Assembly (NCBI GenBank): GCA_016188985.1 | Contig: JACPGM010000053.1 | Coordinates: forward strand, 4,290-68,289 | From: Lentisphaerota bacterium | GTDB taxonomy: Bacteria; Verrucomicrobiota; Kiritimatiellia; JAAZAB01 | Length of the DNA: 64,000 nucleotides | Reading direction: 5' to 3' | Shown: piece after piece, positions 1-64,000 of the stretch | Position numbering within the stretch: position 1 is the first letter of the stretch | Layout: the number at the start of each line of letters is the position of its first letter | Position numbers and translations under genes: made by a program | The notes under the pieces: model-generated | What the model was told of the DNA's origin: nothing | Database searches by the model: none | Seen by the model: the letters and a program-made list of their open reading frames with translations, nothing else

Positions 1-1
1 G

Positions 2-592
2 GTGGTGGCGCTCAGTATCGCCTTGCTGTGCGCCTTCTGGCGGAATAGCTGGCTGGATCGCGGAATCGTAGTGATTGCCGTGGCGCTGATGAGCGTGAAT
101 TACCTGGTTTGGATAATTTTTGGCCAATACCTGCTGGGCTATCGCTGGGGCTTCTTCCCCTTGTGGGGGTTTGAGGCCTGGTCCTACCTGCTTCTGCCGG
201 TATTGATCGGTGTGGTTAGCGGCCTGGGTGCAACCGTCCGGTTTTATCGCACGGTGATGCTGGATGAAATGTATCGGGATTACGTGCGCACGGCTCTGGC
301 CAAGGGCGTCAGCCGCCCGGGCCTCCTGTTCCGGCATGTCCTCAAAAATGCCATGATCCCGATCCTGACCAATGTGGTTATCGCCATTCCCTTTCTTTAT
401 GCCGGCAGTCTGCTGCTGGAGGGCTTCTTCGGTATCCCCGGCCTGGGCAACATGGGCATCAATGCGCTCAATTATTCCGATATTGATGTGGTCCGCGCCA
501 TCGTGCTGATCGGTTCGGTCCTCTATGTCGCGGCCAACCTGATGACGGACCTGTGCTATGCGCTGGTTGACCCGCGCGTGCGCCTGGAATGA
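2..592 (+). CDS. ABC transporter permease, OppB/DppB-like (C-terminal part; 5' end outside window)
   Basis: Multi-TM hydrophobic sequence with a typical C-terminal ...DLCYALVDPRVRLE end; followed by a second permease and two ATPases. Confidence 0.85.
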   Translation: MVALSIALLCAFWRNSWLDRGIVVIAVALMSVNYLVWIIFGQYLLGYRWGFFPLWGFEAWSYLLLPVLIGVVSGLGATVRFYRTVMLDEMYRDYVRTALAKGVSRPGLLFRHVLKNAMIPILTNVVIAIPFLYAGSLLLEGFFGIPGLGNMGINALNYSDIDVVRAIVLIGSVLYVAANLMTDLCYALVDPRVRLE

Positions 593-662
593 ACTGTTGA
601 GGGCATGTTGCCAAAAAGGTTTTGTAAAAGAAAATTGCCGACTTTTTTCGCGCTGGCGGGGC

Positions 663-706
663 AGCGCTCCTACACGAATACTGCAACAACGGCATGTAGG
701 AGCGCC
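663..706 (+). promoter_or_regulatory. Intercistronic stem-loop between the two ABC permease genes
   Basis: gcgctcctacacgaatactgcaacaacggcatgtaggagcgc: 11-bp perfect inverted repeat with a 22-nt loop. Confidence 0.4.
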
Positions 707-779
707 ATCCCTATGGCGCGAATTATTTGGGCAACAAGCCCTTGATGTCCAACAATGCAAATTTTTTCGATAAACTCCC

Positions 780-1808
780 ATGAATCAGTCCAACGCTCAA
801 AGTAAGTCCGCCGGTCGTTCACTGTGGGCCGACGCCTGGCGCCAATTGCGCCGCAACCGGCTGGCCATGGCCTCGTTCTGGATTATTTTGCTCTACCTGG
901 CCATGGCGCTCTATGGCGAAGGCGTTTACTGGTATTTCCATTGGCAGGATACCACGCCGCCCTACCAGCAGACCAATTTGCAGGAAGAATACCTTAGGCC
1001 CAGCGTGTTCCGCCATCCGTTTGCGGCCGACCCTGGCGACGATAGCTCGCTCCTTACCGACCATCATGGCTCGCCGGCGGCGCCTGGTTTGGCCGCGCGG
1101 TTGCGGTCCGGCCTGCGCGTGCTGGCTCATCACCCGCTCGGCACCGACAACCTCGGTCGCGACGTCTTGCAGCGCACGGTCCAAGGCGCGCGGATTGCTT
1201 TCCAGGTGGGCATTATCACCTCGTGTATTGCCATTCCGATTGGCGTGTTCCTGGGGTGTTTGGCCGGTTATTTCGGGGGCAAGACCGACGATTTTATCGT
1301 CTGGTTGTATTCCACTTTCTCATCCATCCCGGGATTGCTCTTTATTTTTGCCATTGCCATGGTGGTTGGCAAGGGCCTGCTGGGGGTGTATCTGGGCATT
1401 GGCTTGACCACCTGGGTCAATCTCTGCCGGCTGATGCGCGGCGAGGTAATGAAGCATAAAACGCGTCCTTATGTCCAAGCCGCCCGCGCGCTCGGTTTGG
1501 GTCCCTTCCGCATCATGTTTCGGCACATCTTGCCCAATATATTTCACATCATCATCATAACTTTTTCCCTGCGGTTTCCCGCAGCCATCTCCACGGAGGT
1601 ATTCATGAGCTTTCTCGGCATTGGCGTGCAGGGCGAGCCTTCCTGGGGAATCATGATCAGTAACGCCCGCCTGCGCCTCTGGCAGGGCGTCTGGTGGGAA
1701 ATGACTTTTGTGACCGCGGCGATTTTTTTCGTTGTGCTGGCCTTTAACCTGCTGGGCGACGCCCTGCGCGATGCCCTGGATCCGCGCCTGCGCACTTCGG
1801 AACATTAA
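780..1808 (+). CDS. ABC transporter permease, OppC/DppC-like
   Basis: 342 aa with an N-terminal cytoplasmic segment and a BPD-transport permease core; sits in a permease-permease-ATPase-ATPase operon. Confidence 0.85.
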   Translation: MNQSNAQSKSAGRSLWADAWRQLRRNRLAMASFWIILLYLAMALYGEGVYWYFHWQDTTPPYQQTNLQEEYLRPSVFRHPFAADPGDDSSLLTDHHGSPAAPGLAARLRSGLRVLAHHPLGTDNLGRDVLQRTVQGARIAFQVGIITSCIAIPIGVFLGCLAGYFGGKTDDFIVWLYSTFSSIPGLLFIFAIAMVVGKGLLGVYLGIGLTTWVNLCRLMRGEVMKHKTRPYVQAARALGLGPFRIMFRHILPNIFHIIIITFSLRFPAAISTEVFMSFLGIGVQGEPSWGIMISNARLRLWQGVWWEMTFVTAAIFFVVLAFNLLGDALRDALDPRLRTSEH

Positions 1809-1850
1809 AACCGTGAGCAATCGTGACTACTCAGCTCGTCAAGAAATGGA

Positions 1851-1961
1851 ACTACGAAAAACGCGAAAGACACGAAAATGGGAATTGTAATTGCAATCAA
1901 ATTTCGCGTATTTCGCGCATTTCGTAGTTTCCACCTGAGGCGGATCCGCCAAGGGCGGAAA
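1851..1961. repeat. Intergenic repeat family A copy 1 (~110 bp, 'ACTACGAAA...TTTCGTAGTT' arms + CCGCCTGAGGCGGATCCGCC core)
   Basis: Same architecture at 9235..9347 and 53542..53648: inverted ACTACGAAA / TTTCGTAGTT arms followed by a ccgcc-N-ggcggatc-gcc palindromic core. Confidence 0.8.
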
Positions 1962-2017
1962 TTGTTCTCTCCGATAGCTGAATAGTTACGAGCAATTATT
2001 ATTTGTGTTGAGCCAGG

Positions 2018-2659
2018 ATGAACACTATTCGCGCAGTTTTATTTGATTTTGACGGCACGCTGACCTTGCCGGGCAGCATTGATTTCATGGGCATCAAGCG
2101 CTCCATCCGCTGCCCGCGCGACGTGACGATCCTGGAGTTCATTGGGCGCTTGCAACCCGCCTCGGCCCGGCGCCGGGCTTGGGCCATCCTCCACCGGTTT
2201 GAAGATGAGGCCGCCCGGCGCAGTCGGCCGAACGAAGGCGCCGAGGACTTGGTCCGCTGCCTGAAACGGCGGCGCATTCGTCGCGGCATTCTCACGCGCA
2301 ACCGGCGCGTTTCGGTCGCTACAGCGCTTAAAAACTTTGCCCAGGTGCGCCTGGCTGATTTTACCGTGATTATTACCCGCGACCATGTTGAGCGGCCTAA
2401 ACCCGATCCCGAAGGAGTATTGCTGGCGGCGCGCCGCCTGAAAGTCAAGCCCAGTGAGTTGCTGGTCGTGGGGGACTACATCTATGACATCGAAGCGGGC
2501 AAAAGCGCCGGCGCGCGCACGGTTTTCCTGGAGAGCGAGTTCACTACCCGGCGGCCCGCTCCGCCCGCCGATTTTTCGATCCGGTCACTGAACGAAGTCG
2601 CCGGCCTTATTGACCGATTGAACCGTAGCCGCGGAAAGGCCCATAATGCTTCCGGATAG
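2018..2659 (+). CDS. HAD-superfamily hydrolase
   Basis: N-terminal VLFDFDGTLT motif (HAD motif I) and a C-terminal GDxxxD-like motif; 213 aa. Confidence 0.75.
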   Translation: MNTIRAVLFDFDGTLTLPGSIDFMGIKRSIRCPRDVTILEFIGRLQPASARRRAWAILHRFEDEAARRSRPNEGAEDLVRCLKRRRIRRGILTRNRRVSVATALKNFAQVRLADFTVIITRDHVERPKPDPEGVLLAARRLKVKPSELLVVGDYIYDIEAGKSAGARTVFLESEFTTRRPAPPADFSIRSLNEVAGLIDRLNRSRGKAHNASG

Positions 2660-2698
2660 AAGTTGTGTTTTTTGTGCTTCTTTGTGGCAAGATTTTTT

Positions 2699-3664
2699 AT
2701 GAATACTTCTGAAGTCCTTCTGGCCGTGGATAACTTAAGCGTCTTTTTCCGGACGCGGTCTGAGCCGATTCGGGCAGTGAATGGCGCATCGTTCAACATT
2801 GCATCGGGCGAGACCGTTGCGCTGGTCGGCGAGAGCGGCTGCGGCAAGAGCGTGACTGCCCTGGCGCTGACGCGCCTGGTGGCCGAGCCCGGCTACGTGG
2901 CCGGCGGCCGGATCCGGTTTGGCGGGCGCGACGTGCTGGCCATGGAACAGCGGCAGTTGCGCGATCTGCGCGGCGCGGAAATCGCTTATATCTTCCAGGA
3001 ACCGGCCGCCGCGCTTAATCCCGTATTCCGGGTTGGCTGGCAGATAGCGGAGTCTTTGCGTCTCCATCGCCGCGACATTGCGGTTCGCCAGGAAGTAATC
3101 CATCTGCTGAACCGGGTGGGCTTGAGCGATCCCGAGCATCGGCGCCGGGCCTATCCCCACGAGCTTAGTGGCGGCATGCAACAGCGCGTAATGATTGCCA
3201 TGGCCCTGGCTTGCCGGCCGCGCCTGCTGGTGGCCGATGAGCCTACTACCGCCCTGGATGTCACCATCCAGGCGCAAATTCTCGATCTGCTGACGCGCCT
3301 GCAGGGCGAACTGGGCATGGCGATCTTGCTGATTACCCACAATCTGGCGCTGGTGGCCGGCATTGCCCGGCGGGTCAACGTCATGTATGCCGGCCGGGTC
3401 GTGGAGTGGGGCTTGGCCGAAGACATTCTGCTGCAGCCGGCGCATCCTTATACCCGCGGACTTATGGCCGCCGTGCCGCGCTTAAGCGGGGGGACAACCC
3501 GCATGGCCGGAATTCCGGGCGCCGTGCCCAACCCCGCCCGGCTACCTTCGGGATGTCCCTTCCATCCGCGTTGCCCGAAAGCCCAGGCCCGTTGCTCCGT
3601 TGAAGATCCGTGTGATGAAAACATAACCGCGGAACATGGTGTCCGATGCCACTTCTGGAAATAG
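2699..3664 (+). CDS. ABC transporter ATP-binding protein, OppD/DppD-like
   Basis: Walker [18 protein letters not shown] signature, Walker [14 protein letters not shown]-terminal Cys-containing oligopeptide-ATPase tail. Start chosen at MNTSEV (the ORF-track start at 2663 is probably too early). Confidence 0.9.
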
Positions 3665-4632
3665 CCGATTTACAGGTCTCCTTCAAATCAGGCCGCCGCC
3701 AGGAAGTGCGCGCGGTTGACGGTGTCTCGCTGGCGGTGGCCTCGGGCGAAAGCGTCGGCCTGGTGGGCGAGAGCGGCTGCGGCAAGAGCACGCTGGGCAA
3801 CACCATCTTGCGCCTGGTGCCGGCCTGCTCCGGCCAAATCCGGTTCGAAAACCAGGATGTCCTGGCGCTTGGCTGCGGCGATCTGTTCCGCTACCGCCGC
3901 CGCGCCCAGATGATTTTTCAAGACCCCTACGGCTCGCTCAACCCGCGCCTGACAATCGGCGCAGCAATTGAAGAATGCCTGGCGGTGCACCGGCTGGGCA
4001 ACCGGCTGGAACGCCGCGAGCGGGTGCGCCACCTGCTGGAGACCGTTGGACTCGAATCGGATTACGCCGCGCGATATCCCCACGAGTTCAGTGGCGGGCA
4101 ACGCCAGCGCGTGGGCATTGCCCGGGCCCTGGCGCTTGATCCAGTCTTCATCGTAGCCGATGAGCCGGTCTCGGCGCTGGATGTTTCGGTGCAAGCGCAA
4201 ATCCTGAACTTGCTTAAAGATCTCCAGCTCTCGCGCAACCTGGCCTATCTCTTCATTGCTCATGACCTTTCCGTGGTGCGCTATATGTGCAGCCGGGTGC
4301 TGGTCATGTATTTCGGCCGGATCGTCGAGGCGGCGGATGCCGCCGAGCTTTTTGCGCATCCGGCGCATCCTTATACCCGGACGCTGCTGGCCGCCGTGCC
4401 GGATATTGAGAGAGGATTGCGCGCCGCGCGCGCGCGCTCAGCGGTCGCGCAAGGCGAAGTACCCAGCGTCAGCACTGCGGTAGAAGGTTGTTCCTTCCAT
4501 CCCCGTTGCCCCTATGCCGAGGAGATCTGCCGAGAGCAGACGCCGAAAGACCACGAGGTCAGCCCGGGCCATACCAGCCGTTGCCATTTCGCCGGGACAA
4601 TAAGATTGCATCGGGGCATGATATCTCAGTAA
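3646..4632 (+). CDS. ABC transporter ATP-binding protein, OppF/DppF-like
   Basis: Walker [19 protein letters not shown] signature, Walker B IVADEPVSALD; 19-nt overlap with the upstream ATPase gene. Confidence 0.9.
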   Translation: MPLLEIADLQVSFKSGRRQEVRAVDGVSLAVASGESVGLVGESGCGKSTLGNTILRLVPACSGQIRFENQDVLALGCGDLFRYRRRAQMIFQDPYGSLNPRLTIGAAIEECLAVHRLGNRLERRERVRHLLETVGLESDYAARYPHEFSGGQRQRVGIARALALDPVFIVADEPVSALDVSVQAQILNLLKDLQLSRNLAYLFIAHDLSVVRYMCSRVLVMYFGRIVEAADAAELFAHPAHPYTRTLLAAVPDIERGLRAARARSAVAQGEVPSVSTAVEGCSFHPRCPYAEEICREQTPKDHEVSPGHTSRCHFAGTIRLHRGMISQ

Positions 4633-4717
4633 CAACGCTTAAAAGCAAGAAGTTGCTGCTTACCACAGAGACACAGAGATGGCATTGAATAAGAATGCGT
4701 ATTAAGGATCTGTTCGC

Positions 4718-6052
4718 ATGACGAATTCCGACAAGTATGTGCCGAGGCCGGGATGGCACGGTTGGGCGGCGCGGGTCCGGTGCTTTCCGCTCCTGCTGGC
4801 TGCGCCGTTTCTCTGCGGGTTCGCCGGACCGAGCCAAGCCCTGCACGGCGCGGATGTCGCGTTATACAACGACTCGACCGCGCCATATTACAATGGCGCA
4901 TGGCAGGACGGTTTGACGGCCATCCGCAACATGCTGGCGACCATCGGGCTATCTTATGAGGAAATTAATTACTGGGACCTGGACACGTCCTTCCAGGATT
5001 TTTCCAGCCTGTACAAGATCATCTTGATGCCCGGCGGATACGCTCCTTATTACAATTACTGGATCAACCGGACCGGCAAGGACCGCATCCGTGCGTTTGT
5101 CCAATCCGGTGGCGCGTACTTCGGGATCTGCGCCGGAGCCTATTTCGCGTGCGATACCGTGACCTGGGGCGACACGGTGTATGACGACGATGCCGGTTAT
5201 GACCTGGACCTATTCCCGGGTTCCGCCATGGGCGACATAGGCAGCATCGCCGACTACTACGCCGGCAACTGGACCATGACGACGTTAAACTTCACCGCGG
5301 CCAACAGTATTCTCCGCCGGTATAAGACGGTCCCGTACACCGAAGATCTTATTTTTCTCGGTGGGCCCAGTTTCGTTGGTTACGAGCAATACCCTGTCAC
5401 GGTTCTCGCATCGTTCGCCAGCCACGGTCGGCCAGGGATCGTCGCGTTCCCATACGGGTCCGGCCGGGTGATTCTGTCGGGGCCACACCCGGAAATCGAG
5501 GAGGACTCCGCCCGTGACGGTGTTACCCTGTCTGGGGAAGACCAACTTGACGACCGGGGTTCGGATTGGGACTTCACGCTGCACCTGGTTGTCTGGTTGG
5601 CCTACCCCCAGTCCAACCCGATCATGGATATTCCGATGGGGCAGACCACCTTCGCTTATACCCCCGTGGTTACCCCGTCCCGTAGCGCCATTCCAGCGGA
5701 TGCCCGGCCGGTCGGTCTGGGTCCGGTCGCCACCAACGGCAACGAACTGGCCATCTCCATCTCGCTCTACCAGTTCATGACGCCGGTAGACATGTATTTC
5801 GGTTATTCCGCCGCGGATGATCCGGCGACCATTCACATTCTACGGCCGGACGGCGCATTGCAACCCATGGCCGAAGGTCTGATCCCGTTTCAGGCAAGCG
5901 TTCTGGACCCGGTGGCGGTTTCGTTCGGCGGAGGAATTCCGATTGCGGCCATCCGGCCTGGCACATACACCCTGTATTTCGCGGCCGCCCCAGCGGGCCG
6001 GACCGATGCCTACTACCTCTGGACCACAACGCTAACAATCCCGGGTTCGTAA
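4718..6052 (+). CDS. Secreted hypothetical protein with a class-I glutamine-amidotransferase-like / BPL_N-like domain
   Basis: Signal peptide (LLLAAPFLCGFAGPSQA); central GGYAPYY...GGAYFGICAGAYFACD motif resembling the biotin-protein-ligase N-terminal (GATase1-like) fold; 444 aa. Confidence 0.5.
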   Translation: MTNSDKYVPRPGWHGWAARVRCFPLLLAAPFLCGFAGPSQALHGADVALYNDSTAPYYNGAWQDGLTAIRNMLATIGLSYEEINYWDLDTSFQDFSSLYKIILMPGGYAPYYNYWINRTGKDRIRAFVQSGGAYFGICAGAYFACDTVTWGDTVYDDDAGYDLDLFPGSAMGDIGSIADYYAGNWTMTTLNFTAANSILRRYKTVPYTEDLIFLGGPSFVGYEQYPVTVLASFASHGRPGIVAFPYGSGRVILSGPHPEIEEDSARDGVTLSGEDQLDDRGSDWDFTLHLVVWLAYPQSNPIMDIPMGQTTFAYTPVVTPSRSAIPADARPVGLGPVATNGNELAISISLYQFMTPVDMYFGYSAADDPATIHILRPDGALQPMAEGLIPFQASVLDPVAVSFGGGIPIAAIRPGTYTLYFAAAPAGRTDAYYLWTTTLTIPGS

Positions 6053-6291
6053 CTTCGGTCCGGGTCTCGGAATAAGGGGAATCAGGGACGCATCCGAATC
6101 GCGCGAAGCAGGGTTTGCGGCCGGGTTTCTTTTGAATCGCCCTTACAAAAACATCACAAAAAAACATCAAAAAAAGTGTAATCTCACTGACGCAGGTGGG
6201 TATCTGTTGTAGGCCCGCATAGCATGCGGGCAATCGCGCCACATTGTGGCGCGCTACAGTTGTCACCACCCATTGACTATAAGGGGCTACG

Positions 6292-7206
6292 TCAAAAATT
6301 CAAGGTCAGGCCGTCGTAGGCCAGAGTGATCCCCTGTTTTGCCAACCGCTCCGCGGCCACCTCGTGTTCCGGAACCATTGTGCTCGTACTCAGGTGGGAA
6401 TAAACCAGGATCGTCTCCGGTTTGATCATGTTGGCGCCGCGATACTCCGCCAGATCCTCCGCCAACATGGCGTAATTATGGTGCCCGGTGCCGGTCGGGT
6501 CCACCGCCAAGTCGCAATAGCTGGCGTCCAGGATCATGATGTCGAACCGATAGCGCGCCATAAACTCCAGCGTTTTCGGCAGCGTGTAGCTGCAATCGAG
6601 CCCGTAGAACAGCGTCTTCCCGTCGCGTTCGATAATGTAGTTCAGGGCCTGCTGTTCCAGGATCGTATATTCCTTGTCCATCTGCCGATTGATAAAGTGA
6701 GCGGCCAGGACGGGGGTCACCCGCAGGGAGCTCAGGCGGAACGGTTTTTCCAGCACAACGGTTTTGACGCGCAAGTTGGTCACGGGCCGGGAGTTCAGGA
6801 TATGGCGTTTGCGGGTGTTGTCCCAGCGATAGGTCTGGGCAAAGGCGATGGCATCCCGAATCATGGTGTTGCCGTAAACACGCAGCGGGTGATCCAACGC
6901 CGCGGCAAAGGGAAATATGGCGGCGGGAAAGAAATGGTCGTAGTGCCCGTGCGTGATCAGCAGATGGCGCACGGCCCGTTCTGGAATACCGTACTCCTGG
7001 AGTCGCGCGCGCGCGCCCTCGCCAAAATCCACGATGATGTCGGGCGCAATGAAAAGCGAGGCGGAGGAACGAATGTTTTTCCCGCCCAGGCGCAGCGCCT
7101 CCATGTATTTCGGATCGTCTTTATAGGCGGCCTCGTTAACGCTGCCCGGCGCATGGTAGTCGCCCCCGCCCGTGCCAAGGAACTGAATGTATTTTCCTTG
7201 TTTCAT
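6292..7206 (-). CDS. MBL-fold metallo-hydrolase
   Basis: LITHGHYDHF (HxHxDH) metallo-beta-lactamase motif; 304 aa. Confidence 0.8.
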   Translation of the reverse strand: MKQGKYIQFLGTGGGDYHAPGSVNEAAYKDDPKYMEALRLGGKNIRSSASLFIAPDIIVDFGEGARARLQEYGIPERAVRHLLITHGHYDHFFPAAIFPFAAALDHPLRVYGNTMIRDAIAFAQTYRWDNTRKRHILNSRPVTNLRVKTVVLEKPFRLSSLRVTPVLAAHFINRQMDKEYTILEQQALNYIIERDGKTLFYGLDCSYTLPKTLEFMARYRFDIMILDASYCDLAVDPTGTGHHNYAMLAEDLAEYRGANMIKPETILVYSHLSTSTMVPEHEVAAERLAKQGITLAYDGLTLNF

Positions 7207-7209
7207 GGA

Positions 7210-8895
7210 TTAGACCACCTCATAGTAATGATAGCGATCGCAGCGAAAGCCTTCCAGCGTCGTCAGTTTGACCCGCCGGCCACCAGGGGCCGGCGTGGGC
7301 GGTTTGATCTCCACCCGGTCTGCATACCCCACGTCAACCTTGGCAAAGTTGCTCCCATCGCCGTCTGGCGTGGAATCCCACGCGGCATACATGTCTGCTC
7401 CCCGGTCCAGGTAAGAATACACATAGTCCCGCCAGGCCTTGTAGTCGGAGGAAAACAGGTCCCACGGATACAGCAGCGGAATGAGCCGGATGTTTTTGCG
7501 GCCCTCCAGGCGATTGAAGTAATCGAAATCCAGGCTTTTGGGATCGTCCCGATGCACGTCGTTTTCACTGAAAACCTGGCCCGTCGGCAGGAGATCGTCA
7601 ATGATCCCCGCTTGCACCCACGTCGCAACGTCCAATCCCCACCGTCGGCAATCGAGTTCGTTGCCGGGAACGATGACCGATAGGCGCTGTCCCCGGTTCA
7701 AACAGGCCTTCGCTTTTTTGATGAACGGTGTCAGCACCGATGCCTGAAACGCCATCCAGCGCGCATCCGTTTCCGGCAGATCGCGCGGGTCAAGGCTGTA
7801 GCGCTTTTTGAATCCTGCCACCATGATCTTTTCATAGAGCACCAGCGGCACGCCGCGGATGAAACACAGACAGACGCCGTCCGGCTTGTAGCCGGCGATC
7901 TCCTTGATCAGCGCGAGCATATGCGCCTGGACTTCGGGGTAGGCGTAACTCAGACGCATCACCCGCTGGCCACGGCTGTCAAAACAATGAAATTCCGGAT
8001 GACGATGGAAGAAATTGGAATGCAGGCTTGTCTTGTCGAAGGGAAACGGCGCGTCAAAGGCCTCCATCCGCAGGTACGTCTGAAATTCCCACTTCCGCCG
8101 GCGCGTATAGTCCCGCATGAGTTTGAGGCTGTCCCACCCGTTCTTGCGCCAGAGCGCCATATTCCCATAAAGGGTCCGGTAGTTGGCCGCCAGGAACCGG
8201 CCCTGGGTCGGGTAGAAGTTTCCCACGCTGGTCGGATAGTTACACATGTCGCCGGTGCCGAGTCCCCAAAGCAACATGCGCATGCAGGTATGCTCGGGAA
8301 TCATTTCAAACGGCTCCAGCAAATCCTCCGGGCGGCAATGCGGACGTTCGCCGAAGATGCCGTGACCGTCGTTGGTCACCACCAGGGGGTGGCGGACTTT
8401 TCGCGGCTTGACCGGTTTGGGCGAACGAATCGGCTCCAACCGCAGAAACGCCAGCGCACACCCCCGCAGCGCACCAGCACTGAACGAGGGCTCCACAATC
8501 AGCGTTTGCCCCGTCAACTCCGCGTCGCGCCACCATGTTTCGTGGAGCGCCACGGATTCGGTGTACAGGTCCGATCGCGCGCCTGCGGGCGACGAGACGG
8601 GACGCGAACAGAGATCCCCGCTCAACCTTAAGCGCAGTGAATCCCCGTGACAGAAACTGAACAGCGCCACCCAGACCCGATACCAGCCCTTGACATTGAG
8701 CCTGACCGCGATGGGCGCCGGCTTGGGGCCTGTGCCGCAACCAAGCATGACGCCGGCGAAGCCCTCCGTCGTATAGGGAACCGCTCGCCAAAGATTCGGG
8801 TCATCCGGGTTGACCAAACGCTTGTTGGCCATTTTGGCGACATCGCTGATCAGGATGTTGCCACGACTGCGGCGCGGCCGTGAAATGGTTCTCAT
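7210..8895 (-). CDS. Hypothetical protein (~560 aa), possibly glycoside-hydrolase-like; co-oriented with and immediately upstream of the MBL hydrolase gene
   Basis: Long ORF with coding-like composition, no motif recognised with certainty; true start may be the internal MANKRL.. Met (~8832). Confidence 0.45.
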   Translation of the reverse strand: MRTISRPRRSRGNILISDVAKMANKRLVNPDDPNLWRAVPYTTEGFAGVMLGCGTGPKPAPIAVRLNVKGWYRVWVALFSFCHGDSLRLRLSGDLCSRPVSSPAGARSDLYTESVALHETWWRDAELTGQTLIVEPSFSAGALRGCALAFLRLEPIRSPKPVKPRKVRHPLVVTNDGHGIFGERPHCRPEDLLEPFEMIPEHTCMRMLLWGLGTGDMCNYPTSVGNFYPTQGRFLAANYRTLYGNMALWRKNGWDSLKLMRDYTRRRKWEFQTYLRMEAFDAPFPFDKTSLHSNFFHRHPEFHCFDSRGQRVMRLSYAYPEVQAHMLALIKEIAGYKPDGVCLCFIRGVPLVLYEKIMVAGFKKRYSLDPRDLPETDARWMAFQASVLTPFIKKAKACLNRGQRLSVIVPGNELDCRRWGLDVATWVQAGIIDDLLPTGQVFSENDVHRDDPKSLDFDYFNRLEGRKNIRLIPLLYPWDLFSSDYKAWRDYVYSYLDRGADMYAAWDSTPDGDGSNFAKVDVGYADRVEIKPPTPAPGGRRVKLTTLEGFRCDRYHYYEVV

Positions 8896-8978
8896 GTTCG
8901 TTCTTTTATTGTGTGGTGTGTTCCTTAGTTGATTATTCGCGGCCGGCCGGCTGCCGTCAAGCGATCACGGGCGGCAGC

Positions 8979-9188
8979 TTAGGGCCGCTGACCTTGCTCA
9001 GTGGCGCGCGCGGAGAGCGGTTCCGATTTTTCATGGCTCAGGTGCCAGAAGCGCGCGAGCAGTCCCAGCAGCAGCAAGCCGAAAACTACGGCGAGAGCCA
9101 GCCGCTCGTTGGGTGTCAGGTAAAACCAGGCCCGCGGCAGACCGCGCCACCGGCCATTTCCTTTTTCGGATGATTCAGAGGTAGGCAT
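8979..9188 (-). CDS. Small putative membrane protein (69 aa)
   Basis: Single hydrophobic helix LALAVVFGLLLLGLLARFW; short ORF upstream of the 7210..8895 gene; could be spurious. Confidence 0.25.
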   Translation of the reverse strand: MPTSESSEKGNGRWRGLPRAWFYLTPNERLALAVVFGLLLLGLLARFWHLSHEKSEPLSARATEQGQRP

Positions 9189-9234
9189 GGATAGGAATAA
9201 GGAATTGTATCTACTCTACCCGTGAAAATTATTA

Positions 9235-9347
9235 ACTACGAAATGCGCAAAATACGCGAAACTTTCAATATAATTTCATTTACCATTTTCGCGCCTTTTC
9301 CGCCTGAGGCGGATCTGCCTTAGGCATGACGCGTTTTTCGTAGTTTC
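9235..9347. repeat. Intergenic repeat family A copy 2
   Basis: actacgaaatgcgc...ccgcctgaggcggatctgccttaggcatgacgcgtttttcgtagttt; core nearly identical to 56738..56776. Confidence 0.8.
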
Positions 9348-9388
9348 ATTTCTTGACGACCTGGGCAGTTGCGGCCTTGCCGACTAAT

Positions 9389-11920
9389 TCATGACTTTAC
9401 CACAATATTGACCAGGCGGTTCGGGACGACCACGAATTTAAGAACCTGCTCGCGCTTGACGGTCTTGGCGATCTGCGGCTGCGCCAAGGCGAGGTCTTCC
9501 AGGGCTTGGCGGTCAGAGCCGGACGGGGCCATCATCGTGCCGCGGAATTTGCCGTTCAGTTGGAGAGCGATTTCTACCTGGTCGCGCGCCAGAGCAGCGG
9601 GGTCGGCGGTTGGCCAGGCGACTTGCAGAATGCCGGGAGCATGTCCCAGCTCTACCCACAACTCTTCGGCGATATGGGGCGCCAGGGGCGAGAGCAGCAG
9701 AACAATCGTCTCCAGGGCGAAGCGCATTACGGCCTTTTCCTGGTCGCGCGCGCCGGCGGCGAGCTGGATGGCTTCCACCGCGTTCAATAGTTCCATGATG
9801 CGGGCCACGGCGGTATTAAAATGGAAGGCGCCTTCCAGGTCGCCGGTAACCGCTTGAATAGTTTCATGGGCCTTACGGTAAAGCTCACGCTCGCGGGCGT
9901 TCAGGGTAGCCAATTCCGGCCGGACCGGTTTGGCCGCCGCTAAGACGGCGTGGTGCGCGTAGATGAAACGCCAGAGGCGCTTGAGAAACCGGGCAGCGCC
10001 CTCAATGCCCTGGTCGCTCCATTCGGCGTCCTTTTCCGGCGGCCCGATAAAAAGCGTGTAGAGCCGCACGGTGTCGGCGCCGTATTTACGGATCAGTTCA
10101 TCCGGGCTGACCACGTTGCCTTTGGACTTGGACATCTTATAGAGCTGGCCGTCCTTGGCGCTGCGCTTGCAGATCATGCCTTGGGTGAAAAGGTTGGCGA
10201 AAGGCTCGTCAAAGCCCACCAGGCCCAGGTCATAGAGCGCCTTCGTGAAAAAGCGCGCATACATGAGGTGCAGGATGGCGTGTTCGATGCCGCCGATATA
10301 CTGGTCCACCGGCAGCCACCGATTGCAAAGCTCGGTCTGGATGGCCTGGCGCTCGTCGCACGCGGAAAGGTAGCGCAGGAAATACCAGCTTGAATCCACG
10401 AAGGTGTCCATGGTGTCGCTTTCGCGCCGCGCGCTCCGGCCGCAGGTTGGGCAGGAAGTGTTGATAAAGTCCGGGCAGCGCGCCAGCGGGGATTCACCCG
10501 TTGGTTTGAATTCGACATCCTCCGGCAGCAGCACGGGCAAATCCTTTTCCTTGACCGGCACGATGCCGCAGGCCTGACAGTAGACGATCGGGATTGGCGC
10601 GCCCCAATAACGCTGGCGGCTGATCAGCCAGTCGCGCAGGCGGTAAGCCACAAAGGCGCGTCCGAATCTTTTTTCCACGGCGTAGGCCGTCATCCGCGCG
10701 CGGGCCTCAGCGCTGGGCAAATCGGTGAACGCTCCGGAATCCACGGTGAGGCCGTCTTCGACGTAGGCCTGCGCCATGGTTTCCAAGCGCAGCGTCTTTT
10801 CCGGGTTTTGAATGGAGAGTCGGATGGGCAGGCCGTATTTGCGGGCGAAGGCCCAGTCGCGGGTGTCATGGGCTGGCACCGCCATGACCGCGCCGGCGCC
10901 ATAGCTCATCACCACATAATCGCCGACCCACAGGGGAATTTTTTCGCCGGTATAGGGATTGATCACCAACCGCCCGGTGAATACGCCGTTTTTCTCACCG
11001 GCATCGCCGGCGCGTTCGGCGGCGGTAATTTTGATGGCCTGGGCAATGAACTGCCGGACCGGCGTTTCCTGCGGCAGGCCGCGCACCAGTTCCGGCAAGT
11101 CCGGATACTCCGGCGCCAGAACCATGTAAGTACAGCCGTAAATTGTGTCCACGCGTGTGGTGAAACAGCCCACGCTTTTTGCGCTATCGCACCGGCCATC
11201 AGGGCGGGGTACCAGGGGGAATTCGAGCAACGCGCCTTCGCTGCGACCGATCCAGTTCTGCTGCATGAGCTTGACCCGCTCCGGCCAGCCCTTCAGCTTG
11301 GCCAGGTCGTCCAGCAGCCGCTGGGCATACGCGGTGATCTTGAAAAACCACTGCTCCAGGCGCTTTTCCTGGACAGGCGACTCGCAGCGCCAGCACCCTC
11401 CATCAATTACCTGTTCATTGGCCAGCACCGCCGCGCAGCCCGGGCACCAGTTAACCGGCGCCAAGGCCTTGTAAGCCAGGCCGCGCTTGAAAAACTGCAG
11501 AAACAGCCATTGGGTCCAGCGATAATAGTCCGGCAGGCAGGCGGTCACCTCGCAGTCCCAATCATAGCAACAGCCCCAGGCGTCCAATTGCCGCTTCATG
11601 GTGGCGATATTGGCCAAGGTGGTGAGGCGCGGGTGGGTGCCGGTCTGGATGGCCGCGTTTTCGGCGGGCAGACCGAAAGCATCCCAGCCCATGGGCGTCA
11701 GCACGTTGTAGCCGCGCATCTTTTTGTAACGGGCCACGGCGTCGCCGATGATGTAATTGCGCCCGTGGCCGACGTGCAGGGCCGCCGAAGGATAGGGGAA
11801 CATCATCAGGCAGTAAAATTTCCGGTCGGTTTTGCTCAAGTCCGCCTTGAACTGGCCCTGAGCGCGCCAATAGGCCTGCCACTTGCTCTCAATTTCAGCA
11901 AATGGATATTGCTCTTGCAT
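9389..11920 (-). CDS. leuS: Leucyl-tRNA synthetase
   Basis: 843 aa; class I HIGH-type region ([15 protein letters not shown]), KMSKS, CP1 editing domain; N-terminus [18 protein letters not shown] is typical of LeuS. Confidence 0.95.
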
Positions 11921-12070
11921 AATTGGCCTGATAGTTAGCTCTGCTCCTTAGCCGGAGAGAATGGACGCTACTATAATTAAAGCGGCGGCGAAACGCATTA
12001 ATAAAATGACAGGGCAGGAATGATCTGGTAAGAAGAGCGATAGTAACTGCTCAGACATCTAAGCAAAACC

Positions 12071-12217
12071 GGCGGGACAAGGCTGTCCCGCCCTACCAAT
12101 GGGAAGATGTCCCGCCATAGGCGGGTCTGCCTATGGAATGAAAATCTGGCTTGCCGTCGTCCGGCAACAGCCGGACTATGGCTGAGCACGGTAGGGCCGC
12201 ACAGCCTGTGCGGCCGT
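12071..12217. repeat. Intergenic repeat family B copy 1 (upstream of leuS)
   Basis: gggacaaggctgtcccgccctaccaatgggaagatgtcccgccataggcgggtctgcctatgg ... ggccgcacagcctgtgcggcc; reverse-complement copy at 38131..38235. Confidence 0.8.
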
Positions 12218-12260
12218 TGGGACAGTTGAACGAGTAATAAATGTCTCGGTGAGGTAGAGC

Positions 12261-13478
12261 ATGCGTATTCAATCCTTTAAGGCTTGGCGGCCGGTTGCTG
12301 CTGCCGCCGCCGAGGTAGCCAGCGTGCCCTATGATGTGGTGGACCGGGCCGAGGCTCTCAGGGAGGTCCAAGCCAAACCGCTCAGTTTTCTGCATGTCAC
12401 CCGCGCGGAAATAGACCTGAGCGAAGCTACCCAGCCCTATGCCGAGGCGGTCTACGCCAAAGCCCGCGCCAATTTTGAAGCATTGCGCAAACAGGGCGTG
12501 CTCGTTCGGGAAGATGAGCCGGCGTTTTTTGTCTATCGTCAGGAGTGGCAAGGCCACGTCCAGCGCGGGGTGGCTGCCTGTTGTCACATTGACGATTACA
12601 CTGGTGGCCGGATCAAGCAGCATGAAAGAACGCGGCCTGACAAGGAAGCTGACCGTTTGCGGCACATTCTGGCGCTTCGTGCGCATACTGGCCTGGTGTT
12701 CCTGGCTTATCGCGATGAGTCGGCGGTAGACGCTCTCGTTCGAACTACCGAAGAACTCGCGCCGCTTTATGATTTCACGGCCGGGGATGGCGTGCGGCAT
12801 ATTGTCTGGCGGGTAGGGGCTATGCGGGAATTAACCGAAGCGTTCAAGGGCGTGCCGTGTCTTTATATTGCCGATGGGCATCATCGCGCGGCGGCTGCCG
12901 CCCGCGTGGCCGAGCAGTTGCGCGCCCAAGAGCAAAAACCCGCGGGTTCGGAAGAATACAACTGGTTCCCGGCGGTCATGTTTCCGGCCAGTCAGCTCAA
13001 GATCCTTAGCTATAACCGCTGTATCCGCGATTTGAACGGCTTGACCGAAGCCGCTTTTCTGGAAACGGTTGGCCGGCGGTTCAAGCTGACCGCCAATGCT
13101 GACCCCACACCGCCGGGGACGGCGCAGATTGCCATGTTTCTGGGTGGGCGTTGGTTTGGACTGAGCTGGTTGCCGGAGCGCAACGCCGAAGCGCTTGCGG
13201 CTTTGGACGTCAGCGTCCTGCAAGACCGGCTGTTGTGTCCCGTCCTGGGAATTACCGACCCGCGCACGGATAAACGCATTGAGTTTATCGGCGGCATTCG
13301 CGGCGTGACGGAGTTAGAAGCGCGGGTTCAGACCGGGCGCTCGGCCGTGGCTTTTTCATTGGCGCCGGTGACCATCGCCCAACTGATGACCGTTGCCGAC
13401 CAAGGTAAATGTCTCCCGCCCAAGAGCACCTGGTTTGAGCCCAAACTGCGCGACGGCCTCCTCGTGCATACCTTTTAG
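12261..13478 (+). CDS. DUF1015 family protein
   Basis: 405 aa with the conserved LYIADGHHR motif of DUF1015. Confidence 0.75.
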   Translation: MRIQSFKAWRPVAAAAAEVASVPYDVVDRAEALREVQAKPLSFLHVTRAEIDLSEATQPYAEAVYAKARANFEALRKQGVLVREDEPAFFVYRQEWQGHVQRGVAACCHIDDYTGGRIKQHERTRPDKEADRLRHILALRAHTGLVFLAYRDESAVDALVRTTEELAPLYDFTAGDGVRHIVWRVGAMRELTEAFKGVPCLYIADGHHRAAAAARVAEQLRAQEQKPAGSEEYNWFPAVMFPASQLKILSYNRCIRDLNGLTEAAFLETVGRRFKLTANADPTPPGTAQIAMFLGGRWFGLSWLPERNAEALAALDVSVLQDRLLCPVLGITDPRTDKRIEFIGGIRGVTELEARVQTGRSAVAFSLAPVTIAQLMTVADQGKCLPPKSTWFEPKLRDGLLVHTF

Positions 13479-13486
13479 GGTAAGAT

Positions 13487-14551
13487 ATGACATCGAAAGA
13501 GCGTGTCCGCATAACGCTCGCGCGCAACGCCGCCGACCGGGTTCCGGTGAATTACGAGGCAAACCCGGGCATTGATCGGCGTCTTAAAGAGCATTTCGGG
13601 CTGACCGCCGACGATGACGAGGGATTGCGTCGAGCGCTTGGCGTGGATTTCCGCAGTGTCGAGGCTGTGTACCGGGGACCAAGGCTGCACCAGGACATTC
13701 CCGAACGGGGCATCAAGGTGGACAATATGGGTATTCACTGCCGCTGGATCGAGCACGAGAGCGGCGGATACTGGGACTACTGCGATTTTCCGCTGAAGGA
13801 TGCCGACGAAGAGACCGTTGCCAACTGGAGCATGCCCGATGCGGATCAATATGACTTTTCGGAAGTTCGCCGCCACTGTCAACATTACCGCGAGTATGCG
13901 GTCAGCCTGCTGTGCTATGGGGATTTGATCAATGGCAACGGCATGCTGCGCGGCATGGAGCAGACCCTGATAGATCTAATTACCGATAACCCGGCCGGGC
14001 TGCTGCTGGCCGACCGCCGCTTCGGTTTCCAGATGGAAATCGCGCGGCGGACGCTCGAAGCCGCCCGGGGAGGCATTGATATTCTATGGCTCGGAGAGGA
14101 CCTGGGCTTACAGGATCGCCCCATGATTTCCATGGACATCTTCAAGAAACATGTTCGCCCGCGCTATCAGAAGCTGGTTGATCTCGGGAAAGCTTTCGGC
14201 GCTCGGGTCATGATCCACACCTGCGGCTCTTCAAGTTGGGCATACGAGGACTTTATTGAAATGGGTATTGACGCCGTGGACACTCTCCAACCGGAAGCCA
14301 AAGACATGGCGCCGGCCTACCTGAAAAACACTTTCGGCGGTCGGCTTGCCTTTCACGGGTGCATCAGCACGGCCGGAGCGGTTGCGTTCGGCACGCCCCA
14401 GGACGTGGCGGCGTATTGCCGGCAAACACTGGCGATCATGATGCCCGGGGGTGGCTATTGCTTCGCGCCGACCCACGCTTTGCAGGACAATTCGCCCACC
14501 GAGAACGTCGTGGTAATGTACGAGACCGCGCGGAAGCATGGAATCTATTAA
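13487..14551 (+). CDS. Uroporphyrinogen decarboxylase (URO-D)-like family protein (MtaA/CmuA-like), paralog 1
   Basis: 354 aa URO-D-fold (not canonical HemE N-terminus); 9 nt downstream of the DUF1015 gene. Confidence 0.7.
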   Translation: MTSKERVRITLARNAADRVPVNYEANPGIDRRLKEHFGLTADDDEGLRRALGVDFRSVEAVYRGPRLHQDIPERGIKVDNMGIHCRWIEHESGGYWDYCDFPLKDADEETVANWSMPDADQYDFSEVRRHCQHYREYAVSLLCYGDLINGNGMLRGMEQTLIDLITDNPAGLLLADRRFGFQMEIARRTLEAARGGIDILWLGEDLGLQDRPMISMDIFKKHVRPRYQKLVDLGKAFGARVMIHTCGSSSWAYEDFIEMGIDAVDTLQPEAKDMAPAYLKNTFGGRLAFHGCISTAGAVAFGTPQDVAAYCRQTLAIMMPGGGYCFAPTHALQDNSPTENVVVMYETARKHGIY

Positions 14552-14763
14552 GGCGGGCTTGTGCCCGCAACCCAAGTTGTTAATGCTTCCTTCCAATTGT
14601 GCGGTGAATTTGGTTCGAAAAAGGCGGCGGCGATCTTAGGCCGCCTGCAGGTTTTCCGCGCTTGCGCATACAAGAGTATAGCGCTGCGCGCGGCGCACCC
14701 GCATTCGGCCCGAGCTGGCCTTGCTTTTTCGAATCCGCCTTCGGCGGAAACCAAATTCACCCC
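14552..14763. repeat. Intergenic repeat family C copy 1 (hairpin gcgggcttgtgcccgc + ~170 bp TIR element gaatttggtt...aaccaaattc)
   Basis: ~70% identical to the reverse complement of 26900..27140, including the aaggcggcggcgatcttaggccgcctgc block and the flanking gcgggc-ttgt-gcccgc hairpin. Confidence 0.7.
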
Positions 14764-15077
14764 ACGACTGCATCCGCCCGGCAAGCCGGGGGCTTGCCTG
14801 GCGGAAATAAAACTAGTTTTCGGCTAAAACATACACCAAAAACGTGTATCTTTACGGGAAAGCGTCTAAATAAATTTTTCGCCGGGCGAAAAATTTATGA
14901 TGCGCCTGCGGCGCACAGATGACTTTATGTTTTGGAATATTCTGCTATGTAGCTGCGCCCATGAGGGCGTGGATTTACCTGGCAGCCACGGCGTCACCGC
15001 CGCGGCTTGTTGTTAATTTTTCCGTAAGCCGCTAACCCGCGAAGGAAACCCAGGCTGGGCAACGTTAAGACTAAAAA

Positions 15078-16136
15078 ATGAACTCAAGAGAACGAATGCT
15101 GGCCGCGATCAACCGGCAACCGCTCGATCGCATTCCCACGGATATATGGGCAACCGCGGAGGTCTGGGCCAAACTGCGTAATTACTTCGGTGAGAAGACC
15201 GACATAACGACAGAACTCCACATTGACGGGTTTGCCGCGGTCGGACCGGAATACGTTGGCCCGGCGCTGCCGCCGGTGTTCAAGGATGAGTCGGTAGATT
15301 TCTGGGGCATCCGCAGAAAGCGCGTGCCCCACGAAGGCGGCGCCTATGATGAGCAATTCTTCTATCCACTGGCCAACGCGCAGACCATTGACGATCTGAA
15401 CGATTACGCCTGGCCGAGCACGGAATGGTTTGACTATTCGCTCATGCGGGCCAAAGCCGAGGAAGCTGGAAGAACCAGGGCCGTGCAGTGCGGCTATATG
15501 GCCCCATTCTATTTTCATAACCAGTTGCGAGGCTTAGAGCAATCGCTGGTTGATCCCCTGGTCAAGCCAGAATTTACGCATTTTCTTATCGGGCGGATTG
15601 CGGACTTCTTTTTTAAACATCATCGGCGGATGTTCGAGGCCTGCCAGGGGTTCATTGATGTGGCGCAAGTGACTGACGACCTCGGCAGCCAAACGGGTCC
15701 CCTTATCAGCCTGGACTTGTACCGGGAATTCTATGCCCCTCACCACAAACGCTTTATTGATCTGTGCTACGAGTTCGGGATCAAGGTCTTCCATCATGAT
15801 GATGGCAGTTGCCGCGCGTTCCTGCCTAAGTTGGTCGAGATGGGGATCAATATCCTCAATCCCGTTCAGTGGACTTGTCCGGGAATGGACATGGCCGAAC
15901 TGAAAGCGGAGTTCGGGAAGCGGATCTGCTTCCACGGCGCTGTGGAGAACCAGCGCATACTGCCTTTTGGAACTCCCGCAGAAGTTCGCGCCGAAGTGCG
16001 CCACTGCATTGATGCGCTGGCCAGCGATGGCACGGGATACATCCTGGCCCCCTGCCACAACCTGCAGGTCAACACGCCGGTCGCTAACATCATCGCCATG
16101 TACGACGAAGCCTGGCAGTACGGGAAAATGTCCTGA
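15078..16136 (+). CDS. Uroporphyrinogen decarboxylase (URO-D)-like family protein, paralog 2
   Basis: 352 aa, collinear similarity to 13487..14551 (shared MxSxERhxxxxNxxxxDRhP N-terminus, FHGxxxxxxhxxFGTP, hhhMYExA C-terminus). Confidence 0.7.
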   Translation: MNSRERMLAAINRQPLDRIPTDIWATAEVWAKLRNYFGEKTDITTELHIDGFAAVGPEYVGPALPPVFKDESVDFWGIRRKRVPHEGGAYDEQFFYPLANAQTIDDLNDYAWPSTEWFDYSLMRAKAEEAGRTRAVQCGYMAPFYFHNQLRGLEQSLVDPLVKPEFTHFLIGRIADFFFKHHRRMFEACQGFIDVAQVTDDLGSQTGPLISLDLYREFYAPHHKRFIDLCYEFGIKVFHHDDGSCRAFLPKLVEMGINILNPVQWTCPGMDMAELKAEFGKRICFHGAVENQRILPFGTPAEVRAEVRHCIDALASDGTGYILAPCHNLQVNTPVANIIAMYDEAWQYGKMS

Positions 16137-16228
16137 TCAGGTCGTTTCTTTTCAAGCGCGCCGCAGTTGCCCGACGGGCTTAATATCGGGTAGCGCGCCG
16201 TGTAGGTCGTTCACCGCCCGGAGGCAGG

Positions 16229-16654
16229 TTATTTGCCGAGCGCCTGTTCAAGGTCCATGGCGTGCTCCTGTTCCACCGCCAGAATGGTCCGCAGTTGCTG
16301 GGCCAGATGATACAGGTTCAGTGCCTCGGCTTGTTTTATCCTGACAATGTAACGGGCAATGGCGTCGTTCTCGCCGGCCAGGTCCTGCTTCAGCATTGCC
16401 AGGTTGTCCGCCGAAATTTTCGGAAGGGGCATATTCACGGTGGGAAAGCCGCCGAGATAATCAATCTGGCTGGCCAGGATGGTGGCATGGGCCAGTTCCT
16501 CCTGGGCATGGATAATGAGCTCCTTCTGGATGCTCTGGAACATGGCGCCTTTCAAGACGCCCTGGTGCTGCGTGTATTGCACGCAGGCGGTGTATTCCAG
16601 GCCCAAGTCCTTGTTGAGCAATTCCAGCAATTGTTTTTTCGTTGCCTTCGGCAT
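16229..16654 (-). CDS. Ferritin-like domain protein
   Basis: 141 aa helical protein with ExxH-type pairs (AQEELAHAT ... EQEHAMDLE) typical of the ferritin-like diiron fold. Confidence 0.55.
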   Translation of the reverse strand: MPKATKKQLLELLNKDLGLEYTACVQYTQHQGVLKGAMFQSIQKELIIHAQEELAHATILASQIDYLGGFPTVNMPLPKISADNLAMLKQDLAGENDAIARYIVRIKQAEALNLYHLAQQLRTILAVEQEHAMDLEQALGK

Positions 16655-16784
16655 GATTGCTTCCTCCTATTTTGAAAATTTTACACCTGCATTCAATCAG
16701 TTGTATTCTATTAATCTGGCAAAGTAAGGGAAGCTTTTTTTCTGCCGGGGTTGGGTTTGCGGCACCCGCCGGCAGCTCATCAAA

Positions 16785-17267
16785 TCACGGCAGTGCCGGG
16801 GGCTTGATCGCGCCTTGCAACTCGGTGGTACAATGGGGACAGCGCACCGCCTTTAGGGGAATCGTTGAACAGCAGAACGGGCAAGCCTTGGTTGCGGGTG
16901 TAACCGGCGCTGGGGCCGCGGCGGGGGCTGCGGAAAGCCGTTGTTTCAGCCGTTGAATGAATTGGATCATCATGAAAATTACAAAGGCCTGAATGAGGAA
17001 ATCAATGATGGTGTTAATGAACAGGCCGAACTTAATCGTGGTGGCGCCGGCGGCTTTGGCCGTCTCCAGCGCCGCAAAGCGCCGCGTATTGAGATTAAAG
17101 CAAATGTCGGCAAAATTGATCTTGCTGACCAGCAAGCCCAGGGGGGGCATGAGGACATCGTTCACCAGGGAGCTGACAATTCGGCCGAAGGCGCTGCCGA
17201 TAATCACGCCGACGGCCATGTCAATGACATTGCCGCGCAGGGCGAATTCCTTGAACTCTTTCAGCAT
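16785..17267 (-). CDS. mscL: Large-conductance mechanosensitive channel MscL with C-terminal CxxCC..CxxC zinc-ribbon tail
   Basis: MLKEFKEFALRGNVIDMAVGVIIGSAFG..PPLG matches the MscL N-terminus/TM1; the C-terminus ends CPFCCSTIPLKAVRCPHCTTEL instead of the usual helical bundle. Start taken at MLKEF (ORF-track start 17303 likely too early). Confidence 0.85.
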   Translation of the reverse strand: MLKEFKEFALRGNVIDMAVGVIIGSAFGRIVSSLVNDVLMPPLGLLVSKINFADICFNLNTRRFAALETAKAAGATTIKFGLFINTIIDFLIQAFVIFMMIQFIQRLKQRLSAAPAAAPAPVTPATKACPFCCSTIPLKAVRCPHCTTELQGAIKPPALP

Positions 17268-18406
17268 GGGCTCGGGTAAATCCGCGGGTTTTGCCGCCGG
17301 CATTCGTCAATAACCGCTATCTGCCGGCGAACCTGCTCCGGGGTGATGGCTAGGGGCGCGCCGCGCGTGAGCGTCCGGTAAAGCATCGAATAAAACGCGG
17401 CCGTCAGGTTACTGACGGGCGCGGCAGGAGTATAGCCGGTGGCCTTTGATTTTGCGCCCGCCTTCGCTGCTGGAGCGGCGGGCTTGCCCGCCATAGCTCC
17501 CTGAGCGACGGCGGGCCAGAAACCGGTATGCCAGACAAGCGCCTCGTGCGGATAGGCCGGAGTGCCATCGGGATTAAAGAGCGGCTCTTTGGTTAGTTTG
17601 TGTCGGGGAGCCTCGCTGCGTTTGTAATATTTCCATTCCATATTTGCCTGGGTAGCCTTCAGGCCGCCGCGTGTGCCGTAGATATTGTAATTAAAGCACG
17701 GGTAAGCGCAGCAACAGGAAACTTCCAGGTCAATAGTGGGGTGGCCTGCTCCGCTCAGGATTACCTTGACATGGTCTTCGGCATTGCCAAACGAGTTGTC
17801 GGTATGGTCCATGAAGCAGGCGACTTTGGGCTGACCCTCGCCGAACAGTTGCAGGGCCTGGTCCAGCGGATGCGGGCCGGTATTGGCCAGGCTGCCGCCA
17901 TTGCGGCTCTGCAGGGTCTGCCAGTCCCAGCGCCGGCTGAACCCGTTGAAGGCGATTGAAATCTGAACGATACGGCCCAGTACGCCTGACCGAATTACTT
18001 GTTGCAGTTGAACGAAGTAAGGGGCAAACCGCGACTGCTGGAAAATGGCCAACACCTTTTTGGATTTCCTGGCGGTGACAATTAACCGGTCAACTTCCTT
18101 GACGGTCGCGGCCAGCGGTTTTTCGCAAAGGACGTTATATCCGGCTTTCAGAAACGCCAGGCTGATTGGCGCGTGCAATTGGCTGTAGGTGGCGTTGACA
18201 ACGAGGTCGAGGTCGCGCCGCTTGAAAAGCTGATGATAATCGCGGTACACGTCGCAATGGTATTCCTGGGCGGCTCGTCGCTGGCGGTCTTCCAGGGGAT
18301 CCACGGCGGCCGTGATTTGGAAGCGCGGATCGGTTATTAGGTAGGCGCCGTGAATGTCGCGGCCGCTGCGGCCTTGCCCGATAATTGCCACCCGGATTTT
18401 TTTCAT
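17261..18406 (-). CDS. Gfo/Idh/MocA family oxidoreductase
   Basis: N-terminal Rossmann IRVAIIGQGRSG..., 381 aa, family-typical EKP motif. Confidence 0.8.
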   Translation of the reverse strand: MKKIRVAIIGQGRSGRDIHGAYLITDPRFQITAAVDPLEDRQRRAAQEYHCDVYRDYHQLFKRRDLDLVVNATYSQLHAPISLAFLKAGYNVLCEKPLAATVKEVDRLIVTARKSKKVLAIFQQSRFAPYFVQLQQVIRSGVLGRIVQISIAFNGFSRRWDWQTLQSRNGGSLANTGPHPLDQALQLFGEGQPKVACFMDHTDNSFGNAEDHVKVILSGAGHPTIDLEVSCCCAYPCFNYNIYGTRGGLKATQANMEWKYYKRSEAPRHKLTKEPLFNPDGTPAYPHEALVWHTGFWPAVAQGAMAGKPAAPAAKAGAKSKATGYTPAAPVSNLTAAFYSMLYRTLTRGAPLAITPEQVRRQIAVIDECRRQNPRIYPSPC

Positions 18407-18857
18407 TTGCGCTGATGTCCCCCAACCTGCGTTATTAGCTCTGGATCATTTGCGTCAGGCGCTGAGTAATGAAGCATGAAGCGCCGCCGGCTGCAAGTGG
18501 AAAAAACCGCTGCGGGGGGGTAATTGGCTACGGCTGTGTCGCTCTACCACATGAACGCCGCGTGGCCTGTCCGCAATGCTACGCATAGCGTTGCAGACGA
18601 GCTGCCCCGGCGAGCATGACGCAGCCTTGGACAATCCCGATCCCCGCCGGTCTCCCCCCTTGCCATTTAGCCGCCGACAATCTATATTAAGTTTGGGCCT
18701 AAACGCTTTTTGCCAGGCCCTCCTGAGGCCGGCGCTGAATAGGGCCTTTGTTATCCTCGGTCTGGCCGGTGGATTGAGTACCAAATTGGCACGCAAACTG
18801 CTTTATGTAATACAGGATAGCGATTTTGGCTTGCCTACGTAAGGGAGAGGAGCGATT

Positions 18858-19493
18858 ATGAGTCCGATGCAAAGCATAAAAACGGGAAAGTTGAGCGCGG
18901 CAGCGTTCTCCCTCGTGGAAGTGATGGTAGCCACGGCGATATTCGGCCTGGTGACGGCCGGCACCTTCGGCGTCTATATCATGTGCCAGAAGCTGTGGCG
19001 CGCCACGACGCTGAGCACGGATACGTCGCGGCTGGCCAACCTGGCAATCGAACGCATGATCTACGGACTGGGCACCAATAGCGGCCTGCGCTCCGCCGCC
19101 ACCATTTCAATTGACACCAATGTGCACACATATATGACTTATTCAAATTATTGGGATTCGCCGAATGGCTCACCGCCGCCGGCCAACCACTGGTCTCTTA
19201 ATTTATCTCCGACCTGGACTGAGCGCGATGGCAGTTGGCGGATAATTTGTTCTAATGCTTTCGATGGGGTGACCTGGATTGATTATGTAAAGAAACAACG
19301 AAGTATCGTAATGTGGCCAACTATCTGGCAGCCAGACAGCCGGCAGTATATCGCCAATTGGGTTTTGGACGCGGAGGTGTCCACCAACTGGCAAGGGAGC
19401 GACATTGCTGTGATGGTGGTAGTGTGGAAAAAGGATGGAAACTTTGTAGTCAGCAACGAGGCCAGCGCCTTAATCAAAATGCGGAACAAATGA
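18858..19493 (+). CDS. Prepilin-type N-terminal cleavage/methylation domain protein (pseudopilin)
   Basis: N-terminus AAAFSLVEVMVATAIFGLV matches the G-F(T/S)L(I/V)E prepilin motif plus hydrophobic helix. Confidence 0.75.
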   Translation: MSPMQSIKTGKLSAAAFSLVEVMVATAIFGLVTAGTFGVYIMCQKLWRATTLSTDTSRLANLAIERMIYGLGTNSGLRSAATISIDTNVHTYMTYSNYWDSPNGSPPPANHWSLNLSPTWTERDGSWRIICSNAFDGVTWIDYVKKQRSIVMWPTIWQPDSRQYIANWVLDAEVSTNWQGSDIAVMVVVWKKDGNFVVSNEASALIKMRNK

Positions 19494-19497
19494 AAGC

Positions 19498-19953
19498 ATG
19501 GTTAGCAGAGGGTGGTTTATGAAAGCAACTGATCCGGAGAAAAGAATTGGGCGGGTGACTTGCGGCCCGTCCGGGTTAACCCTGGTTGAGGTGGTGATCG
19601 CCATCGGGATCCTGTTGATCTCCACAGGGGCTCTTCTTTGGGCCTTTGTCAGCGCCAAGCACTCGAGCACCGTCGCGCAAAATCGAGTGTTGGCCATGGA
19701 AAATGCCCGTAACGAACTGGAACTGTTGCGGATTCAACCTTATTCGAGTGTTAGCAATTTCGGGCCCGTAGCTATAACCAATGCGATCTTCACGGGCATA
19801 AGCGGCAAGAGGCAATGGACTGTCACGGACTTTACCAATAGCAGCGGTGATAGCATCTATAAGGAAGTGATTGTGACCATCTCCTGGCTCAATCCAGGAA
19901 GCGCAGAGTCAAGTTCACTGAGTAACAGCACGGTCTTTTTTAACACGAATTGA
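19498..19953 (+). CDS. Prepilin-type N-terminal cleavage/methylation domain protein (pseudopilin)
   Basis: PSGLTLVEVVIAIGILLIS prepilin motif; 151 aa. Confidence 0.75.
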   Translation: MVSRGWFMKATDPEKRIGRVTCGPSGLTLVEVVIAIGILLISTGALLWAFVSAKHSSTVAQNRVLAMENARNELELLRIQPYSSVSNFGPVAITNAIFTGISGKRQWTVTDFTNSSGDSIYKEVIVTISWLNPGSAESSSLSNSTVFFNTN

Positions 19954-19973
19954 CCGGGGTAGGGTGAAGCATC

Positions 19974-21110
19974 ATGAAAACCGGGGAATCAGGCGTTGTA
20001 TTGGAGGCCGTCGTCATTTTTGGCGGTTTGGCCTGTATTCTGGCCGCCGGCATCTACGTGGCCGGCAGTTCCACCGTGGTCAGCTCGGCCCGGACCATCC
20101 GATTTGAAAAAGCTTTTCTGATTGCCGAAGCTGGCGCTGAACGGGCCAAGGCCGATCTGAGCACTAACGCTGATAATATCAACACTATCTTAACCGGCGC
20201 CGATGGCCTTACCAACACGTCCGACGACGGCATTTTAAGTTTTGGCGCCGCAGTGCCCTTTGGCGGCGGAGCCTTTTCCACACGGGTCTGGGACAACAAC
20301 GACAGCGATCCCAGCCTGTTCGTGGATACGGATTGGACGGTTATTATTCGCTCCACCGGTGCCTGTGAAAACGTTCAGCGGGTTTTGGAACTGGCCGTCA
20401 CGGTGTCTAACCCCCCAGCGCCGCCGGCCGATAGTGACGGGGCTTTGGCTATTTATGGGAGTAATACTACCGTGGATGTCGGCGGGAATTCGTCCATTAA
20501 TGGCAATGATTGGGGTGTGCCGGATGATTTTGATTGCACGGGGGCTGCCTGTGACGGCACGCTGACGACCAATCCGGCCGGGCCGGGCGTGTTTTCATCC
20601 ACCAACACCACGCCGACCATCGGCGGCTCGGCCGTCGTGGTGGGTGATCCGCCCGTAACCAATAATGCGACGGGCGACTATGATGCGCAGTATTGGCAAG
20701 CCCAGGTTGACTACTGGACGCCCTTGGCCTCCCTTTCAATCAGCGGCAGCGTTCCCAATGATGCTTACCTCGGGACGCGCGATAACCCGCAAGTTACGCT
20801 GGCTACAGGCGATGTCAATATTGATGGTAATGTGTCCGGGGCTGGTGTTCTTATTGTCCAGCCCGGCGTTGATATCACCATTGCCGGCACGTTTCATTAC
20901 GAAGGGCTGGTGATTCTCCTGGGCAATGTAACTTGCACGGCCCTGGGCACGGCCGACATATTTGGCGCCGTGACCGTCGTGGGTGGAGACAACAGTGTTT
21001 CTCTGAATGGGTTTCCGTCAATCAAATATAGCACCGAGGCGCTGGCCAATCTGGTTAACCTGCCCTTACCCGGCCCGCTCGCGGTGCAATACTGGCGCGA
21101 AATCAAATAA
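19974..21110 (+). CDS. PilX-like / pseudopilin-associated secreted protein, paralog 1
   Basis: N-terminal hydrophobic PilX_N-like segment; 378 aa, Thr/Asn/Gly-rich; ~75% identical to 21450..22595. Confidence 0.6.
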   Translation: MKTGESGVVLEAVVIFGGLACILAAGIYVAGSSTVVSSARTIRFEKAFLIAEAGAERAKADLSTNADNINTILTGADGLTNTSDDGILSFGAAVPFGGGAFSTRVWDNNDSDPSLFVDTDWTVIIRSTGACENVQRVLELAVTVSNPPAPPADSDGALAIYGSNTTVDVGGNSSINGNDWGVPDDFDCTGAACDGTLTTNPAGPGVFSSTNTTPTIGGSAVVVGDPPVTNNATGDYDAQYWQAQVDYWTPLASLSISGSVPNDAYLGTRDNPQVTLATGDVNIDGNVSGAGVLIVQPGVDITIAGTFHYEGLVILLGNVTCTALGTADIFGAVTVVGGDNSVSLNGFPSIKYSTEALANLVNLPLPGPLAVQYWREIK

Positions 21111-21200
21111 ACGTTGCGGGCTTCTTCCTTCCTACCAATCCGTTCCCAGCGGGTGCGTAGCGCCTCAGTTATTTGGGGTCGGCGATCCAAATGTCCTCAG

Positions 21201-21293
21201 CAAGCTGAGGCCCTACGTAGGGCGCGACCACGCCTCTGGCGTGGTAAACCTCGTGCCAGCCACGCGAAACGCGTGGTCGCGCCATTTTACCCC
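21201..21293. repeat. Hairpin repeat family D copy 1 (~93 bp)
   Basis: caagctgaggccctacgtagggcgcgaccacgcctctggcgtggtaaacctcgtgccagccacgcgaaacgcgtggtcgcgccattttaccc; 92/93 identical to 24482..24574; internal inverted repeats gcgcgaccacgc / gcgtggtcgcgc. Confidence 0.85.
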
Positions 21294-21449
21294 TAGATAA
21301 CTGAGACACGGGTCCCAACGGGTGCCAAAAACGGGCTTGACAGCAGCTTCCAATTAGATTAGTCTATTTTTGGTTAATGATTGAATTGGGTCTATTTACA
21401 TGGTTCCAAACCATATAAGTAGGGCCACAATAAGCGTTTCACGCGGGAA

Positions 21450-22595
21450 ATGGGCCTCATGAAAACCGAGCAATCCGGCTTTGCTTTAGTGATTGTCGTT
21501 ATCCAGGCCAGCCTGGCTTCAATCATGGCCGCCGGCCTGTACATGGCCAGCGGTTCTACGGTTGCCCGCGCCAACCGGACGCTTCATTTTGAAAAATCAT
21601 TTCTAATTGCCGAAGCGGGCGCTGAACGGGCCAAGGCCGTCCTGTCCACTAATGCTGATAATATCAACACTATCTTAACCGGCGCCGATGGCCTTACCAA
21701 CACCTGCGACGATGGCATTTTGAGTTTCGGCAACTCGGTGTCCTTTGCTGGCGGAGACTTTTCCGTGCTGGTCTCCGACAACGCTGACAGTAATCCCAGC
21801 CTATTCGTAGATACGGATAATACGGTCATTATCCGCACTACCGGCACCTATGAAAATGCCCGGCATGTGCTGGAATTGTCGGTCACGGTTACCAACCCGT
21901 CCGCCCCGCCGGCCGATACCGATGGCGCTCTGGCTATTTATGGAAGCAATGCTACGGTGAATGTTGGCGGCAGTGCGTCCATTGATGGCCGAGACTGGGC
22001 GGTCCCCGCTGATTTTGACTGCACGGGGGCCGGCTGCGACGGCGCGTTGACGACCAATGCGGCCGGGCCGGGCGTGTTTTCAGCTACCAACACGACAACC
22101 ATTAACGGCTCGAACAACATTGTGGGCAATCCGCCCGTGACCAATAATGCCGTCGGAGAGTATGACGAGCAATATTGGCAGGACCAGGTTGACTACTGGA
22201 CGCCCCTGGCTTCCCTTTCGATCAGCGGGAATGTGGCCAATGGCTCTTCCTTCGGGACGCGGACCAGTCCCCAGATTACCATTGTTACGGCCGACGCCAG
22301 TATTGCTGGCAATGTGGCTGGCGCTGGCGTGCTCATTGTCATGCCCGACGTTGATATCAGCATTTCGGGCACGTTCCATTATGAAGGGCTGGTGATTCTC
22401 CTGGGCGACGTGGTGTGTACGGCCCTCGGCACGGCCGACATATTTGGCGCTTTGGTGGCGCTTGGTGGGGAAAATAGTGTCACGCTGAATGGGCATCCGA
22501 ACGTCAAATACAGCACCCAGGCTCTGGCCAACCTGGCCAACATGGACGATTTACCTCCTCCGCTCTCGGTTCAATACTGGCGAGAAATTAAATAA
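21450..22595 (+). CDS. PilX-like / pseudopilin-associated secreted protein, paralog 2 (tandem duplicate)
   Basis: N-terminus SGFALVIVVIQASLASIMAAGL (PilX_N-like); collinear with 19974..21110 including conserved DFDCTGAxCDG and the C-terminus VQYWREIK. Confidence 0.6.
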   Translation: MGLMKTEQSGFALVIVVIQASLASIMAAGLYMASGSTVARANRTLHFEKSFLIAEAGAERAKAVLSTNADNINTILTGADGLTNTCDDGILSFGNSVSFAGGDFSVLVSDNADSNPSLFVDTDNTVIIRTTGTYENARHVLELSVTVTNPSAPPADTDGALAIYGSNATVNVGGSASIDGRDWAVPADFDCTGAGCDGALTTNAAGPGVFSATNTTTINGSNNIVGNPPVTNNAVGEYDEQYWQDQVDYWTPLASLSISGNVANGSSFGTRTSPQITIVTADASIAGNVAGAGVLIVMPDVDISISGTFHYEGLVILLGDVVCTALGTADIFGALVALGGENSVTLNGHPNVKYSTQALANLANMDDLPPPLSVQYWREIK

Positions 22596-22640
22596 AAGTA
22601 GCGGGCCAATCCACCCTGACTCGTCGCCTCACCATGGAGT

Positions 22641-22736
22641 GTCATTCCGGGCTTTCCGCCTTGGGCGGATCCGCCTGTGGAGGAGACCCGGAATCCAGTT
22701 TTCCTGGTCTGGATTCCCGCCTGCGCGGGAATGACA
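22641..22736. repeat. Nested-hairpin repeat family H copy (gtcattcc...ggaatccag...ctggattcc...ggaatgac) containing a ccgcc-N-ggcggatccgcc core
   Basis: gtcattccggg[ctttccgccttgggcggatccgcctgtggaggaga]cccggaatccagttttcctggtctggattcccgcctgcgcgggaatgaca. Confidence 0.75.
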
Positions 22737-22763
22737 AGGAGGGTCTGATCTCCATTGCGGGGA

Positions 22764-23492
22764 TCAGGAATTGAACTGCGTGTCGGCGTCTATCGGCAAC
22801 AGGGTCTGCAGGGCTTCGCGGGCCGCCGCCTGTTCGGCATCCCGCTTGCAGGCGCCCTGGCCGGTGCCCCAAACCTTGCCCGCGAGAGCGACCTCCACGG
22901 TGAAGATGCGCTCGTGCGGCGCCCCGTCCAGCTTGACAAGATGGTAAGCGGGATTTTTTTTCCAGCGCTGTTGGGCCAGCACCTGCAAGTGCCCCTTGGG
23001 ATTATCCCGCCAGTTGTCCTGCGGATGGATTTCGATCAGCGCCACGAACAGTTTTCGGAATATCCTGTCCACGGCTTTCAAGTCCCCATCCAGGTAAGCC
23101 GCGCCCAGGATTGCTTCCAGCGCATCGCCGATATTGGAAGCGCGCCGGTGGCCTCCGGAAGCCTGCTCGCCCTTGCCCAGTTTGATGGCTGCGCCCAGGT
23201 CAATCGAGGCGCCAATCCGGGCCAGGGCCTTGCCGCTGGTCAGACGGCTGCGCAGCAAGGTCAGCGGCCCTTCTTTGATCTCAGGATACATCCGGAACAG
23301 GTAATTGCTGGCTACCAGGCTTAAGGCCGCATCGCCCAGGAACTCCAAGCGCTGATTGTCGTTGCGGATCTCGGCGCTTTCATAGCGATAGGACCGGTGC
23401 AGCAGGGCGTTGGCCAGCAGTTCCCTGTTGCGGAAAGTATAGCCCAGCAATTTCTCCAGCGACCGATAAGGATTATGGAAGAATCGTCTCAT
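22764..23492 (-). CDS. rnc: Ribonuclease III
   Basis: RNase III signature ERLEFLGDAAL, C-terminal dsRBD; 242 aa. Confidence 0.92.
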   Translation of the reverse strand: MRRFFHNPYRSLEKLLGYTFRNRELLANALLHRSYRYESAEIRNDNQRLEFLGDAALSLVASNYLFRMYPEIKEGPLTLLRSRLTSGKALARIGASIDLGAAIKLGKGEQASGGHRRASNIGDALEAILGAAYLDGDLKAVDRIFRKLFVALIEIHPQDNWRDNPKGHLQVLAQQRWKKNPAYHLVKLDGAPHERIFTVEVALAGKVWGTGQGACKRDAEQAAAREALQTLLPIDADTQFNS

Positions 23493-24376
23493 GCGCGCGG
23501 ATGGAACTTTTCGTGAATGGCTTTTAAGCGCGAGGAGTCAACGTGCGTGTAAATCTGCGTCGTGGCAATGTCGGCATGGCCCAGCATTTCCTGGATGATC
23601 CTGAGCGGCGCGCCATTGTGCAACAGGTGGCTGGCAAAGGAGTGCCGCAGGGTGTGCGGGCTGATCGGCTTGATGATCCCGGCTTTGTGAGCATATTGCT
23701 TGAAAAGTTTCCAGATGCTCTTGCGATTGAAAGCCTTTCCCGCGCGCGTGAGGAACACGAAACTCGTTCGTGGGTCGTTACTCAAGCGTGGACGCGCCTC
23801 TGCCAGGTAGCGCTTCAGCACGCGACCGGATTTTTCCGAGAAGGGCACCACCCGTTCCTTTTGGCCTTTGCCGACGCAGCGCAGATAGCCGGCGTCAAAA
23901 TGAACGTCGCCAAGCGTCAGGCCGCACAGTTCCGAGACGCGCAGGCCCGTGGCATAGGCGATTTCCAAGAGCGCCCGGTCGCGCAGGGCCTGCGGTTTGT
24001 CGCCCGCGGGAGCCTCCAGCAGGCGCTCGACTTCTTTGAGCGAGAGGGTCTCGGGCAGGACCTTCCAGAGACGCGGCGATTCCATCACGTCGGTAATGTT
24101 GCGGCTTAAAAGACCTTCCTGATGCAGATACCGGAAAAAAACCTTGATGGCCACAAAAAGGCGCGAAATGGAGTTGAGACTGAGTCTGTGCTCCTTGGCC
24201 TCCATCAGAAAGTCGAGGATGTGCTGGCGGGATACGGCGTTAACCGTGGTCAGCTTGCGGCGTTCCAGGAAGCGAATGAATTTGACGAGGTCGGCGCGAT
24301 AGGCCGCCTGGGTATTGGGGCTTAATCTCCGCTCTAAAGCCAGGTAATCAATAAACTGGTCAATGAGGGCGTTCAT
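23489..24376 (-). CDS. xerD: Tyrosine site-specific recombinase XerC/XerD
   Basis: N-terminal core-binding domain, C-terminal catalytic R..HxxR..Y (LRHSFASHLL ... IYTHV); 4-nt overlap with rnc. Start taken at MNALIDQF (ORF-track start 24484 lies in a repeat). Confidence 0.85.
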   Translation of the reverse strand: MNALIDQFIDYLALERRLSPNTQAAYRADLVKFIRFLERRKLTTVNAVSRQHILDFLMEAKEHRLSLNSISRLFVAIKVFFRYLHQEGLLSRNITDVMESPRLWKVLPETLSLKEVERLLEAPAGDKPQALRDRALLEIAYATGLRVSELCGLTLGDVHFDAGYLRCVGKGQKERVVPFSEKSGRVLKRYLAEARPRLSNDPRTSFVFLTRAGKAFNRKSIWKLFKQYAHKAGIIKPISPHTLRHSFASHLLHNGAPLRIIQEMLGHADIATTQIYTHVDSSRLKAIHEKFHPRA

Positions 24377-24481
24377 GGAGCAAGCACAAAAGAAAACGTC
24401 CAGTAATGGGTCGGTTACGCGGGGAATCGATCCCAATGGCCTCAGCCCGCCTGCAACGCTATGCGTAGCATTGCGGGCAGG

Positions 24482-24574
24482 CAAGCTGAGGCCCTACGTA
24501 GGGCGCGACCACGCCTCTGGCGTGGTAAACCTCGTGTCAGCCACGCGAAACGCGTGGTCGCGCCATTTTACCCT
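24482..24574. repeat. Hairpin repeat family D copy 2
   Basis: Near-identical to 21201..21293; lies between xerD and the lipoprotein gene; the ORF-track extension of xerD runs into it. Confidence 0.85.
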
Positions 24575-24578
24575 TTGC

Positions 24579-24891
24579 TTACGGCTTTGCCGCAACGGCG
24601 TTCGACGAGGCCGGGATGTCATTGGCGTCAAAACCGGCCCCGGCAATGGTGTACTCGATATTCTTGCGGGCAATAACCATGGAGTCATAAACGACCGTCA
24701 GGGTGCGCGCCTGGAAATCCGGCCGGATGGTTTTAATGCCCGGCTGACGCATAAAGGCTTCCTGGATAATCTGCGCGCAGGCCGGGTCTTTCAGGCCCGG
24801 CACGGCGATAGTCGCCTCACGAATATCATGTTGGCGGCAGCCAATCAGACTGATGATCAGCAGCACGACCGGCATAACTATTTTCCACATG
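24579..24891 (-). CDS. Small lipoprotein with HMA-like fold
   Basis: Lipobox LIGC after a signal peptide starting MWKIV; ferredoxin-like beta-alpha-beta-beta-alpha-beta pattern but only one Cys (no MxCxxC). Confidence 0.45.
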
Positions 24892-25002
24892 CGAATCCCC
24901 TTTTTTTGATAGCGCGTTTTTTCTGTTAATGAATCACATTTCTTATACACTAAACGACCGCTGGAAATCAATAGAAAGGAATGGTAACCCCTTAGCCTAA
25001 TG

Positions 25003-25077
25003 TGGGCAAGAGGTAGGGCGCTTTCGCCGAAAGCGCCGCGGACGGCTCGGCGAGCCGTCCCTACCATCATGCGACCA
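25003..25077. repeat. Repeat family E copy 1 (nested-palindrome element in the ilvD leader), flanked by a 15-bp direct duplication
   Basis: gggcaagaggtagggcgctttcgccgaaagcgccgcggacggctcggcgagccgtccctacc; tcaatagaaaggaat occurs at 24966..24980 and 25089..25103 on either side. Confidence 0.75.
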
Positions 25078-25111
25078 CCTCGTAAGTAACTCAATAGAAA
25101 GGAATCTTACC

Positions 25112-26779
25112 ATGTATAGCGATCAGATTAAACAAGGCCTGGAGCGCGCTCCGCACCGAAGCCTGTTGCGCGCTCTGGGGGTTAAAGCCGAAGACCTGAA
25201 TAAACCTTTTATCGGCGTCTGCAACTCGTTTACCGAGATCATTCCCGGCCATATGCACCTGAATGCGGTTGGGCGGCGCATCTGCCGGCAAATCCGTAAA
25301 GCCGGCGGTGTTCCGTTTGAATTCAACACCATCGGTATTTGCGACGGGCTGGCGATGGGCCACCGGGGCATGAAGTATTCGCTGCCAAGCCGGGAATTGA
25401 TTGCCGACAGCGTAGAGGCGATGGTGCGCGCCCATTGTTTTGACGCGCTCCTCTGCCTTACTAACTGCGACAAGATCGTGCCCGGCATGCTGATGGGCGC
25501 CTTGCGGGTCAACGTGCCCACCATCATGGTCAGCGGCGGCCCGATGGCCGCCGGCCGATCGCCGGATGGCAAAACCCTCGACCTGATCAGCGTCTTTGAG
25601 GGCGTGGCCTCCTGCCGCAGCGGCACAATGACTGAGGCCGAATTGGAAACCGTTACCGCCCATGCCTGCCCGGACTGCGGGTCCTGTTCCGGCCTGTTCA
25701 CGGCCAATTCGATGAACTGCCTGTGCGAGGCTTTGGGCGTGGCCCTGCCGGGTAATGGCACCATCCTGGCGACCGATCCCAAGCGCAAGGCGCTTTATAC
25801 CAAGGCGGCGAAGCGTATTGTGGAAATGGCCAAGGCCGGCGCCCCAAAACCGCGGGACTTGGTTTCGCTGGAATCGTTGGATAACGCCTTTGCCCTCGAT
25901 ATGGCCATGGGCGGCAGCACCAATACCGTCTTGCACGCGCTGGCCATTGCCCACGAAGCGGGTGTGCGCTATGATCTTAACCGGATTAACGACCTGTCCA
26001 AACGTTGTCCCAACATCTGCCGCGTTGCGCCCTCCAGCTCATATCACATGGAGGATGTGGACCGCGCCGGCGGCGTCAGTGCGATTATTAAAACGATCCA
26101 GGCGGTTCCCGGCCTGATCCATGCGCAGGCGCTGACCGTGACCGGCCGGTCGCTCGGGCGCAGTGTAAGCCGGGCCAAGGTCGCGGATTCGGCCGTTATC
26201 CGGCCATTGGATAATCCTTATTCCCCGCAGGGAGGCTTGACTATTCTCTGGGGCAACCTGGCGCCGGAAGGCGCCGTGGTCAAGAGCGCCGGTGTGGCGC
26301 CTTCCATGTTGTCCTTTGAAGGCGCCGCGGTGATCTTTAATTCCCAGGAAGAAGCTTGCGCCGGCATTCTGGCCGGCAGAGTCAAGGCGGGCCAGGTCGT
26401 GGTCATCCGCTACGAAGGCCCGAAAGGCGGACCGGGCATGCAGGAAATGCTCGCGCCCACTTCCTACATCATGGGCCGCGGGTTGGGCGAACAGGTGGCT
26501 TTAATTACCGATGGCCGGTTTTCGGGTGGGACCCGCGGGGCCTGCGTTGGGCATGTTTCTCCGGAAGCCGCCGCCGGCGGCCCGCTGGCGCTCCTTCAGG
26601 AAGGCGATATGATTCGCATTGATATTCCCGGCCATTGCTTGGAAGTCAAACTGACCGAAGCCGAACTCCAACGTCGCCGCACTGAGCTTAAGCCCTATGC
26701 TCCGCCAGCCTTGTCCGGCTACCTGAAACGCTACGCCGAAAGAGTCGGCGGCGCGGGTAGCGGCGCGGTGTTAACTTAA
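25112..26779 (+). CDS. ilvD: Dihydroxy-acid dehydratase
   Basis: 555 aa; conserved [15 protein letters not shown] and Fe-S cysteines; N-terminus [19 protein letters not shown] is typical of IlvD. Confidence 0.95.
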
Positions 26780-26780
26780 G

Positions 26781-26835
26781 AAATGCAGAATGCAGAATGC
26801 AGAATGCAGAATGCAGAAACATCGAATATCGAATG
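26781..26835. repeat. Heptamer microsatellite (AATGCAG)x5 followed by (ATCGAAT)x2
   Basis: aaatgcagaatgcagaatgcagaatgcagaatgcagaaacatcgaatatcgaatg directly after the ilvD stop. Confidence 0.9.
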
Positions 26836-26899
26836 ACGGAGTAAGAACAAAGAAGAACCAGGAACCGTTGTGTGCCGCGGTAGCAGTTTATCCGCCGTA

Positions 26900-27140
26900 G
26901 CTTCTTAGCGAAGGCGGATGGCCACTGTGGCTCGAATTCGGTTTCCCGCGCGAGCGGGATTCGGGAAAGCAAGGCAAGCTTGGGATGAATGCCGGTGCGC
27001 CGCGTGAAGTCATAGGACTTCTGTCCATGCGAGCGCGGAAAAACCGGCAGGCGGCCCAAGATCGCCGCCGCATTTCCCGAACCGAATTCGAGACGCATTG
27101 ACCCAGAACAGGCAGTCTTGGGTTGCGGGCACAGCCCGCA
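26900..27140. repeat. Intergenic repeat family C copy 2 (inverted)
   Basis: cgaattcggtt...gatcgccgccgcatttcccgaaccgaattcg...cttgggttgcgggcacagcccgc. Confidence 0.7.
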
Positions 27141-27144
27141 TTGG

Positions 27145-27543
27145 TCACTGGAAATGCGTTAGGATGTACTGGATTGCCGCCGGCAGAGAGGGCAGGATCT
27201 TGGTGCAGTAGCGCACCATCCAGGGACTGCTGTCCTTGAAGCTGAACGGTGAAAAGGCCACCACGAATTTGCCCAGGTCATGCGCGGCGTAAAACACTTC
27301 CATGGCCGTGCCGATGGAGGGTTTGTTGTAATTGACCAGCAGCACCTCCGCGTTGCGAATGTCAGACAAGTCAAATTCCACGATTTCGTTGGCGCTATCC
27401 ACCTCGCGGTCCTTGAAGTTCCGGCGCATGGGATCCAGAATGATGAAGGCGCCGCCGAGTTCCTGGTTGGCCGTCTTGCGCCAGTCGTGGGCCGCGCCGC
27501 CGGCTTCGTCCATGATCGGACCACAGAGGTAAATGGTTTTCAC
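27145..27543 (-). CDS. Nucleoside 2-deoxyribosyltransferase family protein
   Basis: MKTIYLCGPI N-terminus and ~130 aa size typical of PF05014-like proteins. Confidence 0.55.
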   Translation of the reverse strand: MKTIYLCGPIMDEAGGAAHDWRKTANQELGGAFIILDPMRRNFKDREVDSANEIVEFDLSDIRNAEVLLVNYNKPSIGTAMEVFYAAHDLGKFVVAFSPFSFKDSSPWMVRYCTKILPSLPAAIQYILTHFQ

Positions 27544-27683
27544 GACCTCAGGTTAGCAGGCTATCCCATGGGAAACAATTCTTTCTTTTCGCTTGACCAC
27601 GGACAGGGCGCAACCTATTGTCGCTTTGTGAATTAGGTCACAAACGCAAGTAAGCATAATCACGTTCGGGAGGTAATCAAACA

Positions 27684-27971
27684 ATGACCAAACGAGATCT
27701 GGTTGTCCGTATTGCCAGGGAAACCGGGCTGATCCAGCTTGATGTGTTGGCCGTTCTTGAAAAAACGCTTAATTATATCATGGAAAGCCTGGCTAAGGGC
27801 GAAAACGTGGAGTTTCGCAACTTCGGCGTTTTTCAAGTGCGCTTGCGCAAATCCCGCATTGGCCGCAACCCCAATCAGCCCACCCACGTGGTAACCATCC
27901 CTGCCCGTAAAGTGGTCAAATTCAAGATGGGCCGGATCATGAAGGCCCGGGTGATGAAACCCGTCAAGTAA
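27684..27971 (+). CDS. HU/IHF family DNA-binding protein
   Basis: 95 aa; conserved GRNPxT arm region GRNPNQPTHVVTIPARKVVKFK. Confidence 0.85.
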   Translation: MTKRDLVVRIARETGLIQLDVLAVLEKTLNYIMESLAKGENVEFRNFGVFQVRLRKSRIGRNPNQPTHVVTIPARKVVKFKMGRIMKARVMKPVK

Positions 27972-27973
27972 TA

Positions 27974-29251
27974 ATGGGGAACAACGCCCATTTTGAGCCG
28001 CCGCGCGGCATGCGGGATTTTTACCCCGAAGCTGTTGCCGCGCGCAACGCGCTGTTTGATGCCTGGACCCAATCGTCCCGCCTTTTCGGTTTCAGCCAGT
28101 ATGACGCCTGCGTAGTCGAATCGCTGGAGCTGCTTAAACGCAAGCGCGGCGACGAAATTGTCGAGCAAATCTACGCCTTCAAAGACAAGAGCAACCGGGA
28201 CCTGGCGCTGCGTCCCGAGATGACGCCCACCCTGGCCCGCCTGATTGCCGCACGGCAGGGCCAACTGGCCTTTCCCTTGAAATGGTTTGCCATTGCCCAA
28301 TGTTTCCGCTACGAGCGCATGAGCCGCGGGCGCAAGCGGGAACATTATCAATGGAATCTGGATGTGGTCGGCGAAACGGCCTTGGCTGCCGAGGTGGAAG
28401 TGCTGGCCTGCGCCGCGCACGCCCTGCGCGAGCTCGGCTTAGGCAGCGGCGATTACAAAATCCATATCAATAGTCGGGCTTTGCTGGCCGACCTGTTGAC
28501 GCATTCCGGCGTGGCCCCGGCCTTTCATCCCGCCACTTTTCTGGCCTTGGATAAACGCGGCAAACAGGAAGATGCCGATACCCTCCGGGCCCTCAAAGCA
28601 GCCGCTCTGGATGACAATGCCATCGCCGCCGTGTTCCGGATCATGGGCTTGCAATCGCTGGAGGAGGTCCGCCAATTGTTCGGTGGCGAGCAGCCCGCGC
28701 TCACCGCGCTGCAGACGCTTTTCCAGCTTTTGGCCGAGTATGGCCTGGGTGACATAGCCTGGTTTGATATTGGCATAGTGCGCGGACTGGACTACTACAC
28801 CGGCATAGTCTTCGAAGCGTTTGATGCCGAGCGGCAATTCCGGGCTATTTTTGGCGGCGGCCGGTATGACAATCTGCTCTCCGATCTCGGCGGCGCGCCC
28901 ATGACCGCCGTTGGGCTGGGATTTGGCGACGTGGTGATCGCCGAGCTGCTGGCCGAGAAGGGACGCCTGGTGGCGCAACAGACAAAGCTGGATTATGCCA
29001 TTGGCTATATGGATGATTCTCAGCGCTCCGCCGCGCTGCGCCTGGCTCAGGCTATACGCCGAACCGGACAGAGCGTGGATGTGGCTTTGCACGCGGAAAA
29101 ACCCAAGCAGTTCTTCGCGCGGGCGGGCAAGGGCGCCTTTCAGAAAGCGATCTATGTGGGCCCGGACGACGTAGCCCGCGGCACCGTCCGAATCAAAAAT
29201 CTTGATGAGCGCACGGAGGAGGAAAGGTCTTTGACCGAACTGCTGGGATGA
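27974..29251 (+). CDS. hisS: Histidyl-tRNA synthetase
   Basis: Class II motifs (PRGMRDF, FRYERMSRGRKREHYQ), C-terminal anticodon-binding domain; 425 aa. Confidence 0.93.
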   Translation: MGNNAHFEPPRGMRDFYPEAVAARNALFDAWTQSSRLFGFSQYDACVVESLELLKRKRGDEIVEQIYAFKDKSNRDLALRPEMTPTLARLIAARQGQLAFPLKWFAIAQCFRYERMSRGRKREHYQWNLDVVGETALAAEVEVLACAAHALRELGLGSGDYKIHINSRALLADLLTHSGVAPAFHPATFLALDKRGKQEDADTLRALKAAALDDNAIAAVFRIMGLQSLEEVRQLFGGEQPALTALQTLFQLLAEYGLGDIAWFDIGIVRGLDYYTGIVFEAFDAERQFRAIFGGGRYDNLLSDLGGAPMTAVGLGFGDVVIAELLAEKGRLVAQQTKLDYAIGYMDDSQRSAALRLAQAIRRTGQSVDVALHAEKPKQFFARAGKGAFQKAIYVGPDDVARGTVRIKNLDERTEEERSLTELLG

Positions 29252-29335
29252 AATTGGGGGAACAAAGGACGGAAGGGACAATCAGGACAGCAATGACTTC
29301 AAGGATGGCAAGAGATCAGACTTCTGCTGGTCGCC

Positions 29336-29360
29336 GTCTTTGGTGTCCTTGTTGTCCCTT
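29336..29360. repeat. Left direct repeat flanking the four-helix-bundle gene
   Basis: gtctttggtgtccttgttgtccctt versus gtctttggtgtctttgttgtccctt at 30009..30033 (24/25 identical). Confidence 0.8.
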
Positions 29361-29387
29361 GAGTCCTTTCCCCACCCGGAGCAAGCC

Positions 29388-29948
29388 ATGAACGCGGGTT
29401 TCATCCCGAAACACGGCGGTTACAAAAAGTTGCTCTCCTACCAGAAGTCCGAGATTGTCTACGATGCCACGGTCTATTTCTGCGATCGTTTCATTGATAA
29501 GCGCAGTCGCACCCATGATCAGATGGTGCAGGCAGCGCGCTCCGGCAAGCAGAACATCATCGAAGGCAGTATGGCCTCCGCGACCTCCAAGGAGACCGAA
29601 ATCACGCTGACCAATGTGGCGCGCGCCAGCCTGGAGGAATTGCTGGGCGATTACCGCGATTTCCTGCGCGGGCGCGGCGTGCAGGAATGGCCGAAAGACC
29701 ACGTCTATGCGCGCCGATTGCGCGCGCTCAACAAGATACCGGATGCTACTTATGCCACCTTTAAAAAAGGCATCGAGAACCCCGACCCGGTAATTTCCGC
29801 CAATGTGATCATCGGCCTGATCCGTGTGGCCAGCTACCTGCTGGATCGGCAGATCCGGCATTTGGAGCGCGCCTTCGTCAAAGAAGGCGGCCTGCGCGAG
29901 CGCATGACCCGCGCCCGTCTCGAAGAACGAAGAAAGTCCGGATCATAA
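29388..29948 (+). CDS. Four-helix-bundle protein (TIGR02436-like, '23S rRNA intervening-sequence protein' family)
   Basis: ~186 aa all-helical, with the family-typical N-terminal segment; flanked by ~35-bp direct repeats. Confidence 0.6.
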   Translation: MNAGFIPKHGGYKKLLSYQKSEIVYDATVYFCDRFIDKRSRTHDQMVQAARSGKQNIIEGSMASATSKETEITLTNVARASLEELLGDYRDFLRGRGVQEWPKDHVYARRLRALNKIPDATYATFKKGIENPDPVISANVIIGLIRVASYLLDRQIRHLERAFVKEGGLRERMTRARLEERRKSGS

Positions 29949-30008
29949 GCCGCTTTAGATGCCTCAAAGGTCGGCAAATACTGCCAAGGCTCTCATGATT
30001 GCGGGGCT

Positions 30009-30033
30009 GTCTTTGGTGTCTTTGTTGTCCCTT
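30009..30033. repeat. Right direct repeat flanking the four-helix-bundle gene
   Basis: See 29336..29360. Confidence 0.8.
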
Positions 30034-30154
30034 TGGTCTTTTGCCGCTCAGGGTAATCGGATGGGAGTGTTAAATGGAACAATCCGGTTCGGTCTCAGGC
30101 TGACCAGGTCCCGGCACAGGTATAGATAACGCATGAAAATCTTACAAATTATTG

Positions 30155-30183
30155 TTGACTTACTTATTGATATATGTTTAACT
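30155..30183 (+). promoter_or_regulatory. Candidate sigma70-like promoter for the vapBC-like operon
   Basis: TTGACT-N17-TTAACT about 10 bp upstream of the vapB start, in an AT-rich stretch. Confidence 0.2.
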
Positions 30184-30190
30184 TTGGGCC

Positions 30191-30484
30191 ATGAAAAGAA
30201 CCGGACCTAACGATTCGGTGCAGTTTTCCGTCAAAGGCCAGGTGGTCATTCCCCGCCGGCTGCGCCGGGAGTACCATATCGAGGAGGGCACGCGCGCCGT
30301 TGTCCAGGCGACTTCCGAGGGTATTCTGATCAAACCGGTGACCAGGGGTCGCATTCAGCGGTTCCGCGGCATCCTCAAGCGGAAACCGGGCGGGAAACCG
30401 TTTGCCCAGGAGTGGGCCGATCATAAGGCCGAAGAAAAAGCATTGGAGGAGGCCAAGTATGCCCGCCTCGCCGGTTCTCGATAG
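30191..30484 (+). CDS. vapB: AbrB/MazE/SpoVT-type antitoxin (VapB-like)
   Basis: SpoVT/AbrB swapped-hairpin motif VKGQVVIPRRLRREYHIEEGTRAVV; 3' end overlaps the PIN gene. Confidence 0.7.
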   Translation: MKRTGPNDSVQFSVKGQVVIPRRLRREYHIEEGTRAVVQATSEGILIKPVTRGRIQRFRGILKRKPGGKPFAQEWADHKAEEKALEEAKYARLAGSR

Positions 30485-30863
30485 TTTTGCCCTGCTGAGT
30501 TTTCTCCGCGATGAACCTGGGGCGGAGATGGTGGCAACGCTCCTGGAAAAGGCAGAGGAGCGCAGGCACCCCCTTCAGATGACCGAGGTCAATTACGCCG
30601 AGGTCCAATATATCGTTCGCCGCAAGGATGGGGAGGCTGCCTGGCGCATTGTCGCGGACGAACTGGCGACCATGCCCATCGAATTTCGGCCGGCCGACCG
30701 TCCGCTGGCCGATCAGGCCGCCGATTTCAAGACGCGTTTCCAGCTCAGCCTGGCCGCCGCCTTTGCCGCCGCCCTGGCGAAGCTCCGCAAGGCCGTACTT
30801 GTTACCGGCGATCCCGATTTTAAACAGGTTGAGGGTGAAATCGGGATCGGCTGGCTGAAATGA
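30459..30863 (+). CDS. vapC: PIN-domain toxin (VapC-like)
   Basis: N-terminal acidic VLDSFALLSFL, C-terminal TGDPDF; 134 aa from the internal Met, overlapping the antitoxin gene. Confidence 0.7.
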   Translation: MPASPVLDSFALLSFLRDEPGAEMVATLLEKAEERRHPLQMTEVNYAEVQYIVRRKDGEAAWRIVADELATMPIEFRPADRPLADQAADFKTRFQLSLAAAFAAALAKLRKAVLVTGDPDFKQVEGEIGIGWLK

Positions 30864-31008
30864 CCGCCATGCATTTATACGTCGGTCATGGATAATCGCA
30901 TTGCAATTATACGATAATGATGCAGATTGTCATTGTGAGGAAGCGTGTATTGGCTGAAGTGTTTTTCCCAGCCAGTGTTTACCGTGAGGATGCCGCAGAG
31001 AATTAGCC

Positions 31009-32304
31009 GTGAAAGAATGTGAAACCATAGAATTCAAGAAGAGTCTGTCAGAACTCAAGGAGGGCTTGGTCTCCATTGTGGCCATCCTGAACAAGCATGG
31101 CTCCGGTGAACTGTGGTTTGGCGTCCGCAACGACGGTGTCAGCGTTGGCCTGGATGCCACAACAAAGACCCTTCGTGATGTTTCGCAAGCGATTAGTGCG
31201 CACATTGAACCGAGGATTTTCCCGCACGTCACACTGGAATCCTGCGCCAGGGAGCTGGAGAATCTTATCCTTTCCAGGAATAGCGAGCGACTTCGCTGGG
31301 ACAACAAAGTGTGTGCTGTTTCTATCGGTGACCTGGATAAAGCCGGAATCAGGCGGTTTATCGCGCGTGCCGGACTCGTATGGGATACCCCGACAAATGC
31401 GCTGGAGAAACTCGGACTTCTTCATGCCGGAAAGCTGGTGAATGCGGCCCCGCTGTTCTTTGCGCGAAAGGCTCCGCTGCAACTGCGTTGCGCCGTTTTT
31501 CTGACGACCGAGAGTTCAACAATTATTGACCGGCATGATTTTGACGGCAACATCCTCGAACTGATAGAAGAGGCTCAACGCTACATTCTCAAAAACATCC
31601 ATATCGGCATGCGTGTCAAGGGGCTTTACCGCGAAGACGTGCCGGAAATCTCGGTTGATGCCCTGCGTGAGGCCATTATCAACGCCTTCTGCCATCGTGA
31701 TTACCGCGATCCGGATTATGTGCACGTTGCGATTTTCAAAGACCGCGTCGAAATCCGAAATCCTGGCAGGTTGTTCGGATCACTGACCTTGGACGATTTG
31801 CGCAAAGGATATGTGTCGCAACGGCGCAATCCATTGATCGCCGATCTGTTCCGCCGCATCGAGATGGTGGAAGCCTGGGGTCGCGGCATGCCGTTGATCA
31901 TCAAGAATGCTCCCGACGTCGTGTTTCGCGAAATCGGCAATCTTTTCATCGTTTCCTTCAACCGGCCATCTTATGCGGATGAATCTGGCAGGGGTGATGC
32001 GTCAAGTTCGGGAAAGGAAGTTCCGGTAAGAGGGTTCCTGAAAGAAAGTTCCGGCAAGAAGGTATCTGAAGAAGGTTCGGGAAAGAAGGTTCGGGAAAGA
32101 AGGTTCGGGAAAGATTCTGGAAAAACCGGACATCAAATACTCGATTTCCTTTCACAGCAACCCGAGATGACGGTTCCTGAACTTGCCGGGCGGCTGGGAC
32201 TAACGACTCGCGCGATTGAGAAGCAAATCGCCAAATTGCGGGATGCGAAATTACTGCTTCGCACAGGCGGACGTAAAATAGGGCGTTGGGAGGTGCAGAA
32301 ATGA
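31009..32304 (+). CDS. AlbA_2 (Schlafen-core) domain ATP-binding protein with HATPase_c_4-like and C-terminal wHTH ('putative transcriptional regulator')
   Basis: N-terminal ETIEFK...GELWFGVRNDG (AlbA_2/Schlafen core); central AINAFCHRDY...VAIFKDRVEIRNPGRL (RecG-C/HATPase_c_4-like); Gly/Lys-rich linker encoded by a 14-bp x3 tandem repeat; C-terminal HTH. Confidence 0.7.
   Translation: MKECETIEFKKSLSELKEGLVSIVAILNKHGSGELWFGVRNDGVSVGLDATTKTLRDVSQAISAHIEPRIFPHVTLESCARELENLILSRNSERLRWDNKVCAVSIGDLDKAGIRRFIARAGLVWDTPTNALEKLGLLHAGKLVNAAPLFFARKAPLQLRCAVFLTTESSTIIDRHDFDGNILELIEEAQRYILKNIHIGMRVKGLYREDVPEISVDALREAIINAFCHRDYRDPDYVHVAIFKDRVEIRNPGRLFGSLTLDDLRKGYVSQRRNPLIADLFRRIEMVEAWGRGMPLIIKNAPDVVFREIGNLFIVSFNRPSYADESGRGDASSSGKEVPVRGFLKESSGKKVSEEGSGKKVRERRFGKDSGKTGHQILDFLSQQPEMTVPELAGRLGLTTRAIEKQIAKLRDAKLLLRTGGRKIGRWEVQK
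32071..32112 (+). repeat. Perfect 14-bp x3 tandem repeat (gaaggttcgggaaa) inside the AlbA_2-gene coding region
   Basis: gaaggttcgggaaagaaggttcgggaaagaaggttcgggaaa; unit length is not a multiple of 3; encodes the EGSGKKVRERRFGK linker upstream of the C-terminal HTH. Confidence 0.9.
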
Positions 32305-32699
32305 CTTCCGCCGTGAAATGTGGGACAACGCGACGACGGACGGCCCGGGGGTGTCAGTTCCACGCGCTTGCGGACATCGAAAAATAAGCAGGAAACCGCT
32401 CCTGGCATTTTGACGGAGTGGATGTTCTGCCGGTGAGCGAGTTTCTGCGCCAGTTGCATCAGGGAAAGGTTTTTTGAAAAACACTAACCGAATATGTTTT
32501 GCCGCCGGAAATAAATATCCCCTTATTAAGGGCCACTGGGACAACAAAAAGCTAACTTCGCGTGAATGCACCCGGCTCCAGAGATACGAAGATTATTGGT
32601 CCAGATTCCGGCTGCGCTATATGTAAAAGTACCACAATCGCAATTCGCACTGGCAGACAGCCAGCCGTCAGAAAAACCAGTTAAAAATATGATATACAT

Positions 32700-34703
32700 G
32701 TGATGAAAACGACTTCAACCCCTCGTCTGACGCGCTCTTGGTTCGTCCGAACCATAGCTGAATTTGAGAGTGCATCTGACGATCAAGTACTTGCCGAACT
32801 GGTCAGGGGCAGTTTGTTTCCCATTCTGCAATCTCAGAGGGATGCTTGGCTCGCAGAACTGCCATTTTTGCGGAGGGCCCTGACCGGCCATACGGGAATG
32901 GTGTACCTTGAGTTCGCAATCCCGAGGATGGGGCATCGCGTTGATGCGGTCGTGTTGATAAACGGGATTGTTTTGGCAATAGAATTCAAGATCGATGCGA
33001 GGGAATACTTTCTGAGCGATGTTGACCAGGTATACGACTACGCGATCGATCTCAAATACTTCCACGAGGCCAGCCATAACCTATCGGTAGTGCCAATTCT
33101 CGTGGCATCACGGGCAAAGACCAGGTTCTTCCTGCTTGCACCACACGCGAGAGTATCTGGACTTTGTCAACCAATCTGCACGAATGCTGAGGATTTGGCA
33201 GCGACCATCAACTGTGTGATAAGCAAGTTGCCTGCGGAATGCGTTGACCCGGCCACATGGGAGGCTTCTCGTTATTGCCCAACCCCCACAATCGTTGAGG
33301 CCGCCCGCGCTCTCTACGCCGGTCATGGCGTCGCCGACATCTCGCGCAACGATGCAGGAGCCATCAATCTGAGCGAGACATCAGAACAGTTAGTGCGAAT
33401 CATTGAAACCTCGAAGTCCTTGGGCCAAAAGGCCATTTGTTTCGTCACCGGAGTGCCGGGTGCCGGGAAGACACTTGTGGGGCTTAACATTGCGACGAAG
33501 TATAACGACCCCAAGAGTGAACTTCATAGTGTGTTTCTTTCGGGGAACGGCCCTCTTGTAGCAATTCTCCGCGAAGCTCTGGCGCGAGACACCATTCAAC
33601 GCGAACGTGTTAAAGGAAACCGACTCAGGAAAGGCGACGCCATGGCACGGGTGAAGGCGTTTATCCAAAACGTACACCATTTTCGGGATGAATGTCTCCT
33701 TGATCAGTCTCGTCCGCCTGTCGATCATGTCGCGTTGTTTGATGAGGCGCAACGCGCCTGGGATCAGGAGCAGACGGCCTTGTTTATGCGCCGCAAGAAG
33801 GGGGTCACAGGCTTCAACGTATCGGAGCCAGAGTTCCTGATTTCGTGCATGGATCGGCGCAACGATTGGGCGGTGATTGTTTGCCTTGTCGGCGGAGGGC
33901 AAGAGATCAACACTGGGGAGGCCGGCATTGGGGAATGGATTGAGGCCGTGCAACGCGCATTTGGCGAGTGGCACCTGTACATCTCTCCTGCGTTAACGGA
34001 TAGCGAATATGGCGCGGGAAAACTTCTCGAAGCAATCAGGAACCGCGCTAATGTGCACTACCTGCAGGAACTTCATCTTGGCGTCTCAATGCGCTCATTT
34101 CGAGCCGAAAAGGTTTCGGCCTTCGTCAAGATGGTTTTGGATTTCGAAATTACCCGAGCGCGGGATCTATTGCAGGAGTTTGAGGGTCGCTATCCCATCG
34201 TGTTGACCCGCAATTTGGACCTCGCAAGACAATGGTTGCGCGATCAAGCCAGTGGAAACGAGCGGTTTGGGATTGTTGTATCATCGCAGGCAGAGCGATT
34301 GAAACCATATGCCATTGATGTTCGAACGCCTGTGAATCCTGTGAAGTGGTTTCTCGATGGAAAAGACGATGTGCGGTCATCGTACTACCTTGAAGATGTT
34401 GCGACCGAATTTCATGTACAAGGGCTTGAGCTCGACTGGGTGTGCGTATCGTGGGACGGCGATTTTCGCTACAACGAACACGGCTGGCAGCACCTCTCAT
34501 TTCGCGGCACCAAGTGGCAGCGCATCAACAAGGCTTCCAGAAAAAACTACCTCAAGAATGCCTATCGTGTCCTACTCACACGGGCGCGTCAGGGAATGGT
34601 GATATTCATTCCTGAAGGAAGTTCAACTGATCCAACAAGGCATCCGAGTTACTATGACTCGACTTTTGCCTACTTGCGGTCAATTGGGCTGCGCGAGTTG
34701 TAG
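32700..34703 (+). CDS. DUF2075 family P-loop ATPase (Schlafen helicase-like) with N-terminal PD-(D/E)xK-like nuclease motif
   Basis: N-terminal RVDAVVLINGIVLAIEFK (D-x12-ExK); Walker A GVPGAGKT, Walker B VALFDEAQ; 667 aa. Confidence 0.65.
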   Translation: MMKTTSTPRLTRSWFVRTIAEFESASDDQVLAELVRGSLFPILQSQRDAWLAELPFLRRALTGHTGMVYLEFAIPRMGHRVDAVVLINGIVLAIEFKIDAREYFLSDVDQVYDYAIDLKYFHEASHNLSVVPILVASRAKTRFFLLAPHARVSGLCQPICTNAEDLAATINCVISKLPAECVDPATWEASRYCPTPTIVEAARALYAGHGVADISRNDAGAINLSETSEQLVRIIETSKSLGQKAICFVTGVPGAGKTLVGLNIATKYNDPKSELHSVFLSGNGPLVAILREALARDTIQRERVKGNRLRKGDAMARVKAFIQNVHHFRDECLLDQSRPPVDHVALFDEAQRAWDQEQTALFMRRKKGVTGFNVSEPEFLISCMDRRNDWAVIVCLVGGGQEINTGEAGIGEWIEAVQRAFGEWHLYISPALTDSEYGAGKLLEAIRNRANVHYLQELHLGVSMRSFRAEKVSAFVKMVLDFEITRARDLLQEFEGRYPIVLTRNLDLARQWLRDQASGNERFGIVVSSQAERLKPYAIDVRTPVNPVKWFLDGKDDVRSSYYLEDVATEFHVQGLELDWVCVSWDGDFRYNEHGWQHLSFRGTKWQRINKASRKNYLKNAYRVLLTRARQGMVIFIPEGSSTDPTRHPSYYDSTFAYLRSIGLREL

Positions 34704-34828
34704 ACCGCTAATGCTTGCATCCATCTGACGTAACCGCTTCCCGACGCGGAGACATTCTTGCCGTCGGCGAAGGACAGGTTTTCCACATCGAGAGTTCCTT
34801 CGATTCCCTTAGCCGTATCGGATCCATC

Positions 34829-35080
34829 ATGCAGATACAGGAGACGCAGAAAGAGGGGGATATGCCTATGGAGTTTTCCCCGGAAGGCGACAAGATTGTC
34901 ATCTTTCTGTCCAAGAGCGATTTTGCGGAATCATGCCCGGCAGGTTATTTCGATGTAAAACAAAACGGAACCCCATGCGGTGAAGCAGGGCACGCACCAG
35001 CCTTTCGGGTTTTGTGTCTTTACACCGAATGCGGCTCATGTTCCAACTGCGTTGCTGTGGCGTTAAAATATCAATCATAG
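34829..35080 (+). CDS. Small Cys-rich hypothetical protein
   Basis: ORF with C-terminal CxxxxH...C..C.CxxC cluster; weak, composition only. Confidence 0.2.
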   Translation: MQIQETQKEGDMPMEFSPEGDKIVIFLSKSDFAESCPAGYFDVKQNGTPCGEAGHAPAFRVLCLYTECGSCSNCVAVALKYQS

Positions 35081-35463
35081 CGTCATTGCCTCTATTTGCT
35101 CTCCACTGTTGAGTAGACGATTTATCAAGGGAGGCTTGCGATCATCATTAAAGCCGGGACGTCAAGAGGCTCGAAGCGGACAAGTCTATTTCTGTTCTGT
35201 GCCTGCGCCGCTTGCATGTTCACAGCGGTTTTGAATGTATCAGGGCATATCCGGAAAAGCCAGTTGAAATCCACATAAATCCTCCTACGCCCAACGTCAG
35301 GCTATGAAGGACGGGACGGAGGGCGGAATGACGTACGCCGGACGCCGGCCGGAGTGTCCTCATCCGTCGCTCCAAGAGCTATGGATGGCAGGCAGGGAAC
35401 TTTTCATTGTTTTAATATGTAGATAGTTGTTGACAAGTCCCTACATTATGAAACACTGCCGTC

Positions 35464-36069
35464 ATGAGCACTAAGGCAAAATCTATTCTGGAACTCGCTC
35501 GGTATAAAGGGTTCATCAGGGCGCGCGACCTTATTCAGCACGCGATTCCAACTGTGTATCTTGGACGACTGACCCACTTGGGTCTGCTGGAGCGCGTTAG
35601 CCGCGGGCTGTATCGCCTGCCGGATTCTGAAGTGACGGAGCACTATTCACTGGCAGAGGTGGCCGCCAAGGTGCCGGGCGGGGTGGTTTGTCTGCTTTCG
35701 GCGCTCAACTTCCATATTATTGGCACACAACAGCCGCACGAGGTATGGCTGGCAATCCCGGAGAAGGCGCGCCAACCACGACTGAAAAGTCCGCGCCTGC
35801 GCCTATTCCGCTTCTCCAAGTCGGCCTTCACGGAGGGCGTAGAGACTCACGTTATCCAAGGGATACCGGTGAAGGTGTATAGCCCGGCCAAGACTGTAGC
35901 CGACTGCTTCAAGTATCGAAATAAAATCGGACTGGATGTAGCCATGGAAGCGCTCCGGGAAAGTCTGCGGTCCCGTAAGTGCACGCGGGAGGACATTCAT
36001 CGTTATGCCCGGATATGCCGGGTGTGGAATGTCATGCGGCCCTACCTGGAAATGGAGGCTTCGTCGTGA
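35464..36069 (+). CDS. abiEi: AbiEi-family antitoxin/transcriptional regulator (type IV TA)
   Basis: N-terminal AbiEi_4-type wHTH (LELARYKGFIRARDL...LERVSRGLYRL) plus C-terminal domain; 201 aa. Confidence 0.7.
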   Translation: MSTKAKSILELARYKGFIRARDLIQHAIPTVYLGRLTHLGLLERVSRGLYRLPDSEVTEHYSLAEVAAKVPGGVVCLLSALNFHIIGTQQPHEVWLAIPEKARQPRLKSPRLRLFRFSKSAFTEGVETHVIQGIPVKVYSPAKTVADCFKYRNKIGLDVAMEALRESLRSRKCTREDIHRYARICRVWNVMRPYLEMEASS

Positions 36070-36122
36070 CTCGCGCACAACCCGTGAATGATTCAACGAT
36101 AGAGCCCAGGAGGCGCAAATAA
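36066..36122 (+). pseudogene. Possible truncated remnant of an AbiEii toxin gene
   Basis: GTG overlapping the abiEi stop (typical abiEi-abiEii coupling) opens only an 18-codon frame before a stop; no room for a nucleotidyltransferase before aspS. Confidence 0.3.
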
Positions 36123-36245
36123 CGAACAAGCCTATTTCTGGGCCTGCGCGCCCGGAATGGTGTCCCACCTTCGTCTAAAGGGCTTCCACCGTCGCCCCTT
36201 CGACTTCGCTCAGGGCTTCGCAGGGCAGGCTGGTGTCTCCCTTCC

Positions 36246-38066
36246 TTATTCTCCGGGCTGTCGTCTGGTGTCTGTCGTCAGTCGTCGGTCTTCGGGCTTG
36301 GGCGGCAGGGCGAGCTTCAGGTGCAATTCGCGGAGTTGTTTTTCGGTGACGCCGGCGGGCGCGCCCATCATCAGGTCCTGTGCCTTCTGATTCATGGGGA
36401 AGGCAATGACTTCGCGAATGTTAGCTTCATTGGCCAACAGCATCAGAATGCGGTCAATGCCGGGGGCAATGCCGCCGTGCGGCGGCGCGCCCAGCCGGAA
36501 GGCGTTGATCAATCCACCAAAGCGCTCATCCACGGCTTGTTGATCATAGCCGGCCAGGGCGAAAGCCCGATACATGATTTCGGGATCGTGGTTCCGGATC
36601 GCGCCGCTGGAAAGCTCCACGCCGTTGCAGATAATGTCATATTGATAGGCCCGGATCGCGAGCGGGTCTTGTTCCTCCAGGGCTTGCATGCCGCCCTGCG
36701 GCATCGAAAATGGATTGTGCGAGAAAATGATCTGGCCGGTTTCCTCGTCCCGTTCAAACATCGGGAAATCAGTGACCCAGCAAAACCGGAAAATCCCCTC
36801 ATCAATCAGCTTCAGGTCCTGAGCCAGTTTCACGCGCAGGTCGGCGGTGATGCGGTTGACCTCGCGCGGCCGGTCGCAGACGAAGAACACCACGTCGCTG
36901 GCGTGAACTTCGCACTGCATGGCAATCGCTTCAAGCTGCGCGGGAGTCAGGAATTTGACAATTGGTCCCTTAACCCCCGCATCGGTCCAGACCAGGTACG
37001 CCAGGCCTTTAGCGCCCAGCCCCTTGGCATAATCCGTGAGCTTGTCAAAGAAACTCCGCGGCTGGGCGGCAATTTTCCCGACGGGGATCGCCCGCACAAT
37101 TCCGCCCTGCTCGATGACCGAGCGGAAAGCGTTGAAGCCGGATTCCTTGAAAAGGGCGGTCAGGTCGCGCATTTCGATCGGAATCCGCAAATCCGGCTTA
37201 TCGGTCCCGTATTTCAACATGGCTTCCGCATAAGGGATGCGCGGGAAAGGCGGAGCGTTAAATGGTTTCCGGGAGAATGTCCGGAATACGCTGGCCAGCA
37301 CATCCTCGACGACGACGAAGACATCGTCCTGGGTGGCGAACGCCATTTCGAGATCCAACTGGTAAAATTCGCCGGGGGAGCGGTCGGCGCGGGCATCCTC
37401 GTCGCGGAAGCAGGGCGCGATCTGGAAATAGCGGTCAAACCCGGCGACCATCAGCAACTGCTTGAACTGCTGGGGGGCCTGGGGCAAGGCATAAAACTTT
37501 CCGGGATGCACGCGGCTGGGCACGAGGTAGTCGCGGGCGCCCTCCGGGGAACTGCTGGTCAGGATCGGGGTCTGGAATTCCTGGAACCCCAGGGAGAGCA
37601 TACGCTCGCGGATAAAAGCGATTACACGGGCGCGTTGAACAATGTTGCCGTGCAGCCGCTCCCGGCGCAGGTCCAGGTAGCGGTAGCGCAGGCGCAGATC
37701 TTCCGGGCCGTCTTCCATCGCGTCCACCGGAAAGGGCAAGCTGCCGCAGGGTGAAAGCACCTGGATGGCTTCCGCCACCAGCTCGATTTCGCCCGTTGCC
37801 AGATTGGGGTTAACCGTTTCCGGCGAGCGCGCCACCACGGCGCCGGTGACGGTAATGACGCTTTCCAGGTGCAGGCGCTTGCTCAGGTTGAAAAATTCGC
37901 GGTCGGGCTGAATTACCACCTGGGTCAATCCGTAATGATCGCGCAGGTCAATAAACAGCAGTTGACCATGGTCGCGTTTGCGATAAACCCAGCCGGCCAG
38001 GCGCGCGCTCCTGGAAATATCGGTTGCTCGTAATTCACCGCAGGTGCGCGTACGATAAGGATGCAT
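36246..38066 (-). CDS. aspS: Aspartyl-tRNA synthetase
   Basis: N-terminal OB anticodon-binding domain, class II motifs ([19 protein letters not shown]); start at [12 protein letters not shown]. Confidence 0.93.
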
Positions 38067-38130
38067 GGGGAATTTTCGATTTATGATTGGTGATTTTTGG
38101 TGACTACTCAGGTCATTCAACTGTTCCAGC

Positions 38131-38235
38131 GGCCGCACAGGCTGTGCGGCCCTACCATATTTTCATGCCATAGGCAGACCCGCCTATGGCGGGACATCTT
38201 CCCATTGGTAGGGCGGGACAGTCTTGTCCCGCCGG
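38131..38235. repeat. Intergenic repeat family B copy 2 (inverted; upstream of aspS)
   Basis: ggccgcacaggctgtgcggccctacc...ccataggcagacccgcctatggcgggacatcttcccattggtagggcgggacagtcttgtcccgcc. Confidence 0.8.
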
Positions 38236-38291
38236 CTTTGCGATAGATGACTTAAGCAGATACGATTTTTGTTTATTTTCTTCAGTTGTGG

Positions 38292-39284
38292 TTATGCCGG
38301 AGGTGCGGACTGTTGATTGTCAGCCGATTCCGTGTTGAAAACGCCCATCGTCCGGAATTTTTTATAGCGCTGCTCGATGAGCTCGGCGGGCGCTACTCTT
38401 TTCAGGTCGCGCAAATGGTGCAACCAGCGCTGTTTCAGCGTTGCGGCCATGGTCTTGGGATCCGTATGCGCGCCTCCTAACGGTTCGGGCACGATCTCGT
38501 CCACCAGGCCGGCTTGCAACAGGTCCGGGGCGGTCAGTTTGAGCGCGGCGGCCGCCTGGCCGGTGAAGGCCCGGTCTTTCCACAGGATCGCCGCGCAGCC
38601 TTCGGGCGAAATCACCGAATAATAGGCGTGTTCCAGGATCAGGATGCGATCGCCCACGCCGATGCCCAGCGCCCCGCCGCTGCCGCCCTCGCCGATCACG
38701 GTGACAATGATGGGAACCTTGAGGAGAAATAATTCGCGTAGATTCGTGGCAATGGCCTCGGCCACGTGACGCTCCTCGCTGCCTACGCCGGGATACGCGC
38801 CGGGCGTGTCAATCAGGGTCAGAATCGGGCAGGCGAATTTGGCCGCCAGTTTCATCAGACGCAGCGCCTTGCGGTAGCCTTCGGGATGGGCCATGCCGAA
38901 ATTATGGGTCACGTTGCTTTTAACGTCGCGCCCCTTCTGCGTGCCCAGAATCATGACCGGTTCGTTATCCAGGCGCGCCCAGCCGCCGATCATGGCCTGG
39001 TCGTCGGCATAATGCCGGTCGCCATGCAGCTCGATAAAATCCGTGCAGATCGCTTCAATATAGTCCCGCGTATAAGGGCGCTGGGGATGGCGCGCCAGTT
39101 GCACTTTGTCCCAGGCGCTCAGGTTCTGAAAAATGGCGCGCTTGGTCTCGGCGATTTGTTTTTGCAGTTCGGCCAGTTCGGCCGAGACATCAATGTTTTG
39201 CGCGGCGCTGAAGGCGCGCAGCTCCTGGAGCTTGTTTTCCAGCTCCAGAATGGGCGCTTCGAACGGTAACGAATAGGTTGCCAT
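38292..39284 (-). CDS. accA: Acetyl-CoA carboxylase carboxyltransferase alpha subunit
   Basis: 330 aa; conserved PGAYPGVGSEERH... motif. Confidence 0.93.
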   Translation of the reverse strand: MATYSLPFEAPILELENKLQELRAFSAAQNIDVSAELAELQKQIAETKRAIFQNLSAWDKVQLARHPQRPYTRDYIEAICTDFIELHGDRHYADDQAMIGGWARLDNEPVMILGTQKGRDVKSNVTHNFGMAHPEGYRKALRLMKLAAKFACPILTLIDTPGAYPGVGSEERHVAEAIATNLRELFLLKVPIIVTVIGEGGSGGALGIGVGDRILILEHAYYSVISPEGCAAILWKDRAFTGQAAAALKLTAPDLLQAGLVDEIVPEPLGGAHTDPKTMAATLKQRWLHHLRDLKRVAPAELIEQRYKKFRTMGVFNTESADNQQSAPPA

Positions 39285-39320
39285 GGAATGAATCCCGCCT
39301 GAAAACGGAGCTGGCCGCTG

Positions 39321-40235
39321 CTATTCAGCGATGGCCACTGGCGTTCCGAGGGGCAGAAGCAAAAACAGTTCTTCGGCGTTGTTGTTGGCCAGGCGCACGC
39401 AGCCGGCGCTGGCTTGCTGGCCGATGGTTTCCGGTTGCCAGGTGCCGTGCAAACCGTAGCCGCGCACCGCCGGAGTCTCGCCGGTGGCGGTCAAGCTCAT
39501 CCAGCGCGTCCCCAGGATGTTTTCCTTGTCGCCATAAGGAACCATCTTGCCGTCCGGCCGCCACCAGTCCGGCTGCTCGATCTTGTCGGTAATCACGAAA
39601 GTGCCGACGGGCGTTGAGCCGTATTTGCCGGTGCCAACGCGGTAGCGCTTGAAAAAACGGTTGTTGACCGAAAGCACCAGATCGTTGCGGCTCTTGCTGA
39701 TGGCCAGTTGACAGGCGCCTTTGAAGACCAGCAAGCGGTCGCCCGGATGCAGCATGGGCCGGTCAAGCGCATTGCTTTTTTTGATCAGTTCGGCGGTAGT
39801 CTTGAATTTCCTGGCAATGCGCTCCAGGTTATCGCCGGACTGAACGAGGTACTCCTCTTTTTCGGGCATGGCCGCCGGCGATAAAAGCAACTCGAAGTTG
39901 ATTTGTCCCAGCAAGGTCTCCAACGATTGCCTTAGCTCCTGGTCTAAACTCTGCGCCAGCAGCTCGTAGCCCTTGGCGCGGGCCTCGGCGAGCGACTTGT
40001 TGGCATAGAGCGCGCGAATTGTCTGCCAAGCCCGCTGCTGGGGCTTGACGGTCGGCTGCGCGCTGACTGGCCGGGAAAGCGCTTGCGCACTACGCCTGGT
40101 TGAAGCCCGGCACGAACGGATCAGAACGACGGTGGCGATGCCGGCAGTGACGAGTAAAATAACCAGCAAGAATACAGCTAACCGGGAACGACGTTCCGGG
40201 CCTTGAATCATCAGGTTATCCAGGTCATCAGCCAT
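39321..40235 (-). CDS. LysM domain-containing L,D-transpeptidase (YkuD family)
   Basis: N-terminal TM, LysM (YLVQSGDNLERIARKF), C-terminal YkuD catalytic HGT...SAGCVRL. Confidence 0.85.
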   Translation of the reverse strand: MADDLDNLMIQGPERRSRLAVFLLVILLVTAGIATVVLIRSCRASTRRSAQALSRPVSAQPTVKPQQRAWQTIRALYANKSLAEARAKGYELLAQSLDQELRQSLETLLGQINFELLLSPAAMPEKEEYLVQSGDNLERIARKFKTTAELIKKSNALDRPMLHPGDRLLVFKGACQLAISKSRNDLVLSVNNRFFKRYRVGTGKYGSTPVGTFVITDKIEQPDWWRPDGKMVPYGDKENILGTRWMSLTATGETPAVRGYGLHGTWQPETIGQQASAGCVRLANNNAEELFLLLPLGTPVAIAE

Positions 40236-40364
40236 AATTTAAATCCTCTGATAAAAGACTAAAGTATCCAACATGGCTTGCCTTAAAGTGCCGCTACGAT
40301 AAACCAGCGCACTTCCCTTGGCAAGCGCATTTCCTGTCAGAAAGTAACCCCTGGTTGCCCAGCA

Positions 40365-41719
40365 TCATTTCGCAACAAGGAGGTTGGCGAGGCCGACTGT
40401 GTGGCGAGGCATGTGAAGGGAGATGCGATTGCCTTGCACAGAGATGGCGTCGCAAACGGTTTGAAGGTCGTGCTCCGGATCAATGCAAAGGATCTGCGCC
40501 TCCTCCATGGATCGGGGGGCCCGGTCGAGGTCAATGGTCCAGCGGTCGCGGTCAGAGCCATGATTGGCAAGGAACATTGATATTCGGCTTCCGTCTGCTG
40601 CGAGGCCCGCCAGCACCGCAAGCCCATGGTCCGGGTCGCTGCCCGATACGGCGAGGCGCTCCGGAGAAGCATCCATTAGTGTGGTCAGGGCGCGAAAGGC
40701 GTAGTAGGGTTTATGCGGCAGTCCTTGGAAGCTGAACATCCCGTAGTTGAAGTTCATGGAGGAGTAGTAGTTCGTCATGTCGAGCGGTAGATCCTGCATG
40801 GCGATGAGGCAGGTGGCGGCCAGCGAGGCGCCGGCGGATGAGTTCTTGTATGCGAAAAAGTCCCGTTCGGTCTGCGGAGTTGCGCGCATACCCTTGAACC
40901 CGCCGGGGAACGGCGCCATGTTCCATTCGTTCAAGTGGTTTTCGGTCTTGGTGAAGCCATAATGGTCGAGGATGGCGCGAACCTCGCGGGAGGCGACCGC
41001 GATTTCTCCAGCGGAGTCAGGATAGGTGTGCCAGGAAAGAAAGTCGAGCGGACACCCCGTGTCACGCAGTTTCGGCAGGAAACTGTGTAATTTGTCACGG
41101 CTGTTGCGTATGCTGCCGTTGAACGCCGGCCCGCCGATGCTGATATCGGGACAGACGGCCTTGATGCGTTTGGCCGCCGTGATAAAGAAGGCGATGAACG
41201 ATTCGTAGGTCCCATTCCACTGCGTTGCGCCGTTATCGGCCTCGTTCCATATCTCCCAATACCGGATGTTGTGGTGGAAACCGCCGGCCCAGCCTTCGTT
41301 GTAATGGCGGATTATTTGGATGCAGATATCGGCCCATTTCTTGAAATCCGCCGGGGGATCGGTCAGGCCGCTGAATTCCGGTCGTCTTCGCAAGCTGACG
41401 CCCAGTCGGTAGACGATGCCGCAGTCACAGTCCAGAATACTCTGGATGTAGCTGTCCGTAGCTCGGAATACGTAATTGGCAGGGTCGGCCGGGTCGAGGT
41501 GAAACAATGGAAAGATGCAGGGGACGTCTACGACGTCGAAACATGCATGTGGGCAGTCGTGCAGACGAACCGTTGGAAATCGGACCTGTTTGAAGAACTC
41601 GCACGCGTTGTACGCGCCCTGTCTGTAGATAGGGCCCACATTTGTGCCGTGGATGCGTCGGAACGATCCCGCCGGCTTGCTGCAATCAATCGTGATGTCG
41701 GCCTGGCATTGCTGCATAT
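40365..41719 (-). CDS. Glycoside hydrolase (GH39/GH5-like TIM barrel)
   Basis: RYWEIWNEADNG catalytic-acid motif typical of clan GH-A (GH39-like); start taken at MQQCQADI. Confidence 0.55.
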
Positions 41720-41924
41720 TGCCTTCCTCCTTGTTTCGTTCCAACTTTGCTATTACCTGAATATTGCGCCGAAGGCGCAAAAAAATGACTGAAAAACCAC
41801 TGGGAACCTCCTGGTGGATTGGGTTAAACCAATAACCAACCCACTGAAACCGATCGCCAGCCATCATGCACAGATCCGGCGGATCGATGGGGCGGAATTC
41901 ACGGCTGGATCGGGATTTTTCATA

Positions 41925-43580
41925 TCACCCCGCAAACGCAAAGGTGAACAGCCGGGCCGAGCGCATAAAGAACTCCAAACGGACAGGCGTTCCGGCCAGG
42001 AAGCTCAAATCGCTTCTTCCCTTCCATGTGACGGTATGCCGCAGGTGATTCAGATCCACCGGATCGCAATCCTCCCGCGTAAAACCGCCGACCGGGCGGC
42101 CCTCGGCGTCCCTGATTTGCACGAAAGCCTCGCCCAACCCCTGGCAGTCAATGTTCAGTTCAAGCTGCTTGCCATCGTGCCACAAAAGAGGCGTCAGAAA
42201 CCGTCCGCCGCGCGGACCGGCGGTTGCGGCGATGAAACGATCTTTTTGTTGCACAAGCCGGAAGACCGTTCCGCCCTCTTGAACGCCGTCCGGATCGAAT
42301 ACGCCGTGCGTTGTGCGACACCCCAGGTAATATTGAAAAACCTCGTCTCCGCGCCGGATCATGCCGGGCACGACCATGATCAAGCCGCCGTCGGGTTCCC
42401 CATACAGACCGTTCCCGACGTAGGGCCGCCGATCGGGCCGGCTCCACGTGCGCCCGTCGCGGCTCACCGCGAGCTGCGTTTCGAAGACTCCGTCATTGCC
42501 GCGCGCAAAATACCGGTGGGTCTCGCGCCCGCGGCGGTCAACAGAACCGGGATACTTGCGGAAAAGACCGGGAAAACCCAGCCATACCCCGTCGGCATAG
42601 CGGGTGGCGCTGAGATGGTTGATGTCAAGACTGGGCAGCGGCATATCTCCGGCGTCAATGTCCAGTGCGGTCTCCAGTTCGTCCGTGACATAGATGCAGC
42701 CCGTATGATCCAGCTTCCGTTCGCGAGCCGCGAAAGGCCAGGGCGTCTGATCCAGACTCTCCACTTCGCACCGCACAATGGTGCGGCGATTTGGAAATCC
42801 GCGCAGCAGCGCCACATACCGGCGCGTGGCGGGGTCGTAGAGGATCTGGTTGTTGGTGTCGGCGGTGAACGGCAACACCGGCTGGGGTTTCATCGTCCAC
42901 CGTATGCCGTCGGGCGATACGCTTAGGTAGAGCTTGCCTCCCTTCGAAGAGATCGCCATGAAGCGTTCCGCTGGGGAGCCCGCGGGATTGATCGCCGCCA
43001 CGCAATTCGCGCCGGTGAAAGGGAAAAAATTGTTCGCGCGGCTGCCGTGATAGTCCATGAGACCGAGTTCAGGACGCTCCCAACGAATGCCGTCCGCGCT
43101 CGTGAAAAAACCTTTGTGATAGAGTTCGCGACAGACCCATTCGATTCCCGGAAGGGGCCAGCCGCAGGAGCGGCAAAGAAGCTGCCGGCCTTCGTTTCCC
43201 TTGTTGCAGCAGGGACAGGCAACCTTTCCCGGCACGCCCTCGTAGCGCGCGATGCCGAGTGTCCACATTTTGTATATCCCATCGTCCTCGAGCACGGCCG
43301 ATGGCTCGATCCGGTAAGCCTCCCACGCATGCTCTGGTTTGAGAACCGGCCCCGCCTTTAGGGCCGGGTTCATTTCAAGCGTCATGCCGTCGCATTCCAG
43401 GAAGAACAAGTCATCCAGAAAGAATTGCGTTGTCGTGCCGATAGTCATGGGCTTCATGCGCAGATTCGGCGGATTCAAGGGACCGTAATTAGCAACTGGA
43501 TCGGAATTTCCCATACCTATGGATTTCATTGCCGTTTCCTCTTGGTCAGGTCCGGGCGATGCGCGCGGCGGCTCAAACAC
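41925..43580 (-). CDS. Hypothetical protein, possibly a GH43/GH32/GH130-like beta-propeller
   Basis: 551 aa, Trp/Gly/Asp-rich with repeated DG..W blade-like motifs; sits between a GH and sulfatase genes. Confidence 0.35.
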   Translation of the reverse strand: MFEPPRASPGPDQEETAMKSIGMGNSDPVANYGPLNPPNLRMKPMTIGTTTQFFLDDLFFLECDGMTLEMNPALKAGPVLKPEHAWEAYRIEPSAVLEDDGIYKMWTLGIARYEGVPGKVACPCCNKGNEGRQLLCRSCGWPLPGIEWVCRELYHKGFFTSADGIRWERPELGLMDYHGSRANNFFPFTGANCVAAINPAGSPAERFMAISSKGGKLYLSVSPDGIRWTMKPQPVLPFTADTNNQILYDPATRRYVALLRGFPNRRTIVRCEVESLDQTPWPFAARERKLDHTGCIYVTDELETALDIDAGDMPLPSLDINHLSATRYADGVWLGFPGLFRKYPGSVDRRGRETHRYFARGNDGVFETQLAVSRDGRTWSRPDRRPYVGNGLYGEPDGGLIMVVPGMIRRGDEVFQYYLGCRTTHGVFDPDGVQEGGTVFRLVQQKDRFIAATAGPRGGRFLTPLLWHDGKQLELNIDCQGLGEAFVQIRDAEGRPVGGFTREDCDPVDLNHLRHTVTWKGRSDLSFLAGTPVRLEFFMRSARLFTFAFAG

Positions 43581-43636
43581 TTAATGGATAGCGAATTCCC
43601 GGCGCAGAAGCAAAGAGAATTGCCGCGTTTCTATCA

Positions 43637-44974
43637 TTGACAGGCGGGCATAAACGGGCATGGTTAATGCTGCTCATGAAATCCACGCAACCACACGTCT
43701 TGTTTGTATGCACCGGCAACGCGGGGCGAAGCCAGATGGCGGAGGCCCTCTTCAAGCGTCTGGCCGGCGGAAAGACGGCGGTTTCCAGCGCCGGTGTGGC
43801 ACCGTGGGATCATCTGCATCCCATGGCCGTGCGCCTGATGCGGGAACGGGGCATTGACATGGCCCAGGACGGCCAGCGCCCGAAGGATGTTCGAGCCTTC
43901 TCCGAGGCGCTGTTCGATGTCGTAGTCACGCTGGGCGGCCGGGCGCTGGCCTTGACGCCTGAACTGCGCGGCAATCCGCGGCGCATGCACCTGGAAATTA
44001 AGGATCCTGCCGACGCCGATCAGGAGGGTGCGGAACGCCAGGAGGCCGCCTTCCGGTTCGCCTTGACGGAGATCGAAAGGCGCTTGCCGGATGTGCTGGC
44101 GTGCGCCACAGAAGGCGCCCGCGCCGGCGCGCTGCACCTGGCCGGGGGCATTTCAACGTGTTTTTCGCGTCTAGATTTCTCGCATCCCAATGCGTTCGAA
44201 CCATCGCGACATCTGCCCCTGCTGGCCCAGACCGGGTTCAAGTGCATCGAGCTGAATTTGTACCTGGGTGGTTTGGACTTTGCCTGGGATCGCCCGGAAC
44301 GGTTGCGGGAACTGGCGGCCGCCGCCTCCGACAACGGCATCCGCATATATTCGGTCCACGCTGTGGGCGACTGGGTGACCCAGGTCGAGCCCCAGCGCCG
44401 CCGGCTCATGATCGATCTGGCCAAGGCGAGCGCCGATGTCGCCGCCATGCTGGGGGCTTCTGTGATCCCTTTCCATGCCGGGCTTCCGCAAGGTTTGGAG
44501 CGCGCCGAGGGAGAAGCCGTGCTCCGGGATGTTCTCGCGGAGCTGGAAGCGCACGTTTTGTCGTGCTCCTGCGCATTCGGCTGGGAAAACGAGGCCATGG
44601 GGCTGACCGCCGAGGAGCACCTCGCCTGGATTCGCCGGTATCGCCCGGGCGCCATGGGGCTTGTCCTGGATACGGGCCACTCCAATCTTGTCGGTGACAC
44701 CGACCGCTATCTGGCCGTCGCGGGACTGCGTTTGAGCGGCCTGCATCTGAACGACAATCACGGCTCGTCAGACGATCATATGCTGCCGGGCCTCGGCACA
44801 GCCGCGTGGGAAGGCTTTACAGGGAAACTGTTGCGAACCGGCTATATCGGACCGCTGATGTTGGAAATTCACGATTTCGCGCGGCAACACGAGCTGCCTG
44901 CCGTACTGAGAGATGCGGCGGCGTCCCTGGACCGGCTCCGCAGCCAGATCCCGCCGGAGGCGGGCACCCTGTAA
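43637..44974 (+). CDS. Fusion protein: low-molecular-weight phosphotyrosine-phosphatase/ArsC-like domain + sugar-phosphate isomerase/epimerase (xylose-isomerase-like TIM barrel) domain
   Basis: N-terminal VLFVCTGNAGRSQMAEAL (CX5R P-loop, second Cys replaced by Gly); C-terminal RIYSVHA...DNHGSSDDHMLPG...EIHDF resembles AP-endonuclease-2/xylose isomerase-like TIM barrels. Confidence 0.6.
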   Translation: MTGGHKRAWLMLLMKSTQPHVLFVCTGNAGRSQMAEALFKRLAGGKTAVSSAGVAPWDHLHPMAVRLMRERGIDMAQDGQRPKDVRAFSEALFDVVVTLGGRALALTPELRGNPRRMHLEIKDPADADQEGAERQEAAFRFALTEIERRLPDVLACATEGARAGALHLAGGISTCFSRLDFSHPNAFEPSRHLPLLAQTGFKCIELNLYLGGLDFAWDRPERLRELAAAASDNGIRIYSVHAVGDWVTQVEPQRRRLMIDLAKASADVAAMLGASVIPFHAGLPQGLERAEGEAVLRDVLAELEAHVLSCSCAFGWENEAMGLTAEEHLAWIRRYRPGAMGLVLDTGHSNLVGDTDRYLAVAGLRLSGLHLNDNHGSSDDHMLPGLGTAAWEGFTGKLLRTGYIGPLMLEIHDFARQHELPAVLRDAAASLDRLRSQIPPEAGTL

Positions 44975-45040
44975 AATTTAAAGTTCAAGGGTTCAGTGCT
45001 CAGGAGAGATGGCATGTTTTAGAGTGCCGATTTCCGATTT

Positions 45041-45075
45041 TGCGGCAATCCAAAATCTAAAATCTAAAATCCATC
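45041..45075. repeat. Heptamer repeat (AATCYAA)n
   Basis: gcggcaatccaaaatctaaaatctaaaatccatc. Confidence 0.85.
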
Positions 45076-45180
45076 TTTAGGAACTTCGGGTCAAACCATA
45101 AAATAACACTTAACGACTTCAGAGTCCTAAATAAAAGGGGGATACTTTTTCGGGCGCGAAGGTCGGCCGGGGATGAACGG

Positions 45181-45421
45181 ATCCCCGCAGGTGGTGGGAT
45201 GCGGCTCACGGTCGTGAGTCGCAATGAGCCGCAACGGGTTGCCTCCTGCGGCTACTATCCACATTAGGGGTTACCCAACCCGCTGGGGCGCAACCTCTTT
45301 GGTCGTTGCGCGGCGTTCCACGCGAAGGACAATACCTTCCAGGTATTCCACCTTCGCGTGCGCCTTGCGCAATCGGCAATATAGGTTGCGACATTGTCAT
45401 AATATTTACGAAACAGAGCAC
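45181..45421. mobile_element. MITE-like repeat family G copy 1 (right ~150 bp conserved; carries a conserved small ORF start)
   Basis: 45291..45421 matches 58793..58939 (cgctggggcgcaacctct...ccttccaggtattccaccttcgcgtgcgccttgcgcaatcggcaa.ataggttgcg.cattgtcataatatttacgaaac.gagcac). Confidence 0.7.
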
Positions 45422-45546
45422 TTAGACTTTTTGCTTGTCGGCAGGGAGCCGGAAAACATATATTATCCGCCTAGCGGAGATGAAGCTACCCTGACAGAGC
45501 CGCCGGCTATGTGCTTGACGTGCGGATACTAACACCGGGATTTGGC

Positions 45547-47022
45547 ATGCGCCCTAACATTCTCGTTTTCTATACCGATCAGCAGCGTCAGGACAGCCTG
45601 GGTTGCTATGGCAACGTGATTGCGCAAACTCCGCATCTGGACGCCTTGGCCCAACGCGGACTTCTCTTTCACAACCACTACGTCAGCAACCCGGTCTGCA
45701 TGCCCAGCCGGGCTTCGTTTTTCACAGGGCGCCATTTACAGGCGCATCGCTTGATTGACAATGGCATTCCCCTACCGGAAACGGAAAAAACCCTGCCGGC
45801 AGTCCTGGCCGAACACGGCTATCAGACCCACTCCGTCGGCAAGATTCATCTGACGCCCTATCTGGCGCCGCTGGAAAGCGGCTGCAAGGAATCATGGGCC
45901 GTGTGGCGCAGCGGCGCCCTTGACCAATGGAATGGTCCTTATTATGGATTCGAGCGGGTGCGCCTGACGCTGGGTCATGGCGACGTGCCCTTCACGGCCG
46001 GCGGCCATTATGCGCGCTGGATCCGGGAGCGGGTGAAGGAACCCGAACGTCTGGCCGCAGCGGCGTGTGAGGCGCACAAGAAGCAGCCTTATCGCTCCAT
46101 CGTGCCCGTGGAACTCTATCCTTCCACCTATGTCGCTGAGGAGGCGATTCGTTTTCTGCGCGAGCGCGACCGGAAACGCCCGTTTTTCCTGTATGCGTCA
46201 TTCCCCGATCCGCACGCTCCCTTTACGCCGCCGACGGCCTATGCCGAGCGCTTCGCCGCGGCTAATTTTCCCAAACCGCATCGGCGCGAAGGCGAACACG
46301 ATAACCGGCCGTTTCATTACCGGAAAGCAATGACCGAGCGACTGTTTCCGGAAGACGGCGGCGCGCATTGTCCGCGCAATCTTTCGGCCGATAATTGGCG
46401 GCAGATTTATGCCGCCACTTATGGCATGGTGAGCCTGATTGACGAATGCGTGGGCCGGGTGCTGGCCTGCCTGGAAGCGGAAGGGTTGGCCGCAAACACT
46501 TTTGTCGTTTTCACGTCCGACCACGGCGATTTTCTGGGCGATCACTTCTTTCTCTATAAAGGTCCTCTGCCTTGTCGTTCGCTGCTGAATGTGCCTTTCA
46601 TCCTGGCGGGTCCCGGCTGCCGCGCCGGTGCGACTCAGACTGTCATGAGCAACGTGGATGTCATGCCGACTCTGTTGGATTTAGTCGGCCTTGCCCAGCC
46701 CGCGACGGTGCAAGGGCGTTCTTTCAAACCGGTAACGGCCGGGACGGCTGAACTGGATGAAGCTCCCGCGCTCTGTTGCGGGTGGAGCAAGGATTCGCCG
46801 CAGTATTACCATCAGAGCCTGTATTTCAGCCACTGGCGCATTACTTATTTTCCATTTCAGGATGATGGCGAGCTCTATGATTTGGAACGTGACCCGCACG
46901 AGCTTTGCAATCTATACCATGCGCCCGAGCAGCGCGCGGTGCGCGTTGAATTGCTTGAGCGGCTGTTGAAGGAGCTTGGCCGCGCCGAGCCTTGCCGGCC
47001 GCCGGTTATTTCCCCGTGGTGA
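45547..47022 (+). CDS. Sulfatase (arylsulfatase family)
   Basis: ILVFYTDQQRQD... CMPSRASFFTGRH (C-x-P-x-R FGly motif). Confidence 0.9.
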   Translation: MRPNILVFYTDQQRQDSLGCYGNVIAQTPHLDALAQRGLLFHNHYVSNPVCMPSRASFFTGRHLQAHRLIDNGIPLPETEKTLPAVLAEHGYQTHSVGKIHLTPYLAPLESGCKESWAVWRSGALDQWNGPYYGFERVRLTLGHGDVPFTAGGHYARWIRERVKEPERLAAAACEAHKKQPYRSIVPVELYPSTYVAEEAIRFLRERDRKRPFFLYASFPDPHAPFTPPTAYAERFAAANFPKPHRREGEHDNRPFHYRKAMTERLFPEDGGAHCPRNLSADNWRQIYAATYGMVSLIDECVGRVLACLEAEGLAANTFVVFTSDHGDFLGDHFFLYKGPLPCRSLLNVPFILAGPGCRAGATQTVMSNVDVMPTLLDLVGLAQPATVQGRSFKPVTAGTAELDEAPALCCGWSKDSPQYYHQSLYFSHWRITYFPFQDDGELYDLERDPHELCNLYHAPEQRAVRVELLERLLKELGRAEPCRPPVISPW

Positions 47023-47055
47023 TAGTTCCAGGATTTTTCTGGCAATGTTTCCGGC

Positions 47056-47772
47056 ATGAAACCCATGCTGCATGCCTTGATGGATATTGTCTTTCCGCGC
47101 TTCTGCGCCGGCTGCGGCCATGAAATCGGCGGGGTCTCCGGATATTTGTGCTGGGATTGCCAAACGCGCTTCGAGTGGATTCATCCGCCCTTTTGCGAGA
47201 TTTGCGGCGATCCGCTGGAAGGCGACGTGCCAATGCCGGTGGTTTGCGCGGGGTGCCGGCAAGGGCTTCCCGCCTTTGAGCGGGCCCGCTCGGTAGCGCG
47301 GTTCCGCGGCGTCTTGCGCGAGCTCTTGCATGATTTCAAGTATCGGGGGGCTACCTGGCTCAGCGGCGACCTGGTGGGACTGCTGCGGACTTGCTACGAA
47401 ATCTACTTTGCCCGGGCCGGTTTTGACACCGTGACCTACGTACCCTTGTATCCCGCGCGCGAGCGGGAACGCTCCTATAACCAGGCGCTGCTGCTGGCCC
47501 AGGGCCTGGCCGGCACCTGCCCGGGCCTGGCGCTGCGCGCGTGTTTACGGCGCATTCGGCCAACCCGCTCGCAAACCAATTTGACAGCCGCAGAGCGACT
47601 TGCTAACGTTAAAGACATGTTCGCGATCCGTTCGTCCCGGGACACGCAGGGCAAACGTATCCTGTTGATTGATGATGTCATGACCACCGGCGCGACGGTC
47701 AATGAATGCGCGCTCACCCTCAAAGAGGCCGGGGCCTCTCTGATCGGCGTGCTGACCGTAGGGCGCGGGTAG
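47056..47772 (+). CDS. comF: ComF family protein (phosphoribosyltransferase domain)
   Basis: N-terminal double CxxC zinc finger (FCAGCGHE...CWDCQ), C-terminal PRTase motif ILLIDDVMTTGAT. Confidence 0.85.
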   Translation: MKPMLHALMDIVFPRFCAGCGHEIGGVSGYLCWDCQTRFEWIHPPFCEICGDPLEGDVPMPVVCAGCRQGLPAFERARSVARFRGVLRELLHDFKYRGATWLSGDLVGLLRTCYEIYFARAGFDTVTYVPLYPARERERSYNQALLLAQGLAGTCPGLALRACLRRIRPTRSQTNLTAAERLANVKDMFAIRSSRDTQGKRILLIDDVMTTGATVNECALTLKEAGASLIGVLTVGRG

Positions 47773-47780
47773 TTGGAAGA

Positions 47781-47912
47781 CAATGCAGAATGAAGAATGC
47801 AGAAACAGGCCGACGGACGCCAGAGGCCAGGCGCCAGATGTCGGAACTGATGTCGGAAATCAGCAATCCGTAATCCAAAATCCAAAATTAGAATAATCCG
47901 CAATCCGAAATC
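47781..47912. repeat. Heptamer-type simple repeats (AATGCAG/AATGAAG; AATCCAAAATCCAAAAT; AATCCGCAATCCGAAATCGAAAC) in the comF-accD intergenic region
   Basis: caatgcagaatgaagaatgcagaaaca ... aatccgtaatccaaaatccaaaattagaataatccgcaatccgaaatcgaaac. Confidence 0.85.
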
Positions 47913-47921
47913 GAAACAATT

Positions 47922-48824
47922 ATGCGCTTATTCGTCCGCAAGAAATATACGGCCATCAAGGTCCAGAAAAAGGATTTGCCCAGCGGCTTGTGGGTAAAAT
48001 GCCAGGACTGCAACGAAATTGCCTATAAGCATGAAATAGATGCGCTCCAGGGTGTTTGCCCGAAATGCGGGTTTCATTTTCAGATTTTGCCTCAGGAGCG
48101 GCTCGCGCAGATGGTTGAAACAGGCTCATTCCAGGAATGGGATGCCGACCTGGTAAGCGCGGACCCGTTGGAATTCAACGGCCAGGTTTCTTATGTAGCC
48201 AAGTTGGCGGAGAACCGCCGGAAAGGCCCGCTCAAGGAGGCGGTCCTCTGCGGCCAGGGGCGCATGGGGCCGTTCACGGTGGCGCTGGGCATCATGGATT
48301 TCAATTTTCTGGGCGGCAGTATGGGCTCGGTGGTTGGCGAAAAAATCACCCGGCTGTTTGAGCGCGCCACCCGGCAACGTCTGGGGATCATCGTGGTCTG
48401 CGCCACGGGCGGCGCTCGGATGTACGAGGGGCTCTTCAGTCTGATGCAGATGGCCAAAACCAGCGCCGCCGTGGCGGCCCACGCCCAGGCCGCGCTGCCC
48501 TTCATTTCGGTATTGACCCATCCCTCCATGGCCGGGGTTATGGCCAGTTTTGCCACGCTGGGCGATGTCATCATTGCCGAGCCGAAGGCCCTCATCGGCT
48601 TTGCCGGCCCGCGGGTGATCAAGGAAACAACCCGCGAAGATATCCCCAAAGGATTTCAACGGTCGGAGTTTGTCCTCAAACATGGTCTTATTGATATGAT
48701 TGTTCCGCGCAAGGACTTGACCAGCACCCTGATCCGTCTGCTGGGTTACATGCTGCCCTTGGTAGAAGAAAAAGCAAACATTCAACATCCAACTCCGAAC
48801 AGCACAAGTCCAAACCAAGGATAG
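47922..48824 (+). CDS. accD: Acetyl-CoA carboxylase carboxyltransferase beta subunit
   Basis: N-terminal zinc ribbon CxxC...CPKCGFH, carboxyltransferase core; 300 aa. Confidence 0.93.
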   Translation: MRLFVRKKYTAIKVQKKDLPSGLWVKCQDCNEIAYKHEIDALQGVCPKCGFHFQILPQERLAQMVETGSFQEWDADLVSADPLEFNGQVSYVAKLAENRRKGPLKEAVLCGQGRMGPFTVALGIMDFNFLGGSMGSVVGEKITRLFERATRQRLGIIVVCATGGARMYEGLFSLMQMAKTSAAVAAHAQAALPFISVLTHPSMAGVMASFATLGDVIIAEPKALIGFAGPRVIKETTREDIPKGFQRSEFVLKHGLIDMIVPRKDLTSTLIRLLGYMLPLVEEKANIQHPTPNSTSPNQG

Positions 48825-49006
48825 AGTTCAGTGCTGGTCGCGGCGCGCCAGCTGTCGTCAAGCGATTATGTCCGGTACAACAGTCGACACCCTTTCCACA
48901 ATACAAACTATTTTTCGAGTTTTTCTTATTGTTTGCTACACGGCAGTATCACATCCTGCCGTTTGAAGTGTTGATTAATATCATGTTGGACAGCAGGAAG
49001 TAACCG

Positions 49007-49561
49007 ATGGTTTGGAGTAATCAACAGAATATTCGCTCGCGATCGTTCACTTGCGGCTACTGTGGCAACGTTGTCGCGTCCGGTGTTGGCTTTCTTCACC
49101 ACAATGACCTGGACAAACGCGTACACATCTGCCCACATTGTGATGAGCCGTCGTACATCACAAGCAAGAAGCAGGTTCCGGGTGTTGCGCCTGGCAATGA
49201 GATAGCGGCCCTTCCCGACGACATCGAGGCCCTTTACAAGGAGGCGCGCAACAGCGTCGCTGCGTCCGCCCACACAGGCGCCGTGCTGTTGTGCCGCAAG
49301 ATACTGATGAACACTGCGGTCTCGCAAGGTGCGCCTCAGAATCAGTCATTCCTCGACTATGTTCAGTACCTGGCCGATAACGGATATGTCCCACCAAAGG
49401 GCAAGGGCTGGGTAGACCATATCCGGAAGAAGGGAAACGAGGCTACACACGAGATCAAAGCCATGGGCAAGACCGACTCAGAGGAGCTCATTCTCTTTGT
49501 TGAGATGCTGTTGAAGTTCATTTATGAGTTTCCGAGTAAGATTCCTGCGAACAAGCCATGA
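49007..49561 (+). CDS. DUF4145 domain protein with N-terminal zinc ribbon
   Basis: CGYCGN...CPHCD zinc ribbon; C-terminal helical domain matching DUF4145 (often linked to restriction-modification loci). Confidence 0.55.
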   Translation: MVWSNQQNIRSRSFTCGYCGNVVASGVGFLHHNDLDKRVHICPHCDEPSYITSKKQVPGVAPGNEIAALPDDIEALYKEARNSVAASAHTGAVLLCRKILMNTAVSQGAPQNQSFLDYVQYLADNGYVPPKGKGWVDHIRKKGNEATHEIKAMGKTDSEELILFVEMLLKFIYEFPSKIPANKP

Positions 49562-49630
49562 CCTGCTGCCTAACAACGGCTTGCAGCGGAGGCCGCCGCG
49601 GCAGAAACCGTGTCGAGTAAGGCCGGAGGA

Positions 49631-50530
49631 TCAATATGTGAGGAGGAGGCGATCATGGACGACCTCATCCTCAAGCGATTCGCCCTCTCTCTGAAAACGC
49701 CGCAGCATGCTTCTGCCGCAATCCAAGAACACTTCTCGCTCAAATAGACCGTCCGGGATTCCCAGTTTACAGTCCACGCGACCGGATTTCTTTTTGCCGT
49801 CAATACTTAGGGCAACCCGAACACCGCGTGTCTTGCAGTAGGCAATGGCGCGCATCAACCGCTGCAAAGAGAAGTCTTGCCCCCGGTACAAGATTGCCTG
49901 ACTACAGACATAGGGCGGGTCGCAGTACACAAGATCTCTCTCCTTGGCCAGAGACATAGCCTCTTCAAAGTCCATCTGCCGGAAGTCCGCCCCTGCCGTC
50001 CGCCGCAGCCATATGTCAACACGCTGCGCGAATGATCCCGGCGCGATAGGGTCGTGAATGCCGCATGGCGTCGAAATGTACCCATCGCTCTTGCGAAACC
50101 GGACAACCCCTCCGTAGCAACTCCGGCAAATGAACAAGAGATCAGGGCCATTCGGCTTGGCGTTGTAGTTTGCCTTTATCTGCTCGTATCCAGCCGGTTT
50201 GCCTAATTCTCGGAATTCGGTGTACCGACTTCTGTACCACTCCGCGAGTTGGTTGGGGGAATCGTGAAGACACCGCCAAATCTCCATGAGCGGGCCGCAG
50301 ATATCGGAACCCACGGCAGCCGGAGGCTGAAGTGCTGCAAGAACGGCCCCACTTCCCAGGAACGGCTCCCGATATGTGTGAATGTCTGTCGGGAAAAACG
50401 ACGCTATCTTGTGAGCAAACCGTTGCTTGTTCCCTATCCACTTTAGAAGCTGGGTCTTGAACGGAGCCACGTGCTGGAACTCAGTTCCGTAGAACAGATC
50501 GAGAGTATCTTCTTCTTTGACTTTCATGAC
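49631..50530 (-). CDS. DNA adenine methyltransferase, Dam/D12 class (alpha-type N6-adenine MTase)
   Basis: N-terminal LKWIGNKQRFAHKI (motif I-like), catalytic DLVYCDPPY (DPPY); ~300 aa. Confidence 0.85.
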   Translation of the reverse strand, partial: VMKVKEEDTLDLFYGTEFQHVAPFKTQLLKWIGNKQRFAHKIASFFPTDIHTYREPFLGSGAVLAALQPPAAVGSDICGPLMEIWRCLHDSPNQLAEWYRSRYTEFRELGKPAGYEQIKANYNAKPNGPDLLFICRSCYGGVVRFRKSDGYISTPCGIHDPIAPGSFAQRVDIWLRRTAGADFRQMDFEEAMSLAKERDLVYCDPPYVCSQAILYRGQDFSLQRLMRAIAYCKTRGVRVALSIDGKKKSGRVDCKLGIPDGLFEREVFLDCGRSMLRRFQREGESLEDEVVHDRLLLTY

Positions 50531-50586
50531 GTGCCTACAATATCCCGATTTGGGATTATTGTCAACCATATTATATACTCCCTCAC

Positions 50587-50832
50587 GTGAAACACAACAG
50601 GTATGCGGCTAACGAGGAACATCTGCGGAGCTTGCTCCGGCAGAAACGAATACAGTGTGGCTTGACACAGGCCGCACTGGCGATTGTTCTTCGGAAACCC
50701 CAGTCCTTCGTAAGCAAGTACGAATCAGGGGAACGGCTTCTGTCGTTTGTCGAAACCATCGACGTCTGCCGAGCGCTGAACATCGACCCACGAACACTTC
50801 TCAAGGAGTATCTGCCACATCATGATGCCTGA
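50587..50832 (+). CDS. XRE-family HTH regulator, likely restriction-modification controller (C) protein
   Basis: 81 aa with HTH LTQAALAIVLRKPQSFVSKYESGER; divergent from the MTase and immediately upstream of and overlapping the next ORF. Confidence 0.7.
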   Translation: MKHNRYAANEEHLRSLLRQKRIQCGLTQAALAIVLRKPQSFVSKYESGERLLSFVETIDVCRALNIDPRTLLKEYLPHHDA

Positions 50833-51655
50833 CAAGAGATTTGTTGGCCTGCCGAAGCGGTTTTGGGCACTTGTCCGCCTGAGCGGACAGGAGTGCGGTT
50901 ATGCGAGTCAAGGCCAGATTACCATCCCAACGCGAGAAGCCGTGGCAGATGCCCTCACAACATTGGGACTGGTGCCCTCTGCCCTGGACACGCCTTTGCG
51001 GGGTGGTGGCACATGGAAGACACTCCTCGATTACTTCACGTTTCGGCGGGACCTGCTCCACCAGCATGTGGAACCCAACCTCATGGACGCTCCGCAGGCC
51101 AAGAAGGAGTTCGCCCGCCTCAAGCGCGAGTTGAAGCCGAGATGCCCGCTTCCTATGAACAAGCAGAAGGGGACAAAGAGGGCTCCCGCGTACCTGACTG
51201 GTATCGTAAACATGCTGATCGAGGCGAACGCTGCAGGCAAGCCGTGCGACTACGATCCGCGTGCGCTTACCACGGTTGCGGTCAACAGCGCGCCATTGCG
51301 CACTTTTGCACGCCGCATGGATGGCGCTTTTCCTTCTGTCATCAACCCAATCGCCGTGTGGGAAGTGAAAGAGTACTACTACACCACGACCTTCGGCAGC
51401 CGCGTAGCAGACGGTGTCTACGAGACGCTGCTCGACGGAATGGAGATCGAAGAACTCGTAGTGTCTGAGAAAGTTAACGTCCTTCACTACCTCATGATCG
51501 ACGCACGGTACACATGGTGGGACTGCGGGAAGTCGTACCTCTGCCGGGTGATCGACATGCTCCACATGGGCTACGTCGATGAAGTCCTTGTCGGCCGGGA
51601 AGTCCTCGCGCGTCTGCCAGTTCTTGTGAAGAAATGGACACGGAAGATGGCCTAA
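50822..51655 (+). CDS. Putative type II restriction endonuclease (PD-(D/E)xK-like)
   Basis: Position after the C-protein and opposite the Dam-like MTase; candidate D..ExK motif RRMDGAFPSVINPIAVWEVKEYYY; 277 aa. Confidence 0.5.
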   Translation: MMPDKRFVGLPKRFWALVRLSGQECGYASQGQITIPTREAVADALTTLGLVPSALDTPLRGGGTWKTLLDYFTFRRDLLHQHVEPNLMDAPQAKKEFARLKRELKPRCPLPMNKQKGTKRAPAYLTGIVNMLIEANAAGKPCDYDPRALTTVAVNSAPLRTFARRMDGAFPSVINPIAVWEVKEYYYTTTFGSRVADGVYETLLDGMEIEELVVSEKVNVLHYLMIDARYTWWDCGKSYLCRVIDMLHMGYVDEVLVGREVLARLPVLVKKWTRKMA

Positions 51656-51746
51656 CCAGCGCCTCAACCTTACGTTTTTACCTGGGCGGCAAAAACGACA
51701 GTGAGGCGTAACGATTAGCTGTTTACTTCTCCCCGTCTTTAAGAGC

Positions 51747-53063
51747 ATGACCAGCTTATCAGACTCGCTTTCCCGCCTGTATCGGCTGCATGCCGCCGGC
51801 ATCAAGTTGGGCCTGGATACCGAACGGGCACTGCTGGAGCTGTTGGGCCATCCGGAGCAAGGGCTGCGCTTTGTCCATGTGGCGGGCACTAACGGCAAGG
51901 GCTCGGTCTGCAGCATGCTGGAAGCGGTGCTGCGTTGTTCCGGGCTGAAAACCGGCCTCTATACCTCGCCGCATCTGGTGCGGTTCAATGAGCGCATCCG
52001 GATCAATGGGCAATGCATCGCGGACGAGGCGCTGGATAGACTCATCACGGAGGTTGAGCAACAGGCCCGGGCGCTGACCGCTCGGCCGGGAAGCACGGAA
52101 ATCACCTTCTTCGAGTTCACTACCGCTCTGGCCTTTGAGTGTTTCCGGCGGGAAAATGTTGAGATCGTTGTCCTGGAGACGGGCATGGGCGGGCGGCTTG
52201 ATGCCACCAACGTCATCACCCCGCTGGTTTCTGTTATCACCGGAGTTAGTCTTGAGCATACCGACTATCTCGGCAAAGACCTGAGCGCCATTGCCCTGGA
52301 AAAGGCGGGCATTATCAAGCCGGGCGTGCCGGTTGTCATTGGCGCGCTGACGGAAGAAATTCTGCCGGTTATCCAAAGCCTGGCCCGCGAGCGGCACGCC
52401 CGCCTGGTTCAGGCTGGTGAAGTCGTTTCGGTCCGGCGCAAATCGCAAAACCTCGATGGCCAACGCTGCCGGGTGGAATCGGCCGGCGCTTCGTATGGCG
52501 AGCTCTTTTGCCCGTTGCTCGGCCGGCATCAGCTTGAAAACCTGGGCGTGGCCGTGGCCGTCTTGGAAATCCTGAGGGATGAGTACGGACTGCCGGTGAC
52601 GGAACGAGCAGTGAAGGAGGGCATAAAGCGTGTGCGCTGGCCGGGCCGCTGCCAGGTGCTGGCGAATGAGCCCTTGACGGTCCTGGATGGCGCCCATAAT
52701 CCCGAAGGCGCGCGGATTCTGAACCAGGCATTGCGCGAATTGGCCGGGAATAAGCCTTGGGGACTGGTGCTGGGCATGTGCGCGGACAAGGACGTGAATG
52801 GTTTTTTGCGCGCTTTCAAGGGCAGAATCAAGCGCGTATGGACTGTGCCGCTTAATACTGAGCGCAACTTGTCGCCTGCCGCTATCGCCAAGCGGGCAGG
52901 CATATTGGGGTGCCCGGTCAAAACCGCTGCCGTTTCAGAGGCATTACGCGAGGCTGCGGCCTGGGCCAAAGACAATGGTGGCGTAGTCTGTATTACCGGC
53001 TCGCTCTACCTGGTGGGCGAAGTTCTAGAAAAGCGCGGCGCGATTGATCACCTCTTTGAATAA
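51747..53063 (+). CDS. folC: Bifunctional folylpolyglutamate synthase / dihydrofolate synthase
   Basis: Mur-ligase P-loop VHVAGTNGKGS; 438 aa. Confidence 0.92.
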   Translation: MTSLSDSLSRLYRLHAAGIKLGLDTERALLELLGHPEQGLRFVHVAGTNGKGSVCSMLEAVLRCSGLKTGLYTSPHLVRFNERIRINGQCIADEALDRLITEVEQQARALTARPGSTEITFFEFTTALAFECFRRENVEIVVLETGMGGRLDATNVITPLVSVITGVSLEHTDYLGKDLSAIALEKAGIIKPGVPVVIGALTEEILPVIQSLARERHARLVQAGEVVSVRRKSQNLDGQRCRVESAGASYGELFCPLLGRHQLENLGVAVAVLEILRDEYGLPVTERAVKEGIKRVRWPGRCQVLANEPLTVLDGAHNPEGARILNQALRELAGNKPWGLVLGMCADKDVNGFLRAFKGRIKRVWTVPLNTERNLSPAAIAKRAGILGCPVKTAAVSEALREAAAWAKDNGGVVCITGSLYLVGEVLEKRGAIDHLFE

Positions 53064-53164
53064 AACTTGGTTTTTCGTAACTGTTCAGGCACCATATCGG
53101 AAGTTGCCTGTCCTGTTCAGGCCAGGGACATTTTTACCACGGATATCCTGGGGGCACTGATTTC

Positions 53165-53230
53165 TGTCATTCCCATGAAAATGGGAATCCAGTTTCGCAT
53201 TTTCTGGATTCCCGCTTCCGTGGGAATGAC
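53165..53230. repeat. Nested-hairpin repeat family H copy
   Basis: gtcattcccatgaaaatgggaatccagtttcgcattttctggattcccgcttccgtgggaatgaca. Confidence 0.75.
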
Positions 53231-53283
53231 AATCACGCTTCTTATCCGTGCCATCCGTGTAATCAGTGGTGAGTAGTTGCTTT

Positions 53284-53366
53284 TCTTTAATGCGCCGGGG
53301 TGGCGAAATGGCAGACGCGCCGGACTCAAAATCCGGTGGTGGCAACACCATGAGGGTTCAAGTCCC
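53284..53366 (+). tRNA. tRNA-Leu (anticodon CAA)
   Basis: Hand-folded: acceptor GCCGGGG/CTCCGGC (one GU pair), D-arm GCG-AAATGGCAGA-CGC, anticodon stem CCGGA/TCCGG with loop CTCAAAA (CAA), long variable arm GGTGGCAACACC, T-arm GAGGG-TTCAAGT-CCCTC, discriminator A; CCA not encoded. Confidence 0.85.
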
Positions 53367-53382
53367 TCCTCCGGCACTATTT

Positions 53383-53470
53383 ATTATTGCGTGGTGGCAA
53401 CACCATGAGGGTTCCCCGCCGGAGGCTGGTCCGCCTAAGGCGGAAAGTCCCTCCTCCGGCACTCAGTCTC
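53383..53470 (+). repeat. Degenerate partial duplicate of the tRNA-Leu 3' half, interrupted by a 'ccgcc-N-ggcgga' repeat core
   Basis: tggtggcaacaccatgagggtt and gtccctcctccggcact repeat the tRNA variable/T/acceptor segments 20 bp downstream of the intact tRNA, with cccgccggaggctggtccgcctaaggcggaaa replacing the T-loop. Confidence 0.7.
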
Positions 53471-53541
53471 TGATGGGTTCTTGCTCTTACGGTAAGTCCG
53501 ATCTAAGGCGGGCTAAAGCCCTCAACCCAATTCATTGACAA

Positions 53542-53648
53542 CTACGAAATGCGCGAATGGACGCGAAACAATTTTTAATGGGCTTATTTCGTGTTTTTAG
53601 CGTGTTTCGTAGTTTCCGCCTGTGCGGATCCGCCGGGGCGGAAATTTT
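53542..53648. repeat. Intergenic repeat family A copy 3
   Basis: actacgaaatgcgcgaatgg...gtgtttcgtagtttccgcctgtgcggatccgccggggcggaaa. Confidence 0.8.
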
Positions 53649-53680
53649 CTTGTTTTTTGTGACGGTTTTGCGTGTATCAG

Positions 53681-54766
53681 CTAACCGAGGGTCTTGGTCA
53701 CTTTGGCCAACTGCTTCATAATCGGCAGATTGTTCGGGCATTTCGGTTCGCACTTGCCGCACTGTATGCATGCGTCAGCACGCTTGCCAGCTTCCTTCGC
53801 CGCATACTGTGCCCGGGCCCAGTCCGTCATGCCGTAGACCTTGCCCAGGTTGTAGAGATGGAAGTTGCCGGGGATATCCACTCCCTGCGGGCACTCCTTG
53901 CAATAGCCGCACATAGTGCAGAACCTCTCGCCCAGCGAGTGGAGCTCGTCCAGTATCGCGTCCATTCGCCGGAAGTCTTCGGCATTGGCGCCGTGGAAGT
54001 TGTTCGCCGTCTCCAAGTTCTCGCGCAGCATCTCCAGCGTATTCATGCCGGAGCAGGCGGTGCTGATATCCGGGTTCGTCAGCACGAATCTCAGTGCCGC
54101 GTCGGCGGTGGTCTTCGCGCCGCCGGAGATGAATTGCTGCAACTGAGGCGAAGGACTGGCAAGCATCCCGCCCGCCACCGGGCACATGGCAATCACACCC
54201 ACGCCCAGTGCGCCCGCGCGTTTGATGGTCGGCGCGTAGGCGCGGTTCAGCATGTTGTAGGGCACAGTAAAGCTGTCGAATATGCCCGTCTCGATGCACT
54301 TGGTGAAGTTTTCCGGCAAATCATGCCCGGTGAACCCGATGTGGCCGATGAGGCCCTCGCTTCGGGCCTTATCCAACGCCTCCAGCGCGCCACCCTTCTT
54401 CGTCAGAAACTCCATCATTGCCAGGCTGAACCATCCGACCTGGTAGAACTCCAGATAGTCCACGCCCAGAATCTGCATCTGCAGGTCTATCTCCGCGCGG
54501 TAGCTGTCGGCAGTGGTCTCAGCGTTGATTCCCGTCTTGCCGGAGACTATCAGACCACGGCTGCGGCCCTTCAGCCCGGGCGCAGTCAGGTGCTGGCACT
54601 TGCCGGCAATGTACCCCCGGGTGGTCTCGAAATAGTTGACTCCGGCGGCAATCGCCGTGTCCACGATCTGCTCCGCCAATTCCGGGTTGTTCGGATCAAA
54701 GCGCATGCATCCCAGCGCGAGCGCCGAAACCTTCAGTCCTGTCTTTCCCAAATTACGATACTGCAT
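53681..54766 (-). CDS. Aldo/keto reductase with C-terminal 4Fe-4S ferredoxin-like domain
   Basis: AKR N-terminus (MQYRNLGKTGLKVSALALGCMRF) and C-terminal CxxCxxC...CP / CxxCxxCxxxCP clusters; start at MQYRNLG. Confidence 0.8.
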   Translation of the reverse strand: MQYRNLGKTGLKVSALALGCMRFDPNNPELAEQIVDTAIAAGVNYFETTRGYIAGKCQHLTAPGLKGRSRGLIVSGKTGINAETTADSYRAEIDLQMQILGVDYLEFYQVGWFSLAMMEFLTKKGGALEALDKARSEGLIGHIGFTGHDLPENFTKCIETGIFDSFTVPYNMLNRAYAPTIKRAGALGVGVIAMCPVAGGMLASPSPQLQQFISGGAKTTADAALRFVLTNPDISTACSGMNTLEMLRENLETANNFHGANAEDFRRMDAILDELHSLGERFCTMCGYCKECPQGVDIPGNFHLYNLGKVYGMTDWARAQYAAKEAGKRADACIQCGKCEPKCPNNLPIMKQLAKVTKTLG

Positions 54767-54844
54767 TTGTGTTGCCTTGCTGTTTCGTCGCGAGTGTGCC
54801 GCACCCGGTTGTCTGGACACTGGTTTGCATTATGCCGCTACGGG

Positions 54845-55405
54845 TCAGCCTGATCTTGGTTCTGCCGCGAGCCATTGTCCGGCGAGTTCAAGGATCTGCA
54901 ATTTTGTCTGAAGATTTTGACGTCGAACGGGAATCATGTCCACAACATCGAGCCCACAAGTGGTCATCACTTTTTCCAGACTAACACAGCATGCCGGCGC
55001 GCCCCCGCCGCCGCCGCCGGCTACACACACGCCAATCGCGGGTTTCCCCTTTATAGACACACGGCCGGCCGCGTGTGTGCATATTCGGCGCAAGCGATCA
55101 GCGAATGCGCGCAGACTCTCGCTCAGGTCTGAATAATAAACCGGCGTAGCAAAAACTATAGCGTCGGCCTGTCTTATCTTTTCGACCAGGCCGCTCAGGT
55201 CGTCATCAATGACACAACGTCCCTCTTTCCGGCATAAACCCCAGCCATTATCGTCACATTGACGACAACGCTCGACCTTAAGCGTGGGTAGAAATACCTG
55301 TTCTGCCGAGGCCCCGGCCTTCGCCAAACCTTTCCGCACGGCATCAGCAGCCAGGGCCGTCTGACCATTCGGATTTCTGCTCCCGCATATCAATATAGTT
55401 TGCAT
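54845..55405 (-). CDS. Flavodoxin-like / NADPH-dependent FMN reductase family protein (iron-sulfur flavoprotein-like)
   Basis: MQTILICGSRNPNGQT flavodoxin-like start, N-terminal Cys cluster CRQCDDNGWGLC, VFATPVYY motif. Confidence 0.7.
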   Translation of the reverse strand: MQTILICGSRNPNGQTALAADAVRKGLAKAGASAEQVFLPTLKVERCRQCDDNGWGLCRKEGRCVIDDDLSGLVEKIRQADAIVFATPVYYSDLSESLRAFADRLRRICTHAAGRVSIKGKPAIGVCVAGGGGGGAPACCVSLEKVMTTCGLDVVDMIPVRRQNLQTKLQILELAGQWLAAEPRSG

Positions 55406-55857
55406 TCGTGCCTCCAGGTCTGTTCGCATCCCAACGAATAGACGTTTTATTCCTCAGTGCGGCGAATATAGCACGGTAGGATTGGGCGACAAGCCGATGA
55501 TATATATATTATCCTTACGGCCAACTAATGGGGTTTTAATTTATAGCTTTTTATCAAGTGTGCCGCGAGCATACAAGGACGGCCGAGATGGGACAGGCGC
55601 AAATTGAGCGGCATCCAAATCCTGATCATTACACCTGAAATACCTGCGCTGTCGTGATGCGAAAATGTATGTTGACGTTTACAGACACTTCATATTAGGT
55701 ATCCCTATATGCAACAAATAGGGATAGTCAGATATGATTACTTGTGATGATCTGCTGGAGCAGTCTGTCGCCTGGCCGACCGGGAGATAGCCTCCTCTTC
55801 ATGACCCACGCATATCACTCTGCGCTGTTCGTAGCCCCTCAGTCTTGTGGGCTTATT

Positions 55858-55990
55858 GTCATTCCCGACCTGATGCTACTCTGCGAAGTTCCGCCATAGC
55901 GGATCCGCCTTCTGGCGGAAAGCCTCCCTGCTCTGCGAAGCCGCTACGCAGGGCGTAGAAGAGTCGCTACGAAGCACGAGGGGAATGACA
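55858..55990. repeat. Repeat family H-like copy with inserted ccgcc..ggcggatccgcc core
   Basis: gtcattcccgacc...ccgccatagcggatccgccttctggcggaaagcc...gaggggaatgaca. Confidence 0.6.
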
Positions 55991-56050
55991 GTGTTGATGT
56001 TCACGACCTACCCACAAGACTGAGGCCTTACCGCTGTTCAACGAAAGATA

Positions 56051-56080
56051 TTGACGCAGGCAAAGAGACGGTGGTAATCT
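56051..56080 (+). promoter_or_regulatory. Candidate sigma70-like promoter for the RelE/ParE-like TA pair
   Basis: TTGACG-N18-TAATCT located 36 bp upstream of the antitoxin ATG. Confidence 0.25.
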
Positions 56081-56115
56081 AAAAATCAAATGCGGGGAAA
56101 TACGGAGGATATGAC

Positions 56116-56334
56116 ATGACAGCACTATTGGAGCAAGTCTTTAAAAAGGCGTCTGCTCTTCCCGCGGACATTCAGGACATCTTGGCAGCCGAATTTCTCC
56201 AAGAAATCGAATGGGAATCACAGTGGGACGCCACTCTGAAAAAAACGCAGGATGCGTTAGGCAAACTGACGATGGCCGCAATGGCAGAACACAAAAATGG
56301 CAAGACCGAGGAAATGGGATTTGACGAATTGTGA
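56116..56334 (+). CDS. Type II antitoxin (small helical; partner of RelE/ParE-like toxin)
   Basis: 72 aa acidic protein, ATGA 4-nt overlap with the downstream toxin gene. Confidence 0.55.
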   Translation: MTALLEQVFKKASALPADIQDILAAEFLQEIEWESQWDATLKKTQDALGKLTMAAMAEHKNGKTEEMGFDEL

Positions 56335-56600
56335 AGTCTTGTCTTACCAAGGACTTCCGCATCTGTTTTGCTGAACTTCCGGATCGCGTCCAGCGCCTTG
56401 CGCGAGAGAACTACAGGCTATGGAAATGCAATCCCTATCATCCGAGTCTTTCTTTCAAACGGGTCGGCAGGCGATATCCGACATACTCCGTTAGAATCGG
56501 TCTTGGCTGGCGGGCACTTGGTTTCCGAGAGAATGACACACTCGTTTGGTTTTGGATCGGCTCTCATGCCGATTACGAGCGACGGATTCAAAAACTCTGA
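56331..56600 (+). CDS. RelE/ParE-superfamily toxin (HigB/RelE-like)
   Basis: 89 aa basic protein with a C-terminal Arg/His/Tyr-rich cluster typical of RelE/ParE-fold toxins. Confidence 0.55.
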   Translation: MKSCLTKDFRICFAELPDRVQRLARENYRLWKCNPYHPSLSFKRVGRRYPTYSVRIGLGWRALGFRENDTLVWFWIGSHADYERRIQKL

Positions 56601-56737
56601 GAATCATCGAACAAAGCGGCGGAAGCTATCGCCCCGCAAGGCGGGGCTCAGCCTCAACGCTGACGTCGGTTAACGATGTGCTGATGAAAAAGTTAAGGCA
56701 GTTGTAAAATTCAGGCATGGTTCAAAACCCCGTGGTT

Positions 56738-56776
56738 TCAGGTTCCGCCGGAGGCGGATCTGCCTCAGGCATGAAA
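56738..56776. repeat. Isolated ccgcc-N-ggcggatctgcc-N-ggcatga repeat core
   Basis: ccgccggaggcggatctgcctcaggcatgaaac, nearly identical to the core inside 9235..9347. Confidence 0.7.
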
Positions 56777-56924
56777 CAATTCTCGCATGGAGATGGAGGG
56801 CGGACCTCCGTGTCCGCCGCGGCGATGACGGAGCATCGCCCTCCATGACGCATGCAGTCCGATACCTTGAATTGAACCAAGCTAAAATTCATAACGGAAC
56901 AACCGATAGGCAAGGAGGTGTGAT

Positions 56925-57815
56925 ATGCCGATTACTGTGTTGATCGTGGTAGCTATATTCGTATTTCTGTTCGGGATCAGAATCGTCCGGCCGACGCATC
57001 GCGGACTGATTGAACGCTTGGGCCGCTACCGCAGATTTGCGAATCCGGGATTCCACTGGATTATTCCGGTAATAGACCGGATGTACCAGGTGAATATTAC
57101 CGAGCAGATGTTCGACGCGGAGCCGCAGGAGATCATCACCAATGACAACCTGAACGCCAAGGTTGACGCGCAAGTCTATTTCAAAGTCAGGGATGACGAG
57201 GAAAGCGTCAAGAGTTCGCAGTATAACGTGAACAATTACGCTTACCAGATTGTGAACCTGGCGCGGACCACGCTCAGGAACATCATTGGCACGCTCACCT
57301 TGAAATCGGCCAATAGCGAACGGGGTAGAATTAATGTTGAACTGCACAAGACGCTGAGCGAGGAAAGCGGACATTGGGGCATAGAGATCGTGAGGACCGA
57401 ACTGAAGGAGATTGATCCCCCGCGCGACGTGCAGGAGACAATGAATAAAGTTGTCAAAGCGGAGAATGAAAAGGTGGCGGCAATTGATTTTGCCACAGCC
57501 GCAGAGACGGTGGCTGACGGCGAAAGACGGGCGCAGATCAAGAAAGCGGAGGGCTTCAAGCAATCCAAGATTCTCGCCGCGCAAGGCGAGGCCGAGGCGA
57601 TCCGGCTCGTGAACGAAGCTGCCGAAAAATATTTTGTCGGCAACGCCCAGCTTCTCAGAAAACTGCAGGCGGTAGAAAATGCCCTGGAAGACAACGCCAA
57701 GATCGTAATTCCAGCAGGCACCGAGCTGGTCAATGTGATTGGGGAAATGGCCGGGGTGTTGCCGCTTAGTCGGGAAAAGGCAAAGCAAGCTTTAAGCAGC
57801 GGTTCACATGAATAA
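56925..57815 (+). CDS. SPFH/band-7 domain protein (stomatin/HflC-like)
   Basis: N-terminal TM then band-7 core (IVRPTHRGLIERLGRY...TNDNL...VDAQVYFKV), coiled-coil C-terminus. Confidence 0.88.
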   Translation: MPITVLIVVAIFVFLFGIRIVRPTHRGLIERLGRYRRFANPGFHWIIPVIDRMYQVNITEQMFDAEPQEIITNDNLNAKVDAQVYFKVRDDEESVKSSQYNVNNYAYQIVNLARTTLRNIIGTLTLKSANSERGRINVELHKTLSEESGHWGIEIVRTELKEIDPPRDVQETMNKVVKAENEKVAAIDFATAAETVADGERRAQIKKAEGFKQSKILAAQGEAEAIRLVNEAAEKYFVGNAQLLRKLQAVENALEDNAKIVIPAGTELVNVIGEMAGVLPLSREKAKQALSSGSHE

Positions 57816-58662
57816 TCCCTACCAGCAATTTGTGGCCGGCTATGCGCGCTTGGTGAGCGAACAGTACCCGATGGGTAAAGCCGGTCCCGGCCGGCGCGTG
57901 ATCATTGCGCGCGATGCTCCGCAAGTCCTGCTGTTTTCGCCGCATCCGGATGATGAATGCATTACCGGGGCCTTGCCCCTGCGGCTTGAGCGCGAACGCA
58001 AGATGAATGTGATTAATGTGGTCGTGACCCAGGGTAGCCGCCACGACCGGCAGGCCGAACGCCTGGCGGAATTGCGCCAGGCCTGTGATTACCTGGGCTT
58101 TGGCGTGCTGCCGACGGCCAAACATGGCCTGGAAAAAATCAACCCGGCCAACCGGGAGCAGAACCCCGCCGCCTGGGCCGAGGCCGTGGCCGTAATCGCC
58201 GGGATTTTACGGCAGAGGCAGCCGCGCCTGATTTTTGTGCCCCATGAAAAGGATTGGAACACCACGCACATCGGCACGCATTACCTGGTCAACGACGCGC
58301 TCAAAATCATGCCGATCAGTTTCTGTTGCGGCGTGGTCGAAACCGAATTCTGGGCGCCCATGCTCAATCCCAACCTCATGATCGAATCCAGCGTGGCCGA
58401 TGTGACCGACCTGGTCACGGCCCTCTCGTTCCATGTGGGCGAAGTCAGCCGTAACCCGTATCATTTGCGCCTGCCGGCCTGGCTGCAGGATAATGTCCGC
58501 CGGGGCGGCGAGCTGGTTGGCGGGCAGGGGACCGTGGCGCCAACCTTTGTCTTTGCCACGCTCTACCGCTTCCGAGTCTGGGCCCGCGGCAAATACAAGA
58601 AGGCGGCCGCACCGGGCAAATTCATTTCATGCAACGATAGGCTGGGGGATATCTTCGGCTAA
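57808..58662 (+). CDS. PIG-L family deacetylase (LmbE-like)
   Basis: PHPDDE motif (SPHPDDECITGA); 284 aa; 8-nt overlap with the SPFH gene. Confidence 0.85.
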   Translation: MNNPYQQFVAGYARLVSEQYPMGKAGPGRRVIIARDAPQVLLFSPHPDDECITGALPLRLERERKMNVINVVVTQGSRHDRQAERLAELRQACDYLGFGVLPTAKHGLEKINPANREQNPAAWAEAVAVIAGILRQRQPRLIFVPHEKDWNTTHIGTHYLVNDALKIMPISFCCGVVETEFWAPMLNPNLMIESSVADVTDLVTALSFHVGEVSRNPYHLRLPAWLQDNVRRGGELVGGQGTVAPTFVFATLYRFRVWARGKYKKAAAPGKFISCNDRLGDIFG

Positions 58663-58939
58663 GTGCTCAGATTCGTAAATATTATGACGAATGATTGTGT
58701 CCATTTTTGCGCAGGGCCAGGCGGCGAAAGCGGAGGCGTACCTGAAAGGTCCGTGCGGCTTTCGCCAACGCCGCCCGGCCCAAAAATGGGCCCAACCCGC
58801 TTGGGCGCAACCTCTTTTGCCGTTGCGCCGTGTTCCACGCGAAGGGAAAATACCTTCCAGGTATTCCACCTTCGCGTGCGCCTTGCGCAATCGGCAAAAT
58901 AGGTTGCGTCATTGTCATAATATTTATGAAACTGAGCAC
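58663..58939. mobile_element. MITE-like repeat family G copy 2 with terminal inverted repeats
   Basis: Ends gtgctcagattcgtaaatattatgac ... gtcataatatttatgaaactgagcac form ~26-bp TIRs; ~277 bp; no transposase. Confidence 0.7.
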
Positions 58940-58949
58940 CAAGCAACGC

Positions 58950-59564
58950 TCACGGCTCGTCGGCCAGCGTCAAAGGACGATACAGCCGGTCGTTGATTTC
59001 TTCCAGATCGCTGAAACTGTCCCCATCCGAATCTTTCCGCAGCGGATTGGTCTTCCAGGTGGCAAGCTCCTGGTAATCGCCTACGCCATCGCCATCCGCA
59101 TCCGGCATCACGTTCACCAGCACCTTCAGTTCGCCGCTCACGCCCAGCGGCAGCGAAAAATTGTTGCGGAACTTCAGCTCGCCGGATCGGCCGGCCACCA
59201 CGTTGGTAGCCTGGCCAATGAAATAGACCATATTGGTTTGGTCGCCCAGCCGCATCAGGAGCCCGTAGGCCGGCGCGGCGACCCCCAAGTGGGTTTTGAG
59301 TATGTCCGGGTTGCCGTCAGCGGTGAATTTGGCAAAGGCGTCGCTCCAGTTGCCGGCGGCGTCACAGTGAATAACGTCGCCCTGCCGGGCAAAAATCCCG
59401 CTGGCTTGCCAGAGCTCATTGGCCTGGATGGTGAGCAGGTGGTCTGGCGGTCGGTCCGGATTTGCTTGCGGCGTAGCGCACCCGGCGATGGCCAGCGCCA
59501 GCAGGAGGCAGAAGCAGATTTCCTCTCCCTGGGGAGCAATTTTGTTTTTTAATTCTGGACGCAT
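58950..59564 (-). CDS. Lipoprotein with thrombospondin type-3-like Ca-binding repeats
   Basis: Lipobox LAIAGC; C-terminal DADGDGVGDYQE / DSDGDSFSD Asp-rich repeats. Confidence 0.55.
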   Translation of the reverse strand: MRPELKNKIAPQGEEICFCLLLALAIAGCATPQANPDRPPDHLLTIQANELWQASGIFARQGDVIHCDAAGNWSDAFAKFTADGNPDILKTHLGVAAPAYGLLMRLGDQTNMVYFIGQATNVVAGRSGELKFRNNFSLPLGVSGELKVLVNVMPDADGDGVGDYQELATWKTNPLRKDSDGDSFSDLEEINDRLYRPLTLADEP

Positions 59565-59690
59565 GTTTATCCAGCAGGAGGTATAAACAGATTCCCTCTC
59601 CTTGGGGAGAGGGCAGGGTGATGGGAATTATCCATTCAGGGGTATCTCCTTGACTGGACTACACCCCATATGTTGTGGTGCACGGCCGCT

Positions 59691-59774
59691 GTCATTCCGA
59701 GCGGAGCGAAGCGGAGTCGAGGAATCTCAAGGGTTGTTAATGCGCATGAGATCCCTCGACAAGCTCGGGATGAC
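59691..59774. repeat. Repeat family H-like copy (gtcattccgagc ... gctcgggatgac TIR hairpin)
   Basis: gtcattccgagcggagcgaagcggagtcgaggaatctc...gagatccctcgacaagctcgggatgac. Confidence 0.6.
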
Positions 59775-59787
59775 GCCTTATTATCCA

Positions 59788-60864
59788 TTACCCGTTCTTC
59801 CGCTCAAATTCCTTCATAAAGGCTGCCAGCGTTTGCACGCCTTCCAGGGGGAAGGCGTTGTAAATTGAAGCCCGAATGCCGCTTACCGAGCGGTGCCCTT
59901 TCAGGCCTTTCAGGCCTGCTTTGGACGCTTCCTTGACGAAGGTTTCTTCGAGAGCTTCACTGGGCAACCGGAAGGTGATGTTCATATCGGAGCGGCATTC
60001 CGGCCGGGCGGTCCCCTTGTAAAAGCCGCCGCCATCCAGCAGCGCATAGATCAGCGCCGCCTTTTCCCGGTTCTGGCGATGCAGAGTGCTCAGACCTTTT
60101 TTAAGGATCCAACGCGAGACCAGCATCATGAGGTAAATGCTGAAACAAGGCGGCGTGTTGTAAAGCGAATTTTCCTCAATAAAGGTTTGGTAGCGCAGGA
60201 TGGCCGGCAGAGAGGCCGGCGCGCGTTCCGCCAAATCCTTACGAATAACGACCAGGGCAATGCCCGAGGGCCCCAGGTTCTTTTGCGCGCCGGCATAGAT
60301 CAGGCCGAATTGGTTGAGGTCGAAAGGGCGCGAGAGAATATCCGATGACATGTCCGCCACCAGCGGGGCGTCGGTCAAGGGAAATGTCTTCCACTGCGCG
60401 CCGGAAATCGTTTCGTTCGAGGTAAGATGCACGTAGGCCGCGCCCGGAGTCAGCTTGAGTTCGTTCAAGGCCGGGACGCGTGTGGGGATTTCCTGGCTGC
60501 AATCAGCGGCCACATGCACTTTGCCGATATGAGCGGCTTCCTTGAGCGCTTTGCTGGCCCAGGCGCCGGAATTGATGTAGTCGGCTACCTGGCCGGGGCC
60601 CAGCAAATTCAACGGCGCCATGGCGAACTGCATACTGGCCCCGCCGGCCACGAAGAGGACGGCATAGTCGTCAGAACAACCCAGCAACTGCCGGTAGTTA
60701 GCCACGGCCTCGGTATGGACCTGGTCGTATTCCTTCCCGCGGTGCGAGCTTTCCAGGATGGACATGCCGGAGCCTTTAAAATCCAGCAATTCGCTTTGGG
60801 CTTCCTGCAACACTTCCAGGGGCAATACCGCCGGCCCCGCATTGAAATTATATACGCGCGCCAT
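59788..60864 (-). CDS. serC: Phosphoserine aminotransferase
   Basis: 358 aa; N-terminus MARVYNFNAGPAVLP and the PLP-lysine region are typical of SerC. Confidence 0.92.
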   Translation of the reverse strand: MARVYNFNAGPAVLPLEVLQEAQSELLDFKGSGMSILESSHRGKEYDQVHTEAVANYRQLLGCSDDYAVLFVAGGASMQFAMAPLNLLGPGQVADYINSGAWASKALKEAAHIGKVHVAADCSQEIPTRVPALNELKLTPGAAYVHLTSNETISGAQWKTFPLTDAPLVADMSSDILSRPFDLNQFGLIYAGAQKNLGPSGIALVVIRKDLAERAPASLPAILRYQTFIEENSLYNTPPCFSIYLMMLVSRWILKKGLSTLHRQNREKAALIYALLDGGGFYKGTARPECRSDMNITFRLPSEALEETFVKEASKAGLKGLKGHRSVSGIRASIYNAFPLEGVQTLAAFMKEFERKNG

Positions 60865-60966
60865 GGTATCTCCTTTCGTTGGAATTGGTGAGGCAAGAAT
60901 ATATCGGGTTGCCGCGCCGCCATCCAGTTTTTTGTGGCCTAAAGAGTAATGGGTCAGTTATGAGGT

Positions 60967-61043
60967 GGTCGCGCAAAGGTAGGGACGGCTCGCCGAGCCG
61001 TCCGCGGCGCGTTCGGCGAACGCGCCCTACCTCTTGCCCCCAC
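60967..61043. repeat. Repeat family E copy 2 (inverted)
   Basis: ggtcgcgcaaaggtagggacggctcgccgagccgtccgcggcgcgttcggcgaacgcgccctacctcttgccc is the reverse complement of copy 1 with few changes. Confidence 0.75.
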
Positions 61044-61074
61044 AAGACTGAGGCCATACCCTAAAGATATTTGC

Positions 61075-62439
61075 TCAACCCGGCCGCACACACGGTTGCG
61101 GAGAGGCAACCCAACCGGCCGGCCTCTGATTTGCCCCGTCACGACCCAAATCACCCAGGTCCGCTCGGGCACGCCCGGCAAGCGCCAGCAATCTTGCGAC
61201 AACCTCAGGATATTGGGCGGATACTTCGCGCGTTTCCGAAATATCGTCCCGCAAGTTATACAGTTCGGCGGCGGCGCCGGAGCAGCCTTTTGTCTCGGCT
61301 TGCAGATTGCGCAGCTTCCGATCGAGCGCAAGATAGAGCTTCCATGGACCGGAGCGCACGGCCTGCAACTGGTGCATGTAATAATAAAAAAAACCGCAAT
61401 CGTCATACGGCGATGCCACAACCGTGTTTCCCTGGAGAATCGGTCTGATATCGTGGCCGTCAATAATACGGTCCGCGGGAGTATCCGCTCCGGCCAGGCG
61501 GGCAACCGTCGGCAATACATCCATCATGGTTACGATTCGGTCGTCAATGACGTTGGCGGGAACACGGCCGGGCCAACGCGCAATGCACGGCACGCGCTGG
61601 CCGCCTTCGGACGTGTCATAGCCCCACCCGCGCAAAGGCGCGTTGCTGCCTTGCGGGGGATCCCAGCGGACGGCGCCGTTATCCGAGGTCCACAAGACGA
61701 GCGTTTTTTCGTCGAGATCGAGTTCCGCCAGAGTTTGCATGATCTGGCCGCACGACCAGTCAAGTTCCTCCACGGCGTCGCCGTAGGGGCCGTTGGCGGA
61801 CCGCCCCTGAAAAGCGGGAGAGGCGAAAGGCCGCTCCGTGCTGCCCGGCATGGCCTGCGCCAAATAAAGGAAGAAGGGACGGTCGGCGTTCTCCCGTATG
61901 AAGCTGATGGCTTCCTCAGTGTAGCGCCTGGTAAGCGTGTCGCGCTCGGCCGGCGCCTCGACCACCTTTTCGCCGCGCATCAGGGGCAGCGGCGGCCGGT
62001 CCGGTGCAAACGCGGTGGGAACCATGTCCTCGCTGTAGGGACAACCGAAAAACCGATCGAAACCATGGCGCGTCGGCAGAAACGGAAGTTGGTCGCCGAG
62101 ATGCCACTTGCCGATGCACGCCGTGGCGTAACCCTTGGCCTTCAACAGCCGCGCCAGGGTAATCTCGCCTGGATTCAGGCCCTTCGGATCAATGGGCATG
62201 AGCACGGCCTGGCCGCGCCCGGCAACGTGCATATTGATGCGCCGCGGGTAACATCCGGTCATCAGACTCGCGCGGGAGGGCGTGCACACGCCGCTCGTGC
62301 TGTAAAAACTGGTGAAGCGCAGGCCTTGCCGGGCCAGGCCATCAACCTGCGGCGTGCGGTGCTGCCGCGATCCATAGCATCCCAGGTCTCCATAACCCAG
62401 GTTGTCCATCAACATTATAATGACATTGGGTTGATTCAT
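61075..62439 (-). CDS. Sulfatase (arylsulfatase family)
   Basis: VIIMLMDNLGYGDLGCYG ... CTPSRASLMTG (C-x-P-x-R). Confidence 0.9.
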   Translation of the reverse strand: MNQPNVIIMLMDNLGYGDLGCYGSRQHRTPQVDGLARQGLRFTSFYSTSGVCTPSRASLMTGCYPRRINMHVAGRGQAVLMPIDPKGLNPGEITLARLLKAKGYATACIGKWHLGDQLPFLPTRHGFDRFFGCPYSEDMVPTAFAPDRPPLPLMRGEKVVEAPAERDTLTRRYTEEAISFIRENADRPFFLYLAQAMPGSTERPFASPAFQGRSANGPYGDAVEELDWSCGQIMQTLAELDLDEKTLVLWTSDNGAVRWDPPQGSNAPLRGWGYDTSEGGQRVPCIARWPGRVPANVIDDRIVTMMDVLPTVARLAGADTPADRIIDGHDIRPILQGNTVVASPYDDCGFFYYYMHQLQAVRSGPWKLYLALDRKLRNLQAETKGCSGAAAELYNLRDDISETREVSAQYPEVVARLLALAGRARADLGDLGRDGANQRPAGWVASPQPCVRPG

Positions 62440-62966
62440 GTTCTCCTGACGGCAGGTTCGTGCGTCTTTTTTAGCATTTCGTTTTTTTCCCAGGGGAAGA
62501 CCAGCCAGATATTGGCGGCGGCCGCGCGGGCGTAAAAGTCTGGCGGGCCGCCGCGGCCACGTTTGTAATAGAGCGTGGCGGTCTTCAGGGTGCGTGGTTT
62601 CCGGCGCTTGAGCCGCCGGACTATTTCTTGCAAAGTCTGGCCGGAGTCGTGGACGTCGTCAACCAGCAACACGTTCTTGTGGTTTAGGGAATACCGGAAA
62701 GGTTCGATCTGCACGCGGGCAAGTTGGCGAACGCCCTCTTGCCGGGGCGTAGCGCTTCCGCCTTCGCGGAGCCTGGCATAGGCCTTGGCGCGCAGGGGAT
62801 AGATGTTAATTGCGCCGAAAAAATCGGCGAGCAGCCGCGCCGGCACCAACCCGCCCTGTAGGACCGCCACGACACAATCCGGTTGGAACCGCGCGGCGCG
62901 AACCGCCCGAGCTACCTTGGCCACACAGGCTTCAATTTCGCGCCAGGAGATGTTCCGGTATTTCAT
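62436..62966 (-). CDS. Phosphoribosyltransferase domain protein
   Basis: PRPP-binding motif VLLVDDVHDSGQT; 176 aa; 4-nt overlap with the sulfatase gene. Confidence 0.75.
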   Translation of the reverse strand: MKYRNISWREIEACVAKVARAVRAARFQPDCVVAVLQGGLVPARLLADFFGAINIYPLRAKAYARLREGGSATPRQEGVRQLARVQIEPFRYSLNHKNVLLVDDVHDSGQTLQEIVRRLKRRKPRTLKTATLYYKRGRGGPPDFYARAAAANIWLVFPWEKNEMLKKTHEPAVRRT

Positions 62967-63029
62967 AGCGGGTTTTTATCCAACGTGGGCTCCGCCCGCA
63001 ACCCAAATAAAACAATAAAACAAACCTTA

Positions 63030-63198
63030 CCACGGAGACACGGAGAGAAAAATTCTCCTCCCAGGTTCTCTTCCAACCAATCGGTGCGCGCATCCCGAGG
63101 CGCGCTTACGCGCGCTCGGGATGCGCGCACCGCTCCTGTGGGGAGCCGGAAGAGATTAAGAAGACGGAGTCATTCTCCGTCCCTCCGTGCCTCCGTGG
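63030..63198. repeat. Inverted-repeat-bounded element containing a ~47-bp near-perfect palindrome
   Basis: ccacggagacacggagag ... ctccgtgcctccgtgg inverted ends; internal gtgcgcgcatcccgaggcgcgcttacgcgcgctcgggatgcgcgcac palindrome (1 indel). Confidence 0.6.
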
Positions 63199-63438
63199 TG
63201 AATCCTCTCTTGCTTTACATCTTCTTGTTTTTTACCGCGGTTCCTGATGTATCAGGCTCTAAAGTAGTGCGATGTCCGCAACCGAAAAATTTTCGCCATG
63301 CGCGGATCCGCACAGGCGGACCCCCGCGCAGCGCGGGATGACAGGGATGACCTGGGATACGAATGGTCAAGGCATTGACAATTGTCCGGCGACCGTCAAC
63401 AATCAGTGCTATCAGTGCCATCCGTGGCAGGTAATTAC

Positions 63439-64000
63439 ATGATTTTAATGATCAGCATGCTGAACCGTAAGAGCTACGACCAGCGGGATGGCCCCGCCAA
63501 GCTTAAATGCCGGCTGGAACGCCTGAGCGGTCGGCCGGTTCGGATAATGCATTATGCCGCGGCCAACCCTGCCTCGGTCAAGGCCGCGGAACCTAAAGCC
63601 ATCTTTATCACCGGCTCGCCGGATCCTTGGCCGAGCGTGCGCGTGAAAGATTTATATGGGCTGGACGACCTGTTGCATTCCACCACTATACCAGTCCTGG
63701 CCGTTTGCCAGGGCCACCAGTTGATCGGCCACTGTTTCAATCGGGATTTAAGAAAAGCGCGCCTCTTGCCGGATGAGCCCATGCGCCGCCTGCGGCCGGG
63801 TGAGCCGGATACCGGCGCGGTTTATGGGCATCAGGGCTATTACTATGCCGAGACCTTCGTCGAGGTAAAGATTTTGCGCCGGGACCCGATCCTGGCGGGA
63901 TTACCGCGGCGCACTGTGGTCCGCGCCGATCATTGGTGTGAGATCAAGAAGCTGCCGCCGGGCTTTATCCATCTGGCCCGGAGCGCCGAGTGCAAGTGTG
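63439..64000 (+). CDS. Class-I glutamine amidotransferase-like protein (3' end outside window)
   Basis: Open frame with no stop to the window end (not in the supplied ORF track); LAVCQGHQL nucleophile-elbow motif; start codon choice (63439 or 63448) uncertain. Confidence 0.5.
   Translation, partial: MILMISMLNRKSYDQRDGPAKLKCRLERLSGRPVRIMHYAAANPASVKAAEPKAIFITGSPDPWPSVRVKDLYGLDDLLHSTTIPVLAVCQGHQLIGHCFNRDLRKARLLPDEPMRRLRPGEPDTGAVYGHQGYYYAETFVEVKILRRDPILAGLPRRTVVRADHWCEIKKLPPGFIHLARSAECKC

Follow-up and report, generated by a model that had tools for sequence, protein, structure and literature searches.

The spacer between two aminoacyl-tRNA synthetase genes of an uncultured bacterium is packed with genes of the toxin–antitoxin and defence type, and an earlier note, made from the sequence alone, had proposed that they form a horizontally acquired island. 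This raises the question of whether the DNA arrived at once or piecemeal, and which of its genes are still intact. We put the probability at about 85% that the hisS/aspS spacer is a hotspot of variable cargo in this PVC-group lineage, with several gains followed by decay.

Results

Extent and composition of the island

The window (the whole 64,000-nucleotide stretch analysed) comes from a metagenome-assembled genome (MAG) of an uncultured, Kiritimatiellia/Lentisphaerae-like member of the PVC group. Here, hisS (27974..29251, plus strand; NCBIfam TIGR00442, 322.6 bits; conserved in 80 related loci) and aspS (36246..38138, minus strand; NF001750, 810.9 bits) are convergent and separated by 6,994 bp. 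Both matches are above the NCBIfam cut-offs, confirming the synthetase genes as flanks, and ~6.9 kb of the spacer is accessory DNA. The earlier note had placed a four-helix-bundle (4HB; 23S rRNA IVS protein/Avd-like) gene (29388..29948, plus strand; TIGR04258, 8.4e-22; TIGR02436, 2.5e-5) in the left flank. This gene is itself accessory: it is missing from the empty sites of two relatives (L011 and L006) and present in a third (L001, 90.9% nucleotide identity), and is a small separate insertion. The other elements named earlier were recovered as vapB/vapC, AlbA_2, DUF2075 and abiEi domains, except that a 'small Cys-rich ORF' is no gene. VapC, AlbA_2 and abiEi were identified correctly, and all three are damaged (VapC D100A, an internal deletion in AlbA_2, and abiEi without abiEii).

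The GC content of positions 30191-36122 is 0.534 compared with 0.579 for the rest of the window, the lowest of any 5.9-kb stretch, in agreement with the earlier estimate by eye. The two intergenic stretches described as AT-rich (32305..32699 and 35081..35463) are not: their GC contents of 0.494 and 0.507 barely differ from that of the window's other intergenic DNA (0.523, length-weighted), and the argument for horizontal acquisition built on them is weak. An unusual trait is the non-coding share, 26.5% of the island versus 13.9% elsewhere. Measured against 46 backbone genes, the AlbA_2 gene (GC3 0.57; GC3 z -2.1, codon-usage z -1.4) and the DUF2075 gene (z -2.0 and -2.2, the latter ranking second lowest) deviate, and abiEi does so more weakly (-0.75 and -1.05). 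The 4HB and vapBC genes are backbone-like in both measures (+0.2 to +0.9). Three compositional classes are found within 7 kb.

Comparison with relatives

To compare the site, we used 24 relatives in which hisS and aspS likewise converge. The spacer is essentially empty (at most ~420 bp) in 17 of them, and in six it holds a single unrelated metabolic or transport gene (MtaA/URO-D-like in three, a sodium:solute symporter in two, an S9 peptidase in one). Only one, L004, carries a defence island, a different one composed of AbiEii, AbiEi, vapBC and an inverted DUF2075 gene that is only 60% identical. The empty spacers span the whole range of HisS identity (56-74%) and include the closest relatives, L006 and L011. 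The nearest genomes compared have ~75% HisS identity, and when and in what order events took place is therefore reconstructed by comparison with distant relatives.

L001 is collinear with the window over HU, hisS, 4HB and vapBC. Its DNA identity to the window is 91-92% for 4HB and vapBC, 77.5% for hisS and 84% for HU. Modules are singly present or absent in L001 and L004, and the cargo differs among those lineages that hold any. Each also shares a small element with the window: a remnant at 32401..32508 (plus strand) is 84% identical to L001 4259-4365, with the short conserved frame WHFDG.DVLPV.EFLRQLHQ, and a 59-nt element at 35212..35270 (plus strand) is 88% identical to L004 16822-16880, where it lies between the DUF2075 gene and aspS.

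The vapB antitoxin gene (30191..30484, plus strand; AbrB/MazE fold; Pfam MazE_antitoxin, 5.5e-6; TIGR01439, 4e-7) is 91% identical in nucleotides to that of L001 and 87% to that of L004. As in other VapBC systems (e.g. Mycobacterium tuberculosis VapBC30, PDB 4xgq), the AbrB-type antitoxin gene overlaps a downstream PIN toxin gene (vapC, 30459..30863, plus strand; Pfam PIN, 2.6e-17), and the toxin has three of the four conserved acidic residues (D8, E43 and D118). Unlike in those systems, the third catalytic Asp is replaced by Ala at residue 100 (GCC codon, 30756-30758). The L001 and L004 orthologues keep the Asp, which in L001 corresponds in the alignment to the NYGD-motif Asp of VapC30. Because of this substitution the toxin is predicted to be probably inactive, with the proviso that single-base calls in a MAG may be consensus artefacts.

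This left part of the island looks native in composition, and its foreign origin is visible only through its excess similarity to L001 and L004. It could be old, given the native composition of 4HB and vapBC and their presence in these lineages too. An island ancestral to the clade, with the relatives' empty spacers as deletions, would account for the backbone-like GC3 and codon usage of 4HB and vapBC and for the position that they share in the three lineages of the window, L001 and L004. We nevertheless regard such differential loss as unlikely: empty spacers occur in most relatives at every distance sampled, the closest included; 4HB and vapBC are closer to L001 (91%) than are the flanking core genes (77-84%); copies of the DUF2075 gene in unrelated contexts have ~90% DNA identity to it; and the cargo-bearing lineages are unlike in what they carry.

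Borders, repeats and the abiE module

A long hairpin lies directly 3' of hisS (29264..29369, plus strand; arms 29264-29297 and 29336-29369; RNA MFE -63.7 kcal/mol, z -5.75). It is native and part of the target region; an equivalent is present at the empty site of L011. Its 3' arm contains the first copy of a 40-nt direct repeat (29333..29372, plus strand), left of the 4HB gene. The second copy (30006..30045, plus strand; 85% identical) lines up with the empty site of L011 (window 30003-30051 = L011 11336-11384). The 25-nt core of this pair occurs at two places only in the window, with none expected by chance. The right border is formed by a native hairpin (36123..36150, plus strand) that lies downstream of aspS and resembles a terminator (minus-strand site 36147-36126); it is conserved beside aspS in L011 and L004. 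A direct repeat of this aspS-proximal sequence is found left of the abiEi module (35177..35209, plus strand; repeat families D9 and D6), and the 15-nt core of the pair has only two occurrences in the window. Imperfect direct repeats of 33-40 nt (106 nt in L001) thus bracket two modules, the 4HB gene and the abiEi module. Their 82-85% identity is at the level of inter-lineage divergence.

The abiEi gene (35464..36069, plus strand; PADLOC AbiEi, 9.8e-85; Pfam AbiEi_4, 1.1e-10) encodes an orphan type IV antitoxin/regulator, 51-58% identical to plasmid AbiEi genes that have abiEii directly behind them. As in complete AbiE systems (AbiEi plus AbiEii), the protein has a wHTH at its N terminus followed by a C-terminal domain, with a full-length PADLOC match, and its stop codon overlaps a start (GTGA) in the way typical of abiEi–abiEii junctions. 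Unlike in those systems, the nucleotidyltransferase toxin gene abiEii is missing; at its expected start are 18 unrelated codons (36066..36122, plus strand; translation VTRAQPVNDSTIEPRRRK*), which bear no resemblance to the AbiEii N-termini of loci L082 and L083.

Could the island be the remains of one integrative element (a prophage remnant, an ICE/IME or an integron array) that inserted once and later lost its integrase? Defence genes are often carried on such elements, the repeats around 4HB and abiEi resemble attL/attR, and members of the DUF2075 family are present on 22 IMG/VR viral contigs. These repeats, however, bracket sub-modules and not the whole island, and the modules come and go individually in L001 and L004. 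Nor is the composition uniform. We found no integrase, transposase, tRNA, Rfam family or attC-like site in the island. Most of it is covered by the genes and remnants described here, and the longest feature-free stretches, at ~100-240 bp, are too short to accommodate an integrase gene. We consider a single insertion quite improbable.

The AlbA_2 and DUF2075 genes

The AlbA_2 module (30938..32400, plus strand; gene 31009-32304) has matches to Pfam AlbA_2 (6.7e-11, profile positions 1-87 of 118) and HATPase_c_4 (1.5e-19) and a wHTH. It is missing from L001 and L004; L001 joins window position 30937 to 32401. Compared with P0122 and four other homologues, 35 amino acids of the AlbA_2 domain are deleted after codon 79 (nt 31245), and loss of function is predicted for the shortened protein. 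A tandem repeat (14 nt x 7.9; 32006..32114, plus strand; TRF score 118) encodes a linker whose length varies among homologues.

The DUF2075 cassette (32676..34707, plus strand; gene 32700-34703; PF09848, 2.1e-82) is apparently the sole intact defence gene of the island. The gene is found at 74-93% DNA identity in eight other contexts (loci L084-L093; host GC 0.48-0.64), copies with 85-92% identity occur in unrelated genomic contexts, and the similarity ends at about -20/+4, i.e. at the ORF borders. The protein matches the PADLOC candidate PDC-S41 over its full length. Like PDC-S41, Nhi (Staphylococcus epidermidis SERP2475; Bari et al., 10.1101/776245) and Nhi-like (Millman et al., 10.1101/2022.05.11.491447), it combines an N-terminal PD-(D/E)xK-type nuclease and a DUF2075 SF1 helicase domain in one polypeptide. 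It differs from Nhi in that the PADLOC Nhi model matches only its P-loop region (E 7e-5, residues 235-272). Bacillus plasmid proteins annotated as 'DNA/RNA helicase domain-containing' are 26% identical to it.

The eukaryotic group III Schlafens (SLFN11, SLFN14; also the SLFN12 core) count among the closest known systems. These join an AlbA_2-type core to a DUF2075-type helicase, and the adjacent AlbA_2 and DUF2075 genes could be read as a Schlafen split in two, a reading in line with the Pfam names SLFN_AlbA_2 and SLFN-g3_helicase and with human SLFN11 and SLFN14 as the top Foldseek matches of the DUF2075 protein. It is largely refuted already and very improbable: an AlbA_2 neighbour is found in none of the eight other independent contexts; L001 lacks AlbA_2 between vapBC and the remnant upstream of DUF2075; 395 bp filled with debris separate the two genes; the AlbA_2 homologue P0123 belongs to a type I R-M operon; the DUF2075 protein itself already includes a nuclease domain at its N terminus; and the window AlbA_2 gene carries its deletion. 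Just as improbable is an assembly or binning chimera, which the MAG source (P0121 is an NCBI 'MAG: Lentisphaerae bacterium' protein) and the composition shifts would allow, but against which stand the collinear order HU, hisS, 4HB, vapBC in L001, the independent occurrence in L004 of vapBC and a DUF2075 gene within the hisS/aspS spacer, and both core flanks on one contig in the conserved order ilvD...HU-hisS / aspS-accA.

Remnants of a Dcm/PDC-M33/Vsr system

Fragments of a further system flank the DUF2075 gene. A C5 cytosine DNA methyltransferase (dcm) remnant (32474..32626, plus strand) matches the 333-aa Dcm of locus L096 at 40% identity over residues 241-288 (E 2e-10) and is shared with L086; by itself it had no match in Pfam. 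An internal fragment of a PDC-M33B-type gene (34742..34930, plus strand; PADLOC PDC-M33B, 3.1e-10, profile positions 129-190 of 289) is 60% identical to residues 128-189 of the 280-aa L096 M33B (E 2e-24); full-length homologues have 272-290 aa. An N-terminal vsr fragment of ~48 codons (34899..35078, minus strand; Pfam Vsr, 1.5e-12, profile positions 2-47 of 74; TIGR00632, 7.2e-10, below cut-off) was compared with the full-length 134-aa Vsr of L096. We rejected the Cys-rich ORF (34715-35080) as a gene: its first 62 codons are the M33B fragment, and its Cys-rich tail is the antisense of the vsr fragment. This ORF and the supposedly AT-rich stretches are debris of a Dcm/PDC-M33/Vsr system.

The complete copy in L096 has the order Dcm-M33A-M33B-M33C/DUF6339-Vsr. 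The window retains fragments of dcm and M33B whose order and strand agree with L096, with the vsr fragment beyond them. In contrast to L096, only ~50 (dcm), 62 (M33B) and 48 (vsr) codons remain, M33A and M33C are missing, and the vsr fragment is inverted. The DUF2075 gene sits in the place of M33A and is not homologous to it.

Discussion

In most relatives the site is empty; the modules vary independently, the composition is heterogeneous, and near-identical copies of the DUF2075 gene occur in unrelated genomes. The island is several acquisitions, not one. Horizontal acquisition, as proposed earlier, withstood both checks suggested in the earlier note, of composition and of synteny: it is supported by the atypical GC3 and codon usage of AlbA_2, DUF2075 and to a lesser degree abiEi, the mostly empty relatives and the DUF2075 copies elsewhere. 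Lesions are present in VapC, AlbA_2, AbiE, dcm, M33B and vsr, and most of the cargo is broken.

In the history that we propose, the accessory DNA would have accumulated through at least four or five separate gains: the 4HB gene, vapBC, the AlbA_2 regulator-like gene, the Dcm/PDC-M33/Vsr system and the AbiE module. The Dcm/PDC-M33/Vsr system would afterwards have been overwritten by the single-gene DUF2075 nuclease-helicase, and the cargo eroded by deletion and point mutation. Because the imperfect direct repeats of the local target differ to the degree seen between lineages, modules may have arrived by recombination with DNA of related lineages or (pro)viruses, without the help of an integrase carried by the island. 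This mechanism is deduced from the repeats; no recombinase, donor molecule or strain-level polymorphism for the insertion was seen.

Defence islands and variable hotspots between conserved core genes have been described for Escherichia coli, Pseudomonas and Vibrio. The site resembles these in its fixed position between housekeeping genes, often empty and otherwise filled with varied TA and defence cargo, and in its mosaic composition and cargo turnover. It differs from them in that the island has neither integrase nor tRNA, in its uncultured PVC-group host, in the metabolic and transport genes at the site in some relatives, and in its mostly degraded cargo. The island is thus of an ordinary, well-documented type of bacterial defence-island hotspot. 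VapB and AbiEi may persist as toxin-less, DNA-binding autoregulators, and the DUF2075 protein may be the only functional defence activity left; in the manner of Nhi and Nhi-like, its PD-(D/E)xK nuclease and SF1 helicase would degrade phage DNA.

The hisS–aspS spacer is a hotspot for accessory DNA

The gene hisS (27974–29251, plus strand) follows HU and faces aspS (36246–38138, minus strand), which is followed by accA; hisS, aspS and accA all passed their NCBIfam cut-offs. The nearest public relatives of the window are uncultured Kiritimatiellia, Verrucomicrobiota and Lentisphaerae MAGs with HisS identities of at most 75%. In an exact-sequence look-up, the HisS of the window matched only one 1.9-kb contig, and its DUF2075 and AlbA_2 (P0121) proteins matched none. 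Among the matches listed, a metagenome scan with AspS returned distant relatives only (identity ≤ 68%). For the synteny comparison, 80 loci were retrieved with HisS, 24 of which keep the convergent hisS/aspS arrangement. The spacer between the two genes measures at most ∼ 420 bp in 17 of the 24, the close relatives L006 and L011 among them. Cargo in other syntenic relatives consists of a 1-kb MtaA/URO-D-like gene (n = 3), a sodium:solute symporter (n = 2) or an S9 peptidase (n = 1). The spacer of one relative, L004, holds a 6-kb island of different make-up, with AbiEii and an unrelated AbiEi, vapBC and an inverted DUF2075 gene that is only 60% identical to that of the window. Another relative, L001, has hisS, the four-helix-bundle (4HB) gene and vapBC as in the window before the contig runs out.

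At the empty site of L011, the hisS stop codon is followed by a long hairpin, ∼ 60 nt, a terminator-like sequence (…CAGCCTATTTCTG…) and the aspS stop codon. Collinearity between the window and L011 is lost near 30080 and regained at 36123, in the aspS terminator-like hairpin. The accessory DNA therefore extends from ∼ 29373 to 36122 and includes the 4HB gene (29388–29948), which the earlier note had counted as backbone. The same note had proposed that 30191–36122, lying between two aminoacyl-tRNA synthetase genes, is an accessory island acquired horizontally; synteny and codon statistics both bear this out and, given the 24-locus comparison, the same genes are not found here in all relatives.

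The feature is of a known kind, an accessory-island hotspot; most of its genes are dead, and a single defence gene is apparently still alive. It has the properties of a defence island: it is absent from the same locus in relatives, part of its genes deviate in composition, and it is enriched in defence and toxin–antitoxin (TA) genes (vapBC, AlbA_2, the PDC-S41/Nhi-like gene, abiEi and PDC-M33/Dcm/Vsr debris). The recombinase domain of a classical integrative island was not found in it, and its coding capacity is accounted for. Rfam and tRNA scans of 29252–36245 gave no match, and promoter and terminator scans of the island did not exceed the shuffled expectation.

Composition of the island

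The lower GC content of the island, previously judged by eye, was confirmed by sliding-window analysis: 30191–36122 has a GC of 0.534 versus 0.579 in the rest of the window (backbone ∼ 0.58), and every one of the 5.9-kb windows with the lowest GC overlaps it. The two intergenic stretches singled out as AT-rich, 32305–32699 and 35081–35463, have GC values of 0.494 and 0.507, close to the 0.523 of other intergenic DNA in the window. As an argument for horizontal acquisition, AT-rich spacers are therefore weak. More telling are the large share of non-coding DNA (26.5% versus 13.9% elsewhere in the window) and the codon statistics. GC3 in the backbone is 0.692 ± 0.058 (46 genes), compared with 0.572 for the AlbA_2 gene, 0.578 for DUF2075, 0.649 for abiEi, 0.733 for 4HB and 0.704 for vapB/vapC. 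The expected deviation in codon usage was seen for AlbA_2 and DUF2075 (z = −1.4 and −2.2) and weakly for abiEi (−1.05), whereas 4HB and vapBC resemble the backbone (+0.2 to +0.9).

Two other regions of the window are worth mentioning. At 49007–50569, genes for a DUF4145 protein and a D12-class (Dam-type) DNA methyltransferase have slightly low GC3 (0.62–0.65) and are possibly another small accessory module. The region 53294–57800 begins with tRNA-Leu(CAA) (53294–53377), continues with low-GC3 genes (0.52–0.57; two without Pfam match) and includes 1.46 kb in which there is no long ORF (55430–56888); it is possibly a second, tRNA-associated island.

The 4HB gene and vapBC

A hairpin downstream of hisS (29264–29369; −63.7 kcal/mol, z = −5.75) is the same as in L011. 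Its 3′ arm is directly repeated, and the two copies (29333–29372 and 30006–30045, 85% identical) bracket the 4HB gene, which matched TIGR04258 (8.4 × 10−22). The 4HB protein is of the 23S rRNA intervening-sequence or Avd-like kind. Within 29264–30045, the 5′ arm of the hairpin could pair with the distal copy of the 3′ arm and so enclose the ORF, an arrangement that would resemble rRNA intervening sequences. The 4HB element amounts to ∼ 0.67 kb and is missing from the empty site of L011.

The pair downstream, described in the earlier note as VapB(AbrB-type)/VapC(PIN), was identified correctly: vapB (30191–30484) encodes a MazE/AbrB-type DNA-binding fold and lies upstream of the PIN-domain toxin gene vapC (30459–30863), which it overlaps by 26 nt (30459–30484), as in type II TA loci. 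The DNA identity to L001 is 91–92% for 4HB and vapBC, compared with 77.5% for hisS and 84% for HU; for L004 it is 87–90% for vapBC versus 81–82% for aspS and accA. Because these values exceed those of the core genes, exchange of the left part of the island (4HB and vapBC) evidently postdates the separation of the genomes, although this part is compositionally native.

VapC retains D8, E43 and D118, that is, three of the four conserved acidic residues of PIN domains. Position 100 is Ala (GCC, 30756–30758) where L001 and L004 have Asp, which in PIN domains is one of the metal-binding acidic residues. VapC of the window lacks it and is probably inactive. The Asp of L001 VapC aligns with that of the NYGD motif in Mycobacterium tuberculosis VapC30 (PDB 4xgq), which was matched by the L001 orthologue in a PDB sequence search; the same search with the window VapC gave no match.

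Between vapC and the AlbA_2 gene lies a near-perfect palindrome (30889–30933; ATTATACGATAA / TTATCGTATAAT region), also present in L001; within the palindrome is the best-matching sigma-70-like site in the island (11/12, minus strand). After vapC in L001 (4178–4471), a 106-nt sequence from the 3′ end of the gene is present twice (82% identical) on either side of a 183-nt insert, the third repeat-flanked insertion at the hisS/aspS locus.

The AlbA_2 and abiEi modules

L001 connects window position 30937 straight to 32401, and the AlbA_2 module (30938–32400) is therefore a separate insertion. The gene (31009–32304) had been called an AlbA_2 regulator, and its product indeed combines AlbA_2, HATPase_c_4 and a C-terminal wHTH. 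In regulators of the AlbA_2/COG2865 type ('divergent AAA', RecG-like in annotation) the AlbA_2 domain is complete; in the window protein all three domains still match, although it lacks 35 AlbA_2-domain residues that each of five close homologues has. Within the gene, a 14-nt tandem repeat (7.9 copies, 32006–32114) codes for the linker that precedes the wHTH. A change by a single unit, up or down, would put the gene out of frame, and linker length varies among homologues. A 71%-identical homologue in locus L094 (4395–13401) is part of a type I R-M operon with the order hsdM, AlbA_2, KilA-N, hsdS, second AlbA_2 gene, hsdR.

The assignment of abiEi (35464–36069) holds (PADLOC AbiEi 9.8 × 10−85; Pfam AbiEi_4 and AbiEi_1). 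AbiE is a type IV TA system, and the window has the AbiEi antitoxin but not the adjacent AbiEii nucleotidyltransferase toxin. The conserved GTGA overlap of abiEi is followed by only 18 unrelated codons, a stub unlike AbiEii, and the distance from the abiEi stop to the aspS stop is 176 nt. A 33-nt imperfect direct repeat (35177–35209 and 36123–36150) flanks the abiEi module; of the two copies, the right one is the terminator-like sequence native to aspS.

Remnants of a Dcm/PDC-M33/Vsr system

What had been read as a small Cys-rich gene (34715–35080) is debris. Codons 10–71 correspond to an inner segment of a PDC-M33B-type protein, PDC-M33 being a PADLOC candidate defence system (PADLOC 3.1 × 10−10, profile positions 129–190 of 289), and the Cys-rich tail comes from reading the opposite strand of a vsr fragment, the N-terminal part of that gene (34899–35078, minus strand; Pfam Vsr 1.5 × 10−12). 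The M33B fragment is 60% identical to residues 128–189 of a 280-aa homologue. Full-length homologues (272–290 aa) were found by exhaustive HMMER search; a word-indexed search gave only a self-like 83-aa ORF. Both fragments lie in the spacer 34704–35463. The other spacer, 32305–32699, contains a piece of a C5-methyltransferase gene, ∼ 50 codons long (40% identity to residues 241–288 of the Dcm of homologue locus L096, E = 2 × 10−10), and a remnant at 32401–32508 is common to L001. A C5-methyltransferase remnant also lies upstream of the DUF2075 gene in homologue locus L086. Pfam searches of the small ORFs in the two spacers gave nothing significant.

L096 (2100–7032) carries a complete five-gene operon, C5-MTase (Dcm)–M33A–M33B–M33C(DUF6339)–Vsr; the uncharacterised PDC-M33 appears from this operon to be a Dcm/Vsr-linked system. 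In contrast, the window keeps only fragments, in the order dcm, DUF2075, M33B and vsr (inverted). Compared with the L096 operon, this order indicates that a Dcm/PDC-M33/Vsr system was once at the locus, the DUF2075 gene having taken the place of its core. The idea that DUF2075 is itself a homologue of M33A was rejected.

The DUF2075 gene is a mobile PDC-S41 gene

The DUF2075 gene (32700–34703), earlier described as encoding an ATPase, matched PF09848 (2.1 × 10−82) and, over its full length, the PADLOC candidate defence system PDC-S41 (E = 1.9 × 10−277; residues 11–667 on profile positions 2–653 of 657). The protein combines an N-terminal PD-(D/E)xK-type nuclease domain with a DUF2075 SF1 helicase domain containing Walker A and B. 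E71, D82, E95-x-K97, Walker A (GVPGAGKT) and DEAQ are invariant in 32 homologues. The best Foldseek matches of the full-length model (pLDDT 76) were human SLFN11 and SLFN14. Nuclease and helicase architecture is shared with Nhi (Bari et al., 10.1101/776245) and Nhi-like (10.1101/2022.05.11.491447), the latter being defined by architecture rather than sequence (Millman et al.); the PADLOC Nhi model matched only residues 235–272 (E = 7.3 × 10−5). Mutations that allow escape from Nhi-like map to a DNA methylase of the phage (10.1101/2022.08.27.505566). By analogy, the DUF2075 protein is predicted to be a single-chain nuclease–helicase that would attack phage DNA.

Homologues reach 94% protein identity. 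In eight other contexts (L084–L093), the GC of the gene is constant (0.48–0.53) while that of the host varies (0.48–0.64). DNA identity across these contexts is 74–93% and stops ∼ 16–24 nt before the start codon and 4–6 nt beyond the stop codon. Neither terminal repeats nor a recombinase were observed at the gene, be it in the window (32676–34707) or in L084–L093. Relatives with 26–54% identity occur on 22 IMG/VR viral contigs when an alignment is used as query; the search with a single DUF2075 sequence gave no match. An AlbA_2 neighbour was found in none of the eight contexts, so that the adjacency in the window is incidental; on the same count we rejected a split Schlafen made of AlbA_2 and DUF2075.

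How the island may have been built

At three insertions in the locus, the local target is directly repeated on both sides, with 82–85% identity between copies. This corresponds to inter-lineage divergence and not to the 100% identity expected of a fresh duplication. It fits cassettes that were imported along with the orthologous target of a related genome. Homology-facilitated illegitimate recombination or recombinases acting in trans are possible routes. No integrase, transposase, tRNA or attC was found in the island, which has no room for one; only imperfect direct repeats were present.

In the classical picture, recombination is random and selection then keeps the genes that are intact; the junctions at the borders of the DUF2075 gene fit it. 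We consider it unlikely that the locus is instead a hotspot of a dedicated kind, at which 0.2–2 kb cassettes enter without a site-specific recombinase at the terminator hairpins of two convergent core genes, bringing orthologous target copies of another lineage with them. Such entry would explain both the 82–85% repeats and the movement of the DUF2075 gene among unrelated genomes as a nearly ORF-sized unit (−20 to +4). An integron cassette can be dismissed, as there is no attC and DUF2075 similarity ends 4 nt past the stop codon.

Implications

Three points are worth keeping: the in-place replacement of one defence system by a second, the ORF-sized mobility of PDC-S41 and the repeat-flanked, integrase-free insertions. 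PDC-S41 is a highly mobile, strongly conserved DUF2075 subfamily and a good candidate for a Schlafen-like bacterial defence protein. For annotation, the locus is a warning that 'intergenic' DNA and small ORFs in islands of this kind are often the remains of pseudogenes, and TA genes there may be inactive. If cassettes did enter by a dedicated mechanism and not by illegitimate recombination and selection, it would represent a new form of mobility for defence genes. In an uncultured and little-studied lineage of the PVC group, the locus records how a defence island turns over, its TA and defence modules being gained, replaced in place and left to decay.

What the first reader, a model, noticed from the sequence alone, without database searches (positions are those of the whole stretch)
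48825..51746. Restriction-modification cassette (Dam-like MTase, C-protein, putative REase) plus DUF4145 protein inserted between accD and folC
accD and folC are directly adjacent in many bacteria (the E. coli accD-folC operon). Here about 2.9 kb of apparently lower-GC DNA separates them. It encodes a zinc-ribbon/DUF4145 protein, a divergently oriented alpha-class N6-adenine MTase (DPPY), an XRE-type controller protein and a 277-aa ORF whose start overlaps the C gene. That ORF carries a candidate D..ExK motif (MDG...VWEVK) and is likely the cognate endonuclease. Specificity may be GATC-like, given the Dam family.
Basis: partly seen in the sequence, partly recalled or inferred. Interest (0 to 1): 0.55.

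Follow-up and report, generated by a model that had tools for sequence, protein, structure and literature searches.

The report
BclI-family restriction-modification cassette plus RAZR-like gene
A 2.9-kb piece of mobile DNA carrying two ordinary anti-phage defences sits between accD and folC: a BclI-type restriction-modification system with its own controller protein, and a small RAZR-like zinc-finger RNase gene. It is well explained by known biology and is not a new kind of system.

Summary
Between accD (47922-48824) and folC (51747-53063) lie 2,922 bp with four intact genes.

- **Gene content.** A zinc-ribbon/DUF4145 gene, a D12-class (Dam-like) N6-adenine methyltransferase on the minus strand, an 81-aa Xre-type controller (C) protein, and a 277-aa ORF that overlaps the C gene by 11 nt.
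- **The 277-aa protein is a restriction endonuclease of the BclI family.**
  - It matches PADLOC REase_II PDLC03423 at 7e-61.
  - It is 42% identical over its full length to the 285-aa protein on pBcl1 of the BclI source strain, and 40% identical to the BmeTI gene on pBM69. Both enzymes cut TGATCA.
  - The AlphaFold model superposes best on type II PD-(D/E)xK enzymes; D167, E181 and K183 are invariant.
  - The methyltransferase is 48% identical to the pBcl1 adenine methylase.
- **Conservation and operator.** The M<-|->C->R layout recurs in 57 of 59 unrelated loci. A 17-bp palindromic operator (TATCC-N7-GGATA, window 50541-50557) is conserved in 65 loci. It differs from BclI's own PvuII-type C-box.
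- **Insertion.** The closest relatives have accD and folC adjacent, so this is an insertion. The GC difference is marginal.
- **DUF4145 gene.** It is a separate, distant RAZR/PD-T7-4 homologue.

Verdict: a new member of a known kind. TGATCA specificity is likely but unproven.

The parts
47922..48824 (+). accD (acetyl-CoA carboxylase carboxyltransferase beta); left flank of the insertion
   Evidence: TIGR00515 7.7e-107, score 356.9 against cutoff 317. PF01039 and the Zn_ribbon_ACC domain.
48825..49006 (.). Left junction and intergenic DNA, 182 bp. The exact insertion boundary is not resolved.
   Evidence: No terminal direct or inverted repeats pair this stretch with the right junction. The hairpin at 48939-48961 is not significant, z = -1.05. 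The intergenic DNA of relatives cannot be aligned to it.
49007..49561 (+). RAZR/PD-T7-4-like gene: an N-terminal Cys4 zinc ribbon (C16, C19, C42, C45) and a C-terminal DUF4145 (divergent HEPN) domain with R140-x7-H148
   Evidence: PF13643 6e-10. PADLOC PD-T7-4 1.8e-09, covering residues 8-172. PDB 9y9c (RAZR) E = 5.8e-4, with R...GN.A.H aligned. The Cys, R140 and H148 are invariant in 37 homologues. The best Foldseek hits are HEPN toxins, but only weakly.
49631..50527 (-). Alpha-class (D12, Dam-family) N6-adenine DNA methyltransferase, 298 aa. An upstream in-frame ATG at 50569 would give 312 aa. FLGSG lies at 50348-50362 and DPPY at 49910-49921.
   Evidence: PF02086 4.1e-23. TIGR00571 6.7e-29. 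PADLOC MTase_II PDLC03290 1e-64. 48% identity to the pBcl1 DNA adenine methylase, E = 4e-92. A 298-aa gene call in L001.
50537..50565 (-). Promoter-like site for the M gene: TTGACA, 17 nt, TATTGT. It would start transcription about 3 nt before the ATG at 50527. The C-box lies inside its spacer.
   Evidence: Promoter scan, 10 of 12 matches. The plus-strand 'tCAA' (= TTGA on the minus strand) at box +21..+24 and the A at -4/-1 are conserved in 72-80% of 65 loci.
50541..50557 (.). C-box operator: the 17-bp palindrome TATCCCGATTTGGGATT (family consensus TATCC-N7-GGATA)
   Evidence: ATCCC-N5-GGGAT occurs once in the 64 kb, against 0.08 expected. It is found at a nearly fixed distance upstream of C in 65 distinct loci, with near-invariant positions while the flanks are unconserved.
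50550..50579 (+). Promoter-like site for the C-R operon: TTGGGA, 18 nt, TATACT. Its -35 lies in the right arm of the C-box. The predicted start is at or next to the GTG at 50587, giving a leaderless mRNA.
   Evidence: Promoter scan, 9 of 12 matches. Other loci show the same geometry, for example L160 with TTGGGA-17-TATAAT-7-ATG. Leaderless C mRNAs are common (PMC2632904).
50569..50585 (.). Degenerate second operator position, TATTATATACTCCCTCA. Close relatives carry a good second box, TATCCTATATTGGGATA, 28 bp after the first and over the -10.
   Evidence: Upstream-region alignment. In the window and in L003 the right half-site is lost.
50587..50832 (+). Controller (C) protein: 81 aa, Xre-type HTH, GTG start
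   Evidence: HTH_3 3.2e-09. PADLOC Control_protein 9.6e-08. PDB C.AhdI 1.8e-05 and C.BclI 5e-04. Present directly upstream of R in 57 of 59 loci that have room.
50822..51655 (+). BclI-family type II restriction endonuclease, 277 aa (Pfam DUF7690 + DUF7687). Its start overlaps the end of C by 11 nt. Catalytic candidates are D167 (51320-51322) and E181-V-K183 (51362-51370).
51656..51746 (.). Right junction, 91 bp, with no convincing terminator. Read-through from C-R into folC is possible.
   Evidence: Fold z = -0.76. No terminator-like site in the scan.
51747..53063 (+). folC (folylpolyglutamate/dihydrofolate synthase); right flank of the insertion
   Evidence: TIGR01499 4.1e-120. Mur_ligase_M and Mur_ligase_C domains.

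Best explanation
The 2.9-kb segment is horizontally acquired DNA inserted into an ancestral comF-accD-folC gene string. It carries two independent defence modules.

**Module 1: a C-protein-regulated type IIP restriction-modification system of the BclI family.** The steps below are inferred from homology and anatomy.
1. In a naive cell the strong minus-strand promoter (TTGACA-17-TATTGT) drives the alpha-class m6A methyltransferase. The methyltransferase protects the host's sites, most probably TGATCA.
2. The plus-strand C-R promoter has a poor -35 (TTGGGA) and makes a leaderless GTG-start mRNA. C and R therefore accumulate slowly.
3. C then binds as a dimer to the 17-bp palindrome at 50541-50557. 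This site lies inside the spacer of the M promoter and overlaps the -35 of the C-R promoter. Occupancy is expected to shut down M transcription and boost C-R transcription.
4. R is translated from the same mRNA, and its start overlaps the C stop by 11 nt.
5. R is a PD-(D/E)xK enzyme (D167, E181, K183) that cuts unmethylated sites in incoming DNA. Like BclI, it probably leaves 5'-GATC overhangs.

**Module 2: the 184-aa zinc-ribbon/DUF4145 protein.** It is a distant RAZR (PD-T7-4) homologue. By analogy it would act as an abortive-infection HEPN RNase triggered by phage ring-forming proteins.

**Shown:** gene content, homology, fold, operator conservation, cassette conservation, and the empty site in relatives.

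**Inferred:** the recognition sequence, the direction of regulation, enzymatic activity, and RAZR-like function.
For: **R identity**
- PADLOC REase_II PDLC03423 at 7.1e-61. The same model scores 681 bits on the 285-aa gene of pBcl1 and 609 bits on the pBM69 gene.
- pBcl1 comes from B. caldolyticus NEB414, the BclI source. Its methylome shows m6A at TGATCA, assigned to a type II alpha methyltransferase (PMC5805893).
- pBM69 encodes BmeTI, a functional TGATCA system (bioRxiv 10.1101/2025.05.06.652373).
- R is 42% identical to the pBcl1 protein over its full length. M is 48% identical to the pBcl1 methylase.

**Fold**
- AF2 pLDDT 88.7.
- D167, E181 and K183 are invariant.

**Architecture**
- The M<-|->C->R layout is present in 57 of 59 loci with room, in unrelated contexts and phyla.

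**Operator and promoters**
-.

**Site avoidance**
- TGATCA is the most depleted 6-bp palindrome in pooled cassettes. O/E is 0.23, rank 1 of 64, and 50 of 56 full cassettes lack it.

**Insertion**
- accD and folC are 83-156 bp apart in three relatives at 80-82% AccD identity, and adjacent in L009 and L010.

**RAZR-like gene**
-, and PMC13017515.
Against: - **Specificity is not proven.**
  - 42% identity between endonucleases does not guarantee the same site.
  - GGATCC (O/E 0.25) and CGATCG (O/E 0.52) are also depleted in the cassettes.
  - In the 14 closest cassettes TGATCA depletion is not significant, 3 observed against 6.8 expected.
  - The 64-kb window shows no TGATCA avoidance, 25 against 24.3.
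- **Regulation.**
  - The C protein is only 29% identical to C.BclI, and the operator is of a different type. Regulation therefore cannot be transferred directly from BclI.
  - The second operator is degenerate in this window, so autorepression may be weak or absent.
  - A GTG-start leaderless mRNA is unusual.
- **Insertion.**
  - No integrase, transposase or target-site duplication explains how the insertion happened.
  - The GC deviation is only -1.3 sd.
- **RAZR assignment.**
  - It rests on weak similarity, E = 5.8e-4 to 9y9c.
  - Foldseek hits all have E > 0.1.
  - The model has pLDDT 74.
Confidence: 0.85

Rival explanations
1. It is the same kind of R-M system, but its recognition sequence is not TGATCA. 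The sequence could be another GATC-containing palindrome (NGATCN or RGATCY-like) or plain GATC.
For: R is only 40-42% identical to the two characterised TGATCA enzymes. The N-terminal DUF7690 domain is poorly conserved. GGATCC and CGATCG are also depleted in the pooled cassettes. The methyltransferase also matches generic Dam/DpnM models.
Against: M matches the BclI-type model PDLC03290 far better (1e-64) than the Dam-like model PDLC03294 (2.4e-32). M is 48% identical to the pBcl1 methylase over its whole length, including the region after DPPY. The catalytic/C-terminal half of R is very highly conserved with the pBcl1 protein. TGATCA ranks first of 64 palindromes for depletion in the cassettes.
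Confidence: 0.3
2. The cassette is a decaying or silenced remnant. R would be inactive or not expressed, leaving in effect an orphan methyltransferase plus a regulator.
For: The second operator is degenerate in this lineage. The C gene starts with GTG on a putative leaderless mRNA. At least one close relative locus (L003/L089) has an M gene that aligns only from residue 105 and sits beside a transposase.
Against: All three ORFs are full length with no frameshifts or stops. Every invariant residue of the family is retained in the window's R, including D167, E181 and K183. The M motifs FLGSG and DPPY are intact. The operator has one mismatch to the consensus, GGATT, and the same variant occurs in many other loci.
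Confidence: 0.1
3. The segment is ancestral at this site and was lost in relatives, rather than inserted here.
For: The GC content is not clearly foreign. There are no mobility genes or repeats at the borders. The nearest available relatives are only 80-82% identical in AccD, so there is no within-species comparison.
Against: Five of the five closest relatives have accD and folC adjacent. The same M-C-R cassette, at 56-88% protein identity, sits in dozens of unrelated genomic contexts in other phyla. The DUF4145 gene likewise occurs alone in unrelated contexts.
Confidence: 0.05

Closest known systems
BclI restriction-modification system (pBcl1 of [Bacillus] caldolyticus NEB414; T^GATCA, m6A) and its isoschizomer BmeTI (pBM69 of Bacillus methanolicus MGA3)
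   Same: - Same three-gene layout, M<-|->C->R.
- R is 42% and 40% identical over its full length, with the same Pfam pair DUF7690 + DUF7687 and the same PADLOC model.
- M is 48% identical and belongs to the same alpha/D12 class.
- In both, the cassette has no TGATCA site of its own.
   Different: - The C protein is only 29% identical to C.BclI.
- The operators differ. BclI and BmeTI carry a PvuII-type C-box (AGTCTGTAGACTTATAG). This cassette has a TATCC-N7-GGATA palindrome.
- In BclI, C and R are separated by 2 nt. Here they overlap by 11 nt.
- The host is a Gram-negative Lentisphaerae/Kiritimatiellia-like MAG and the cassette is chromosomal, not on a Bacillus plasmid.
- Specificity has not been verified here.
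EcoRV-type regulatory layout: a divergent D12-class M gene and a C-R operon, with palindromic C-boxes in the short shared control region
   Same: - A divergent M gene and C-R operon share one compact control region.
- The operators are palindromic rather than PvuII-like. C.EcoRV is the archetype of a separate, palindromic C-box group (PMC2175313; PMC2632904).
- The distal operator is sufficient for activation in EcoRV.
- From my own recollection of Semenova et al. 2005, which is not held in the library, C binding there also lowers M transcription.
   Different: - The endonuclease is unrelated to R.EcoRV: no PDB sequence hit at E <= 10.
- I could not retrieve the EcoRV C-box sequence. Whether TATCC-N7-GGATA belongs to Sorokin's motif 7, 8 or 10, or is new, is untested.
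RAZR (PD-T7-4), the ring-activated zinc-finger RNase of E. coli (PDB 9y9c)
   Same: - An N-terminal Cys4 zinc ribbon, a linker, and a C-terminal DUF4145/HEPN domain.
- The catalytic R-x7-H motif is conserved: R140/H148 here against R146/H154 in RAZR (PMC13017515).
- It is a single-gene module found in variable contexts.
   Different: - It is shorter, 184 aa against 219 aa, and the sequence similarity is weak (E = 5.8e-4; PADLOC 1.8e-09).
- The structural match to HEPN toxins is not significant.
- No functional data exist for this clade.
Type II PD-(D/E)xK endonucleases of the EcoRI/NgoMIV structural branch (BstEII, NgoMIV, BsoBI, PspGI, SgrAI, Cfr10I, Bse634I)
   Same: - These enzymes cut to leave 5' overhangs of 4-5 nt, as BclI does.
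   Different: - Only 9-14% sequence identity, with no detectable sequence homology even with a profile.
- The N-terminal helical domain (DUF7690) has no counterpart among the hits.

Membership tests
BclI-family type IIP restriction endonuclease | Full-length sequence homology to the endonuclease genes of characterised TGATCA systems (BclI, BmeTI) | tested here: met
   42% identity, E = 1e-74, to the pBcl1 285-aa protein. 40% identity to the pBM69 gene. The same PADLOC model PDLC03423 applies: 7.1e-61 here, against 681 and 609 bits for the two reference proteins.
BclI-family type IIP restriction endonuclease | PD-(D/E)xK nuclease fold with conserved catalytic D...(D/E)xK | tested here: met
   [not shown]
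BclI-family type IIP restriction endonuclease | Adjacent cognate methyltransferase homologous to M.BclI | tested here: met
   48% identity, E = 4e-92, to the pBcl1 DNA adenine methylase. An M homologue lies next to R in 59 of 59 loci with room upstream.
BclI-family type IIP restriction endonuclease | Recognition and cleavage of T^GATCA, blocked by m6A | tested here: inconclusive
   The only evidence is indirect. TGATCA is the most depleted palindrome in pooled cassettes, O/E 0.23, but GGATCC is similar. The signal is not significant in the closest clade. There is no avoidance in the window. Biochemistry or a methylome is needed.
Alpha-class (D12/Dam-family) N6-adenine DNA methyltransferase | D12 domain with the AdoMet motif (FxGxG) N-terminal to the catalytic DPPY | tested here: met
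   PF02086 4.1e-23. TIGR00571 101 bits, below the subfamily cutoff of 114.85. FLGSG at residues 56-60 and DPPY at 203-206 of the 298-aa form. DpnM (2dpm) 5.9e-12.
R-M controller (C) proteins | Small Xre-type HTH protein encoded immediately upstream of R and in the same orientation | tested here: met
   81 aa, HTH_3. PADLOC Control_protein 9.6e-08. C.AhdI 1.8e-05 and C.BclI 5e-04. 11-nt overlap with R. The arrangement is conserved in 57 of 59 loci.
R-M controller (C) proteins | Conserved palindromic operator (C-box) just upstream of the C gene, overlapping its promoter | tested here: met
   TATCC-N7-GGATA at 50541-50557. It is conserved in 65 loci with near-invariant positions, unique in the window, and overlaps both promoter-like sites.
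R-M controller (C) proteins | C-dependent activation of C-R transcription, and repression at high C or of M | not testable with these tools
   Inferred only from the position of the operator relative to the promoter hexamers.
C.PvuII/C.BclI-type C-box (two GACT...AGTC operators separated by a GT-containing spacer) | 35-bp double-box motif with a conserved central GTG/TGTA | tested here: not met
   pBcl1 and pBM69 show this motif. The window and its 65 relatives do not: they have a single 17-bp palindrome, and only in close relatives a second copy 28 bp downstream.
RAZR / PD-T7-4 (zinc-finger + DUF4145 HEPN RNase) | N-terminal Cys4 zinc ribbon plus C-terminal DUF4145 with the catalytic R-x7-H | tested here: met
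   C16, C19, C42, C45, R140 and H148 are all invariant in 37 homologues. PF13643 6e-10. The R...H motif aligns to 9y9c.
RAZR / PD-T7-4 (zinc-finger + DUF4145 HEPN RNase) | Significant overall similarity to experimentally characterised RAZR | tested here: inconclusive
   PADLOC PD-T7-4 1.8e-09. PDB 9y9c E = 5.8e-4 over residues 30-151. The Foldseek best hits are HEPN toxins, but with E from 0.17 upward. Model pLDDT is 74.
RAZR / PD-T7-4 (zinc-finger + DUF4145 HEPN RNase) | Phage-triggered RNase activity and abortive infection | not testable with these tools
   Known only for the E. coli protein (PMC13017515).
Horizontally acquired genomic islet | Empty site in related genomes | tested here: met
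   accD and folC are separated by 83-156 bp in L171-L173, at 80-82% AccD identity. They are adjacent in L009 and L010.
Horizontally acquired genomic islet | Deviant base composition | tested here: inconclusive
   54.6% against 57.5% GC, -1.3 sd. 12% of equal-sized windows are lower.
Horizontally acquired genomic islet | Mobility genes, or terminal repeats / target-site duplication | tested here: not met
   There is no integrase or transposase among the four ORFs. No convincing flanking direct or inverted repeats.

The most novel reading that the evidence does not exclude
The TATCC-N7-GGATA palindrome may be a C-box class that has not been described. It would work as a single-site toggle. It sits inside the 17-bp spacer of the methyltransferase promoter and also overlaps the -35 of the divergent, crossing C-R promoter. 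One C dimer would therefore switch RNA polymerase from M to C-R. This regulatory module has replaced the PvuII-type module on the same BclI-family R and M genes, in a family with thousands of members (6,829 R homologues at E <= 0.001). That would be evidence that regulatory and enzymatic modules of R-M systems are exchanged independently.
Probability: 0.3. Interest if true: 0.35.

Novelty: new member of a known kind. Interest (0 to 1): 0.22.

Why it matters
The value is mainly for annotation.

- **Pfam and NCBI names.** The analysis links the Pfam families DUF7687 and DUF7690, and the NCBI names 'hypothetical protein' and 'DUF7687 domain-containing protein', to the BclI family of type II restriction endonucleases. 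It also gives a catalytic triad (D167, E181, K183 in this protein) and a confident PD-(D/E)xK model. The family is large: 6,829 proteins at E <= 0.001, with members in MAGs labelled Lentisphaerae, Verrucomicrobiia, Kiritimatiellia and Gammaproteobacteria.
- **Operator and promoter layout.** It documents a well-conserved operator and promoter layout for the associated C proteins. This could be tested directly as a compact genetic switch.
- **Host genome.** A two-system defence islet has split a conserved accD-folC gene pair. This may affect folC expression.

None of this challenges current understanding.

Tried and rejected
- **PDB by sequence.** Sequence and profile searches of R against all PDB chains found nothing meaningful. 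The family has no solved structure, and only fold comparison was informative.
- **NCBIfam.** No model for R.
- **Literature.** A search for 'DUF7687' found nothing.
- **AlphaFold database.** The afdb50 fold library was unavailable.
- **Exact-sequence look-ups.** Look-ups of the window's AccD and FolC failed. I went through homologues instead.
- **GC content.** It does not discriminate as evidence of foreign origin.
- **Island borders.** A search for terminal repeats or a target-site duplication found only short chance-level matches.
- **Terminators.** Hairpins after accD, between the convergent DUF4145 and M genes, and after R are not better than shuffled sequence.
- **TGATCA avoidance in the host window.** None seen.
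- **Avoidance in flanks of cassette-bearing loci.** Modest, and shared with the other NGATCN palindromes.
- **Phage and plasmid collections.** No homologue of R in the phage collection, and no nucleotide-level match of the island in plasmids.
- **EcoRV paper.** The EcoRV regulation paper needed to compare C-box sequences is not held.
- **DUF4145 as part of the R-M cassette.** I considered this (DUF4145 also occurs at HsdR N-termini) and rejected it. The gene is absent from all other cassette loci, and its homologues sit in unrelated contexts.

Full report
**Observation**

- accD lies at 47922-48824 (+). It scores TIGR00515 7.7e-107, above the curated cutoff.
- folC lies at 51747-53063 (+), with TIGR01499 4.1e-120.
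- Between them are 2,922 bp holding four intact ORFs:
  - a 184-aa zinc-ribbon/DUF4145 protein at 49007-49561 (+);
  - a D12-class N6-adenine methyltransferase on the minus strand at 49631-50569, or more likely starting at the internal ATG at 50527;
  - an 81-aa Xre-type HTH protein at 50587-50832 (+);
  - a 277-aa ORF at 50822-51655 (+) that overlaps the HTH gene by 11 nt.

One item did not hold up well, the 'lower GC'. The segment is 54.6% GC and the window 57.5%. That is only 1.3 sd below the mean for segments of this size, and 12% of such segments are lower.

**The 277-aa protein is a restriction endonuclease**

Pfam sees only two domains of unknown function, DUF7690 (1.6e-14) and DUF7687 (2.6e-82). 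NCBIfam has no model. PADLOC's REBASE-derived model REase_II PDLC03423 matches end to end at 7.1e-61.

The structural evidence agrees.
- An AlphaFold model built on 46 homologues is confident: pLDDT 88.7, pTM 0.88.
- Foldseek's best hit is also BstEII.
All three residues are invariant in the alignment. D167 opens a short strand and ExK lies in the following strand, the canonical placement.
- Sequence and profile searches of the PDB find nothing, so this family has no solved structure.

**Which endonuclease family**

A tblastn search of plasmids gave seven hits.
- The best is a 285-aa 'hypothetical protein' on pBcl1 of [Bacillus] caldolyticus NEB414: 42% identity over 97% of the query, E = 1e-74 in pairwise BLASTP.
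  - NEB414 is the original BclI (T^GATCA) producer.
  - Its methylome shows m6A at TGATCA, assigned to a type II alpha methyltransferase (PMC5805893).
- The second hit (40%) is on pBM69 of Bacillus methanolicus MGA3.
  - pBM69 encodes BmeTI, a BclI isoschizomer.
  - Curing of pBM69 abolishes discrimination against a TGATCA-bearing plasmid (bioRxiv 10.1101/2025.05.06.652373).
- Both Bacillus proteins score 681 and 609 bits on PDLC03423 and carry DUF7690 + DUF7687. That PADLOC model is in effect the R.BclI model.
- Both plasmids have the same layout as the window, M<-|->C->R.
- The window's methyltransferase is 48% identical to the pBcl1 adenine methylase along its whole length, E = 4e-92. It matches the corresponding PADLOC model (PDLC03290, 1e-64) far better than the Dam-like model (PDLC03294, 2.4e-32).

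The system is therefore a member of the BclI family, and TGATCA is the most likely site.

**How firm is TGATCA?**

Not firm. 42% identity does not fix specificity. I looked for restriction-site avoidance.
- In about 149 kb of pooled M-C-R cassettes from about 80 loci, TGATCA is the most depleted of the 64 six-base palindromes. It occurs 10 times against 43.6 expected, O/E 0.23.
- 50 of 56 full-length cassettes lack it. The BclI and BmeTI cassettes and the window's whole island also lack it.
- GGATCC is depleted about as much (O/E 0.25) and CGATCG somewhat.
- In the 14 closest cassettes the effect is not significant, 3 against 6.8.
- The sequences are related to each other, so the z-scores are inflated.
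- The 64-kb window itself shows no avoidance, 25 against 24.3. That fits a recent acquisition.

I put the probability of TGATCA at roughly 0.6-0.65.

**A conserved, mobile three-gene cassette**

The endonuclease family is large: 6,829 proteins at E <= 0.001. The 120 best hits are 63-100% identical and come from MAGs labelled Lentisphaerae, Verrucomicrobiia, Kiritimatiellia and Gammaproteobacteria.

In 80 metagenomic loci plus three from exact-protein look-ups, every locus with room upstream (59 of 59) has a homologous D12 methyltransferase next to R. In 57 of them the HTH gene sits between the two, divergent from M and abutting R. The surrounding genes differ completely from locus to locus. 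The DUF4145 gene occurs only in the window.

**The operator (C-box)**

I aligned the DNA upstream of the C genes.
- A 17-bp palindrome with consensus TATCC-N7-GGATA is present in 65 distinct loci at a nearly fixed distance. Its centre is mostly about 270-280 bp before the R start.
- Several positions are invariant (A2, T3, C5, G13, T16) while the flanks are unconserved.
- In the window it is TATCCCGATTTGGGATT at 50541-50557. The core ATCCC-N5-GGGAT occurs once in 64 kb, against 0.08 expected.

The promoter scan places two crossing, divergent promoter-like sites on it.
- On the minus strand: TTGACA (from 50565), 17 nt, TATTGT (to 50537), matching 10 of 12.
  - It would start transcription about 3 nt before the ATG at 50527.
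  - The palindrome lies in its spacer.
- On the plus strand: TTGGGA (50550-50555, inside the right arm of the palindrome), 18 nt, TATACT (to 50579).
  - The start would fall at or next to the GTG at 50587.
  - That gives a leaderless mRNA, as is common for C genes (PMC2632904).
- The minus-strand -35 appears as a conserved 'tCAA' on the plus strand in 72-74% of loci. The A residues that make the minus-strand -10 (TAttnT) are conserved in 74-80%.
- Close relatives carry a second good copy of the palindrome 28 bp downstream, over the -10 and just before the ATG. In the window and in L003 its right half is lost.

The BclI and BmeTI plasmids have a quite different, PvuII-type C-box (AGTCTGTAGACTTATAG). 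Their C protein is only 29% identical to the window's. The regulatory module has therefore been exchanged on otherwise homologous R and M genes.

**Mechanism**

The steps below are inferred unless marked as shown.
1. On entry into a new cell, the good minus-strand promoter makes the methyltransferase, which protects the chromosome.
2. The weak plus-strand promoter and the leaderless GTG start delay C and R.
3. C then occupies the palindrome. This blocks the M promoter, whose spacer and -10 are covered, and assists RNA polymerase at the poor -35 of the C-R promoter.
4. R is made from the same transcript. Its start overlaps the C stop by 11 nt (shown), and an AAGGAG lies 14 nt upstream.
5. R cuts unmethylated sites.

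This is the general logic established for C-dependent systems (PMC2175313; PMC2632904). A divergent M gene sharing a control region with palindromic boxes resembles EcoRV most. I could not retrieve the EcoRV operator sequence to compare.

**Insertion between accD and folC**

- The window's AccD has no close relative among GTDB species representatives; the best is 63%. In the two best loci, comF, accD and folC are contiguous.
- A search of the larger protein collection found AccD homologues at 80-82% identity.
  - In all three contigs examined the order is accA, LysM/YkuD, comF-like, accD, folC.
  - Only 83-156 bp separate accD and folC in these contigs.
  - They carry no defence genes.
- Together with the cassette's presence in dozens of unrelated contexts, this makes gain in the window's lineage far more likely than repeated loss.
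- How it inserted is unknown. There is no recombinase gene, and no target duplication or terminal repeats.
- No convincing terminator follows R. C-R transcription may therefore read into folC.

**The DUF4145 gene**

- The protein has four invariant cysteines (C16, C19, C42, C45) and an invariant R140-x7-H148 in a DUF4145 domain.
- It matches PADLOC PD-T7-4 at 1.8e-09.
- It matches the solved RAZR protein, 9y9c, at E = 5.8e-4 with the R...GN.A.H motif aligned.
- RAZR is a zinc-finger/HEPN RNase. It assembles on phage ring proteins and cleaves RNA in an abortive-infection response (PMC13017515).
- The AlphaFold model is mediocre (pLDDT 74). Its best Foldseek hits are HEPN toxins, but not significantly so.
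- Homologues at 57-80% identity are common, single, and sit in unrelated contexts.

I regard it as a separate, distantly RAZR-like defence gene that shares the islet with the R-M cassette.

**Verdict**

The finding is correct and is now well explained. It is a new member of a known kind, not a new system.

The useful by-products are:
- the identification of Pfam DUF7687 and DUF7690 as the BclI endonuclease family, with a catalytic triad and a fold;
- a well-supported operator and promoter layout for its associated C proteins, which may or may not match a published C-box class.

Noticed in passing
whole window (1-64000): CAGCTG (1 observed against 12.4 expected) and CTCGAG (2 against 12.2) are the most depleted 6-bp palindromes in the window. 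This suggests past or present PvuII-like and XhoI-like restriction pressure in this lineage. Both are also depleted in 1 Mb of control loci from related phyla.
   Followed up: no
L001 (= window 48620-51821): A Logan contig from SRR12113422 carries exactly the island plus about 200 bp of accD and about 75 bp of folC, and ends there. A second contig (L002, SRR12113401) carries only the R gene, preceded by the C gene and a short 5' fragment of M. The breaks just inside the flanking genes could mark assembly-graph branches caused by co-existing strains with and without the island.
   Followed up: no
window 53294-53377: tRNA-Leu(CAA) lies about 230 bp downstream of folC. It is not adjacent to the island, so it is not an obvious integration site.
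   Followed up: partly
L003/L004/L089, M gene region (L003 4817-5748): In the relative closest in C (94%) and R (85%), the methyltransferase aligns only from residue 105, is called as 252 aa, and an rve-family transposase lies just downstream of R. The cassette may be decaying or rearranged.
   Followed up: no
L153 and L168: Two loci have R and a homologous M but no detectable C gene and no TATCC-N7-GGATA box. In L153 the M gene lies downstream of R. These are variant architectures within the family.
   Followed up: no
L169 3660-3720 and L170 2660-2720: The BclI and BmeTI plasmids carry a PvuII-type C-box (AGTCTGTAGACTTATAG). The R and M genes are homologous to the window's, but the C protein and operator belong to a different class. 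This is an apparent swap of the regulatory module.
   Followed up: partly
window 50569-50585: The position where close relatives have a second operator copy over the -10 is degenerate here. The right half-site is replaced by CCTCA, which on the minus strand forms a GAGGGAG Shine-Dalgarno-like sequence in front of the alternative M start at 50569.
   Followed up: partly
window 45511-47022: A 503-aa ORF sits immediately upstream of the comF-like gene. In the closest relatives accA and a LysM/YkuD gene occupy that position instead, so synteny upstream of comF differs. The ORF was not scanned against any family library.
   Followed up: no
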